Of a stretch of DNA of 64,000 nucleotides, positions 1-64,000 are shown in pieces. The position numbers and the translations under genes are program-made. The stretch's first letter is position 1; every line of letters starts with the position of its first letter. The stretch spans positions 29,948,001-30,012,000 of the forward strand of contig OZ076409.1 of the NCBI GenBank assembly GCA_964187785.1, given 5' to 3'. This DNA is from Amphiscolops sp. MND2022 (Eukaryota). The notes under the pieces were generated by a model. That model worked only from the letters and a program-made list of their open reading frames with translations. It was not told where the DNA came from and searched no databases.

Positions 1-800
1 TGGATGCCGATATCGTCGACGTACTGGGCACACTGGTCCGCTTTGATAACTTTATCAAGGTATTCTCGCATGAAACCGGAAAATGCGGACAGAGCCCGAC
101 TGAGGCCTTGTGCTAAACGTCTGTACGCAAAAATGCAACTTGCAAAGTTGAAGGCTAACATTTCAATAGATCGTTGGTCAACCATCTGGAAGCAATGGTA
201 TGCCTCTGAGCAGTCTAATTTGCAAAAAAGACTTTTGCCTGCCATATGTTGGGCGGCATCAACTAGGGTACTGACGGGATGATTATTGTTTATATAGTCA
301 TCGGGAATTAGGTTGTTGATTTTTCTCAAGTCAACCAGGAGTCGGAGTTTTCCATTCGGTTTCTTTTGCGCAAATATCGGGCTGGCGTTTTTCGAAAATG
401 GTAGGGTAGTGATAATTCCATATCTATGCAACATGGCCAGTTCGACATGGATGTCTTCCTATAAGTTTATTGGTGCTGGGAGACTCTGACTATAGGCTGG
501 GGAGTCGTCCTTAGGTGTCAATTTCACCTTGAATTCTTCATTCATGCCTATATCAAATCTGTGTCTGGCGAAAATATGGAATTCCACTAGTAGTTCTTCA
601 ATCTTTGCTTTTTCGTCGGTAGTCAAAGTGGAATCTTTCCAATCGATATCTTCTAGGAATTTCGCACTGGATTCCTCAACTTTGGTAGGGTCTAGAGTCT
701 CCAGGTCCTGTAGGGCCTGTAGTTACCGTCGTATTCGTTTCTGGGTTGGTGTGTGCTCCTCCGGGTTACCTGGGTGTTCCGGAGTTGGGAATTAAAAATT
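1..800 (-). pseudogene. pol: Gypsy reverse transcriptase (N-terminal half), disrupted
   Basis: Manual minus-strand translation gives ASPIFAQKKPNGKLRLLVDLRKINN...KLDCSEAYH...QGLSRALSAF...CAQYVDDIGI, with YVDD at about 12-23. Confidence 0.92.
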
Positions 801-1027
801 TTCTGTATTCTGTGAATTTTTATTGGTCTTGATGAGACTGCTGACATAATGGGTTTCCTGCTTTTGGTCGTTTCTTAAGAGATGTCAGGTCAATGCCGGG
901 TCAACCGTTTTGACGTACTTCATTTGTTCTGGCGTCATGACAGAGAAACTGGCACAATGGAGTCCTTTCTTGAGTTTATCGGGGTGATCTGTGAAGTTGT
1001 TCACAGGAATCGATATATTGTCATCGT

Positions 1028-1620
1028 TCAGAGTGACCAAAGCTGGGCAAAAGGTAGTGTCGCCTTCTTCATGTAGAAGGTCGCTTGGTTGCAGTATGTC
1101 AGTGCAAAGTTCTCAGGGTAGAGTAAGGAATTTGTCTTGATTAGGACTGTGTCATTTGGTGGAATGGTGATGTCAGTCGGGTTGAGGATTGGTTCTAGTA
1201 CGTTGGAGTACTTGTGGTCAGCTGTTTTGAGCTGCATCGAAAAAAAAAACACGAAATTGAGGATTCCTTGTCTCATGTCCAGAACTGTATGATTTCTCTG
1301 AAGGAACATTAGTCCAATAATTGGTACTGTCAAATGCTCCATTACGATAAAAATTTCATGGAACTCAATATCACCAACTTCAAATTTGAGCTCTATAGTA
1401 CCCTTGGAGGTCTCTAGTTGCCCATTTGCAACCATGATTTGAAAATTGGGAGGCGGACAACAGATAACGGATAACAGATTGTGGAGATAAGAGTAGGATT
1501 TTTTAGAGGTCCATTTCTGGAATTGCAATGGATAGTGCCCCAGTGTCAATTAGTTCATCTATGGTCAGTTCCTCAAAATCCATTTGGAAATAGAGCATGC
1601 GTTTTTTGCATTTAAAATTA
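1028..1620 (-). pseudogene. pol: Retropepsin-like aspartic protease region of Gypsy pol
   Basis: A LIDTGA motif lies near 1540-1555 (frameshifted). The ORF contains FQIMVANG...PIIGLMFL. Confidence 0.8.
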
Positions 1621-2230
1621 TTGTTGGTTGACAGGGGTATACAGTCTGGCTCACCTTCTTTGGTGATGAGTACATTCTGGAACTGTTTTTCATCTAGTAG
1701 CGATTGTTGAATTGATTCGGCAAAATTTTCAGTATTCTCGGTGCCCGAGGGGTTGGGAACACCGGATGGTTCGTACCATCATTCATTTGCCAATTTTCGA
1801 TTAGCGCTCTCGTTTTCTTGTTATGGGTGATTGGAGGATTCTCGTGGACTGTCTTGTTGTAATGCTCGATGTCGTCTATGACATATTGAAACTGCAATAG
1901 ATCCTGGTTGTACATCTCAGTATCCCAATAGGGATCTCTTTCAAAGTCTGAGGCGATGTATGTCGGATTGTAGTCATCTATCAAGGGAATGGGCCTGAAT
2001 CGGGTAATAAAGGTAGCTGTATAATCAGGATCCCAAACAGGAATTTGGTTTTGGAACAAATGTGTATTATTATAGGTAATAATGATAGCTTTTCCCATCT
2101 TCTGCTGCCAGACAACAGAAAATCAATTGCTGTTTGTAATTATGGAAAGTTTGTGTTGGAGGGTCCGATCTGATGTATTTTCGGACAGAGACTACTTGGT
2201 CGTATTAGAGTTGTGGCGAAGCTAGTTTTT

Positions 2231-3944
2231 TTAATCGTCTTTTTTGGATGAAGACTGAGAATGGGACGATGTTGGGCTATTGTGGGGTTTTGGAGCTTTT
2301 GAATCGGTATCGTTATCAGACGAATCCTCAGGTCTGGTGCGCTTAGGTTTGAGATGCGCGCCGGCTCCTTGCCAACACCGTTCCTCTGGGTGATTGGTTT
2401 TGCCACAAGTCCCGCATTTGGGGTATGATTTCTTCTGATTAGTTTTGCCTTGTTGGGCATCTTTCTTCTTCTTCTTTTTGAGTTTTTCACAGTCCTTGAC
2501 CATATGGCCCTTTTCCTTGCAATAGTTGCAGGTTATTTCGGACATTTGCGCAGTGGAGAGGGGGGTTTCCGGCTTAAATGATGATGAAGAGGTCATCGTT
2601 ACCATGGGCAGGTCATTTGAATCCTCAAGGGCATTAAGCTCTAGTTCTCTCTCTAAATGAGCAACTATCTCGTCATATGAGCTATTTTCTAATCTGGCCA
2701 TGTTGACTGATCGTTTCAGTTTCGGCGGCAGTTTTGCGTATAGGAGACTGTCAATCATCTTTCGGGCGTTGTCTCCTAACGCCTTTTCTGCGCCTGATTC
2801 AGCTCTTCAAGGAAATCTGGTAGCCTGTCGTATTTGGATCCAATACCAGACCGTGCCATTTGTGTTGGGCAGTTGCCTGCGATTCGGGTTTGACGTAGTT
2901 CCGTCTGAATATGACTAATACGTCCTTGAGAGTTTTTCGGTTAGCTGTGCTAATAATGCGGAATGTTTGCAGAGCATTCTTTCTCAACATCAAATGAAAA
3001 TTGTTAATTTTCATTTGCTCAGACATCTCAGGCTGCATCTTAATCATCGTTTGGGATAGATCTTCAAACAGCTCCAACTTCTCACTTTTGCCATCGAAGG
3101 TCATAGTGTTTGAGTTGACTGGGCGAATAGTAAGCTGTTGGGCTGTTGGACGATACTGCATGCTTGTCAAGACATCAGCTAGCCTGTTGATGGGGTCTTG
3201 TTCCGAGGCCGGAACGGTCCTTTCTTGTGCTGGGATCGTCGTGTCAAGATTGAGATCATCGTAAAATCGGTTGAGATGATTCCTCGATAGCATTCGTCCC
3301 GTGAGAAAATCAGGAACTTGGCTTGGAGATTCGTTTTCTCCTGTCACAATGTCGTAAGCACGCCGATTAGGTTGACTACCATATTGGTAATCAAGACGTT
3401 GCTCACATCTAGTATTTTTCTTAGTGTTCTCACCATAAGTTTCTTCGGGATTAATTTCCGGTCCCTCAGACGGAACATTGTACCTATTTTGTGTCAAATG
3501 GCCCGATCCGGCAATCAGGGCAGTTTGGATTTGAGGCAATATCTGATTACTTATTGCGTCTCTGATAGCCTTTTGGATATGGGTACTAACACTTCCCATC
3601 ATCTTGTCTAGTTCTCTTGATAACCTTGAGTTCAATTCGCTAGACAGTCTATTTATCTCAGCACTGGAATTCCTACTTGCGGAATTTTGCCCATAATCTG
3701 CACTAGCACCTAAGTTACGGTTTGAACACATTTCCCCATTGTCATTTACGAAAATATTGCTAACAGCACTTTCAGGCCTTCCGGCTAAGTTACTGTTTAG
3801 GCTTTCTTCTCTATCTAAATCACTAAAATGATTTACCCCAAGCATCACGTCGAGATTCTCAATGTCCGAAAGCATCTCAAGTCCTCTAGACTTTCTAGCT
3901 TTCTTCTGTTTTCTAGTAGTAGGCATTGAAGAGAATCCAAGCAA
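2231..3944 (-). pseudogene. gag: Gypsy gag split by a frameshift, with two CCHC zinc knuckles
   Basis: ORFs 2799..3944 and 2231..2758. Knuckles are CNYCKEKGHMVKDC and CGTCGKTNHPEERC, and a TFDGKSEK capsid-like motif is present. Confidence 0.85.
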
Positions 3945-6689
3945 AGGAGTGTATTGTCTTCATTGGAAAACGGTATTTTTTTAGGTGTACTTCTAATGAA
4001 TATTTTAACAAACTGAACAGTAGATAGCAAAACTCAGAATTAATTCCTCTCAGGAAAACACCGGTATTTATACCCCTGAGAAGGCGATAATCACATTTTT
4101 TACATATTACGCGGGTAACTAACATACCTAAAGGCATAATATTACACATTCTCTTTAAGTCACACATTCCTTGGGAATCACAACATCAACATTACACTGA
4201 ACATCAAAGTATTGGCTGCAACTTCAAACAGATTAATCGACATCAACAAATCTACCTATTTCAAAAATAAAAACAAATATTTCATACTGCGAGAGGAATG
4301 CAACATTGGCACGTGTCCCCACGTGCCCCTTATTAAATCGAGCTAAGCCCAAAACGAATGGTAATTTGCATGCGTCTTTATAGGGCCCCAGTTCATCCGA
4401 CTAGGTTTAATACTGCGCTGGACAAAATAGATTAGTACAAAGCATCTTAGCATAGATAATACAGCATTCTGTACAGTTGAGCCCGAATAGGCCAATTACC
4501 TCAATGTCAAGTAAGCATCATCAAAGGCAGGTCAATTGTCCTTAATTGTCTCAAAGTATCAAATCCAAGACAATGAAAATTAACCTTTAATTAGAGTGGC
4601 TACATAGAACTAGGACATTAGTTTTAATCAATCAAATAAATAACTGGTCTTAAAGCACTGAATACATGAAGTGGCCAGAATCGGCCGTTTGACTAAATTA
4701 CTAGCTACGCGCCGTGTGATTGTGTCAAAGGGCCTTTTTATGTCATTATTTAACTATGTTCCAAGGCAACAAACACTGCACTCTGATTGGCTAAGGCTAC
4801 GCGCTGAGGTGACGCTTCCGGAACAGTGCGTCTCATCACTTGAACTCGTTTCCTTTACTGCCGTATAGTTGTATTTGCTACGTCGCATTGATTTATACAC
4901 AGCATCTTATAACTAAACTTCAATAATTTGATTTGGCTCATCGAACAGTACTTTTAACAGACTAATAATAATAACCGTACATAAAACAAAACTTGATAAT
5001 ATAAAAAGCAAGAGTTTATCCTTCATGGTAGTTTTAAAATATAGGTAAAGAGCCGGGTACGGCTTCTTGCCCGGTAGTCGTAGTTGTAATCCTAGTGCCA
5101 TCACAGGCGGCAGCCTGGGACAGGCTTTATCAATAGTCACCATTATGCTATTCAATACTCAAAATCATTTGGCTTGAAACGATTTGGAGAGGAAATAAAG
5201 TCATTTGGCGAGGAATACCGCCAGAGACAGTTGACAAAACAATTTCAGTTCGTTATTGCTCTGGAATCCAATTGTATCGTCTTTATTTTCATAGTTATTC
5301 TATTTCTTAGTTTTTTGTGGATTTTGTCCCTATTGAATCCGTGAAATTAGATTTTTTCCATATGTTTTTTTCAGGAAACGCTGATGATGGTTCAACTTGG
5401 ACTGAAAACGTTTCAAAAGATATAGTTCTCAGCATTGATTTCATGTTTTTACCAGCTCTCCTTGTTTTTTCTCTCAGTTGGGCCTGAGTGTCTGCGACTA
5501 GCTGAAATCTAAACTTGGTTTTACTTTTATTTGGAAATCAGACTTTTGTTCATAAATGTAATTGCAAAGAAGCGAATGGGGAAACGGTGTCAATGCTGTG
5601 TTCTAAACCGCGTTCAAAAAATATGCGTGTTTATGAACATTTCGTGTGCGATGAAGTCCACAACACCTGTATGTTGTGTCTGCTAAGTTTGTATGAAGAT
5701 CAAATAAGAAATGTGAAAATCTGGGGACATCTGGGTTTGCTTCGTCTCCATCTCTGGTCACAGCGTTTTCTCTTGTAACCTATGATTGTTGCTTGCAATG
5801 TTTCAAACCTCTTGAACAGCACTTTAAATAGTTCATCAATGGCAACTTTCATCGTTTCTGGAGTTTCGATGTGACGTCTTTTACCTTTGAATGTTAAGAT
5901 TTTTCAGGTTCTGTATCACATTGAAGCTGCAGCATGTTCTAAGGAGTCAGTTACAAGAGACAAAAGGTCGGGAATGTCACAAGTAGGCGCTCGTTAAGGT
6001 TCCCAAAAAGCAAGTTTTTTGAATAGTGACACTGTTGTGAGAATGTTAGTAAAACTACAGTGCTGTAAAACACCCAAAGGGACAACCCATTAGAATAAAA
6101 AACGCTTCTTCCCAACTGCAAATATCAAAAACAAGAATTTTTCAAACCAATTTCTGTAATTTCTTTCGTCGGAAAAAATCTTACAGTGCTGGAAAGGGCG
6201 TTTTCAGCTCGCCAAAGGCTTGTTAAGGCAGAAAACAAAACTGGAAGGGCTACCATTTGACCAGTTAAAAAGTCCTATACAAAGTGGCACTGTGCTGAAA
6301 AACGCATGTCGTTTCCACAATTAGTGACAACTCCATTTCCACACTTCTCATCAGTCCCAATGAACCAAAAACGGATCAAAAAGGTTAGGACTCCAAAAAG
6401 TGTTAGTCTTTCAGAAAACCTCAAAAAACCAAAATTTGGACAAAAAATATTCGGCTACAAAAATTTTCCACCAGGTTTTTTTCTGCTGAAAATCAAGAAG
6501 GGCACTCTCGCCCCCCTCCCGCCCTACGCCAAGTGGCAATTAGAAGTTCCAAGTTACTAAGCAACAACTACAGGAATTGATATAAATCTGTAAGGTCGCT
6601 GATCTTTAAAAAAATTGGATATGGCGCAATAATTTCGAACATCCGCTTCCTCCTTAGTACAAGGCAATCATAGGAAAACATCTACAAAT

Positions 6690-7312
6690 GGAAAACTGGA
6701 AAGGTTTTGAAAAAAAACCATAGAAGACAAGATGGTCTAATATAATGCAGCATCTAAGATCACAACATGGACAAGATCACAAAATAGACGGTGCCAAGAG
6801 CCTGTTAAATGTCTTGATTTGCAAAACGTCTGAAATAATTTTCAAATGGTGGATTTTATGGTCGCATTAATCTCTGTAACATTTGCATTGCAGAAACGAG
6901 ACCTGGATATTGCACCTGGAACGTTTCTACTTTCTGAAGGTCCCCTAAATTGGCGAAAGTTCGATGTTTCTTCGTGACTCATCAATCATAAAGTTCAAAG
7001 ATTTCGAAAACGGCATTGCAAAGATTTGTAACCGGGAAGAAAGCTCGATGACTGTTCAAGATCAAATTTCAGGTGAAAACCTAAAGAAAGATGACGTACA
7101 ACCAATTGGTGTTTAGCAAACTGGCAGTTTTGGTAATTCAAATTTGATGAAGCGCAGGATAAAAGAGAAGTGCCAAATTCATTAATTGCAGCACTTTGAT
7201 GCAAACATCGAACAGTTTTGAGAATTTTTTCAGCGATGCGGATGACGAATTGCGACAAACCTAGCTTCTGATGACATTGGAGTAGCACCTTTTCCTCAAA
7301 TTCGAAAAATAT
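6690..7312 (+). pseudogene. hAT-family transposase C-terminal relic
   Basis: Manual translation shows KTRWSN at 6724, DFENGIAKI, TSNSFENFFS at 7205 (hAT dimerisation-like TSxxxERxFS) and LFLK. It has several stops and is cut off at 7313. Confidence 0.6.
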
Positions 7313-9033
7313 TGTGATACCAAGTGTCGCAGCCCCCGCAGAGCTGTGAAATACTAAACGAAGCGAGAACGCCTAACGGAGAAGGCGGAGAAACTGACCA
7401 GAAGGAAACTCAGGAAACGAAAAAACCAACAAACAAATATTGTAATACTAATCCTTATGGAATTTTTTTATGACTGATGAAGAACTCAGCGCAGTACTCA
7501 AAAATACATAAGTATGTAAATAACGTCAAGTACAGTGTATATTTGTAGTCAAACAGCCAGCGTGTTGACTGACTTTAATTCAGCTAGCACGTTGATTGGA
7601 GTGCAGTTTAGACGAGAACGGTGAATACAAACGCGCAGTAATGGCCAAAGTAATTGACCAATCAGCGTTAAGCGGTAATATGATAATTAAGATGAGTAGC
7701 AGTCCTAAACAGCTTACCAAACGATAGAAGCTGGGACAACCGCCTGCTCGACTACTACAATATTCAATTGTGCTAATGAAACGAGGAAATTTAACATCAC
7801 AAACTCAAAAATCCCTGTCCAAAAGAGGTTTAATGAAAGGCTTATGAGGCATGTAAACAACTGATGATGCTATTCTGATGCAATTTTGAATCTTTTTACC
7901 TTTGAGATCTGAGACAACAGCTGGGACAACCCACCAAAAAATTCACGTAAATATTAACGGTGAATGTATTAATGTATTGTCACATACTATTAAACATAAT
8001 AACCGAGTACGGTCGCGCTGTACTATGCTGTAATTACATTGATTTAGCCTATTTAATGTACCAAAGTAACTATCCACTATCTATGAGTACTGATTCGACC
8101 ACTGGGACAACTTGCATGTGAATGTCGAAACGTACTATTTTCATTCAAATTAAAGTTGAGTTGCTTGCCTATTCCTCATGCAGAAATTAGTGCTAATATG
8201 ATATATAACCATGGTTGCTTATTTTGTTATTGTTTAAATCATTCAGAAAACTTGTTGCTTCTAACGATTTAGGTCATCACTCTGGGCAACTGTTCGGATA
8301 CCCCAATCCGAGTAAGTTGTCCGGAGTTTTGCCCGTGTGTTTATTGTCCAATTTTGCCTAAAATACCAGTTACACTGTTTGTTGTCCAGTTTGAGTGCTT
8401 TAAAAGCCCAAATTTAGTTTTGAGTGCAGTTTGATTTCAGTCTGATCAAAAGATAAGCATTTTTTTCGAGGTATATTTCATTTGCTTCTCCCACTTCAGT
8501 CGCTAGTTTCATGAATTTAAGTGCCAACGTTGGTTCGGCGTCTCAAACTGGCGGGGAATTAAGGAGATAAGGACGCGGAATTGGGACTCGGCAGGTAGTT
8601 GATTCCCATTTTTCCTTGAAGTGAGATGACTCCAATCGTCTGGTCCCGAGGAAGCCTACATTACTTGGAATTCCCCACCTCGGAAAGGACTCTGAACTGA
8701 ACAAGATGTGAATTCACGCGCGAGAATAATCCCGCGTGTCTAGCGTAAAGTATAACTGCCTGGAGCAGACCCGGGCAATCATAATTTTGCATCTCAACAT
8801 GAACCTACATTTCACTTTGTGTATCATTTTCACATTTCACAGTCTTGAATTTTCAATCTGCAAGTGATTTCGCTTTGATAGATGCCTTGACATTGTCATT
8901 TTGCCTCTACTAACAATAGTTCTACCCTCTGTACAATTTGAACGAAGTTCGGTAACAGACTGAAGTATTTCCAACGGTTTCAAAGAAATCACCATAATCA
9001 CTTGTTGTCAAGCCAACGTTTTCCACCGTTATC

Positions 9034-10200
9034 ATGCCAGAGGAAACCCAAAAAGGGAGTTGCGAAGAGATCCGTCAAGTGATCATGAAGTATTTGAAAC
9101 ATCTAACTCAATTGTTGACTACAACCCTTGTCTGATTGATAGAAACTTCGAGAACATCACGAACAAGTTGGACTTTAGGATGTCTAAGAAGTTGAAAGAT
9201 ACAGAACATAGTCACAGAGAAAATCTGCGTTTAATTGAGAACTTATCCTCTAAGGTCGACAGCCTGTCAAACGTCTCGCTTGAACAAGGAAGCTCTAACT
9301 CTAGGATCGGTACTCAAGAAGACTCTACCAACTCATTGATTAGTGAAAACGACATTTTGAACGCGGCCAGTAACACCGGCCACAACATGGTGACAGGAGT
9401 CTTTAATGACCCCACATCTACTCCTCACACATCAAGCCTGCTGCCTTCAAAACAGAGAGACTAAGATGAAATTATCGAGAAACTACTCGAATCCCTATCT
9501 GCTGCTAGTAGACAGAACAACTATCTCCCGCGCTTGCCAAAAGCACTTTCTACAACGTTGCCGTTGCCTACGTTTGACGGCAAGACAGAGAACTTCGAGC
9601 ATTTTGAAGACTTGTTCCAAACCAGCCTAAAAGTTCACCCGAAGATTACCGAGGAAGAATAAGTCCACTACTTCCACTCCCTCTTGACGGGAGACTCACT
9701 TCAAACTTTCCGCTAAATGACGGACTCCAAGAAAACCAACCTGTAAAACGTCTTTGCAGGATTTGGCAGAAGAAAGGTCAAAATCCAATCAATGGCAACA
9801 GCGCGCTGCAAATGAGGAAGTTTAACCTTTCACCCAACAAATCAAACTTTCTAAGACTTCCTTGAAACGTACCGGAAATTGGAACGGGACGCTTACGCAG
9901 ACGATGCCCCGCGATTCATAGAAACATCGTTCTGTGCCAAATTTACCAACCACTTAAAACGAAACCTCAACCAAGCCAAATTGGAGACAGCCGCAAACGA
10001 AGCATTGGTCCAGCATCCCGAAAGAGAATTAGAATTGAATGGACTCGCAGCCCCGGACATAACTTCATTCGCAGCCCCGGACATAGCAACAAAAACGTCG
10101 CATCACCAAACGAAGCAAGAGACGCCGACTGGCTTCAAAGAAACCAACAGCTCAATGAAATCGCTATCACAAGCCCGAACACTAATGAACATTGCGACCA
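9034..10200 (+). pseudogene. gag: Gypsy gag, many stops and frameshifts
   Basis: PTFDGKTENFEHFEDLF and LVQHPERELELNGL match element A gag (TFDGKSEK, IVAHLERELELNAL). Confidence 0.8.
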
Positions 10201-10375
10201 AATTTTTTCGAAAATCACCCTTAACGAGACAAGAAAAATGCTTTTCACCCCAATTGAATTTCACTAGTTTGTCAATTGATGCACTCCATGTTTCAAGAGG
10301 ATTCGATAAGTTCCTCTCCGTGAGTGAGTTTTACAGGATCAAATCTATTTGCCCCGAAAACATAATCAATGAGGT

Positions 10376-12071
10376 CATTACGAGACACATCTCGGTAAAA
10401 TGGATTTCAGTCACACAGCGTAATCTAGTCAAGTTAGTCAAGACGATTTATGCCTGGACGGTTCAGCTGTGTTATCGGGCGTAATGGAAAATAGTGTAAA
10501 CTAGTCAAGGCACGTAGTTAGTGAAAAGTGGAATTAGTCCAAAATTACACGTAATTACACCAAAATTTTCGTAATTTAGTCGAAACTTTGACTAACTTCC
10601 ACTTATTGCGAGTATAGCGATCTGCAAGTTGCAAAAAGTGGAATGTGGTCAAAGTTTGACTAATGTAAACCATGTTTATATGCATTCAAAACTCAGTGTT
10701 CCTTTTTATTTCCAATTCATACCGCCACATCGTGAAACAGTCAAAATAAATAATAATTCAACAAAAAAATTAGTTATCATTACTAAGCTGTACCGTGCAT
10801 AGTACGTATAATTTGCATTCATTGCAAGTTGCACACATGTACACGTGTATTTCATCCACGCATTTTACGTGCAAAAAATACCTTGAAGCAACGAATTAGT
10901 ACTATTATAACTTTTGGTTGATCTGGCACTGGGTTTCCTTTTTTAATAAAATGTAATTCATCAGCCCTCATCAACTGTGGCTCAACTCATTTTAACTTTC
11001 GTCCCTGTTGTGATGATTGGTTAACGAATTGATCAAATTAGTTATTCTGGTCGGGCATTTTAAGCCAGGGTTTTTACAAGGATTAATTTTGATCCCTGTC
11101 GAAAGCAACATCGAGAAAAGTTGTAACAAATAGTGTAAACGATGTGAAACTTATCAAATCGAGAACAATAGTTTATGGAATACCAATCATGAATCATTGA
11201 ACCAAAATCGAAGTTTGGACCATGTGCCTTGTCCCCCCTTAGATAAACACTCTTTCTTAATAATTGTTAGTTGTTAATATATTGTTGTTAAAACAAATAT
11301 TTTTTAAAACTAATAGTTGTTAGTTCTTAGTAACAACTAACACCCTTTTATGTCGACAAATTGGTCTTTGTCGTTTGTTTCTCAACCAAACGACTATACG
11401 AAGTTTCAGTATTCCCTATTATTTCTTCCATGCTGGTTTCTTTTTCCTTCAACTCGCCATTATGTCGATATAATGGTATTTATACATTGTCTCCCCACGA
11501 GACTGACAAAAATCATTTTAATAATTATTTATGAAACATGGAACTGATTACAAATTCTTACAGTAACAGTGAAAAATACGTATGCACGTATAATCTGAAT
11601 GGGCGATTGAGGGGTCATCAATATAATGAACTTGGTATTTTTGGTCTCTGTCGTGAGCATTTCCATTAGCACTGCCAGTGTCTATTAACTAGTACTACTT
11701 GTAAAAGTACTACTAATGTAAGAACATTGACTGATTGATACTGTGTATGCGAATCAAGCAGTGTAGTTATGAGTCGGCCTGTGTAACTCACAAGAACAAC
11801 CCGTGATTACCAGAGCTTTGTGTAATAATGAGATTCACAGTGTAGGTAGTCAAATTTCGTAGAAACAATGATTGGTATAAACTAGCCAATTACTGTAATT
11901 TCCGATGGTGTAAACTAGTCAATTTAATAAAGCTGTGTCAACTAGTGTAAGGATTTATCAATGCCTGTAATGTGTGACAAGTGTAAAACTTTCAAAAAAT
12001 TGCGCTCTGATTGGACAAAAATCGAACTAGCAAGATCCTGCTAGTTCGTTACCGGGATATGTTTCGTAAGG
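10376..12071. mobile_element. Non-autonomous CACTA/CMC-like DNA transposon inserted into the Gypsy protease
   Basis: Imperfect ~23-bp TIRs (CATTACGAGACACATCTCGGTAA / TTACCGGGATATGTTTCGTAAGG) and many subterminal (C)TAGTCAA repeats. Removing it rejoins ...PENIINE to MEPPRFKLQVANG, with a degenerate 2-bp TSD (gt/at). Confidence 0.7.
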
Positions 12072-15000
12072 ATGGAGCCCCCAAGATTTAAACTTCAGGT
12101 CGCAAACGGCCATATAGAGGCCCCCACAAAAACAATTCAGCTCCATTTGGAAATCGGCAACTGGTCGTTCAAAGAAACCTTCATCGTTGCCACCAATATA
12201 ACAGGACCAATCCACGGGCAGACGTTCTTAAAAAACAACAGTGCGATACAGGCCGTCAGTCAGGCTTTACTACATTTTACCCACCTAATATACGTCATCA
12301 CATCGGACGGGAATGACGTTGCACCCGCTCACCACAAAATCACCGTCCGAAACCAACTAACGCTGATGCCCGATCAATGCACCACGATAGAACCACCCAT
12401 CAATTTCAGCACAATAGCCAAAACCACTGGCCTAGTCCACCCGATAGAACAATACTCGGTGGTCAAATAAATAGTAGTGGCAAGTTCAATCTCAACGGCA
12501 TCAAATTCCAAAACCGAAATCCGATTAACCAAAACGTCGCCTAACCCCTTCACTCTCAAAAAGAACACGACAGTAGCAGATTTTCAAATTCTCTCTCCAC
12601 GCGAAGCCAAACAGCTACCCCACTGAAAGTCCTGGCAGACGATGACTCCGAAGAGGCGCTGTAGTACGTCAACGAACTCCACAAACCTAACGAGGAGCCG
12701 CAACCGTCCCAAAACTTCTGGTTCTCATCACCCGACATCCCAGGTGATCCCTCAACCCACACCACTATCAAGAGCCGCGTGTTACGGGAGATTGAGGAAT
12801 TGGAATCAATCCAGATACTAAACTCCCAAAACAGTAAAGATGACAGCATTTGCAAGCGTCAATTGGGAGTCATAACAACTCAGCGAGAAAGACTTAGCAG
12901 ACATCGAAGACATACTCGTGGCGTTTATTAACCTTTTCGCCAGGTATCGCCTCGACATAGGAGTCAACAACGAGTTCAAGATAAAACGCACTTCCTAAAC
13001 AGACCAGCCAGCCAACACCTAAACCAGCCAAAAGGATGAATTGACAGTCAAGTTAGCCCTAATGCAGTACTACCGGATTATCACAACGCTCCAGTTCAGC
13101 AAATACGTGAGTCCAATTTTCTTGCAAAGGAACCCCAATTGGAAGCTCCGGATGCTTGTTGACTTGCAAAAATTCAACAATCTCATCGCAGACGAATAGA
13201 TAAACATTAATCACCCGGTGAGTACACTCTCCGACGCTGCTCAACATCTGGCAGGCAAAAAGTTTTTCTCTAAGCATGATTGCTCTCTAGTCTACCACGT
13301 TCTCCAAATGACAGACCAGAAGTCCGTCAAGCGGTTGGTGTTTAACTTTGCAGGTCGGACTTTTGCATACCTACGATTTGCATTAGGGCTCAGCAGATCT
13401 CTCTTCTACTTCTCGAGACTCATGAGGGAGTATCTCGACAGAGTCATTGAAGCTGACAAATGCGTTCAGTATGTCGAAACATCAGGAAAGCCGCCCAAAA
13501 GGCCGAGGTGTTGAAGACCATCCTGCGTGAGGTCTTTCATTGCGTGAGAGAAGCAGTACTGACAATGGCCAAGTGCCAGTTCTGTACCAAAGTCGAAATC
13601 TTTGGTCGAATTGTGTCACCAGTGGGAATCGCCCGTCAAACGCACGAAATCCGAAACTAATTCCAAAAACTGTCGTTTCTAAAGACGAAAAAGGGCCCCA
13701 AAGATATATCGGGTTTGTAAAATACTATCGAAATTACATCCCTCGATTGTCCAAAACCGTTGCCCGTTCCACGAACTAGTGATGGCGGGCAAACCAAATA
13801 AAGTCACGAACGATACCCTGGGCAATTTCAAGAACACTATCTAATCACTATACAACGCCTGTGGCCTTTAGTTGAAACAACCCTTGCCTAACAGGCAATA
13901 TGTATTAATGACTGACGCAAACTACAAGAATGCCGGCTACGCCCTCATGTTAGATGAAAACGCTGAAGAGAACCTCACATCAGTCAGAAAGGCATACGCA
14001 CCAGTTGCATTTGGGTCCAAATCATTCTCCACGGCCCAAATCAAAATTTTCATATTGGCAAAGGAGTTCCTGGTATTATATTTTGCCTTTATGGAGTACA
14101 ACGACAACCTGTGGGGATCGACTAAACCAGTCATTGTCCTGACTGACAACAAGTCAGTGACAAGATTCTTCCAGACAAAGATAATACCCCGAGCTCTATG
14201 GAACGCATGCGACTTCGTATTGCAGTCCAATTTCTCCATCGCCCACGTCCCAGGTAGGTTGAATACTGCAGCGGACTTCCTCTCGCGTCTTGACTTTGAC
14301 CCCAAGGAAAACGTTCAACACCTGATACAAGATGACAATGAAACATCACCTATGTTACCGACGGAGAGCAGTTGTATTTCCTTTCCGAAGACGACCTAAA
14401 AACTGAGGAAGAGATCTGGGAACGATTGCAGCGAGCCCGAAAGAAAACAAAAGGAAACGACACCCATAAATTGCCAACAGACAATGCAATCTCAGACGAC
14501 ACCACACGTCGTTATTTTTCAAACAGAAGTCACCAAACAAAAAGGAGACGCCACCGGAAGATGGCCACCCGACCAATATGAGACACCAACAAGATCATGA
14601 CACAATCTTACGAAATTACAAGCTGCGCCTCCTGAAGGAACCATACCATGAACAGCTCATGGCAACTGACAAGAGAGCAGTACACGACCTAAGAATCCCG
14701 AATTATCCTTTAAAATGGGCTGTTAAACCGACACAGTATTTCGGGAAGACAGGAAAAACCAGGTACTTACAGGTGCTCCTGCCCAAACAGCTTGAAGACT
14801 CGTTTATCAAAGCTCACCATGGAATGAACGACAAACATCCAAGAATCACAATAGTAACACAGCAATGCCGAGAAAAGATTACTTCCCAGGATTAGCAGCT
14901 AAGATCACCAGGCAAATCAATCGATGCATGAAATGCATGGAAACTAAGCAAACGGACAACAGACTACTCACCCCACCAATTATTAATTTGCCAAACTCGC

Positions 15001-16085
15001 ATTGGGACCAGAAGAGGCCTTACAGATGGACATTTTCCCATTCAACGACCCATCGAACTGGTACACGGCCATAGTCACAGCCATGGGCGACGTCTCACGG
15101 TACTTATTCATATACTGCGTTACCAAAATAGACGCAAGGACTATAGCACGAGTACTATTAGACACCCTGACAAGGTCCGCGTATCTCCACACAACCATCA
15201 TCACGGACAAACGAACCCAAATTACGTTCGAAGTAATGAATGACACAACTCCTGTACTGGGCATCCAATTGAGACACGCCACAACGAAACATTCACAGAC
15301 CATTGGCAGGCCTCATTGAGCGAGAACAATGTGGCACCATTTGTGTGCCCATTGCAACTCTCAATTATAACACCACATACCACTAGGTACTCGGCTGCGA
15401 GTCCAGTGGGGTGTTCCACGGCAGAATACCCTACAATGTCTTTGAGACAGAATCCTCTAAGACACAGATAACAGAAGCCGGAGAAGAAGTAATCCAGAAA
15501 ACTAGCTTGATCCATGAGTCAGTGAGCAAGCACATCCTACACTCGTACATACGGTACAAGCAATACTACGATAGGAAAACTTCAGCTCACTCTTTGGAAA
15601 CCAACGATTTTCGCTACGCCTTACACCCACTAGCAAATGACCAAGGGTCAAAGTTACCATTCCGAGAGAATTTGTACACGTGACCGTACAAAATTGTGAA
15701 AACCCTCCCAAACAATAATTACCTTATACGCGAATTAAAAACCAATAGAACTCAAATTTTCCACAGGCTACGCCTGAAACCTTGCTCCACCAAGGACAAA
15801 TCATCAGAAACCCAAGATTTTCAACCCAATAACGATATTGAAGTCCTCCATGACGATCAACATGCCCTAGCATGGCAATCAGGATTCGAACATTTTGTTA
15901 AGCCTAATAACAGCCTCCCTAATGATGAACACACAATGATCCAGCCCGATATTGTCATCAGATCAGAAGACACAATCGAGGACATAGTCCCGGATTTACA
16001 AATCGAATTCAACCATACGCAAGAAAGTCACAACTCAGAATCCGACCCAAAACCGGACCCTCGAAGGGAAAAACAACCTACGTAG
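12072..16085 (+). pseudogene. pol: Gypsy pol (PR-RT-RNaseH-IN), disrupted
   Basis: Motifs include FKLQVANG, STLSDAAQHLAGKK, CVQYVE, MTDANYKNAGYAL, LTDNKS, HVPGRLNTAADFLSR, the integrase HHCC finger (HHGMNDKH...CMKC) and a GPY-like region near 15680. Confidence 0.92.
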
Positions 16086-16392
16086 TAACCCTCCAACTAA
16101 CTGGGAACGCGATTACGCGTGTTACAACACAGTAGAAATCAATTTACAAGAATAAACTCCTACATTGAATTTGTGATATAGCACACTTTCACAGCTTATT
16201 TTTTCCATTTCCTACGACGGACATACTTCTTCCTAAAACTCAACTACAACTCAAGAAGAAACGGGTTCAGAGAGCAGAAAAATGAATTACGGAAGCCTCC
16301 GTCATTTACTTTTCGTTGAGGAACTTCGTCAAGCCCTTCTTATTTCTGGTTAACGTATTCTCATGTTTTTTTTCTCTTCATCAAAAAAGGGA

Positions 16393-19300
16393 TCAAATAG
16401 CCAAGGAGAAACAGAGGAAAAAATAACAATACAAACAGAAAAAAATACAAATTGCAACCCCAGAACTTACACAAATCGAATGTTTTGCATCAGTCTGAAT
16501 TAAGGTTTTCCATTTATGGGCTCCACGCTTCCTGCACCGCTCTAGTTTCCCTTTCTGGCAGGACGAACGAGAACCACTAAAAGTAGCAGATGAACTGTGC
16601 ACCGGGACCGCAAATAAAGACTGAACATCAATCGAAGAGTGCCCAAGATCCACCGAAGCTACCACCCCAGACACAACCTCAGACTGCAGCGACCCAATAG
16701 CAGCTTGCAATTTGTTAGGAGATGAAGTAGTCGAATACAGACCCAAACCAGCACATCGACGCCTGTCAGAAACTTGCTCCAAATGGTACGAACCAAAAGA
16801 ATCGCGGAACTCGCGGTACAGATCACAATGCCCATGGACATACAACGAGCTCCGCGGCAAACATGAGGCGTCATCCATAACATTCTTCCCATTCGGTAGT
16901 TCCGGCACTCCACATTTCAGCTTTTCCAGGCAGCCTTTGGTCAGAAGCTCGTCCGAAGCGAATTTTGCAAAGGATACATACGACTGACACGCAAAAATTG
17001 ATGAGAACAGAACCTTCTTCGGAACCATCGCACAACTCAACGACATGTCGACATCAGCATAACAAACCGGACAAGGAATCATGACCATAGCTGCTAATTG
17101 CACCGCCCTGTCCAAATTCAACCGCCAGTCAAGCAAGCCCGAAACCCGCATAAACGAAAAACGGTTTGTGATCGAGGTAATAAATTGCTGGTTTCGACGA
17201 CGGACCTCCACGAATAATGACTTTAGCTCATTACTTGCTTCCTCGCAGTTGAGAGATGTCAATCGACCACGCACTAAAAACCTGGCGGTCAGATCCTTCA
17301 ATAATGTCACAGTGTAAGCCTTATCGCCCTGCAACACCATATCCGGCTGAAAACAGCCTAAATTAGAGGCCAGTCCCGATTAAGCATAAGCCGATCAATG
17401 CAATACGTTGGGGAATTCCAGAAGAAACCCATGACACTCGCGGAGGAAAGTACGCCTCAAGGCATTACAACAAGCGTTCACAGCAGCTGCCACAAGAGGT
17501 TCGCCCGAAGAGACTCGATGTACGGGATTTTAGCCCACGTGGTTAAAGGCTGACCGGGATACAAACTCCACGATTCAATTTCGGGCAAGTCACTCAGCTT
17601 CTTTGCCATACCAAGCAAACTCCAATAGAAAAAGCAAAAATCAACATAGTTACGGCAAGTATAATCAGTGACTTCGGTAACAAACTGTTTCTCGAAATTC
17701 CTTTGAAAACACGAAAAAAGTACGTGTAGCACACTCACACGGAGCAACACCATTGTGTCCGAGATGATCAACTGGCCCACATCAAGCAGCGCTTTGCTTC
17801 TAGTTGGAAGAATAGTCCCTGCCTCTATGAAAAACAACTTCACATCATCCCAGTGAGGCAAAAGCTAGGAAATACCCGGGACTAAGGAGACAAAAGGAAC
17901 CTCTCGTTGACGAACACACTTATGAAATTGAGACAAAGGCATCAACTACGGCTGGTGGACTACTTTACCCACGTGCAGAAGCAAAAATCATTATCAGGAT
18001 CCAGAAGATTCGCAATAACCAGACCGGCCTCACGGACGTGTTCCTTTAAAATATTACTCTAGCACAGGCAAAGGCACAGGACGACTTTCAGCTTTACGCC
18101 AGTTCATAAAAACGTTTAACAACGTGGAAAAACACCCACGGACAGAAACCGGCGACTGATTTGCAGGAAGGATGGCAAAAACTTGAGATAAGCACTTTAT
18201 TTCAGCATCGCATAACCTTGGAGCAGGTTCTTTCCAGAGCACACAGACTCCGCGAATAACATCGCCGACGAAGCAACAAACAAAGCAACGTAACCCGGTG
18301 TCATCACCGCAAAACGACACACTAAAGTCAGCATCTTCACACCCAGATTGCAACCGACGTAAAATGTGGAAATACAACCTCTGACACGGAATTACGAATG
18401 ATTCAGTTTTGCTCCATGTGGCTTGCGCATAGCTGGCTTCTGCTGGAACCGTTGTATTGAATTCATTTACAAAGACGTCTAAGGAAACCGCTTCGCAATT
18501 GCTCAAATAGCCCTGCCACTAGTGTCTAAGAAGGGACATCAAAACAACGCCAACGAGTGCATCGACTTCATCGTCAACAAACGCAATCTTCCGAATAAGA
18601 ACAAAAACGGAAGTCTTTTTAATCTCTGCTTGTGATTCTGGGGAGATCGAAGCCTTATCAATTGCATCAAACTTGACAGTATAAACAACATCTTCATGGT
18701 CAAACGGATAACGACGGTCTTCTGCAAAGTGTGTTTTGCAAACGGATTGCCTCCAAATCTCGATTTCCTCACGCCACAAAAAGAAATATCTTTCTGGCAA
18801 AGAGTGCAATTAAACCCACTTGGATTTTTGTGTGACCGTTAGCATACAAACAACCGCGGGTTGGGATGCCATTCTCTTGCAAAGAACATAAAGTTCAGTT
18901 TGTCTCTTCTTCCTCTTCTCAAATTTAGCGTGGAGCCGGGTCTTTGTCTCCTCCCCCGCGTTCAAATGCATCCGGGCACGATGTAACTGATTGCCCTTGC
19001 GCTTGAGCAACTGTACGACCTCATCTAAACCTAAACAACGAAACCGAAACCTATATGGATAGAACAACCGAAAACTAATGACCAACCCCGAAACCCACGA
19101 CAAGCAACTAGACCAGGCACCCTTTAGCAGAAAGACAAACAATTTTTACGGCGAGATAACAAACGCGCTTCTTGTCGACTGTAGGACCGCTCCAAATGCA
19201 CTGCTGTCTGACCGAAATCTAAGATATGGGAGGAAGACAAGCACATTGCCCCGTCAGGTACTTCAGTTAGCCCCACTGAAAACAAAAAGTGGACTTAACC

Positions 19301-20252
19301 ATAAATAAAATGAACGGATGGGAATATCATACATCACAACAACACAGTAACAGAATGACGGATCAAGGATGATTCCGCATGGAAATGACAATTACCTTTC
19401 GCCCACTCATTGTGCAGAACCGAACGTTCGAAACCCTCTGCTGGTCGAGAATGTTGGGTACGTTCAAATCGAGGTCGGGTATCATGCATGGGCCATTGAT
19501 TAGTTCCAGTCTCGTCCTTCGATAGGGGGAGACACAACGCATCAGAGTAGGAAGAACCAACCCATGTGGATGCTCTTCCACAAGCCCGGGAAGGCTCGCC
19601 TAAAAGCAACAAACAATCAACGGTAACCAAATAGTCAACGTTTACATTTGATGATAATCACAGGGCAGAATTCTTTTCTCCAACTCCTACTTGGGACCCC
19701 AAAAGCATCATCAACTTCACTATCGTCGATCTCGGGAAGAACCCACTGACACCGCTTAGTCGTCCCAGCACAAGAAGCCAAACTTACACGACGGCTTCGC
19801 CGCGTAGTAGAAGAAGAAGCACCTGCGGAGCCTGGTCGATAATCCTCATCACGGGAATCGTCAGACAGTCCCGAGCAACAAAGAAAGGTAGATCAAATGA
19901 CGCGTCTGTATGCTAGCATGTAATGCTGGCTGGCTGCCAACAACTCGCTAAGCAACTTACCCTCTACATCAAGTAGATCGTCCAGGACTTGCCGGGCATC
20001 ACTTGTAGACGAATGCACCGAACGATTTTCATCATCAATGTCCTCATTAGAATCGCCGTCCGAATCCACCCCTTCTACTGCATCATTAGCCACATCACCG
20101 TCAGAACATTATCAATATCGCCGATAGGATTCTCCAGGCCCTCCAACCCCTCCAACTTGTCCTCTCCTCAACAAAAGCTCCGCCTCACACTTCATAACTC
20201 CAATTTCACGGGAACGCAGGATACTTTGATCATCCTCATCCGTCGAGTTTGA
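16393..20252 (-). pseudogene. Decayed long antisense ORF(s) of unknown function downstream of Gypsy pol
   Basis: A chain of minus-strand ORFs (315, 127, 150, 96, 110, 98 and 66 aa) with higher GC than the flanks. No recognisable domain. Confidence 0.45.
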
Positions 20253-20329
20253 CATCTTTCAAAGAACAAATCTGAAACATATCACTGAGTAATAACAAAC
20301 GAAGACGTGGCGTAAAACCAATACAAAAC

Positions 20330-21237
20330 TATTATCAATTTTTTGCTTATAATGACGCATTTGAAGTCATTCAGTCTGCCAGCTGAAAACTATCTTCGTT
20401 TGTCTATGAATTTTTATACACTTTCTACATCCTCGAAGTGACAAACCTGAGAGGACTTGTGCACATCAGGAAACTTGAGGTCACCAGAAACAACCGCTGC
20501 TCCCTTTTTGGGGAGAAATTCCTGAAGATCGTGGTTTAAGTATCTATAGGTGCTTTTGCCAGGTGGATTGTACAACGCACATATGATCAACTCCGTCATA
20601 GCAATAACAAACTTGAATCGGAAGGGGTACATCAGGTTGTTCTGATATTAGACTGTTTCTCATGGCGATGATACATTAGTATGAACTTCCATCAGCTTCT
20701 ATCGATTTATCGCTAACAATAGAATTACTAATATAGCGCAGTTGAGTCGATAGTTCATTCAACCAAGTTTCACACATTGAAATGACCTTGTAGTTGGTAA
20801 GTTTTACGGCATTCGCCATTGTTTACTTTCCTTCAAAATTCACAACGCTCCGGGCATTCTATTGTGAGATGTTGAGAAAGCTTAGTAATGTTGATTTTGA
20901 GGTTTTCGCGACTACAGTATTTTCCTAAATCTCTATTTTTTGTCCGTCGCTGAACAGTTCAAGTTTCCTAATTTTCCACTTTACTCTAGGACTTCCTTCA
21001 TTTAGCAGTAACCCCTTTTCTTCAAAATAAAATCGCTCAGGGCTTCTTTATTTGACTAAGTTGAGAAGGATATAAATGTTCAAATGTTTTTTCCAGTTAA
21101 ATTTTCTCTACGTTCTCGGCTTATCGAAAACGCTTTGTTCACTTTCTACTGTTACGAAACGTTCTTCTGTTACGCATCTCCAATTCTTTCATTCACCAGC
21201 TCAGTCAGTCTCTGCTCCAAGCTCTTCAAGGTAACAA
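20330..21237 (-). mobile_element. APE-type LINE fragment (ORF1 end and endonuclease N-terminus)
   Basis: Minus-strand translation shows NARS, CETWLNE, ICALYNPP and SGDL, all APE endonuclease motifs. Confidence 0.7.
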
Positions 21238-21239
21238 TG

Positions 21240-24200
21240 TGTAAGGGTATGTACAATGTCATGAACTCTATTAGAACAGGTCGTGAAATGTGTAGATCTA
21301 TTGTTAAAGTGTTTTTGGTTTCAGAGGATCATTGTATGAAACAATGTTTTAATGACACTCTTTTTACAATTAGAGGTTTCTATTTGATTCTCTTATCTCA
21401 GTAAGTGGACGAGCAACATTTGCAACCTACAAACAACAGCGAACATCTTTTCCTTTCTCGTTAGTCCGAAGAAGTATCATACCCGTTTCTCTATCTACAT
21501 TAGTAGCATCACGTATCGTGTGCTCCAAGCATGGAATCAACTAGTTAACGTGTGCGCTAACCATGGCGGTGCTCATCTCCCCCACTGAAGGATATACCTA
21601 CGCCACAGGGGATGTCGAAGGTACTATCAAATCATCGCACTTTTCACGGTGCAGGGGCATTACCATGCACCCGCCGCCTGTTAACAGACTAAACAATTGT
21701 TTAGCCCAAAGTCTAAAAAGAGCACGAGTGAAGACTGGGAGTACTTTATCGCCAGGTGGGACGCATACAAGACACCCACACGCATAGCCGACCATCATGC
21801 TATTTTACAGCTCCTCGATTGTTGTGAAGACAGTATACCCAAGGACCTCCACCGCTCCCACTCAAACATCGCCAAGGCAATCGAGATAGATGCCCTGGTA
21901 GCATTCAAGACTCTAGCCGTGGAGGCTGAGAACGCCATGGTGAACAGGATGAAGAGGAGTGTCTTAGGAGTTTTGCCACTCGCTTACGAGGTCAAACTAA
22001 GGTCTGCAAGTTCTCAAAAAACTACTCTCACAACCCGTTTGAAGCAGTCAATTACTCCGACAAATTGATCCGTGACGCCACCATTAGAGGACTTGGCGAC
22101 TGCGACATCCAGCAAGTTGTACTGGGACATAACCCGTTCAAGTTGTCGTGCCAATCCAATGTCATAACCTAGGGAGTAACTCTCCCAGTGATGCATATAT
22201 CACGAAGTCCTAATAATAATAATAATAACGTCCAGATCATGACTTTGAAGGATACGACCAAGTTCAAAGAGGCCAAAGAAGCTGGTAAACAATCTTGAGC
22301 AACTATGCAGAACCTGAGTGCTGCGACAGTATCGTCGTTTTACCAGGCGGACAAAAAGCAATACGTAGACAAATGGCAAAATTGTGGAAAACAGGCCTTG
22401 GTGATAGCCGCGATACACAGGCTTGGAACGAGAAGTGCAGGTCTTTGGACAAAATCTGTTCAAAGTCTGACGAAAGTAACCACTTCGCCAACGTTCGTAG
22501 GTTTAACCCCAAAAGGATCAGTGAAAACACAACAAAGGATGTGGATGAATCCAACACTGCCTTTCACAAATTGTGCAACATCCGACATCTCGGTAACCAG
22601 CATAGTCAACTTTCGTAAAACCGGTCAACAGGCAGTCACTCTTGACCACCACATTTTTGATGACAGAAATAGCCGGATCACAAGACGGTTGCCGCCACAA
22701 CCGACTGTTTATCTCAATGCCCGCGCTCACGCAAAAGACTATGGGTAACTAGGGTTCCGCATCCACACACGGAAAAGCCAGATTAATATAGCCATGACAG
22801 CTGATACTGATTGTCAAAATGTTCTAGTTGAGACCAGAATCATCCACAGGCTGGGTTTGAAAAAATCGGCTCTCATACCTGTGCAAACAATGTCGGCGGT
22901 GACCGTGTCATCATCCCAATTCTAGGGGCAGCTTTCTGGGACTGTCCATAAAGTTAGGGTCTGGTGAAGTACTAGAGACAGCACAAATCTGCTATGTGAC
23001 CAGCATGATAGAAGGGCAAACTTCTACCGGACAGATACCAATCCAGCACTTTCAAGACTTGCGAATGCCAAAGACTCCTTCTAATGGAAGGTCCGCTGTT
23101 GGAACTTCACCTCGACTCCGAGGCCAAGCCGATCGCAGTCCACAAACCCATTCCAGTACATCCACACTGGCAATAGGTGTGAAAGCGTCTATCGACAGGA
23201 TGTCACGTTCGAGGTCCTGGAGGCTGCCCAGTAGGAGAACCGGTTACCTGATGCCATCGAATGGTCACGGAATAAAAACGGCAAGCCACGGCACACAGTA
23301 GAATGCAGGTGCTAAAGAAACACGCTGTCCGTGAAACACATCACACCCAATCCCCGTTCCACATGGCAACGCAGGCACCTTCAGTGACCAAGAAGACAAT
23401 CACCGATGCTTTCAATGGGTATCACACTGTGCCAATCCGAGATGAAGATCTCCACCTCAATACGTTCATCACGCCATGGGGTCCGTGTCGATACAAAATT
23501 TGTCCACAGAGCTACGGTTCTTCAAAGGACGGGTACACCAGAAGATTTGACGAGGTCGTCAAAGACTTTCCCAACAAATCCGATTGCATCGATGACAGGC
23601 TTCTGAGCAAACACTCTTGAAGAAAACTCCTTTCAAACGTGCCGCTGGCTAGACATTTGCGGCCGACACGGAATTGTACAGAATCCGCAAATGTTTGTTT
23701 TTTGCTCCGAAACTTTGTGGACTTTGCTGATTTTGTCATCACCGACCAATATCCAGCCCAGTGATAAACATATTCGCGCTATCCGTGACTTACATACACC
23801 GCAAAACATCACCGACATCCGATCTTGGTTCGCACTCATCAATCAAGTATCGTTCTGTTGTTTCCTCCGCAACGACGTGGCACCTTTCCGCGAGCATTTT
23901 AAGACGTCGTCTAGATTCTTTTAGGATGATCCGATAGAACAAATTTTCGAGCCATCCAAGGCTGCTATAATGGTCAAAACCACCCGGTGTGTCCGGATAT
24001 TTGACACCCAACGTGTCACATGTCTCGTCACAGATTGGTCCAAGAAAAGCAACTGTTTCTGGCTCTTGCAGAATTACTGCACCTGTGAGGTCAACACTTC
24101 TATATGGTGCTCAACGAGATAGAAAGTAGTGTTCGCGGGTAGCAGCTTCCCACACCTAACAGAATCAAGATATGCTCTGATTGATGGGAAAGCATTGGCT

Positions 24201-24390
24201 GTAGTTTATGGAATGGAGTTCGCCTGTCACCTCCTACTCGGTTGCGAAAATTTAGTGGTTTAGCTACTGATCACAAGCTGTTACTAAGGGTTCTCAAATA
24301 TCTGCACCTCGGCCATATCAAGAATGAAAGACTACTGTCACTCAAGGAGAAGACGCTTCCATACCGCGTCACTGTCATCCTCATACCCGG
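21240..24390 (+). mobile_element. Degenerate Mag-like Gypsy LTR retrotransposon, 3'-truncated
   Basis: Putative LTR 21240-21499 (TGTA...TACA). Gag has EDWEYFIARW...QLLDCC; RT has DAFNGYH...FITPWG..RY...DGYTRRFD...CIDD; RNase H has TDWS, ESRYA and TDHK. Confidence 0.85.
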
Positions 24391-24899
24391 ACAGTATATA
24401 TGGATAGAGGTTATATATGTGTAAACACTATTTACTGAATAGTCTCCATGACATTTCATGAAGTCGTCACTTTCATTGTTTCGCACACAGGTATTGCCTA
24501 ATAGGATGACATAACTCCCAGTTGTTTGATTCCAGTTATGGCTCTGGTGGTCAAGGCTGTGCATTCCTATGTAAGTTGAAACAGGCAGTTACAGGTTATA
24601 CTAAAATAATAAGTTCTAGCTTGTTTGAATGGGTCTTCTGCAAATGTTACAATGTCGATCCTTTTTATTAGTTTTAAGATCTGTATAAAAAACAGAATAA
24701 GTGAGAGAAAAGAACTTTAAGGGTTTATGATCGATAACTTCAATGAGTTTAATCGGTTGGGTGATTTGAGAACTGGTGTTTTGTGTAATTGAAAAGCGAG
24801 ACCGAAATTGGATCAAAAAATTTGGGATCGAATTGTTCGGTTTTGGTTATGTTTTTGCTTCTGCAAAGCGCTTAAAAACTTTAGGTAATTTAGTCTTAC

Positions 24900-25072
24900 T
24901 AATAAAGGGTGATTTACGCTGTATGCACGCTTGCCCTCACCGTCGCAAAGAAAAGCTCCCAATACGATCGCTTTGCGATCTTCGTTCCCGCTAGGATTTT
25001 GCTCCTGTTCGGCCTCGCTTCGCAAGATGGGAACATAAGCGTCCGCGGGGCACTAGAAAAAATGAGGGCAAA
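24900..25072 (-). repeat. Shared GC-rich cassette, copy D (diverged, inverted)
   Basis: Its reverse complement aligns by eye to 28369-28552. Confidence 0.85.
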
Positions 25073-26518
25073 GACGAGGGTCAAAACCATTATTTGAAAA
25101 CGCAAGGTAATTGAAAACATTGCTTCCATCTCATTTTATTCAACCATTTGACTTCGATATCAGAGACAGATTGCCTATTCGCGCACCTTGATTCGATCCA
25201 ACCATCCACCACCAATTTACCCAATAGGAAACTCCCAAAACCGAGTAAAGCTCAAAGAAAAACTTTCACTGAGCTATTTACCGGTTGAAATCGGTAGCTC
25301 AATGATGATCGTGTCGTTGAGAAAAAACCGAAACGCAACAGAAAACCGCAGCAAAAAAGCGAGTTGGATCGACGACAACGTTCCATTTGCACTAAATTGG
25401 ACGAAGGTAATGTTAAGGCCGGAATCAGAATTAGCGTAATTATTGTGATGCGCTTGTTGAATAGCTTCAGAGATGGCAATGATTTGAATTTGACACAAAT
25501 CATAATATCTCTGACGCTGTTTTCTTGCTGTCCTTGGGCTGAAAGAACCATCACAACCCGGTGGGATAATTCCATTAATATTTCATTTTATCAAATCAAG
25601 GTTTTGTTCCATTTACGGATTGCTTCACTGTTGTGATTTTTTTGGGGGAGACTGGCACACACCCAAATGTGGTATTCCTGCAATTGGTTAGGTTTCGAGG
25701 TTGAGTTGTGATGAAAAACAACCAAACCTGCAACGCTCTGAAGTGTTTGAAGCCTTCAGGGTTTATAGACTGGAAAAATTGTAGGCTTTGCAACGGATGG
25801 GTTCATAAAAAATGTGCCAATTCATCAAGAACGGAGGCCCGGAGCCTTGCTGAATTTAAATGTAGTAGGTGCTTTTTAGTTAAAACAATCCCTCAGTGTC
25901 AGGATGATAACTTTAGACCAGACACCCTTTTTAATTCAGGCGTTGTTTACTTGAAAAGAGTTCCTAAAAACTCACGGATCCTGAAATCTTGATACCCAAA
26001 ATTAATGATATTTGTGAAACCCCGCAAATTTTGCCTTGTGGTGCTTACTGCTCTCCTCTCTAAGCTGTTTTTTGGAAAAACCACCTCGAGGAGTTAAACG
26101 TCAGAGGACATCCCTCAGTGCAATTATCAACAAGCGTATTCGGGATAGTGTCATTGAGAAAAAACCGAAACGCGAAAAAAACCGCAGCAAAAAAACGAGT
26201 TAGATCGACGACTGCGTTCCATTTTCACTAAATTAGACGAAGGTAATGGTAAGGCCGGAAACGGAATGGCAGTAGGCGACAACAATATTTCAGATTTCAC
26301 GGTCGACAACTACGTTGCCCTCAAGCTGAAACATCCGCAGAGGGAAACTTGTTCTGTCTGGACCCCACGGATATCGATTGTTTCTCAACCTCAGACTTTT
26401 TTGTCCATAAGGCTCTAATGTCCTTCCCAATGGGTTTGACGAATGAACAAGAAAGTCCTCTCGATGGAACTCAGAAAAAATGGACACAACCTGTCTACGT
26501 CAAAACCGCCCACGATTT

Positions 26519-27070
26519 GGTAAATGGTCACTTGGCTTAATGCCATTTGGCTTAAAGTCATTTGGCTTAATACAATTGGTCACTTGGCTTAGTTTTTTTA
26601 AGCTAAGTGTCTCGGGTATTGGTCACTTGGCTTAAAGTCATTTGACTCGATATCGCTTAGTTGAAAACACGTGGCAGATTTTGTCTAATTTATCTTTATA
26701 ACGTAGTCAGCGTATTATTATAACATGTCATATCAAGTACCACTCGGATATGTCTCCATTTCCTCTCGTGCCCTGCGGCCCCTTGGGGCCGCTTATATTC
26801 CCATCTTGCTAAGCGAGGTCGAACAGGAGCAAAGACCTAGCGGGAACGAAGATCGCGTAGCGATCGTAGTGGAAGCTGGTCTTTGCGACGGGGAGGGCGA
26901 GCGTGCATACACCGCATATGCTCCACTTTATGGTATTTCCGGGAGTTGACATATTTATTCCCTGGAACGGAGTTGGCTTAATTTTGTGGTCACTTGGCTT
27001 AAAATTTTTAAGCCAAATGACTCGACGAAAAATTTAAGCCAAATGGTATTAAGCCAAGTGACTGGTAACC
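26519..27070. mobile_element. Foldback MITE 1 (TTGGCTTAA repeat arms), 8-bp TSD CACGATTT
   Basis: TSD at 26511-26518 and 27071-27078. TIRs are GGTAAATGGTCACTTGGCTTAA / TTAAGCCAAGTGACTGGTAACC. It contains cassette copy A (26748-26930). Confidence 0.9.
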
Positions 27071-27308
27071 CACGATTTGATTGCCAGAATGGATGACAAA
27101 CGTTCGAAAGTTTTTAACGCTCATCAAGGCAAAATCGGGTCTCAATGGCTCAACGTCGTTCCTTGCAAGAACCTAGGCCTAAAACTTGATGATCAGCAGC
27201 TTCGGATTTCAATTAGTTTGCGTCTCGGAGCCAACTGTGTTGCGCATACGTGCCACTGTGGTAAAAGAGTTAAACGGGACGGTTTACACGGTCATTCTTG
27301 CACCAAGC

Positions 27309-28040
27309 GGGAGATTCCCGATTCCAAATTTTTCAAATTCGATTTTCGATTCCCGATTCCGATTCCCAGGGCGGCGATTTCGAATAATCCAGTGTCCAAG
27401 ATATAAAACGGGTCGATTCCGATTTTTTTTGAGAAAGACGCACTACACACTTTTTCATGGAATTTTGGAATGCACACATCTTGACGCAGAAAACTTTTAT
27501 TACCCGGACCAATCACGTCAGTTCTCACCAATTGGATTATAAGCAATCAAGTGGTGCAAGTCATTTTGCATAAAACAGGTACATTTTTTGAGAAAATGCG
27601 GGCCAAGGCTTTATCGGATAAGTTATCTGTTCAAATATGAACTGCTGATCACATGTATAGTGAAGCTGATGACATATCGTTCCATGATTTTGAAGCACGA
27701 ACTGAGATGGACGACTTTGAGATCTTAGAATGGCTTGAAAATTTTGGCCCAACCAGCGTGGATACATAACGGATGTTTTTCTTTGCGAGATTGAGTAGAA
27801 ATTTTCTTCAGAACCGCTTGTCTACCGCCAGTCATTCGAGAAACGTGTTCTTGAATCGCAATAAATTGTTTTCCTGCAAGTAATTCCACTTGTTTTTGAT
27901 CATGTTTGCTTGATTTGAATAATTTATAGATTGTCATAATTTTTGTTTTTTGTTGCCGAAAATTGAGTTAATCGTAAATCCCGATTCGATTCTCAACGTG
28001 GCGATTCCGATTCTGTAATTTTAAGGAATCGAAAACCCTG
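27309..28040. mobile_element. hAT-like MITE (CGATTCC repeats) with a damaged left end
   Basis: The right end GGAATCGAAAACCCTG is a CAGGG-type TIR, and there are CGATTC subterminal repeats. It interrupts the CRE ORF. Confidence 0.6.
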
Positions 28041-28134
28041 AAGCAGACGTTGGGATCTCTCGACTTGTCTTAAGTGCTCGAACCGCGTGGACAGTACCGA
28101 ACTGATGGCAAACGCCCAGACGGAGTTACCATGA

Positions 28135-28680
28135 GTGGGCACAAACTACGATCTAAGGAATAAGATCGAAACGCACTTCTGTAACTAAGATCTAAAGAAC
28201 TAAGATCTAAATGTCATTTTTCGTAACTAAGATCTAGAGAATGCCAGCTCCCGAATCGTAACTAAAGTCTAAATTTTAGACGTTATTCCCGTTTTAATTT
28301 CCGTTATTCCCGTTTTTAGATGTTACGGGTAAAGTATAAAATGCTTTAAAGTATAAAACGTGCCTCAGATATGTCCCAATTTCCTCTAGTGCCCTGCGGC
28401 CCCTTGGGGCCGCTTATGTTCCCATCTTGCTAAGCGAGGTCGAACAGGAGCAAAGACCTAGCGGGAACGGAGATCGCGAAGCGATCGTAGTGGGAGCTGG
28501 TCTTTGCGACGGTGAGGGCGAGCGTGCATACACCGTATATGACCCCACATTATTCCTTAGACGTTATTTTAATTCAATTTAGACCTTAGTTACGGTGCAT
28601 GCTTTTTAGATCTTAGTTCTTTAGATCTTAGTTACGAAATTTCTTTAGATCTTATTCCTTAGACCTTAGTTGCGGTCCCC
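28135..28680. mobile_element. Foldback MITE 2 (TAAGATCTAA repeat arms), 9-bp TSD TTACCATGA, Mutator-like
   Basis: TSD at 28126-28134 and 28681-28689, with long inverted arms. It contains cassette copy B (28369-28552). Confidence 0.92.
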
Positions 28681-28905
28681 TTACCATGATTCCCTGGGAA
28701 ATGGGTAAACAGCTGGTGTGGGATGTCACGGTTGTGGATGCCCAGCCGTCTGAATGAAGGCTCTTTATGCAACTCTTCATACACCGCCCCCGAGGCTGAA
28801 GCGCGTAAAATTGAGAAGTATCGCGAATTATTAGACAATGGATACATTTTTCAACCGGTGGCCTTGGAAGTACAGGCTTGTTTAGGCGAGAGCAGTGAAA
28901 TTTTC

Positions 28906-29338
28906 GGGTTAGGGACAATTTGCCGAAAGACAATTTGCCGAAAATTGACTCAGGGACAATTTGCCGAATTTTTTTCGGCAAATTGTCCCTATGAATTTGC
29001 CGAATTTTGTAGGGACAATTTGCCGAATATGCCCCCATTTCCTCTAGTGCCCCGCGGCCCCTTGGGGCCGCCTATGTTCCCATCTTGCTAAGCGAGGTCG
29101 AACAGGAGCAAAGACCTAGCGGGAACGGAGATCGCGAAGCGATCGTAGTGGGAGCTGGTCTTTGCGACGGTGAGGGCAAGCGTGCATACACCGTATATGA
29201 CCCCATATTAGGTGAGGAAACCCAATTTGCCGAATGTCAGGGACAATTTGCCGAAAAAAATTCGGCAAATTGTCCCTGAGTCAATTTTCGGCAAATTGTC
29301 TTTCGGCAAATTGTCTTTCGGCAAATTGTCCCGTATCC
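28906..29338. mobile_element. Foldback MITE 3 (GACAATTTGCCGAA repeat arms), 9-bp TSD GAAATTTTC, Mutator-like
   Basis: TSD at 28897-28905 and 29339-29347, with inverted repeat arms. It contains cassette copy C (29027-29210). Confidence 0.92.
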
Positions 29339-30975
29339 GAAATTTTCATCACGCGTCTCTGTAAAATGCTCTGTCGTTCGCACGACGAACAACGAGTTGG
29401 CAGCTTTTTGAAGCAACGGATTTCAATGGCTCTTCAGATCGGCAATGTGGCCTGTGTTCTGTGAGGAACTGTGAGCGACAGATGCGTTCGAAGAAATTTA
29501 TTACATATAGCTAATTTTTTTTAAACCTCAATATCATTGCAGCTTCAAAAGAAAATTCTACCGGTCGACTGCGATGATGGCTGGTATGAGTAGTTTGTTG
29601 GTTGCTTCTTTTTGCTACTGGGATAGGGGCTGGTATGGGGTTTCCTTTCGTTGCAGACCACGGGTGTGTGTCTTCTCCCCCCAACATGATGATACACATG
29701 AAGACAATTCTTTTGGCGTTGCTTCTGGGATGGGTTGAGTTTTCAGGTTGCTGCCGTGTTTTCCTAATATTCAGTGTTTTGACTTCCAAGAATGAACTCA
29801 GGTGAAATACGTGCAGTACTGAAATTCTAGATTCCTCCAGGTGTCTATATACGTCTTCAGCTCCAATGCGGACATAGTATACTAAGCCTATGCTCTTGAG
29901 CTATAAAATTTTATCAACTTGTTGGGATGATCTAAGGGGAGCTCGGGGAATGTTTGGATGATCTGTTGTGGTTCTGTTCATCACGTCGTGACAGAGAATG
30001 ATACCTTCAGATTTGGTGACCAACTTGACACGACTTTGCCCCACTTTTGCTCTTTGCAATGACTCCGTTGGACTGAGGCCTCCTTCAATGACTCCTTTCG
30101 ATAGTTTGATTCTGTATTTGATTTTCTTCCACCTCTCCAAGGATAATGAAAGAGCTTGCACCACTCACAGAAACCATTCAGAAAAAGCCACCACGGCTGC
30201 CCTCGAACTTCAATAAATCTGGAACTATGTTTGCTTCATAATCGTTCAATGACCGTTTTGTTTAATCAAGAAATTTATGTGTTCTTTGCTTCATAATCGT
30301 TACCTTTTCACGAGCCTCATCCAGTTTCTGAATTGAAATGTCCTCGATCCATTGAACTCTCAGGTTGCATGATCTCGTTTCTCAATTCTTTTTGTTTCCT
30401 ATCTTTTGTCTGTCGCCCGGGCTGGGGGCACATGATGAATGACGAAGCGCTGATTGATGACGACGATCCAATTCTGATATAACGCATCTGAAACTATTTA
30501 CTATTTAGAAGATACAAGTTACTATGAGCTTATAGAAATTTATAAGCCTGTCAGTTCGTCGGTCTTGAAAAAATTCACTACTATTGTCTGTTCTTTCTAC
30601 GAAAGTGCCGACTAAAAAGTGTGTTCTTTTCAATATCTTCCGAAAAACGTCGTGGTAATCAAAAATTGTCCGATAAAAAAGGGAATTGAATGTAGACCTC
30701 TTATTTAATGAGATCCAAACAATCTAATCGCCGTCATCAAAGCAAAATTATCGGTCTAGACAAAAGTGAAAACATGTCAGATCAAAGATCTTGATTTAAA
30801 AAACTGTTGAAATTTATATTTCTGTTTTCTTGTGAGCGGTTGTGGTGACTACTCAAATCGTAGAATATTCAAACCGTGGAAAAAACGTTTTTCCTTCAAT
30901 CAGAATTGGATCGTCGTCATCAATCAGCGTCTTTAAAAAACGCTTCTTTATTCATCATGTGCCAAGATAGGAAAC

Positions 30976-32379
30976 AACAAGACGGGATCGTCTCAAGTCG
31001 GCGCCATATCTAAGGCTCAAAAATATTCAAAGAACAACTAAAGTCGCACAATGCCGAAAAACTCAAAAAGAGGCCATTCAGGCTCATTAAACGTTTTTGC
31101 AAACCGAAAACGTCAAAAAAATGCAAGGGGTTACCCTTTGATAGAATCCGAAAATTTTCGAAAAAGTCGCATAGTACCGAAAAAAACGAAAAAAATCAAA
31201 CGAAAGAAAACCTTTGGTCTCGCATCTACTTTTGGAAGCATAAAAAATTTGTGGTTTAGTGCGAGAATCGAACCCACGATCTCCGGCTTCTCAGAAAATT
31301 AGTTGAACAAATGAACAAAAATTGTAAGAAAAGTGGACCATTCAGAGTGAGATTGTAGGCTGAAAAAGAACAAGACGAGAACGTCCAAAGTCGGCGCCAT
31401 ATCTAAGGCTCAAAAAGTGCAAAATTTTTTTGGAAAAAAACTTGTGATTTTTGAACAAAAATTTTCTTTCAAATAAAGTCGCATAGTGCCGAAAAATATA
31501 GAAGGGGGGACCCTTTGGGATTGATTAACATACATTCAGTTGCAAAATATGAGAAAACTCGAAGGGGGGACCCTTTTGAGACAATAAAATTTTTTTCGAA
31601 AAAAAAGTCTCACAGAGCCGAAAATACTCTAAGGAGGGCGTACCCTTTGGCCCCTTCGAGTTTCTAAGATGATGTAAAAATACTACTTCGCAAGTATTTT
31701 AAATTTGCTAAGTAAGAATTGTAAGATTTTAAGATTGTAAGAATTGTAAGAAAAGTGGACCACTCAGAGTGAGATTGTCAACTGAAAAAAAAACAAGACG
31801 GGAACGTCCCAAGTCGGCGCCATATCTTAGGCTCAAAAATATTCAAGGAACAACTATTGGAAAAATTTGGAAAAAATTTTTTTTTCAAAAAAAAAATTTT
31901 GATTTTTTTTTCGAAAAAAAGTATTTTTTAGGTCGCACAATGCCGAAAAACTCAAAAAGAGGCCATTCAGGCTCATTCAACGTTTTCTACAAACCGAAAA
32001 CTTCAAAAAAATTCAAGGGGGTACCCTTTGATAAATTTCGAAAATTTTCGAAAAAAGTCGCATAGTGTCGAAAAAAAACCCAAAGGGGGGACCCTTTGGT
32101 CTCACATGTACTTTTGGAAGCATTAAAAAATTTATGGTTTAGTGCGAGAATCGAACCCACGCTCTCCGGCTGGGTCGAAGATGGAAGATGAACAAATATG
32201 AAAGATGAACAAAAATTGTAAGAAAAGTGGACCACTCAGAGTGAGATTGTCAACTGAAAAAAAAACTACTCACTGTAAGAGTCGGGCTTTTTTCCTTAAG
32301 GGAAAAGGCGCCGACTAAAGAAAAAACTACTCACTGTAAGAGTCGGGCTTTTTTCCTTAAGGGAAAAGGCGCCGACTAA
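30976..32379 (-). mobile_element. Cluster of three HINE/DINE-1-like (Helentron-associated) elements, family A
   Basis: Ends of the type AACAAGACGGGAACGTCCCAAGTCGGCGCCATATC occur at 30976, 31369 and 31792. The other end has the GCGCCGACT subTIR plus a hairpin and is duplicated at 32262-32379. Confidence 0.75.
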
Positions 32380-32384
32380 AAACG

Positions 32385-32850
32385 TTCTAACTACGCTGGC
32401 CGCATTGCCTGCCTGGATTGCGAGAGAGAGTCTCTGCCTGAAAAACGACCCGGCTCTATTTTCCTGGTTGAACACGCACAATTTTTTACACAGGTTCTTC
32501 AAGGACGTGGAAGGTCCGACTCCTCCCTGAATTTCAAAGGCTAAGGGTTGGAAGATGTATCCTTTGTCAGTCAAACAAACGTACTTAGCTGTTTTCAATT
32601 CCTCTGCATCCTCAGCGGCTGTGCCCGGGTTCGCAACAGATCCGTTCTCTATTCTGCTGGGGGCAAGAAGATCGACACAAGTAACATCCCAAACTAATTG
32701 CTTGCCTTCCTCCCAGGGCGCAAGGGTAATTCCGTCTGGGCGCTTTCCGTCTGTTCGGGTCAGACCATCTGGTTCCAGAATTGAGGGAACTTTGATGGAA
32801 CTCAGCGCCTGTTTCACTAGAGTATTAAGGTTGTGGTGCCTCGAGAAACG
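32385..32850 (-). mobile_element. 3' fragment of a second CRE-like element (restriction-like endonuclease domain)
   Basis: Reads RFSRH, LEPDGLTRTDGKRPDGITLAPWEEGKQLVWDVTCVD, KTAKY, FQPLAFE and RQRLSLAIQAGNAASV. Confidence 0.9.
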
Positions 32851-35820
32851 TCGAAAAAATCAAAGCGTCGAAAGAATTCCATAGCGATTATTTTCAGGTT
32901 ATAATTTGAAGAGGTTAGCATATTTGTTGTATGGCTCCGCCGCTTCGCTCCTCTCACCAAGTAGCAACATTGAGGCATGGCCATATGGCACGTCGCTCCG
33001 CTTCGCTCCTGCATTTAGGGCTCTAGGAGTATGTGGATATAGCTGACTACGTTATCGTAATTAGTTCGTCGCTTGTGCTGTATTCATTTTACTGAATTTG
33101 ATTGGTTCATTGAATGAAAGTTTGGTCACGTGACTATGACGCGCAGTATTTACTGCGTGTAAACTGCTTTCGACGCTTTGAATATTTTATGATTTGAACC
33201 GTCCCCAGGGGTTGTGGTTGAGTACAACTCGGAACCCTCACCAGAAAATAGAAAATCTCCTTCAAAATCGTTCTTCACTGATGGGACAAAAATTCGCTTG
33301 TTATAAATTGCGGAACTTTAAATTTTGTTTAAGGCGAGAGACACCGAGAAGTGACTGCAGAAGTCGACTGCTTTCATTGAATAAAATAATTATCGAAAAT
33401 GCTGATATCGCTTGTCCTGTTGACTGACACCTGGTTTAACTTCTGTTCCTTGGACACCTCATTCAAGACCAAAGCATTTTAAAGCAGTTTTGTGAATTGT
33501 TCTTTCGCCACTCTTGCAGCCGCCACAGAACTTATCTTATGATTGGCAGACAGCAGTTAAGTTGTTGATTGGTATGTGCTATGATTGTTGTATGTGGTAG
33601 CCCTAGTGGGAATGTTTTCCTTTTTTCCCTACTCGTTGGTCATCCGTGCCTCAATTGACAAAGAATTTTTGAATGAAGGCGACAAATGCAGGCTGTGTTA
33701 GCGTCTTTTTATGCCCGAAAGGCTGCAGCGCAGAAAAATTGTGTTCAACAAATGTTGCTGCGACCAAGTCTCTCTCTCATGGAATATTGAATATCTAAAT
33801 CGCATCCCCGCTTCTCGCCTATTAACCGCGTTGTACAGCTCGCCTTCTTACCTTCATTAGATGGGAGCTGCTTCGTTGTTGTGTGAATATATACGTATAT
33901 AAAAACCATACATATATGTATATTGCGTGTGCTGTGTAGTAATAGTTTTTATCCCCGTCGGTCGACTTGTGGCGCAGAGAAGAGAGGTGGTGATGTGGCA
34001 ATGGTGCTAGATGCTTTTAGTTGTAGGATGGTATAGTAGGTGGTCGTGGGGCAAGTAGAAGTTGCCTTCTCTCTTTCTCCCCGTCTACCATTCAGTGTCT
34101 TCTCTTCATTGCCTACCGTTGTTCGGTTTTCTCTCCTTCCCATCTATCTTATCTACGATCGACCTCTGCATGCTTATTAAAATGACTACAAACTACTTCC
34201 CAAATACTTGCACTACACACACTCCCGCCCGCCATTGCCAAGCAGCAGCAGATACCCCAATTTGTGTGCGCGCCGGCAATAATTACCAATCGCTGCATCC
34301 AACGCAAGATTTCTCTTCCCTCTTCCCCGCAATCAATTTTGACAAAAATTGACACGTCTATGTTATCTCCAACACTTGCTTAGCGACGGCGTGCCAAAGT
34401 TCTTTTGAGAACCCCTCCCCTTTTGAAAACCCCAATATATCCCAACGAATAGATGTTTAGAAAAAGTCAGTTTCATCGACCTAGAAAATATCATTTCACG
34501 GGAAAAAATAATGCATCAAAATTTACCCTTGTATCAAACTTTGCCACTGCTACGTCACCAGTGGAAAATTTTCTCAGTATCAGCCAAGATAGTTTTCTGA
34601 AAGCTTGTAGGTGTTTCGTTTTACTGTTGTGGAACGATAGTCGGGAAAACAGCACTTTAGTCAGTTTTGACGGAACGTTTTTTCTGAACCAACTGAATTG
34701 AAAGTTATTAATTGAAGTGTTAATTGAATCAAATTAAAATTTTTATTTGGAGCTTTGCTGAAATACAATTTGTATATACCAAATTTTTTATATACCATTT
34801 CAATTTTCTCTTGTATTACTGAACTTCATTCGTACTACTTTTATCTCAAAGTTTGCGGATCATTGAATTGACTCGTGTATATACGTTTGATACGTGTATC
34901 GACATCAATAATTGATCCACATTTATTAGTGGTTTCTTTTTTACATAGCATTTATAATGTTCTTCGATGATTTCTGGATTCATTCGTCTGTTTTAAAGTT
35001 ACTCTGTAGAAAATGAATTAGTTGCAAGTGTTCCTTCCTTCATATGCAGTGCGTTCACTATATAGAAACAGCTCTCGAATTATTCTGTTATGTATAGATT
35101 TGAAGCAAAACTTTTCATTAATTTTACTATTCTGCTTATCGTTTGATTCATCTTTATTCATAACCGGCAATCGATTGTCCATCGATTACTTCCCGATTCC
35201 TGATGCTCATTTTTCAGTCGGCCAGACTACTAGTAAAGAGTGCAAGAATCTTACAGTGGCAAGTTTTCGTCAGTCACTCTGAAGCGCCATTTGGCTTAGC
35301 GGTCAACGCATATTTTCGGTCTGGTGATGGGGCCTGAGAAGCAGGAGTACATAGGTTCTTCGCCAGTATGTGACTTTTCGATTTTTTTGAAGTGAAAAAT
35401 TGACAATTTTTGGTTTGTTGAGGATTTCTGTTAAGGAAAACCGTTTTCCGAGTCTTACGGATGACTTTTGGTTATTTTTGGTACTGATGAGAGTTTTCTC
35501 AATATGTCAATATGTGTAGAAAAGATTAAGGTTTTTTCGGCACTGCGCTACTTTTTTTCACAATTTTTGCGAATTTGAAGGGTCTCCCTTTGGGTTTTTC
35601 GGCACATCAGAAAGAAAAATTCCGTAAATTTTTTTTTCAATTCGGTTTTTTGATGCTTCGAGTGAGGGGAAAAGCTGTTTTCGAGTGTTATGGGTATCTC
35701 TTCGGGTATTTTTTGGCACTGCAAATTCGATGAAAATTTTCACAATAGTGTCCCTAAACATAGCTTATTACACTTTACTCTACTTTGAGCGGGACGCCGT
35801 CTGGGGCACTTCCCGGTTTC

Positions 35821-36911
35821 TTAGTCGGCGCTTTTAGAATAAAAGAGCCCGACTATTACAGTCACTCGTTTTTTATTTAGAACAGCCTCGAATGTGACGA
35901 AATTTTTGTTCAGTTTGTTCAACTAAACGAATATCTGGGAAACGCATCTAAGTTATTGCAACGGGTCCCCCTTTCATTTTTTAAAACTGTTCAAAACTTT
36001 TTAACGTTTAAACTTTTTAAACGTAACATAGAAAGCCGGACTAGACTAAAGGGTCACCCCTTTCGATTTTTTTCGGCGCTGTGAGAACCTTTTTCGAAAC
36101 TTTTTTGTCTCTAAAGGGTCCCTTAATTTTTTTCGATATGCAAAAACCTGGAGTTTCAAAAAGGCCAAAGGGTCTCCCGTTTACATTTTTGGCACTGAGA
36201 CTGTTTCAAAATTCTCATTTCTCGTCCGAAATTAGGTTTTCTCATTATATATCCACAAATTATTTTCAATACTATCCGAAAGTTTGACGTAATACCCGTA
36301 GTAAAGCGCTATATCCGAATTTTTGACGTTATATCCGAACTCTTGCGTTTTTATTATTTCTGCGATAGCAGGAATAATATTGAAATGTCAAGAATTTTTT
36401 CCAGTACAATTCGTGTGCAATACTTTTTGTCGTGATTCTGAAAAATTCAAATCTTTGTTTCGGCAGTGAGTATAAGCGTGAGATTTAAATTTCTTAAGCT
36501 ACCGACAACCATTCGTTTCTCGTCCGATGGAACGAGCGAGTGGTAATTATGCATTCGTACGCCGAATTCATTGAGATGAAGCGAGCAAATGTTCGTAATT
36601 ATGCTTTCGTACGCCGAGTTATTGAGATGAAGCAAACGAGTGTTATTCGTTCGCCGAGAGCTTCGCCTGCAGTCAAATGCGGATGCGAAACTTCGTTTAC
36701 ATTTAGTAGTTATATTTTCTTTAGTCCGAGAAGAATTAAAGGCGGTGTAAACTGGTAGTGAATAATTGTGCGCTATATAAATGATTAAGATATGTTTCTA
36801 TTATGGAACATGAAAGTCTAGAAGCGGAAATAATTATCTGCCCCGCCTATTTTACTACTGCGCTTTTTGAGCCGTAGATATAGCGCTGACTTTAGACGTT
36901 CCTGTCTTGTT
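35821..36911 (+). mobile_element. HINE family A element containing a nested family B element (~36353-36849)
   Basis: 5' end TTAGTCGGCGCTTTTAGAATAAAAGAGCCCGACTA; 3' end GCGCTGACTTTAGACGTTCCTGTCTTGTT. Confidence 0.75.
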
Positions 36912-37509
36912 AATACTTGTATTCACACGTGAGTTTTTTTCGACTTCTCTGGAAATTGTAGACTTCTTTAAGCTTTATCTGGCACGTAGTTCGACAAAAT
37001 ACAACTTCTTTCAAACGTTTCGTGAGGATAATAGAGAAAACTCGGGTTTTCGAGAAAAAAGGCTTATGCGTATGCCTTGAAGTATTTTTGGCCTGCAATG
37101 GAGAATTCAGATCTTCCCGTTTTTAGTCGGGTTTTATAAGCTGTTGCTTACTAACGTTCAACTTCTACCAATCGGTTTAGGGGGAAATCAGCGGTCGCAG
37201 GTTCGAGACCCTGCTTCAGCCAGAAACTTTTGTGCAGTTCAAAAAACCGGACGATACTAAAGGGCCCCCTCTTCCACTTTTTTGATATTTTGCAACTAAC
37301 TGGATTTTCAAAAAGCCCAAAGGAGTCCCCTTCTATAAGTTTCGGCATTGTGAATTTTTTCAGAATGAATATTTGTCTTAAACTTAGGTTTTCTCTGGCC
37401 CAGCCCGCTACATTCAGATTTTGTTTTTAAAAATGACCGCCGTTTTTTTAGCCTAATTGTTGTGATAAACTTATTAAATAGCCTCGGCTGTTTAATAAGT
37501 CTTTTCAGA

Positions 37510-40500
37510 TTAATTGATAAAACGACCGTCAAGACGGGTCCCTCACGTACAAACTCAACTTCAACTAACCCGGCGAAGAAAGATGAAGGTAGTAATCACC
37601 TGGTCGAATGCACAGGATAGTGTTCGCAGTGTGATTACAGTTAATGAAAGAATAATTTTGTTCCTGAATAATGAAAAGTTGGTTCTTGACAACCTCTATA
37701 AGCTTCAAAAATAGGATGCGGAACTACTTAATTGTGCCTATAAAAGATTGAAGAAGTACTCCCCCTGAGACATCGGGATATCTGACAAAATTTTCTTCTG
37801 TATGCTGAACTTTTGATGTTATGCTGCGGTGACATTGAACCGAATCCAGGTCCTCAGATGTGCTATGAAAACTTTTTCAAAATATCTGAAAAGTATAAAA
37901 GCAACTTACGCTATGTTCATCTGAACTTTCAAGATGTATCTAAAAAAAACATATGCAATTGAAGTCTTTTATTAATGACATGGGCAAAAACGCTATTATT
38001 GGAATTTCTGAAAGCTGGCTTACTCCTAACGATAAAATGTCGTCATGGAATGTAGCTCCGAAAACTCAAACTTTTCAGATGCGACAGGAGTTCAGCTAAC
38101 TGTAAGAAGAAGGGCGGAGGAGTTATGATTTTTGTACCCTTGAGACTAGCTCCAATCGAACGTGATGGTTTAAATCTCTTCGATAACTCAACTTTTGATT
38201 CGTTATGGGTAGAATGTCGTTGTAATTTTTCGAAAAACTGCAAGTCTAAAATGCTTTTGAATATAACTTATAATCCCTTGAAGAAATACCAAATTGATTT
38301 CCTTGAACACTTAATGACAAACTTTGATAATGCATCTTGTGAATCTATGGAAATAACGCTTATGGGTGACTATAACTTGGATTACCTCACTCCGCTTGAA
38401 AAAGAAAATCTTGATACGGTAGTGTTACCTTATGGGTTTACAGTAGCTTCTCCTTATTTACCAACTCGAGTATGCAAGTCCACAAAAACCCACATTGATT
38501 ATATACTAGCTGAAAATATTGATGAGAAAAGTTTTGTTTTTGAAACTCCTTTCAAAACTGATCACTTCTGTTCTGTTTTGTTCACCGAAGTAAGTGCGGG
38601 TAAACAAAAGTGCATAAGACTACCCAGATTTGACAAGACAAAATACGTAAAGGCTGCTTTTTGCCAAACACTGTCAGATATTCCATGGTGCAAAATCTAT
38701 CGATGCTCAAGTGCTTATGATATGTTCAATGTTTGTTTATCTGCTATCAAGTGCCCTGGAAAAGCATGCTCCTTTCAAAAAAGTTTTCTTGAGGAAAAAA
38801 ACTCCGAAACTTTTCAAAGAAACTTGGTTTGACGAGGAATGCAAAAACTTACTACGTGAACGGCAGTTGGCCTTTGAAAAATTCATGATCTGGAAATTGG
38901 TCTGCTTATTGTAAACTACGATCAAAATTATCGTCCGTTGTGAAAGAAAAACAAAGATTTTCTTGGAATTGTTTTATCTCTCTCAAATCGTCAAAAGACC
39001 GCTGGAACTTTATAAACAACGTACGGGGTCAAAATCAATCAGTCAACATTGCAGCTGTGAAAAATTCTTTTGGAGACTTGATTGTCGATGATAAGAAAAT
39101 TGCTGAACACTTCAACTTCATCTCAAACCTTGGCCAATATTTTGGTAGAGAGTATGAGAGTGCTCCTGTATTTAAGGCTGGTGATGAGTCGTTCTGCTTC
39201 TGCCCAATTACAGAAAAAGATTGTTATGATATTTTGAAACAAATAATTCCCCACAAACCAACTGGTCCCTGTAAAGTACCTGCATGGGCAATTATCGACG
39301 GTCAAAAAATCTTAGTCCCTCATCTGACATTTGTTCTAAATGAATGCATCAAGGATTGTGTGTTCCCTTCAATGCTAAAAAGGGCAGTAATAACTTCAAT
39401 TTTTAAAAAAGATGACATCTTGGACCCGTTAAATTATCGCCCCATTTCAATAACTACTCCGTTCTCAAAAATCTTCGAGAAATGTCTGCACAAAAAAATA
39501 ACTGCTTACGCAGAGAGTCGTGGGATACTCACACCACTTCAATTTGGTTTTCGATCGAAAGTTTCTGCGCAAGTTGCCATTTTGTATTTTATTGAAACAA
39601 TCCAACACGAGATCGAAATTGGAGATATAGTACATGCTGTCCTACTTGATCTATCTAAAGCTTTTCACTCACTTTCACATCAAATTCTTCTCAAGAAACT
39701 CGAATCGTTACATTTTTCACCTTCGGCTACACAAATCGTGGAAAGTTTTTTTAACAGGTCGATTGCAACAAGTCTCTGTGAATGGTGTTCTGTTTGAATG
39801 GATTGAATTGAAACAAGGTGTCCCCCAAGGAACAGTCGTAGGACCATTATTTTTCAACCTGTATGTGAATGATCTTCCAGAACTTATAAGCAGACCTGCT
39901 CATATATTACAGTATGCTGACGATTGTTTAGTTTTCTGTAGTGATAAAAAATCTGAGATTGCTCTTGAAATATTGCAAGACAATATATATAAATTAGAAT
40001 ACTTTTGTATGAATAAGCTGAATTTAGACGGAAGTAAAACGGAATTCATAACCTTCTCCCTCAAAAATGATAAACGCCTCAACGACTCAGAAACAGTTAC
40101 TGTGGGCTCCACCTTAGTAAAGAAATCAGACCATTGCAAATACTTAGGTGTAACCATTGATAAACACCTCGGGTTCCAAACACAAGTTAAAAAGGTGCTG
40201 AAAAATATGGCAGTTGGTATAAAAACTGTTGAAACTGTCCAACACAGGTTTTAAACTGGGGTACTTCTCATGCTTTTCCACGCACTTGTGATGAGTCACC
40301 TGGAATATTCTCTATTGTTTTTCTTCAAAGTTAGTTCTTCTTTGTTGCTCTCACTAGAAAAACAGATGAATTGGGCTTTGAAAAGCGTGTTTTTTTGTTC
40401 GAATATCAAGTCATCTCATGAATTGAGAAAAAACAAAGGTATAATCAGTATACGTCACTTGATTATGTTCAAATCCCTGATTTACTTCTTTCAGTACATT

Positions 40501-40920
40501 AATAATCAAAAAACTTTCCAAAACCAGTTGAAGTTACCTACAGCAACATATCGATGGAATTCCCGTACGAATCAAGTTATTTATACGGGTAATTTTTCAT
40601 CTGTTTCAACTTCATCATTCTTTCATTGTACTGCACTGAAGTGGAACTCACTACCACTACATATGCGAGATCCAAGTGTGAGTCTACATGTATTCAAAAG
40701 TAGATTGAAAATTCATCTGGAAAAAGAGTCAAATGCAGTTCCTATTCAGGTAGCTAGTACCTGGCGTGATTTCCGCTTCAAATAAACCTGTCTGTCTTTC
40801 TTTTTAATTGTTGTAAAGTTTGAGAAAACTACTTATGCTTGCATAAGTCATCTACACTTATTGTATGGTAAGCTATCAGCTATCCCCTTACAATAATATA
40901 GTGTTGTCTCTCTCTCTCTC
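37510..40920 (+). mobile_element. L2/CR1-group LINE ORF2 (2A-APE-RT), frameshifted, inside a HINE-A copy (~37121-41261)
   Basis: APE motifs ISESWL, GGGVMIFV, MGDYN, HIDYI and TDH. RT motifs NYRPISIT, QFGFR, DLSKAF, GVPQG, YADD and KYLGVTID. Ends in a (CT)n tail at ~40907-40920. Confidence 0.93.
37801..37854 (+). other. 2A-like ribosomal skipping peptide (YAELLMLCCGDIEPNPGP)
   Basis: ggt gac att gaa ccg aat cca ggt cct encodes GDIEPNPGP, matching D[V/I]ExNPGP immediately upstream of the APE domain. Confidence 0.85.
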
Positions 40921-42917
40921 TTTTTTCCATGTGACTTTTTTCGATTGTTTTTATCGAAACTCCCTCAATTTTCACTAGAAACGAATCTTGCCAGCGTAGA
41001 GGACTCCTTAGGGTTTTTGGCACTATCGACTCACCAGAGACTTCATTTAAAATATTTTCCGCAATTTTTAGTTTTTTGAAAGACTTTGTTGTCTCCAGTT
41101 GGGGAATACGTGGTTTTCCAGCCCTATGTGTATGCCTTGAACTATTTTTGGCACTGTAAAATTGATGAAATTTTGGCGAAAGTGTCCTCTTGCATATGTA
41201 AACAAAACTTTACTTTTTTGAACCTTGAATGGGCGCCGACTTTGGCTCTTTCCAACTGGTTTTGCTTCGATTGATAATCATATTTATTTTTCACTAAATT
41301 TTGGTTGCATTGAAGACGGCAACACCAGTAGCCAAGATAGATCGTCAATCTGTTCCATCAACGGTCAACTCTTTTAACAATTCTGATATTATTACATAGT
41401 GGGTCAGCGCGGCAACTTCGGTGACAAAAATTGCAGCTATAATTCGAATTTGAACTCCTGATTCTAAATTTCATTCGCGAAACATTGAAACTTTAAATTC
41501 TGAAATAAAAATCACCTTTGGCCCATTTCTCGAAGGCCAGCTCTTTTCATTTGTAAGTGCAAGACGTTGAACTTTGCCCCTTTATAGGGACCAAAGAATG
41601 AAAAGTAACTGCGTGGTTGTAAAGATTTGACATGCAATATGGCTCACAAAGAACATTGTAATTATATTCAAACTAAATTGAGAAACCAGTAATAATCAAT
41701 CGCAATACATAATTCAGTAGTTTTGTATTTTTCATATGGAATAGTAATGAATATCTAAATAATGTGCTCGAACATGCAAAAGAACAATATTTGTAATTGG
41801 AAAATCTAGCTTCATTCAATGGTTTGATTGCTACCAAGAGAAGTTGGGGTGATTCCCATCCTCGGCAAGTTTTTAGATTCGTTCATTTTACACTGGCGTT
41901 TGCGAGGACCCGAGCTTCGCTTCCCGATCTAAACAGTTTAGTCCTGAAGATTGCTTTTCTTTACACGTTCCTTCAGCACACATGCGGCTCTTGTTAATAT
42001 TGGACCTAGAAGTTAATGGTTACTGTATCGTAAAGCAGAAATATTATGCCCCGCATGGGCCTATTTGGTTATTGAAATTAACCGCTTGAAGTTAGGAATT
42101 TGACCGATCAAGTGATATGAACACACAGAGCTTTCCTTCATATTTTTTCGAGCAATCAGCTACGTTGCAATAGGGCAGGGCTTTGATTTTTAAAAAACCA
42201 TTTTCAATATATCCCTTCACGCATGCACGTCGATCAAATTTGACTGAAATTTAATGCCCACTGGAAGGAGGTAATCGAATATGCAGATTAAACAAAAAGC
42301 AGAATAGTTAATCAGCAGCCTTGGAATAGCTACCGAATAGAACTCATTATTTCCTTCCGTTGCTGATCGGTGTTAAAGCTGGTGCGTTCGATTGCACATC
42401 GTATGTTCTGCCCTCCACGCGGGCGCCATGTTGGCCCTCGTTTCGCTCGGTGATGCTTTCTTGGTTATCTTAATCTCAGTCGTAGTTTAAATCCGATGCA
42501 TTGAAATTTTGAGTGAATACTTATGGCCAGAATATGAGACTGTTTGATGGCACAAACAATAATTTTTGACTGGTCTGGTTGTTCCACTCACTCCCCTTGA
42601 CACTAGCCTGTTCATGATTCTGGACTCACGGGTGTCAATAGCTTAAAAAGGGATGCGTGAACAAAATTACATTTAAATATTGTATGGAAACAATTCAACC
42701 TCTGTGAAAAATAGATCGGACAGCGTGTAAACAAAAACCCAATATTTTACATGGATGGTGATATAGTTTGAAGGCACTGAAATTCAATTGACCGATTTTT
42801 ATATAAACAGCCTTCTGGTCAAGGCTGGCACGTTCGTTTTGAACTGTATTTAACAGCAGTAAAAAGTTATAAACAATTACAAAACGTTTTTTCAGGTAGT
42901 TATCCTCGAACTAAAGA

Positions 42918-43525
42918 AAACAAGCCGTGACCGGCGCCATATCTAAGGCTCAAAAATAGCAAAAGGGCTTCAAAGTGTCAATTTACAGTACTCGATAATC
43001 GAAAAAGCAAAAAATATGAACCGAGTGGCGCGCCGGGGCCCGCTAGCGCGAGCCTCTGGCGCGCTAAAAGGGGGGCACTTCCGAAATTGTCAACATTTTT
43101 GTCGCAGTTGAAGGGGGGAACCTTTGGAGAAAAAACAAATTTTCGAAAAAAGTCTCACAATGCCAAAAAAACTGAAAAGGGGGACCCTTTGGGATTTTTA
43201 AACACCCAATCTGTTGTAAAATATCAAAGAAATTGAAGGGGGGACCTTTTGGAGAGAAAATAATTTTAGGAAAAAAGTCTCACAATGCCGAAAAACTGAA
43301 AGGAGGCCCTTTGGGGTTTTTCAACATCCATTCTGTCGCAAAACATCAAAAAATTGAAGGGGGAAAATTTTTATTTTCGGAAAGACTCAGTGCCGAAAAA
43401 ACTGAAAGGGGGGACCCTTTGGGATTTTCCAGCATCCATTCTGTCGCAAAACAGCAAAAAATTAAAGGGGGGTTCCTTTGGGGAATTTTTTTTGCAAAAA
43501 AGTCTCGCAGTGCCGAAAAATTGAA
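42918..43525 (-). mobile_element. HINE family A partial copy with internal ~110-bp tandem repeats
   Basis: Has the AACAAG...GGCGCCATATCTAAGGCTCAAAA end and repeated AAAGTCTCACAATGCCGAAAAACTGAAAGGGGGACCCTTTGGGA units. Confidence 0.7.
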
Positions 43526-46500
43526 ATTTGTTTCATTCTAATTTAAAAACACGTTTTTCCCAGCCCTGCATCTAGTGAAGGAGACTAGTTTTCGATTTTT
43601 TTTTCGAAAACTATGGAAATCCTTGCCAGTCCTTGGAATCCTTGAGTTATCCTATCAAGGACTTGGAATCCTTGAGTTGTCCTGGCAAGGACTTAAGTCC
43701 ACTGCAGTGTCAGTACGGGCACTGTCGATAATAGCCGAATTTAGTGTTTGTTTTAATCCAATATTTTCCTCAAAAAATGAAGGTTCAATTTATTTCCTAC
43801 GCTTTTGCTGGTCAATTTATTTGACCGCAGCTATTATATTGATGAGCCCTCCATTTATTTTCTTGTATGATTCCGAATTTACTGATGCTCCGCTATTATT
43901 TGAACAAGATGGGTTTTCCGTCCTGATTTACTTGAGCAACGACAAGTTTTGGAAATGCTCAAGCGTAACCAATGAATGTGTGCCAACAACAACGTCCAAA
44001 AGTTGCACAAAGTTCGAAAATTTTGCTTTTTTGGACACTTCATATTTTAGGGTTTTTGGAAAATGCTTAACTAATTTTTGTAGTTACAATCAAATGGCTC
44101 ATTACCACAAAACAATATAAAAATTGTGAATGAAGTGTATGAAACTTAAGAAATTGGAAAACGTTGGGTTGTTCTCTCTGGATAGTTGTAACGTAAACAT
44201 CCAAAAATTGGACAAATTTTGCATAACACGGGTAAAAATTTTTGAGGGGTTTTGAAACAATTTCAAAATATAAACCTTGATTTTTTTAAAAGCCTGCTGT
44301 ACGATGTGCTTCTTCGTCGTTGAACTCTCCGGTTATTCTTACCCACAAGTAACATTCAAAACGGCAAAGTTGGGATAAAACGCGGCACAAATAGTAATAT
44401 CCTTTCCTCATTGAAAGACATTGAAACAAGCTGAGGGGATAAAAGTTTTGAGGAGTTAGCATTAGATGTATTCCGTTTCATGGCTCATCCTAGCACTTTG
44501 TTTTTTGCCTTTTCGTCGGAAATCTTCAAAATCGTAATTTTTTCCACGAAAAAGTTCAGAACAAAACAACTAAATGTGGAATAGAAAACAACATGAATTA
44601 TCCCTTTGTGTAGAGATTTCGCGGTGCAATTAACGCGGGAAGAGTTGTAATTACATTCACGTTATTTCAAGATTCTTGATTTCAATAGGTTGAAATGACA
44701 GCTGTTGAAATTGCATTGGACGAATTGATCTGTGACCGTTTTTAAGATCTAATTGAATAATTCAATATGTAATTAAAATGGTGAACGCTGTTAATTCCAA
44801 TCAACACGACGAAATTTCTGGGTTGTCAATGCGGTCGCCTTCAAAAAATTCCGGCCTCGGGGGAGTGTTCCCTGATGAGGCCGGTCATCGATCAGTAACC
44901 AGTTTTCTTATGCCAAAACGGGGGAAAAGTGCCTCAAGTCTCAAATTTCTCAAATCTCTTCCATACGATTTGGCGTGTAGGTAGTGCATCGGAAATGATT
45001 AGGATGAGTTATAGTCGTATGTTTGGCAAAATGTTTTTTGTTGAACATTTTTTGTCAAATGGGGCCAAAAATGGCCTTTTTTGCGCATTTTTTGCTTGAG
45101 TTGGTACAAGCGATACAGGTGTGGGGTATGGATTTGTAGGCGGTCTAAGTAGCTTGCTGATGATGGTTTTCAATTTTCGCTCACATCACCCCCTACACCG
45201 GAAATGCCCAATTTGTCACATCCGGTCGCAATTTTCGACTTTTTTGGATGGAGTCAGAGCCGCTTTCCGGTGTGAAGGAATGGGTTAAGCGCACCGACAG
45301 CTAAATACTAAAAGTAGGTTTAGGCAAAATCTTTTCAAGAAAAAAATTTGAGTCCGTACCTAACACACCCCCTCACCGGAAATATGCGTCACGCCTCCTT
45401 TTTCTGTGTTGCAAAAGTGACATGTGAACATTTGACAAAATCTGAAGCCCCGGAGCATCGTGGGACCTTACTACTTTCTAAACACCTATCCTTCGCACTA
45501 CCCGAAGTGGCCGGAAGTTGCACCAGAAATGACATTATTGGACCGGAAAAGGTCGAAGAGTGACTTTCTCTTTTGGTACAATTTTGAGGCAAAAAGCATA
45601 TTTCGCTTGTTGTACTTGAACACGAAACCATCTTTAGCTCGAATTTAATCGGGTTTTTCCGCCATGAAAGCGCAGGACTTGCTGGTCGGATACTGTAGAT
45701 CAATTTTAAGACTAGCTTTTTGCTTTTTAGAACACTGAGAAGTCGCAATCTCTACCAGATGACCGGAAATGGGAGTAATTGCCGCCTTTGTTATTTCAAT
45801 GTTAAATGGTTAAAATCGGCAAATTTTTTCCCACGATTGTTGCTGAGATTCTATCTAAGCAATAAAATCTTGTCATGAAGTGCTCCCAATCTGGGAGATA
45901 TAAATATCGCTATGTTTTAGTATTACGTACATGAATAATCGCCGTAACAAAATGTTCTTAAAAATCAACCATTTTAATGTCCTACAGATTGTCCTCATAC
46001 CCGAAACAATTCAAGTTTGTAGCTTCAGTTTTCAGGCTTCCGCGACGATTTAGTTGAGATGATAGTTTTCACATTCTCCGCGAAACGTGCATTTCAATGT
46101 ATTCTTGACACATTTATTGGGCTGTTTCACATTGTAATTCAAAACTAGTTGACCATACAATTTGGAACTATTGAAAAGTTTTCAATTAAATATTAAGTTT
46201 ATTTTTAATGCGTTTCCGTTGGAGACACTATTTTGTGGTTATTAGAACAGGTTGAATAAGTGGCCAGTGCGATACATCGTTTAATACAAAGCGTTTAACA
46301 TCGGCTTTTTGCGAATAAAGACAAGCATGATTTGTTGGCACTTATCACCATATCGCTACAAATCGGTTGTGATATGACAAACAATTGAACTCCTGTTTTC
46401 ATTACTACTTCGAAATCAACGTGAAAACTTAAATCAATCTAATAAAATATGGAGCTGAAAATAAGCATTTCAAGTCGGGGTTCAACCTAATTCTATCACT

Positions 46501-47759
46501 CCAGACCATTTTTATGTCGTAGGAACGATAAAGTTTGTTAAACAGATGAGAACATTGAACAATTGTAATTTTAAAGCTTCCAAAATGAGAAGAAAAAAGT
46601 TAGTTATTCTGTCAAAACAATGATAATCACCTGAAAAAACATCAAGCTTTCGTATCGTTCAAGGGTCTAAATTGTGAATGTTTTTTTTATATATATCCAA
46701 GAGTTCCTAATCAAGCATGCGTTTCAAATGTTACACGGGTAGCATCGTTTTCAATTCAAACCACAGTGCTTTTCAATGTGGTTTCAAACTGGCAAAAAGA
46801 ACATAGGCACAATCACCACGTTCCCAAAATTCCTGCAGAACAACCGATTTCATTGAAAATCCTAGTTGATTCTACAGGGTATATGGCGAGAATACTGTTG
46901 GATTCTGAAGTTGATAACCTGATTTCTTGGGTTTGCGAGATGAATCACAACGGAAATCCGATTACAGGTCGTCTGAATAGAAAACCTGTTGCTCTGCAAA
47001 CGAATGGACTGAAGTAGTCGAAATGTTTCTCTGACACTTTCGATCAGAGAAAATTTGAGTCCTAGATTCGAATCAGGTTGGTTTCAGGTGGCTCGAAGGG
47101 ACAATTTTTAAGGACGATTAGTCTAATTTTGCTTGAATGTCTTCTATAATGCAACGATAATTCACTGATCTGTACTGGTGAGAAAAAAAACAACTGATAG
47201 CCCAAAAACAATCTATGTATTTGGGTTATCTCTTAGAAAGTTGTTTTTTAACCCCCTGTGACTCAACTGTAAGCTGTATGTAAAGAAACCTTTAAAGCAT
47301 TTAACTCTCAATCAACGCCCGACGTCCGTAGGCATGCCGAGGCATGCATTTCGACGACGCGGGCCAAATACAATCAAACGGCGCGACCACATTCTGGATT
47401 TGCTAATACGACGAAATTTCCGTCTTCCAATGGGACCCATGGTTTCTACTTATTCCTCGAAGGTTTCTGGTGATGTTTCAGCTCGAACGTGTATGTTTCT
47501 ATTTCTCGATCGCTTTCTAATGAGTATTTGAGATTAACCCAATACGCAGGTCGACAACCCGAAAGTCAAAAGTTTTTCGAACAAAACCGATCACTTCCAA
47601 GTTTCCTGTCAAATACTGTCAGTATGTAGTTTTTTTTCCGAAAGCCGTTGTGTCGCGATGTGCAAGCTCTTGTTAATAAAATCAATTTTACCTTGTTTAG
47701 TTGAATTGTAATTACACTTTATGAAACAGATTCTATTTGTATAACATGAGATTGTATAC

Positions 47760-48183
47760 CATGGATGTTAATTATAAATAACATGTTATTTAACAGGGTT
47801 ATAAATAACACGTGTTATTTATTTTTTTTAAACATATTTAACAATAAATTTCTAACATTTTCATTGTTTTGTTAATTTGTGTTCGTGTCCTATGTTCCGC
47901 ATTCGTTTGTATATACTAACATATGTTTTCAGGTTTTGTTATGGGTCGCCGTAAGAATGAAGTTTGGGGTTCCTTCAACTTGGGTTGACGTACGGGAAGT
48001 TAAGAACCCAACTCGGTGTTGAAAAAGCTGGAAAACTTGCTTTTCTATACAAACAATTGAATGCAAAATAGGAAAATTTGTGATTATTTTTTGAAAAAAA
48101 TAATTAACAATTAACCTGTTATTTTCGTTTTTAACATGTTAGTTTGTTATTTATGATAAATAACTTACAAATTAACAACCCTG
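47760..48183. mobile_element. hAT-like MITE, 8-bp TSD TTGTATAC
   Basis: TSD at 47752-47759 and 48184-48191. TIRs are CATGGATGTTAATT / AATTAACAACCCTG, with TAACA subterminal repeats. Confidence 0.85.
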
Positions 48184-49194
48184 TTGTATACTTGACAATG
48201 TATGTATATTGTATCCTTGATAAACAAACTTTACTTAAGCTGGGAGCGAGAAAAATTCATTCTAAATAGATTTTCATAGAAAGATGTATATCGAAAATAT
48301 ATAAAGAAGATGCTATTGACCATAGTTTTCAGTTGAAATGATCAAGTTTCACTTTCATTGTTTTCCGTTGCCTTTATTCTCCGTGTGCCTTTTAGATTTT
48401 TAGTCGTTTAGAAGGTCAATAATGAATGCTTTCTGACTATCCCCCACGCAAAAGGATGTCCGATTCACCTAGTCTTTTCAGTGCTTGAGCATCGTTTTCG
48501 GTTTTGTGAATCCTGTGTTGTGTTTTATCCAGTAGGGGCGGAGTTTGTAGCTGTGTGTGGAGTAAGATGAGGATGAGGTGATACATCCTTATAGTACAGT
48601 AGCAGCAATTAATAAATATTTCACGATTGTTCCTTCTCTTCGGTTGATCAATGATATCGTGTGACAGTGGCGGGAAAGTGCCGTGAACGCGCTGGGATGG
48701 GGTAACTGATAGCGCAGCACAGGAGAGAAGAGAGGCCATGCCTTCCTGGTATGGGCTGCTGCTTACTAAAGGAATATCAATATCCTTCGGTAACAGTTAT
48801 TGTCGCCAAAACCTCTTCAAGGTCTTCGCAATCTATTCGCTTCTGCTGCAATCAGGAATAAAGTCCTCATTAGGCAAAGAATTGAATTTGAAGCCGCCTT
48901 CAGCGTTTATCTGATATATTTAGACAGACCTGCACCACAAAATACTCTAAATGAATGAATCCTATGTTCCTTCTGCCAAGTCAGCTTCCTTTACCTTTAC
49001 TTTTCATTCAACTCCTGTTTCCAGTTTTATACCTGCTGTTTATATATGCCCCATGAACAATACGTGCCGTCTAGGCTGAAGACTATCTCCAGTCTTGGCT
49101 CCTTTTATTGGTTTGCAGCTTACCGCCGCTTGTTATTCACCCTTATACCAATCGAATGCAGCTCAAATCTTTCTGTAAGTCTATTTGGAAAAAA

Positions 49195-49693
49195 AACAAG
49201 CCGGGAACGGCCCAAGTTGGCTTCATATCTAAGGCTCAAAAATCTTCACGGAACAACAATTGGAAAAACTTGGCAAGAAATTACTTTTTTTTCAAAAAAA
49301 CTGTTTGGTAAAAAAAGTCGCTTATTGCCGAAAAACCCAAAAAGAGGTCATTTAGGCCCATTAAACGTTTTTTACAAACCGAAAACTTTCAAAAAATTCA
49401 AGGGGGTACCCTTTGATAGAATTCAAAAATTTTCGGAAAATGTCGCATAGTGCCGAAAAAAACCGCAAAGGGGGGACCCTTTGGTCTCCCCAATACTTTT
49501 GGAAGCATAAAAAATTTGTGATTTAGACTCCAACCCACGCTCTCCTGCTTCTCAGACCCCAGAAAATCCGGGTTAACTTCTCGGCCAAGAAGTTGAACAA
49601 ATGAACAAAAAAAGTGGACCGATAAAGTTGAACTGACGAAAAAAACTAGCCACTCTAAGAGTCGTGCTTTTTCTTCGAAAACGCCGACTAAAA
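49195..49693 (-). mobile_element. HINE family A complete copy
   Basis: Both ends are present: AACAAGCCGGGAACGGCCCAAG and GAAAACGCCGACTAAAA. Confidence 0.75.
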
Positions 49694-50475
49694 ACACCTG
49701 CAAAAATAAAGTAAATCCTTTTTGCGGTAAATACAGAATCATGTGCAATTGAGCATAAAATGAATTGTAGCTAAAATTCTTTGTACTCTTGTTATTTTGA
49801 AAATTTTTAAAGATATTTTAAACTCTGCGAAAGTAGTTATATTCATCTCAAACATGTCAAATACCTTCAGAAACCTGAGCATCGAACCGGAGGTTACCTT
49901 CAAATGCTTTTTAGGTCAGCGTCCGCTCCAGCTTGTTCCACGATGAACCATCGTTTTATGAATTGAGTTGATTTTGAGATCGGTGTTTCAAGTCATCTCT
50001 CATCACAGATGAGGCTAATCTTATCTAGGCTAATTCAATTTGCCAAACATTGGCTTCGTATAACCGGCCCAAATCTCCAATGTATTCAGGTTACAAACGC
50101 GAATAGAGTTGTCGATGTTACAGCTAATACGTGACAACTGCTTTTATCCAACATCTCGAAAAAGTTTCTTACCAGCAGTCTCAATCGGATTATAACTTGG
50201 AAATGTGAAATTCAAGACGTTGTTTTAAAATGCGAACTTAGTTGTGCTTTAGGGCGCTGGGGCACTACTCACATATTGATCTCTCAGTGCAGGTGATTTG
50301 GTGCGCAAATTAACGCCATTGTTATCCTTTTGAATAGACGCAAAGGAAGTACCGAAGGTAGCTACTGTAGTCTATTGCACATGACGAAGTCAATGTGCAT
50401 TGCAGTCCAGCTAAGTAAGTTTTTTTTCCACTGTAGTCAACTTCATAATGAGCGCCTTTTAGAAAAAAGCCAAAA

Positions 50476-50545
50476 CCCCAGAGAGATTCGAACCCGCAGC
50501 CTCCCGATTGCACGGCACAAGTGGTGACCACCGTGCCATAGGGAC
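50476..50545 (-). pseudogene. tRNA-derived (SINE head-like) sequence; copies at ~52921-52990 and ~55393-55462
   Basis: The minus strand has A-box-like TGGCACGGTGG and B-box GGTTCGAATC at tRNA spacing, but no intact acceptor stem. Confidence 0.55.
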
Positions 50546-50802
50546 GTTATTGAACAAAGTAGAACTGTTGAATATATACGCATGTGATTAAAATAATTTA
50601 TATACGCATATTAAAATAATCGATGTCTTCGTCATGTGTTGCGAAGCACCGCTTCGCCTCTGTGTTCCAATTATATCATTGCTTAATGCATTAAAATTCG
50701 CTGTCTTTTTATCGTCTACTTGACGCGTCATAAACATTCTCTAATATCATTAAATGATGAGGCAACGCCTCTTAATTTTCGTTCATTTTAGACTGAAATT
50801 GG

Positions 50803-52004
50803 TTTTAGTCGGCGCTTTTCTAGTGAAAAGAGCCCGACTATTACAGTGGCTAGTTTTTTTGTCAGGCCACAGACCTCATTGTGCATGTACCACTTTTTAG
50901 TACAGACTTTACTCGGTTTACGGTGAACCGAGCGATCACGGATTCGAGTCCTTGCCTTAGCCAGAAACTTTTTCGAGCATTTGCGAAGCGGACGAGACAG
51001 AAGGGTCCCCTCTTTCAATTTTTTTCGGCACTATGCGACTTGTTTTTCGATTTTTTCCTCCAAAGGATCCCCCCTTCAATTTTTTTTTGATATTTTGCAA
51101 CAAACTGTCTTTTTAATATTTCTGCGATAGGAGGAATATTATTGAAATCTCAACATGTCTACTATTTTCTCAGTAACATTCTTCGCACGATTACTGAAAA
51201 ATTCAGATATTTTGTTCGGGAGTGACTATAAGCGTGAGAATTAAATTTCTCAAGCTGTCGACGACATTTCAATTCTCGTGCGATGGAACGAGCGAGTGGT
51301 AATTGTGCATTCGTACGCTGACGTCATTGAGATGAAGCGAGCGAATGTTCGTAATTATGCGTTAATAATTCGATCGTTCAGAGCTTCGCCTGCATTCAAA
51401 TGCGAATGCGAAACTTCGTCTACGCTTATTAGTTATATTTTCTTTAGTCCGAGAAGAGTTGAAGGCGGTGTAAACTTGGATTACGTACCAAATAACATAA
51501 GAGCAAATAACATGAAAATAAAATTAGTTTCAAATAACATAAAAATGAAATTAGTTTCAAATAACAAAAATATAACCGAATACCCGGTTAAACAATCGAA
51601 CTCACGAATTTTCATTTGTAGTTTTTATACTTTTTTCCAGAGAATCTTTTGAATGATTTTGACAAGTAAAACTTTTTCGTAAACAATTTCATTTTTATTT
51701 TTGGTGAAACTCATTTCATTTTTATTTTATTCGACACTAGTTTTGTTTTTGTTATTTGCTCGTATGTTATTTTAGAATTCACCGTGAACTTGTACAGTGA
51801 CTAATTGCGCGCTAATTAATGACTAAACAGGAGTGTATTGGTATTCCTGATATGATTCTATTATTAATGTAAGATTAAAGCAGAAATAATTTGCCCCGGA
51901 GGGGCCTATTTTTAAAGCCTGAAGGGTTCCCCTTTTCCAGTTTTAAAATTTTTGCTCTTTTCGAGCCTTAGATGTAGCGCCGACTTTAGACTTTCCCGTC
52001 TTGT
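50803..52004 (+). mobile_element. HINE-A containing HINE-B (51115-51908), which contains a MITE (51478-51783)
   Basis: HINE-A ends are TTTTAGTCGGCGCTTTTCTAGTGAAAAGAGCCCGACT and GCGCCGACTTTAGACTTTCCCGTCTTGTT. The nest is repeated in array units 2 and 3. Confidence 0.8.
51478..51783. mobile_element. MITE (AAATAACA repeat arms), 8-bp TSD GTAAACTT/GTGAACTT; copies 53925-54230 and 56876-57181
   Basis: GG...CC termini with inverted arms. The empty site GGTGTAAACTTGTACAGTG is present at ~56098-56116. Confidence 0.88.
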
Positions 52005-55000
52005 TAGATCTGCCTTTTAAAACCAATCAACAGCGAGCTGATTTTGGGAAAACTTCACTTTCTGTGTGTTCATCTGAACTTCATACTAGTTCATTGTTTT
52101 TACCTGTATCAACAGTCAAATTCATCAATCTTTTTTTTTCGATTCAATCGGATATTTTCCGGTTTTTACACTAAAATCTAAGTAGATCATTAATTACGAG
52201 AAGACAAAGGAAAGCTTTAAATATGCCTATCAATGTGTTTGATACGCCAGTTCACTCAATCTTGGAGACTTATTGTTTCATATTTTGTGAAGCATTTGGT
52301 AGTCTGTGGTCGCTTTTGAACTTATATTTAATTATTTTCATGACAGTTGAACGTGTGTGTTCGATATCAAAAATTATCGGCATCATGATTATTTTCCAGC
52401 CATGTTTCCATATGAGAAACAAGCCGGGAACGGCCAAAGTCGGCGCTTTATCGAAGGCTCAAAAAGCGCAATGTTTTTAGTCGGCTCATTTTAGTAGAAA
52501 ATGTGCCCGACTCTTACAGTGGGTAGTTTTTTAGACGCGTAAGGTCCACTTTTTTGTTCATTTGTTCAACAACGTCAAACCTCAACAACTTCAACCCTAA
52601 ACAATTCGAACCTCAGAAGCGCGTCCAAAACGAAAAGAAAAAACAAAACAGACGTCCAGAACCTCGAAAACACACTAAGGATCCCCCATAGCCCCACTTT
52701 TTTTTCGGCACTATGACACTTTTTGAAACTTTTTGGATTGCACTAAAGGGTCCCCCCTTCATTTGTTTCGATATTTTGTAACACAATGGATGTCCAAAAA
52801 TCGCAAAGGTTCCCCCCTTTTTGCACATGACGAAGTCAATGTGCATTGCAGTCCAGCTAAGTAAGTTTTTTTCCACTATAGTCAGCTTCATAATTAGCGC
52901 TTTTTAGGAAAAAGCCAAAACCCCAGAGAGATTCGAACCTGCAGCCTCCCGATTGCACGGCATAAGTGTTGACCACTGTGCCATAGGGACGTTATTGAAC
53001 AAAGTAGAACTGTTGAATATATACGCATGTGATTAAAATAATTTATATACGCATATTAAAATAATCGATGTCTTCGTCATGTGTTGCGAAGCACCGCTTC
53101 GCCTCTGTGTTCCAATTATATCATTGCTTAATGCATTAAAATTCGCTGTCTTTTTATCGTCTACTTGACGCGTCATAAACATTCTCTAATATCATTAAAT
53201 GATGAGGCAACGCCTCTTAATTTTCGTTCATTTTAGACTGAAATTGGTTTTAGTCGGCGCTTTTCTAGTGAAAAGAGCCCGACTATTACAGTGGCTAGTT
53301 TTTTTATGTCAGGCCACAGACCTCATTGTGCATGTACCACTTTTTAGTACAGACTTTACTCGGTTTACGGTGAACCGAGCGATCACGGATTCGAGTCCTT
53401 GCCTTAGCCAGAAACTTTTTCGAGCATTTGCGAAGCGGACGAGACAGAAGGGTCCCCTCTTTCAATTTTTTTCGGCACTATGCGACTTGTTTTTCGATTT
53501 TTTCCTCCAAAGGATCCCCCCTTCAATTTTTTTTTGATATTTTGCAACAAACTGTCTTTTTAATATTTCTGCGATAGGAGGAATATTATTGAAATCTCAA
53601 CATGTCTACTATTTTCTCAGTAACATTCTTCGCACGATTACTGAAAAATTCAGATATTTTGTTCGGGAGTGACTATAAGCGTGAGAATTAAATTTCTCAA
53701 GCTGTCGACGACATTTCAATTCTCGTGCGATGGAACGAGCGAGTGGTAATTGTGCATTCGTACGCTGACGTCATTGAGATGAAGCGAGCGAATGTTCGTA
53801 ATTATGCGTTAATAATTCGATCGTTCAGAGCTTCGCCTGCATTCAAATGCGAATGCGAAACTTCGTCTACGCTTATTAGTTATATTTTCTTTAGTCCGAG
53901 AAGAGTTGAAGGCGGTGTAAACTTGGATTACGTACCAAATAACATAAGAGCAAATAACATGAAAATAAAATTAGTTTCAAATAACATAAAAATGAAATTA
54001 GTTTCAAATAACAAAAATATAACCGAATACCCGGTTAAACAATCGAACTCACGAATTTTCATTTGTAGTTTTTATACTTTTTTCCAGAGAATCTTTTGAA
54101 TGATTTTGACAAGTAAAACTTTTTCGTAAACAATTTCATTTTTATTTTTGGTGAAACTCATTTCATTTTTATTTTATTCGACACTAGTTTTGTTTTTGTT
54201 ATTTGCTCGTATGTTATTTTAGAATTCACCGTGAACTTGTACAGTGACTAATTGCGCGCTAATTAATGACTAAACAGGAGTGTATTGGTATTCCTGATAT
54301 GATTCTATTATTAATGTAAGATTAAAGCAGAAATAATTTGCCCCGGAGGGGCCTATTTTTAAAGCCTGAAGGGTTCCCCTTTTCCAGTTTTAAAATTTTT
54401 GCTCTTTTCGAGCCTTAGATGTAGCGCCGACTTTAGACTTTCCCGTCTTGTTAGATCTGCCTTTTAAAACCAATCAACAGCGAGCTGATTTTGGGAAAAC
54501 TTCACTTTCTGTGTGTTCATCTGAACTTCATACTAGTTCATTGTTTTTACCTGTATCAACAGTCAAATTCATCAATCTTTTTTTTTCGATTCAATCGGAT
54601 ATTTTCCGGTTTTTACACTAAAATCTAAGTAGATCATTAATTACGAGAAGACAAAGGAAAGCTTTAAATATGCCTATCAATGTGTTTGATACGCCAGTTC
54701 ACTCAATCTTGGAGACTTATTGTTTCATATTTTGTGAAGCATTTGGTAGTCTGTGGTCGCTTTTGAACTTATATTTAATTATTTTCATGACAGTTGAACG
54801 TGTGTGTTCGATATCAAAAATTATCGGCATCATGATTATTTTCCAGCCATGTTTCCATATGAGAAACAAGCCGGGAACGGCCAAAGTCGGCGCTTTATCG
54901 AAGGCTCAAAAAGCGCAATGTTTTTAGTCGGGAAATGTTTTTAGTCGTTTTATTGCTCATTTTAGTAGAAAATGTGCCCGACTCTTACAGTGGGTAGTTT

Positions 55001-55775
55001 TTTAGACGCGTAAGGTCCAGTTTTTTGTTCATTTGTTCAACAACGTCAAACCTCAACAACTTCAACCCTAAACAATTCGAACCTCAGAAGCGCGTCCAAA
55101 ACGAAAAGAAAAAACAAAACAGACGTCCAGAACCTCGAAAACACACTAAGGATCCCCCATAGCCCCACTTTTTTTTCGGCACTATGACACTTTTTGAAAC
55201 TTTTTGGATTGCACTAAAGGGTCCCCCCTTCATTTGTTTCGATATTTTGTAACACAATGGATGTCGAAAAATCGCAAAGGTTCCCCCCTTTTTGCACATG
55301 ACGAAGTCAATCTGCATTGCAGTCCAGCTAAGTAAGTTTTTTTTCCACTATAGTCAGGTTCATAATTAGCGCTTTTTAGGAAAAAGCCAAAACCCCAGAG
55401 AGATTCGAACCTGCAGCCTCCCGATTGCACGGCATAAGTGTTGACCACTGTGCCATAGGGACGTTATTGAACAAAGTAGAACTGTTGAATATATACGCAT
55501 GTGATTAAAATAATTTATATACGCATATTAAAATAATCGATGTCTTCGTCATGTGTTGCGAAGCACCGCTTCGCCTCTGTGTTCCAATTATATCATTGCT
55601 TAATGCATTAAAATTCGCTGTCTTTTTATCGTCTACTTGACGCGTCATAAACATTCTCTAATATCATTAAATGATGAGGCAACGCCTCTTAATTTTCGTT
55701 CATTTTAGACTGAAATTGGTTTTAGTCGGCGCTTTTCTAGTGAAAAGAGCCCGACTATTACAGTGGCTAGTTTTT

Positions 55776-56248
55776 AATATTTCTGCTTTAGCAGGAATGT
55801 TATTGTAACCTCAAAGTTGGTCCTTTTTTTTTCAGTCGTCAAATTTCGTCCTACTGAATAATTCAGATATTTTGTTCGGCAGTGAGTGTAAGCGTGGGAA
55901 AGCTGCCGACAACAATTCAATTCTAGTGCGATAGAACGAGCGAGTGGTAATTATCCATTCGTATGCTGACGTCATTGAGATGAAGCGAATGAGTGTTAAT
56001 TATTCGTTCGTTGGGAGCTTCGCCTGCATTCAAATGCGAATGCGAAACTTCGTCTACGCTTAGTTATATTTTCTTTAGTCCGAGAAGAATTAAAGGCGGT
56101 GTAAACTTGTACAGTGATTAATTGTGCTCTAAGTAATGATTAAACAGGAGTGTATTGGTATTCCAGATATGATTCTTTTATTAATGATTTTTTGTTTTAA
56201 AAAAATAAAGATTAAAGCAGAAATAGTACTGAGCCCCGGAGGGGCCTA
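55776..56248 (+). mobile_element. HINE family B element inserted in a T-run without a TSD
   Basis: It is absent at the equivalent site in units 1 and 2. The subTIR is TATTTCTGC/GCAGAAATA, with a 5' hairpin and a 3' hairpin GCCCCGGAGGGGC. Confidence 0.82.
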
Positions 56249-58693
56249 TTTTTTTATGTCAGGCCACAGACCTCATTGTGCATGTACCACTTTTTAGTAC
56301 AGACTTTACTCGGTTTACGGTGAACCGAGCGATCACGGATTCGAGTCCTTGCCTTAGCCAGAAACTTTTTCGAGCATTTGCGAAGCGGACGAGACAGAAG
56401 GGTCCCCTCTTTCAATTTTTTTTCAGCACTATGCGACTTGTTTTTCGATTTTTTCCTCCAAAGGATCCCCCCTTCAATTTTTTTTTGATATTTTGCAACA
56501 AACTGTCTTTTTAATATTTCTGCGATAGGAGGAATATTATTGAAATCTCAACATGTCTACTATTTTCTCAGTAACATTCTTCGCACGATTACTGAAAAAT
56601 TCAGATATTTTGTTCGGGAGTGACTATAAGCGTGAGAATTAAATTTCTCAAGCTGTCGACGACATTTCAATTCTCGTGCGATGGAACGAGCGAGTGGTAA
56701 TTGTGCATTCGTACGCTGACGTCATTGAGATGAAGCGAGCGAATGTTCGTAATTATGCGTTAATAATTCGATCGTTCAGAGCTTCGCCTGCATTCAAATG
56801 CGAATGCGAAACTTCGTCTACGCTTATTAGTTATATTTTCTTTAGTCCGAGAAGAGTTGAAGGCGGTGTAAACTTGGATTACGTACCAAATAACATAAGA
56901 GCAAATAACATGAAAATAAAATTAGTTTCAAATAACATAAAAATGAAATTAGTTTCAAATAACAAAAATATAATCGAATACCCGGTTAAACAATCGAACT
57001 CACGAATTTTCATTTGTAGTTTTTATACTTTTTTCCAGAGAATCTTTTGAATGATTTTGACAAGTAAAACTTTTTCGTAAACAATTTTATTTTTATTTTT
57101 GGTGAAACTCATTTCATTTTTATTTTATTCGACACTAGTTTTGTTTTTGTTATTTGCTCGTATGTTATTTTAGAATTCACCGTGAACTTGTACAGTGACT
57201 AATTGCGCGCTAATTAATGACTAAACAGGAGTGTATTGGTATTCCTGATATGATTCTATTATTAATGTAAGATTAAAGCAGAAATAATTTGCCCCGGAGG
57301 GGCCTATTTTTAAAGCCTGAAGGGTTCCCCTTTTCCAGTTTTAAAATTTTTGCTCTTTTCGAGCCTTAGATGTAGCGCCGACTTTAGACTTTCCCGTCTT
57401 GTTAGATCTGCCTTTTAAAACCAATCAACAGCGAGCTGATTTTGGGAAAACTTCACTTTCTGTGTGTTCATCTGAACTTCATAGTAGTTCATTGTTTTTA
57501 CCTGTATCAACAGTCAAATTCATCAATCTTTTTTTTTCGATTCAATCGGATATTTTCCGGTTTTTACACTAAAATCTAAGTAGATCATTAATTACGAGAA
57601 GACAAAGGAAAGCTTTAAATATGCCTATCAATGTGTTTAATACGCCAGTTCACTCAATCTTGGAGACTTATTGTTTCATATTTTGTGAAGCATTTGGTAG
57701 TCTGTGGTCGCTTTTGAACTTATATTTAATTATTTTCATTCATAATAATATTATTATAAAAATTGGTGCCAAGTTGCAAGAGTGACCTAGACTTGATTAT
57801 TTCGAAGGGTATTTTAGTTAGGTTACTTTCACACGTTTCATCAATTGATCGAATTTTTATTTTCATTCAAAAATCTAATAACTCGAAGTTTACTAAAAAA
57901 ACTGCAACTTGGTCGAAGATAACCAGCATGGCACACATTAATAATAATTTGTCGGGCATAAGTGAGAGTTGCGGAGGCAATTCGCAACTTTGTGTTACGA
58001 AAACCAGTATATTGTAATTTTAAAGAGGCTCTCAGTTAGGTGAACTCAGAGTCACCAAAAACAAAACCCACGGCGAGAACGTGGCCTCGGGAGGGTTTCA
58101 TGGCGATAAATACATAGGCACACAAATGAAAACAATTTAAAATGAATAATTTAAATTTTCTAATTCTTTTCCAATTGAATGTCAACCGCGTTGAACAATT
58201 TTTTACAAAGAATGGAAATCAAAAACAACAATTGCTGCTTTAATACATGTCCATGGATCAATTTTGTACATGTCCACCGGCTAATGCAATCAAACTGAAA
58301 CCCTCGATGAACAACAGATTTCGCCGAATTGTTGTCAATAACTAGTTTTGGTCAATCAGATTAGATTTTGAGGTAAACTCAATTTTCAACCATACGTCCC
58401 CCCCCCCAACCAAAAACTGTTGTAATAATTTTATTGAAATAGCATAGTATAGTATCCTTAAGAACTTTCATGCAAAGTAAAACCATTGAGAGAAATAGTG
58501 ACTCAATAATTGCTACAAAGGTAGAAAAAGGTTTCTGTACGAATCATTCGGTGAAATCATTCAACTTGTTTTGCAGAAAAAGCCTTCAATTTTTGTTATT
58601 TGCCCTGATGCTGTCTAGGAATCTAGAGAGTTGAAAATATATGATACAAACTAGTTATATGTTTTTAGGAATTCAATACCCAATTCAGAAATT

Positions 58694-59057
58694 AACAAGC
58701 CGGGAACGGTCCAAGTCGGCGCCATATCCAAGGCTCAAAAATAGCAAAAGGACTTCAAATTTCCAAGTATTGGTGAATTGGGAACACTTTTACGAAAGAA
58801 TTTTTTTTCGAAAAAAGTCCCACAATGCCGAAAAAACTGAAAGGAAGGACCCTTTGGTCTCGTCCGGTATGGTATGTTACGCGGGAAACCTTTTTGGTTC
58901 AGTTCCTTGGACCACCAGGTACATTTTGGCGTCTTCTGTAAATTTTGTAGAATTTTTGGTAGAACTATTTTGGTCAGTTCAGGTCTATTTTGGTCTTAAA
59001 AAACACTGACGAAACGCCATGACTATAGCCGACTCTTAAGAAAAGCGCCGACTAAAA
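58694..59057 (-). mobile_element. HINE family A complete short copy
   Basis: Runs from AACAAGCCGGGAACGGTCCAAGTCGGCGCC to AAAAGCGCCGACTAAAA. Confidence 0.78.
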
Positions 59058-59062
59058 AACAC

Positions 59063-59125
59063 CCGCGTTGGGGATTTGAACTCGTGTCAACGTTATGCCA
59101 GGCAGAGACTCAACCACTATGCCAT
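59063..59125 (-). pseudogene. tRNA-derived SINE head-like sequence
   Basis: The minus strand has TGGCATAGTGG (A-box) and GAGTTCAAATCC (B-box). Confidence 0.5.
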
Positions 59126-59445
59126 AACAGCTGCAAATGCTTTTTTGTGATGTCATGGTATATAGAAGCGAATTTTTACTTGAGATTATCCCCCACGATT
59201 CCATCTGTAATTTTATCGAACGTTCTTGCTAGTTTTTGTTTCAGCAACGAAAACAAGGAGTTTCAAAACACTCGGTTAGAAAGTCGCAACACGAGGAAAT
59301 TTGTGAAAGTAACCCCGCTAGAAACAGCCAGGTAACCTGCTCCGATACTGTAAAGTCAAACGAAAACGAGAAGAGTTCCCATGATCCAACCCAGTTTGAT
59401 GCAGTAGCAAATGACAAGATTGAGCAGGGTCTCTAAGGTAAAATT

Positions 59446-59933
59446 AATAAGCCGGGAACGGCTCATGTCGGCGCTATATCTAAGGCTCAAAAATAACAAA
59501 AGGACTTCAAAGTGTCAAGTATTCTCTTCTACAGTACCCGTTTGAGGAAAAATTGAAAAAAAAATTCCGAACTTTTTTAATTTTTTCGAATTTTTTTGGT
59601 TTCCGGTAAGTCGCATAGTGCCGAAACATGTAAAAGGGGGTACTCTGGGAGTCTTTGAACATCCATTTTTTTGCAAAATAGACAAAAAATGACGGGTGGA
59701 CCCTTTGGAGATATTTGCGAAAAAAAGTCTCACAAAGCCGAAAAAAAATTGCACAAAAATTTTTGGTCAAGGGCGGGACTCGAACCCATGTCCTTCTGCT
59801 TGGCAGACCTCAAAAAAGCCGTAACCTCTATGCCAAGTGGCAGTGAAGTAGTGTGGCAGTAGTGGCAGTTTAGTGTTAGTCGGTCAACTTATAAAATTTA
59901 TAAAATCTGTCAGTTCGTTGGTCCTTAAAAAAA
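59446..59933 (-). mobile_element. HINE family A partial copy abutting the downstream array
   Basis: Has the AATAAGCCGGGAACGGCTCATGTCGGCGCTATATCTAAGGCTCAAAA end and a tRNA-like segment near 59765-59800. Confidence 0.7.
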
Positions 59934-62900
59934 CTCCCGGGAAAGTTATAATTCCAGGAATCGACGGATATCTGGCCGATGCTGCCGCAAGTACTCCCTG
60001 TGAAAATTGTGTTCAACGAATTTTTGAGCCACCACCGCCATCACCAGAAGTTGTCTCTTTGTCCCTTGAAGTTGATTCGCATGAGCCCTGATCGGCAGCT
60101 GTTTCCCCTCTTCCCAACTTGACTCCACTTTGTCGCTAGCAGATTTGGACCCACCATCAGACCCACTACTTCCCTGCCGCCAAAAGAAACCGCCCTCATC
60201 AACACCAATGAAGACTGGAAGAAAGCGAAGTATGACGAAATGACACAATGCCTGATTTGCGAAAAGGCGGCCAACGGCATTGACAAGCATTTCAAATTGC
60301 ATCACCCCGAATTGACTGAAGCAGATACCGTCCTTCTGAAAGACTTCTTGAGGATGCAGAAATTACATGCCAACACAAAAGTGTTTTACTGCGAGGAGCA
60401 TAACCGTCGCTTCAGCGACAGAGCTTGTCACAAAAGGCAAAAGCAGTGCAACTTGGAACAATTAAGAATTGTGCCCAACTTCTAAAGTAAAAGGTTTGTT
60501 GTGTTTTTTTCTTTTTTGGGAGACATTTTAAAATGAAAACGGTTAAAGTTTGGAGTTGATCTCGAGTTGAAACAAAATTCCCCTTTGTTCATTTCTTTGA
60601 TTGTTCAAAAAGATAATTTTCAAGTGTCTATGAATTTTGTTGGTGATTATAGGACAGCAAAATATCGATTTTCACATTATACCAAGTTGCATTTGTGACT
60701 TTGTCTTGTCACAAAATATTTTAATGATGATATTCACAGTTAGATGATATTTATAGATCACTTCCCATTGAGCTCAGAATGAAACTGAGAAAGTTCCCTG
60801 CCAAGAGATGAACATTTATCTTTGGTTACATCTTTCGTGAATCACGAATTCCGCAACCGGGGTGAGACACTTGAGGAAGTATGTGACAATGTCAAAGAAA
60901 AGGAAGCCTTGAAAAATGTACTGGCAATTATTTATGGGGATACGGTGGGGTTGACTGAGCCGAAGGATCTGACACCAGCTTTCAAATTGTAAATGTCAAC
61001 TTTCGACAAAAAACACTTCTCGGGATTTCAAAACCAGTTTTCTTTTGACCATTTTAATCACCATTAAACTAACTAATTTGTTTAGACTTGAGCTGCGCAA
61101 GAATTGGGAGCCAACCACTGTGGGGGTTCATCTGTATCATTTCGAAAGTATCACCAACTTCTGCGACGCTTATGAATCGAAGCGTATGGATAAACACTTC
61201 AGTTTATCAACAATGCAGAAAGCCTTGAGAGACACCCATTAAACAGAAAGAGACCGTTACTCAGGTTGCAATTTCCAATTCGCACTGAGAGCCAAAAAAA
61301 ACTACCGGGAAAAGTTATAATACCAGGAATCGACGGATATCTGGCCGATGCTGCCGCAAATGCTCCCTGTGAAATTTGTGTTCAACGAATTTTTGCGCCA
61401 TCACCAGAAGTTGTCTCTTTGTCCCTTGAAGTTGATTCGCATGAGCCCTGATCAGCAGCTGTCTCCCCTCTTCCCAACTTGACTCCACTTTGTCGCTACC
61501 AGATTTGGACCCACCATCAGACCCATCTACTTCGCTGCCGCCAAAAGAAACTGCCCCCCATCAACACCGAAGAAGACAGGGAAGAAAGCGAAGTATGACG
61601 AAATGACACAATGCTTGATTTGCGAAAAGGCGGCCAACGGCATTGACAAGCATTTCAAATCGCATCACCCCGAATTGAGTGAAGCATATATCGTCCTTCT
61701 GAAAGACTTCTTGAGGATGCAGATATTACATGCCAACACAAAAGTGTTCTACTGCGAGGAGCAAAACCGTCGCTTCAGCGACAGCTGGTCACAAAAGGTA
61801 AAAGCAGTGCAACTTGGAACGATTAAGAATTGTGCCCAACTTCCGAAATAAAAGGTTTGTTGTGTTTTTTTCCTTCTTTGAGAGACATTTTAAAATGAAA
61901 ACGGTTGAAGTTTGGAGTTAAAATTCCCCTTTGTTCATTTCTTTGATTGTTTAAAAAGATAATTTTCAAGTGTCTTTGAATTTTTTTGGTGATTATAGGA
62001 CAGCAAAATACGATTCTCACATTAAACCATGTTGCATTTGTGACTTTGTCTTGTCACAAAATATTTTTATGATGATTTTCACAGTTAGATGATATTTATA
62101 GATCACTTCCCATTGAGATCAGAATGAAACTGAGAAAGTTCCCTGCCAAGAGATGAACATTTATCCTTGGTTACATCTTTCGTGAATCACAAATTCCGCA
62201 ACCGGGGTGAGACACTTGAGGAAGTATGTGACAATGTCAAAGAAAAAGAAGCCTTGAAAAATGTACTGGCAATTACTTATGGGGATACGCTGGTGTTGAC
62301 TGAGCCGAAGGATCTGACACCAGCTTTCAAATTGTAAATTTCAATTTTCGACAAAAAACACTTCTCGGGATTTCTGAACCAGTTGTTTAAACCATTTCAA
62401 TCACCATTAAACTAACTAATTTGTTTAGACTTGAGCTGCGCAGGAATTTGGAGCCAACCTTTGTGGGGGTTCATCTGCACTACAATACATATGCCGCAAC
62501 GAACTCGCAAGATCTCGCTAGTTCGATTAACAGCCAATGAAAACGCGTTATTTCAGAATAATAACGCGTTTTCATTGGCTGGTAATCGAACTAGCAAGAT
62601 CTTGCTAGATCGTTGCGGCATATGTATCGTAATGTGAATCATTTCAAAAGTATCACCGACTTCTGCGACGCTTATGAATCGAAGCGTATGGATAAACACT
62701 TCAGTTTATCAACAATGCAGAAAGCCTTGAGAGACACCCATTAAACAGAAAGAGACCGTTACTCAGGTTGCAATTTCCAATTCGCACTGAGAGCCAAATA
62801 AAAACTACCGGGAAAAGTTATAATACCAGGAATCGACGGATATCTGGCCGATGTTGCCGCAAATGCTCCCTGTGAAATTTGTGTTCAACGAATTTTTGCG

Positions 62901-64000
62901 CCATCACCAGAAGTCGTCTCTTTGTCCCTTGAAGTTGATTCGCATGAGCCCTGATCAGCAGCTGTCTCCCCTCTTCCCAACTTGACTCCACTTTGTCGCT
63001 ACCAGATTTGGACCCACCATCAGACCCATCTACTTCGCTGCCGCCAAAAGAAACTGCCCCCCATCAACACCGAAGAAGACAGGGAAGAAAGCGAAGTATG
63101 AGGAAATGACACAATGCTTGATTTGCGAAAAGGCGGCAACGGCATTGACAAGCATTTCAAATCGCATCACCCCGAATTGACTGAAGCATATATCGTCCTT
63201 CTGAAAGACTTCTTGAGGATGCAGATATTACGTGCCAACACAAAAGTGTTCTACTGCGAGGAGCATAACCGTTGCTTCAGCAACAGAGCTGGTCACAAAA
63301 GGTAAAAGCAGTGCAACCTGGAACAATTAGGAATTGTGCCCAACTTCCAAAGTAAAAGGTTTGTTGTGTTTTTTTCCTTTTTTGGGAGACATTTTAAAAT
63401 GAAAACGGTTAAAGTTTGGAGTTGATCTCGAGTTGAAACAAAATTCCCCTTTGTTCATTTCTTTGATTGTTCAAAAAGATAATTTTCAAGTGTCTATGAA
63501 TTTTGTTGGTGATTATAGGACAGCAAAATATCGATTTTCACATTATATCATGTTGCATTTGTGACTTTGTCTTGTCACAAAATATTTTTCTGATGATATT
63601 CACAGTTAGATGATATTTATAGATCACTTCCCATTGAGCTCAGATTGAAACTGAGGAAATTCCCTGCCAAGAGATGAACATTTATCTTCCGTGAAGGAAG
63701 TGACAATGTCAAAGAAAAGGAAGCCTTGGAAAATGTGCTGGCGATTATTTATGGGGATACGCTGGGGTTGACTGAGCCGAAGGATCTGACACCAGCTTTC
63801 AAAATGTAAATTTCAACTTTCGACAAAAAACACTTCTCGGGATTTCTAAACCAGTTTTTTTAACCATTTTAATCACCATTAAACACTATTTTGTTTAGAC
63901 TTGAGCTGCGCAAGAATTGGGAGCCAACCACTGTGGGGGTTCATCTGTATCACTTCAAAAGTATCACCGACTTCTGCGACGCTTATGAGTCGAAGCGTAT
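59930..64000 (+). repeat. Tandem array (~1.35-1.5 kb unit, at least 3 copies) of a spliced zinc-finger gene fragment
   Basis: Units start at ~59930, ~61297 and ~62800. Each encodes MTQCLICEK...KHFKxHH (frameshifted in unit 3). GT-AG introns lie at 60494-60756 and 60989-61085 in unit 1. Confidence 0.9.
62478..62634. mobile_element. 157-bp palindromic CACTA-like MITE, 2-bp TSD TG
   Basis: CACTAC...GTAATG forms a nearly full-length hairpin. It is absent from sibling units (CATCTGTATC at ~61129 and ~63942). Confidence 0.9.

What the first reader, a model, noticed from the sequence alone, without database searches (positions are those of the whole stretch)
26519..29338. One conserved ~184-bp hairpin cassette carried by three foldback MITEs with unrelated arms
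Seen: three MITEs have their own TSDs (8, 9 and 9 bp) and completely different repeat arms (TTGGCTTAA, TAAGATCTAA, GACAATTTGCCGAA). Each holds the same cassette in the same orientation (26748-26930, 28369-28552, 29027-29210), and copies B and C differ at only a few bases. The cassette is bracketed by imperfect direct repeats (ATATGNCCCCAT-like). It can form several stems: GCGGCCCC-TT-GGGGCCGC, GTTCCC/GGGAAC enclosing two hairpins, and GATCGC-GAA-GCGATC. Inference: it is either a hitch-hiking element that targets foldback spacers, or a functional cargo (cis-element, promoter or structured RNA/ssDNA) retained while arms are swapped. I do not recognise this modular arm/core arrangement as a named system.
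Basis: partly seen in the sequence, partly recalled or inferred. Interest (0 to 1): 0.8.

Follow-up and report, generated by a model that had tools for sequence, protein, structure and literature searches.

The report
Foldback transposons swapping arms around core
Three small non-coding jumping elements with different ends carry the same 184-base middle piece, which recurs at hundreds of other places with many kinds of ends, likely because new ends get inserted on either side of an old middle piece and carry it off, while any use of the piece itself remains untested.

Summary
Elements A, B and C each have their own target-site duplication (8, 9, 9 bp), sit in one decayed retroposon and share a 184-bp core (92-97% identical). 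A fourth, decayed core lies at 24899-25070. "Completely different arms" is only partly right: A and C align, B does not.

No genome was held. Translating the core in a stop-free frame retrieved 247 spurious ORFs from other loci. They show the core inside a larger interior that is shared by about ten repeat-arm types. They also show apparent hand-over stages: a coreless mini-element with a compatible 9-bp duplication, whole mini-elements inserted beside the core and then amplified with it, trimmed junctions, and mixed left and right halves.

Best reading: Mutator/Foldback-type MITEs whose interior is passed between arm families by nested insertion and trimming. I found no sign that the core moves alone or is a known RNA; support for conserved structure is weak. 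Coral CMITEs (different ends, conserved interior) are the known kind. New here are the foldback arms, the scale and the visible intermediates. Whether the core is selected stays open.

The parts
26519..27070 (+). Element A: foldback MITE, arms of ~15-bp-period motif repeats, asymmetric 7-bp ends starting GG
   Evidence: TSD CACGATTT at 26511-26518 and 27071-27078; P0197 reads across the empty host site
26671..26747 (+). A-type left extension, shared with other loci and with other arm types
   Evidence: P0126, P0148, P0182, P0239 match it; cluster L1, n=35
26748..26930 (+). Core copy A
28135..28680 (+). Element B: foldback MITE with a motif not alignable to A or C
   Evidence: TSD TTACCATGA at 28126-28134 and 28681-28689; another B right arm with core in P0195 (92.5%)
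28369..28552 (+). Core copy B; frame 28370-28552 is stop-free and was used as the search probe
28396..28413 (+). GC-rich hairpin 1 of the core (also in A and C); collapsed in D and replaced or lost in up to 33 of 247 other copies
28906..29338 (+). Element C: foldback MITE with a perfect 77-bp inverted repeat (28914-28990 / 29239-29315); a trimmed derivative lacking both extensions found in longer C relatives
   Evidence: TSD GAAATTTTC at 28897-28905 and 29339-29347; P0377 and P0216 carry the missing parts; same trimmed junction at other loci in P0371 and P0374
29027..29210 (+). Core copy C
24899..25070 (-). Core copy D, decayed (83-89% to A, B, C)
24758..25194 (-). Remains of the larger element around D: extensions that match a further family with a defined right end; inverted arms and TSD not demonstrable
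   Evidence: 8 right flanks and 1 left flank match; arm alignment reached by 345 of 1000 shuffles, no clean TSD
26430..29461 (+). Host: decayed non-LTR-type retroposon coding remnant, collinear pieces at about 26430-26525, 27068-27307, 28008-28136, 28680-28905 and 29339-29461, interrupted by A, a fourth insertion, B and C
   Evidence: the retroposon label is recalled from the protein motifs, Pfam gave no hit on the related ORF

Best explanation
A, B and C are separately inserted non-coding foldback elements, likely of the Mutator/Foldback type, and the 184-bp cassette is the central part of an abundant interior that is likely handed from one arm family to the next rather than moving on its own. 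Shown, with other loci known only through translations: (1) short palindromic mini-elements without the core exist; (2) such elements insert into the interior of other core-bearing elements, beside or inside the core; (3) the composite is then found at several unrelated sites with one shared inner junction; (4) shorter versions lack the inner end and the extension; (5) left and right halves occur in mixed combinations. Inferred: the order of these events; that the outer ends of the newly inserted family are what the transposase uses; that trimming is by microhomology deletion and mixing by recombination or template switching in the core; and that the 184 bp are mainly what survives trimming from both sides.
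For: Abundance: 272 ORF clusters of 108 aa or more among 424 candidates; 329 representatives at E<=0.001; 247 distinct ORFs retrieved and analysed. Several contig lengths recur between core hits and host-retroposon hits (186230, 179546, 373538, 960605), so these are very likely one assembly. Arms: 139 of 175 flanks of 40 aa or more match a repeat prototype, against 6 of 116 control ORF ends. This count includes the prototypes' own ORFs and one type (F5) that looks like a host repeat. Coreless element: P0378 has both C-type ends, no core, and codons compatible with a 9-bp TSD only (k=7, 8, 10, 11 fail; chance 23 of 3000). Right-side capture: 12 of 32 cluster-R1 ORFs with a long enough flank carry a C right-type terminus facing the core, most at the same place about 17 codons out; P0133 and P0194 run on to the far end with different hosts. 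Left-side capture: P0127, P0160, P0199, P0211 and P0368 share one junction between a whole family-3 mini-element and the A extension, with five different upstream hosts. Nested insertion: P0371 is a copy of window C sitting in another core; 11 of 233 flanks hold a second core piece. Trimming: window C lacks about 14 codons present in P0377. Mixing: cluster R2 pairs with L1, L2, L5, L6 and L9, and R5 with L2, L3, L9 and L11, against strong diagonals L1-R3 15, L3-R1 15, L4-R4 15. Type: 8-9 bp TSD, asymmetric 7-bp ends and tandem motifs as in Tm1 (PMC3169594) and Muta1 (PMC5225508). P0200, a whole family-3 element with core, is also compatible with a 9-bp TSD. Exchange of ends and interiors through nested or adjacent insertion is proposed for maize Mu (PMC10401008).
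Against: Other copies were seen only as translations of stop-free, gene-called frames, found with the core as probe. This hides coreless elements, synonymous sites, far ends and most TSDs. No single ORF shows whole mini-elements on both sides of one core. No transposase was found (0 in 104 window frames of 88 aa or more; 0 in 150 of 247 ORFs), so the superfamily rests on ends alone. Neutral trimming does not obviously explain why many unrelated junctions fall within a few bases of the two core ends. It also does not explain why only 1 of 9 lineage-level variant codons lies in the central codons 18-54.
Confidence: 0.6

Rival explanations
1. The core is a selected cis-module (transposition enhancer, chromatin or pairing signal). 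Any arm family that captures it amplifies better, which is why it is kept with sharp borders. This is compatible with the hand-over mechanism and differs in why the core persists.
For: Junctions crowd at the core ends. The centre has only 1 of 9 lineage-level variant codons. Predicted paired sites change less than unpaired ones, ratio 0.78-0.88; 1, 6, 9 and 17 of 161 shifted masks do as well. A short motif recurs at both ends and weakly in the middle. Precedent: the interior of rice Ost35 enhances transposition (PMC3660474 passages); the same idea was raised for CMITEs.
Against: A coreless C-type element appears to have transposed, and 2 of 8 non-self C-arm ORFs are coreless, 3 core-linked, 3 undetermined. 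Hairpin 1 is lost in D and preceded by foreign sequence in up to 33 of 247 copies. An amplified subtype (R4, n=16) lacks part of the 3' repeat. Stem changes are 787 one-sided against 22 two-sided, of which 11 still pair. The RNAalifold covariation term is unfavourable (+1.44).
Confidence: 0.27
2. All elements descend from one ancestral MITE. The arms changed in place by concerted mutation of their motif, tracking diverging transposases, while the core stayed similar.
For: A and C arms align in register with the same layout. By eye, a further family shares A's spacers but has a changed motif (control hit c6_b matches both types). Extension types and core haplotypes are linked.
Against: B arms do not align to A or C, yet B and C cores are 172/177 identical. 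A and C share only 12-14 of the first 22 nt while their cores share 163/177. Whole mini-elements with internal termini beside the core are not predicted by descent alone.
Confidence: 0.1
3. The core is an independent mobile cassette (SINE-, Helitron- or tyrosine-recombinase-type) that inserts preferentially into foldback spacers.
For: Imperfect direct repeats at both ends and sharp borders. On the - strand a GC palindrome is followed after 6 nt by CTAG, like a Helitron 3' end (seen; rule recalled). A few ORFs join the core 5' end directly to foreign DNA, for example P0197, P0134 and P0155.
Against: About 20 more shared bases follow that CTAG, the next base is A, and copy A lacks the CTAG. No tRNA and no Rfam family over the core at E<=10 beyond weak chance hits. 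Shared extensions run on beyond both core ends and are linked to core haplotypes. Of the 8 of 247 ORFs with two unclustered flanks, none shows an evident duplication around the core by eye.
Confidence: 0.07

Closest known systems
Coral CMITEs (Acropora; PMC2872659, parts 1-3 of 4 of the text read)
   Same: MITE families with different terminal repeats share a better-conserved interior of unknown origin; tandem copies occur; one element has the interior of another family; a role in transposition was proposed but not tested.
   Different: CMITEs are about 100 bp with 13-14 bp TIRs, a 75-bp interior, TTAA TSD, piggyBac type and six families. Here elements are 430-550 bp with foldback motif-array arms, 8-9 bp TSDs, a 184-bp core plus variable extensions, about ten arm types, and visible nested and trimmed intermediates.
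Tm1 Mutator/Foldback family of root-knot nematodes (PMC3169594, passages)
   Same: Asymmetric 7-bp ends, then GGA, then 13-15 bp tandem motifs, mostly 9-bp TSD; element C has this layout. One subgroup carries a conserved hairpin cargo (histone hairpin).
   Different: Tm1 is one arm family with several interiors. Here one interior has many arm families, and no transposase is linked.
Muta1 and other Aedes aegypti MULEs, type 2 foldback (PMC5225508, passages)
   Same: 8 or 9 bp TSD; 10 of 14 families have 9-15 bp subterminal tandem repeats; many families coexist in one genome.
   Different: Their non-autonomous derivatives share arms and have heterogeneous interiors, the reverse of this case.
Maize Mu heteromorph/homomorph cycling (PMC10401008, passages)
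   Same: TIRs and internal sequence are exchanged between divergent clades; nested or adjacent insertion followed by loss of the internal TIRs is one of the proposed routes.
   Different: It concerns long plant TIRs and transposase genes, not one short non-coding core shared by many MITE families.
Merlin superfamily (PMC8101967, passages)
   Same: Terminal GG and 8 or 9 bp TSD.
   Different: B's left end is GT, the terminal 7 bp are asymmetric, and the passages read do not describe foldback motif-array arms; no Merlin transposase was found.
Sea-urchin TU foldback elements (recalled; the search did not retrieve a source)
   Same: Modular foldbacks whose middles are themselves dispersed repeats.
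   Different: As recalled, similar arms with different middles; not checked here.

Membership tests
MITE (non-autonomous TIR element) | Short, non-coding, terminal inverted repeats, TSD, many copies | tested here: met
   433-552 bp; inverted arms and TSDs; no Pfam domain in ORFs over them; A, B and C arms at other loci
Mutator/Foldback (MULE type 2 foldback, Tm1/Muta1-like) | 8-10 bp TSD | tested here: met
   8, 9 and 9 bp; 9-bp compatible in P0200 and P0378
Mutator/Foldback (MULE type 2 foldback, Tm1/Muta1-like) | Long TIRs made of 9-15 bp tandem motifs behind a short terminal motif | tested here: met
   period 14-15 arrays; ends differ left and right in the first 7 bp and then match
Mutator/Foldback (MULE type 2 foldback, Tm1/Muta1-like) | Autonomous partner with a MULE DDE transposase and matching ends | not testable with these tools
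   no genome held; none in the window or in 150 of 247 ORFs
Merlin | Terminal 5'-GG and 8-9 bp TSD | tested here: inconclusive
   5 of 6 window ends start GG, B-left starts GT; TSD length fits
Merlin | IS1595-type transposase with matching TIRs | not testable with these tools
   no genome; none in the window
CMITE (coral) | Interior more conserved between families than the ends | tested here: met
   cores 92-97% identical; ends 5-14 of 22 between families
CMITE (coral) | TTAA TSD and piggyBac-type terminal motif | tested here: not met
   8-9 bp TSDs and G-starting ends: works like a CMITE, is not one
tRNA-, 7SL- or 5S-derived SINE, or known structured RNA (core) | Homology to an Rfam family or a tRNA | tested here: not met
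Helitron (core) | Element ends at hairpin plus CTRR, inserted between A and T (rule recalled) | tested here: not met
   shared sequence continues past the CTAG, next base is A, copy A lacks it
Structured RNA or ssDNA under selection (core) | Compensatory changes and stem conservation | tested here: inconclusive
   weak stem bias, no excess of compensatory change; only changes inferred from amino acids were available

The most novel reading that the evidence does not exclude
The core is a family-independent selfish module. It raises transposition or steers insertion towards other cores, and has repeatedly changed vehicle by recruiting the arms of whichever foldback transposase family is active, so that the interior, not the ends, is the persistent replicator.
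Probability: 0.25. Interest if true: 0.75.

Novelty: new variant of a known kind. Interest (0 to 1): 0.46.

Why it matters
MITE families are defined by their ends, and interiors are usually treated as disposable. The one close precedent I found (coral CMITEs) left the origin and role of a shared interior open. This genome appears to hold hundreds of copies, about ten arm types and several intermediate forms, so both questions can be tested on one assembly: how an interior changes arms, and whether it helps. It also warns that repeat libraries built on the core would merge families moved by different transposases.

Tried and rejected
No genome was held. The look-up of sequencing runs: none was listed, which is no evidence on expression. 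Rfam: only sub-threshold hairpin hits on the arms and three weak chance hits on the core; a resemblance to the SRP RNA S-domain that I recalled got no support. ARAGORN found 0 genes. DNA pattern scans: metagenome contigs 0 then 25 loci with a shorter pattern, prokaryote genomes 0, viral contigs 6. In 31 of 31 loci the BLAST match stops within about 20 nt of the seed; the one longer nhmmer hit (L009, 17.8 bits) shows no real likeness on reading. I treat all as chance. A profile of the four cores finds no further core in the window, so the other foldback-like repeats there lack it; no TSD was found for them. My first idea that D is an armless solo core was dropped: its flanks match a larger family, though its arms and TSD could not be shown. 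One search used residue positions off by one for P0378 and gave 0; one search is the corrected test, and the null comes. The stop-free frame in the core is not taken as coding: no Pfam hit above cut-off in 150 ORFs, and neighbouring ORFs read the core in other frames and on both strands. F5-type repeats were first counted as arms; P0168 and P0235 suggest a separate host repeat. Literature searches found no report of a shared core across foldback or Mutator arm families other than CMITE (found); the library lacks most subscription papers and Repbase/Dfam were not searchable.

Full report
Observation. Each lies inside an element with inverted arms and its own duplication: A 26519-27070 (8 bp), B 28135-28680 (9 bp), C 28906-29338 (9 bp). 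For A a 10-bp reading also fits the window, but 6 of 6 other A right ends are compatible with the extra terminal C. All three interrupt one collinear coding remnant, which I call a non-LTR retroposon from recalled motifs, and another locus reads across A's empty site (P0197). They are therefore three separate insertions. A fourth, decayed core lies at 24899-25070 on the - strand; a profile search finds no other in the 64 kb. All four fall within 4.3 kb, but the window was flagged for this cluster, so I put little weight on it.

Arms. The arms are not all unrelated. A and C match at 12-14 of the first 22 bases in fixed register, and A-left aligns to both C arms above all 300 shuffles. One of 23 letter permutations does as well; I expect this is the complement, since the arms hold the motif in both orientations, but I did not check which. 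B aligns to neither. The layout (asymmetric 7-bp ends, 14-15 bp tandem motifs, 8-9 bp TSD) is that of Tm1 (PMC3169594, passages) and Muta1 (PMC5225508, passages). Merlin also has GG ends and 8-9 bp TSDs (PMC8101967, passages) and is not excluded. No transposase was found in 104 window frames.

Getting other copies. No genome was held, and DNA scans gave only chance seeds. One frame of the core is stop-free, so gene callers have turned other genomic copies into spurious ORFs. Searching with that frame gave 272 clusters among 424 candidates of 108 aa or more (120 listed) and 329 representatives at E<=0.001 (150 listed): 247 distinct ORFs in all. Contig lengths shared with hits to the host retroposon suggest one assembly. 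These counts are lower bounds, and the sample is biased to full-length cores and open frames.

What the flanks show. 139 of 175 flanks of 40 aa or more match a repeat prototype, against 6 of 116 control ends. The count includes the prototypes' own ORFs and one type that is probably a host repeat. About ten motif types recur in two or more ORFs. Both ends and a TSD were checked only for A, B, C, family 3 (P0200) and the coreless P0378. Between arm and core lie extensions of a few types (194 left and 220 right flanks of 247). They are linked to each other (L1-R3 15, L3-R1 15, L4-R4 15) and to core haplotypes, but also mix: R2 occurs with L1, L2, L5, L6 and L9. The 184 bp are thus the common centre of a larger interior. 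D's flanks match one of these families, although its own arms are too decayed to show.

Hand-over stages. A search with C's left arm gave 8 other ORFs: 3 core-linked, 2 coreless, 3 undetermined. Coreless P0378 is compatible with a 9-bp duplication and no other length from 7 to 11 (chance 23 of 3000). In 12 of 32 R1 ORFs with a long enough flank, a C right-type terminus faces the core, mostly about 17 codons out. P0133 and P0194 run on to the far end with different hosts. Five ORFs share one junction between a whole family-3 mini-element and the A extension, with five different upstream hosts. P0371 is a copy of window C inserted in another core, and 11 of 233 flanks contain a second core piece; open-frame bias inflates that count. 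Window C lacks both extensions and the inner terminus that its longer relatives have. Read in order, these give a route: a mini-element inserts beside the core, its outer end moves the composite, and the inner parts are trimmed. The order and the transposase step are inferred, and no ORF shows capture on both sides at once. The route is among those proposed for maize Mu (PMC10401008, passages). Template switching at microhomology is documented for animal Pack-TIRs (PMC8277862, passages), and microhomology deletion for MITE birth (PMC3814204, abstract). Plant MULEs with extra internal TIRs are known, though there nested origin was doubted (PMC3310237, passages).

Is the core functional? It is GC-rich (56.5% against 40.1%) and folds modestly (z about -2). 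It matches no Rfam family or tRNA. Base changes inferred from the 247 ORFs (7 diagnostic codons left out, codons 1-57 only) fall slightly less often in predicted stems (ratio 0.78-0.88; 1-17 of 161 shifted masks as low). They are nearly all one-sided: 787 against 22 two-sided, 11 of which pair. RNAalifold on the four window copies gives an unfavourable covariation term. Hairpin 1 is replaced by foreign sequence in up to 33 of 247 copies. In favour of function, junctions crowd at the two ends, and only 1 of 9 lineage-level variant codons lies in codons 18-54. The rice Ost35 interior enhances transposition (PMC3660474, passages). I put selection on the core at about one in four.

Independent cassette? 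The end repeats are real, and the - strand has a hairpin followed by CTAG. But shared sequence continues past the CTAG, extensions are linked to core haplotypes, and only 8 of 247 ORFs have two unclustered flanks, none with an evident duplication by eye. Unlikely.

Comparison and novelty. Coral CMITEs have different TIRs around a more conserved 75-bp interior, with origin and role unresolved (PMC2872659, parts 1-3 of 4 read). This finding works like them but fails their TTAA/piggyBac test. Searches found no foldback or Mutator example; subscription papers, Repbase and Dfam were not covered, and no supplements were read. Earlier notes of this scan describe shared cores in bacterial and archaeal MITEs; these are unchecked analogies, and look-ups by sequence, by place and by other words returned nothing. 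Verdict: a real feature and a new variant of a known kind; interest 0.46.

Noticed in passing
window 27308-28007: A fourth insertion in the same retroposon remnant, with CGATTCC-type repeats near both ends and no core; no TSD found in the ranges searched. Possibly hAT-like (recalled).
   Followed up: partly
window 32860-33100: Piece of an abundant repeat that at other loci neighbours or hosts many core-bearing insertions (matches from P0138, P0146, P0163, P0167, P0168, P0175, P0181, P0199 and others).
   Followed up: partly
window 32296-32920 (-): Second, better preserved copy of a related retroposon coding remnant; about 40 close relatives (75-97%) without names in the protein collection.
   Followed up: partly
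window 24820-24875 (-): The right extension of D holds a degenerate copy of the core centre (10 of 1000 shuffles).
   Followed up: partly
P0123, P0124, P0183, P0185; P0127, P0143, P0162, P0198, P0225, P0352, P0361: Second core pieces close to the first, 4 in the same orientation and 7 inverted; tandem forms recall CMITE arrays.
   Followed up: partly
window 50375-57739: Tandem triplication of about 2.45 kb at 97.7-99.6% identity, containing small inverted-repeat elements (51490-51772, 51944-52479) without the core.
   Followed up: no
window 62478-62634: 157-bp palindrome, 89% self-complementary, with a partial match at 12020-12069.
   Followed up: no
window 59929-61187 and 62800-64000: Direct repeat of about 1.2 kb at 90.5% identity.
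   Followed up: no
window 16393-17379 (-) and 18054-18518 (-): Long open frames (328 and 154 aa) with no Pfam hit.
   Followed up: no
window 3-3959 (-), 13872-16082 (+), 38056-40785 (+): Broken retroelement remnants: RT and zinc knuckle; RNase H and integrase; a further RT in several frames.
   Followed up: no
window 25705-25989 (+): Weak PHD-finger hit below Pfam's cut-off, just upstream of the retroposon remnant.
   Followed up: no
window 30427-30963 and 49633-50865: Further inverted-repeat pairs without the core and without a TSD in the ranges searched.
   Followed up: partly
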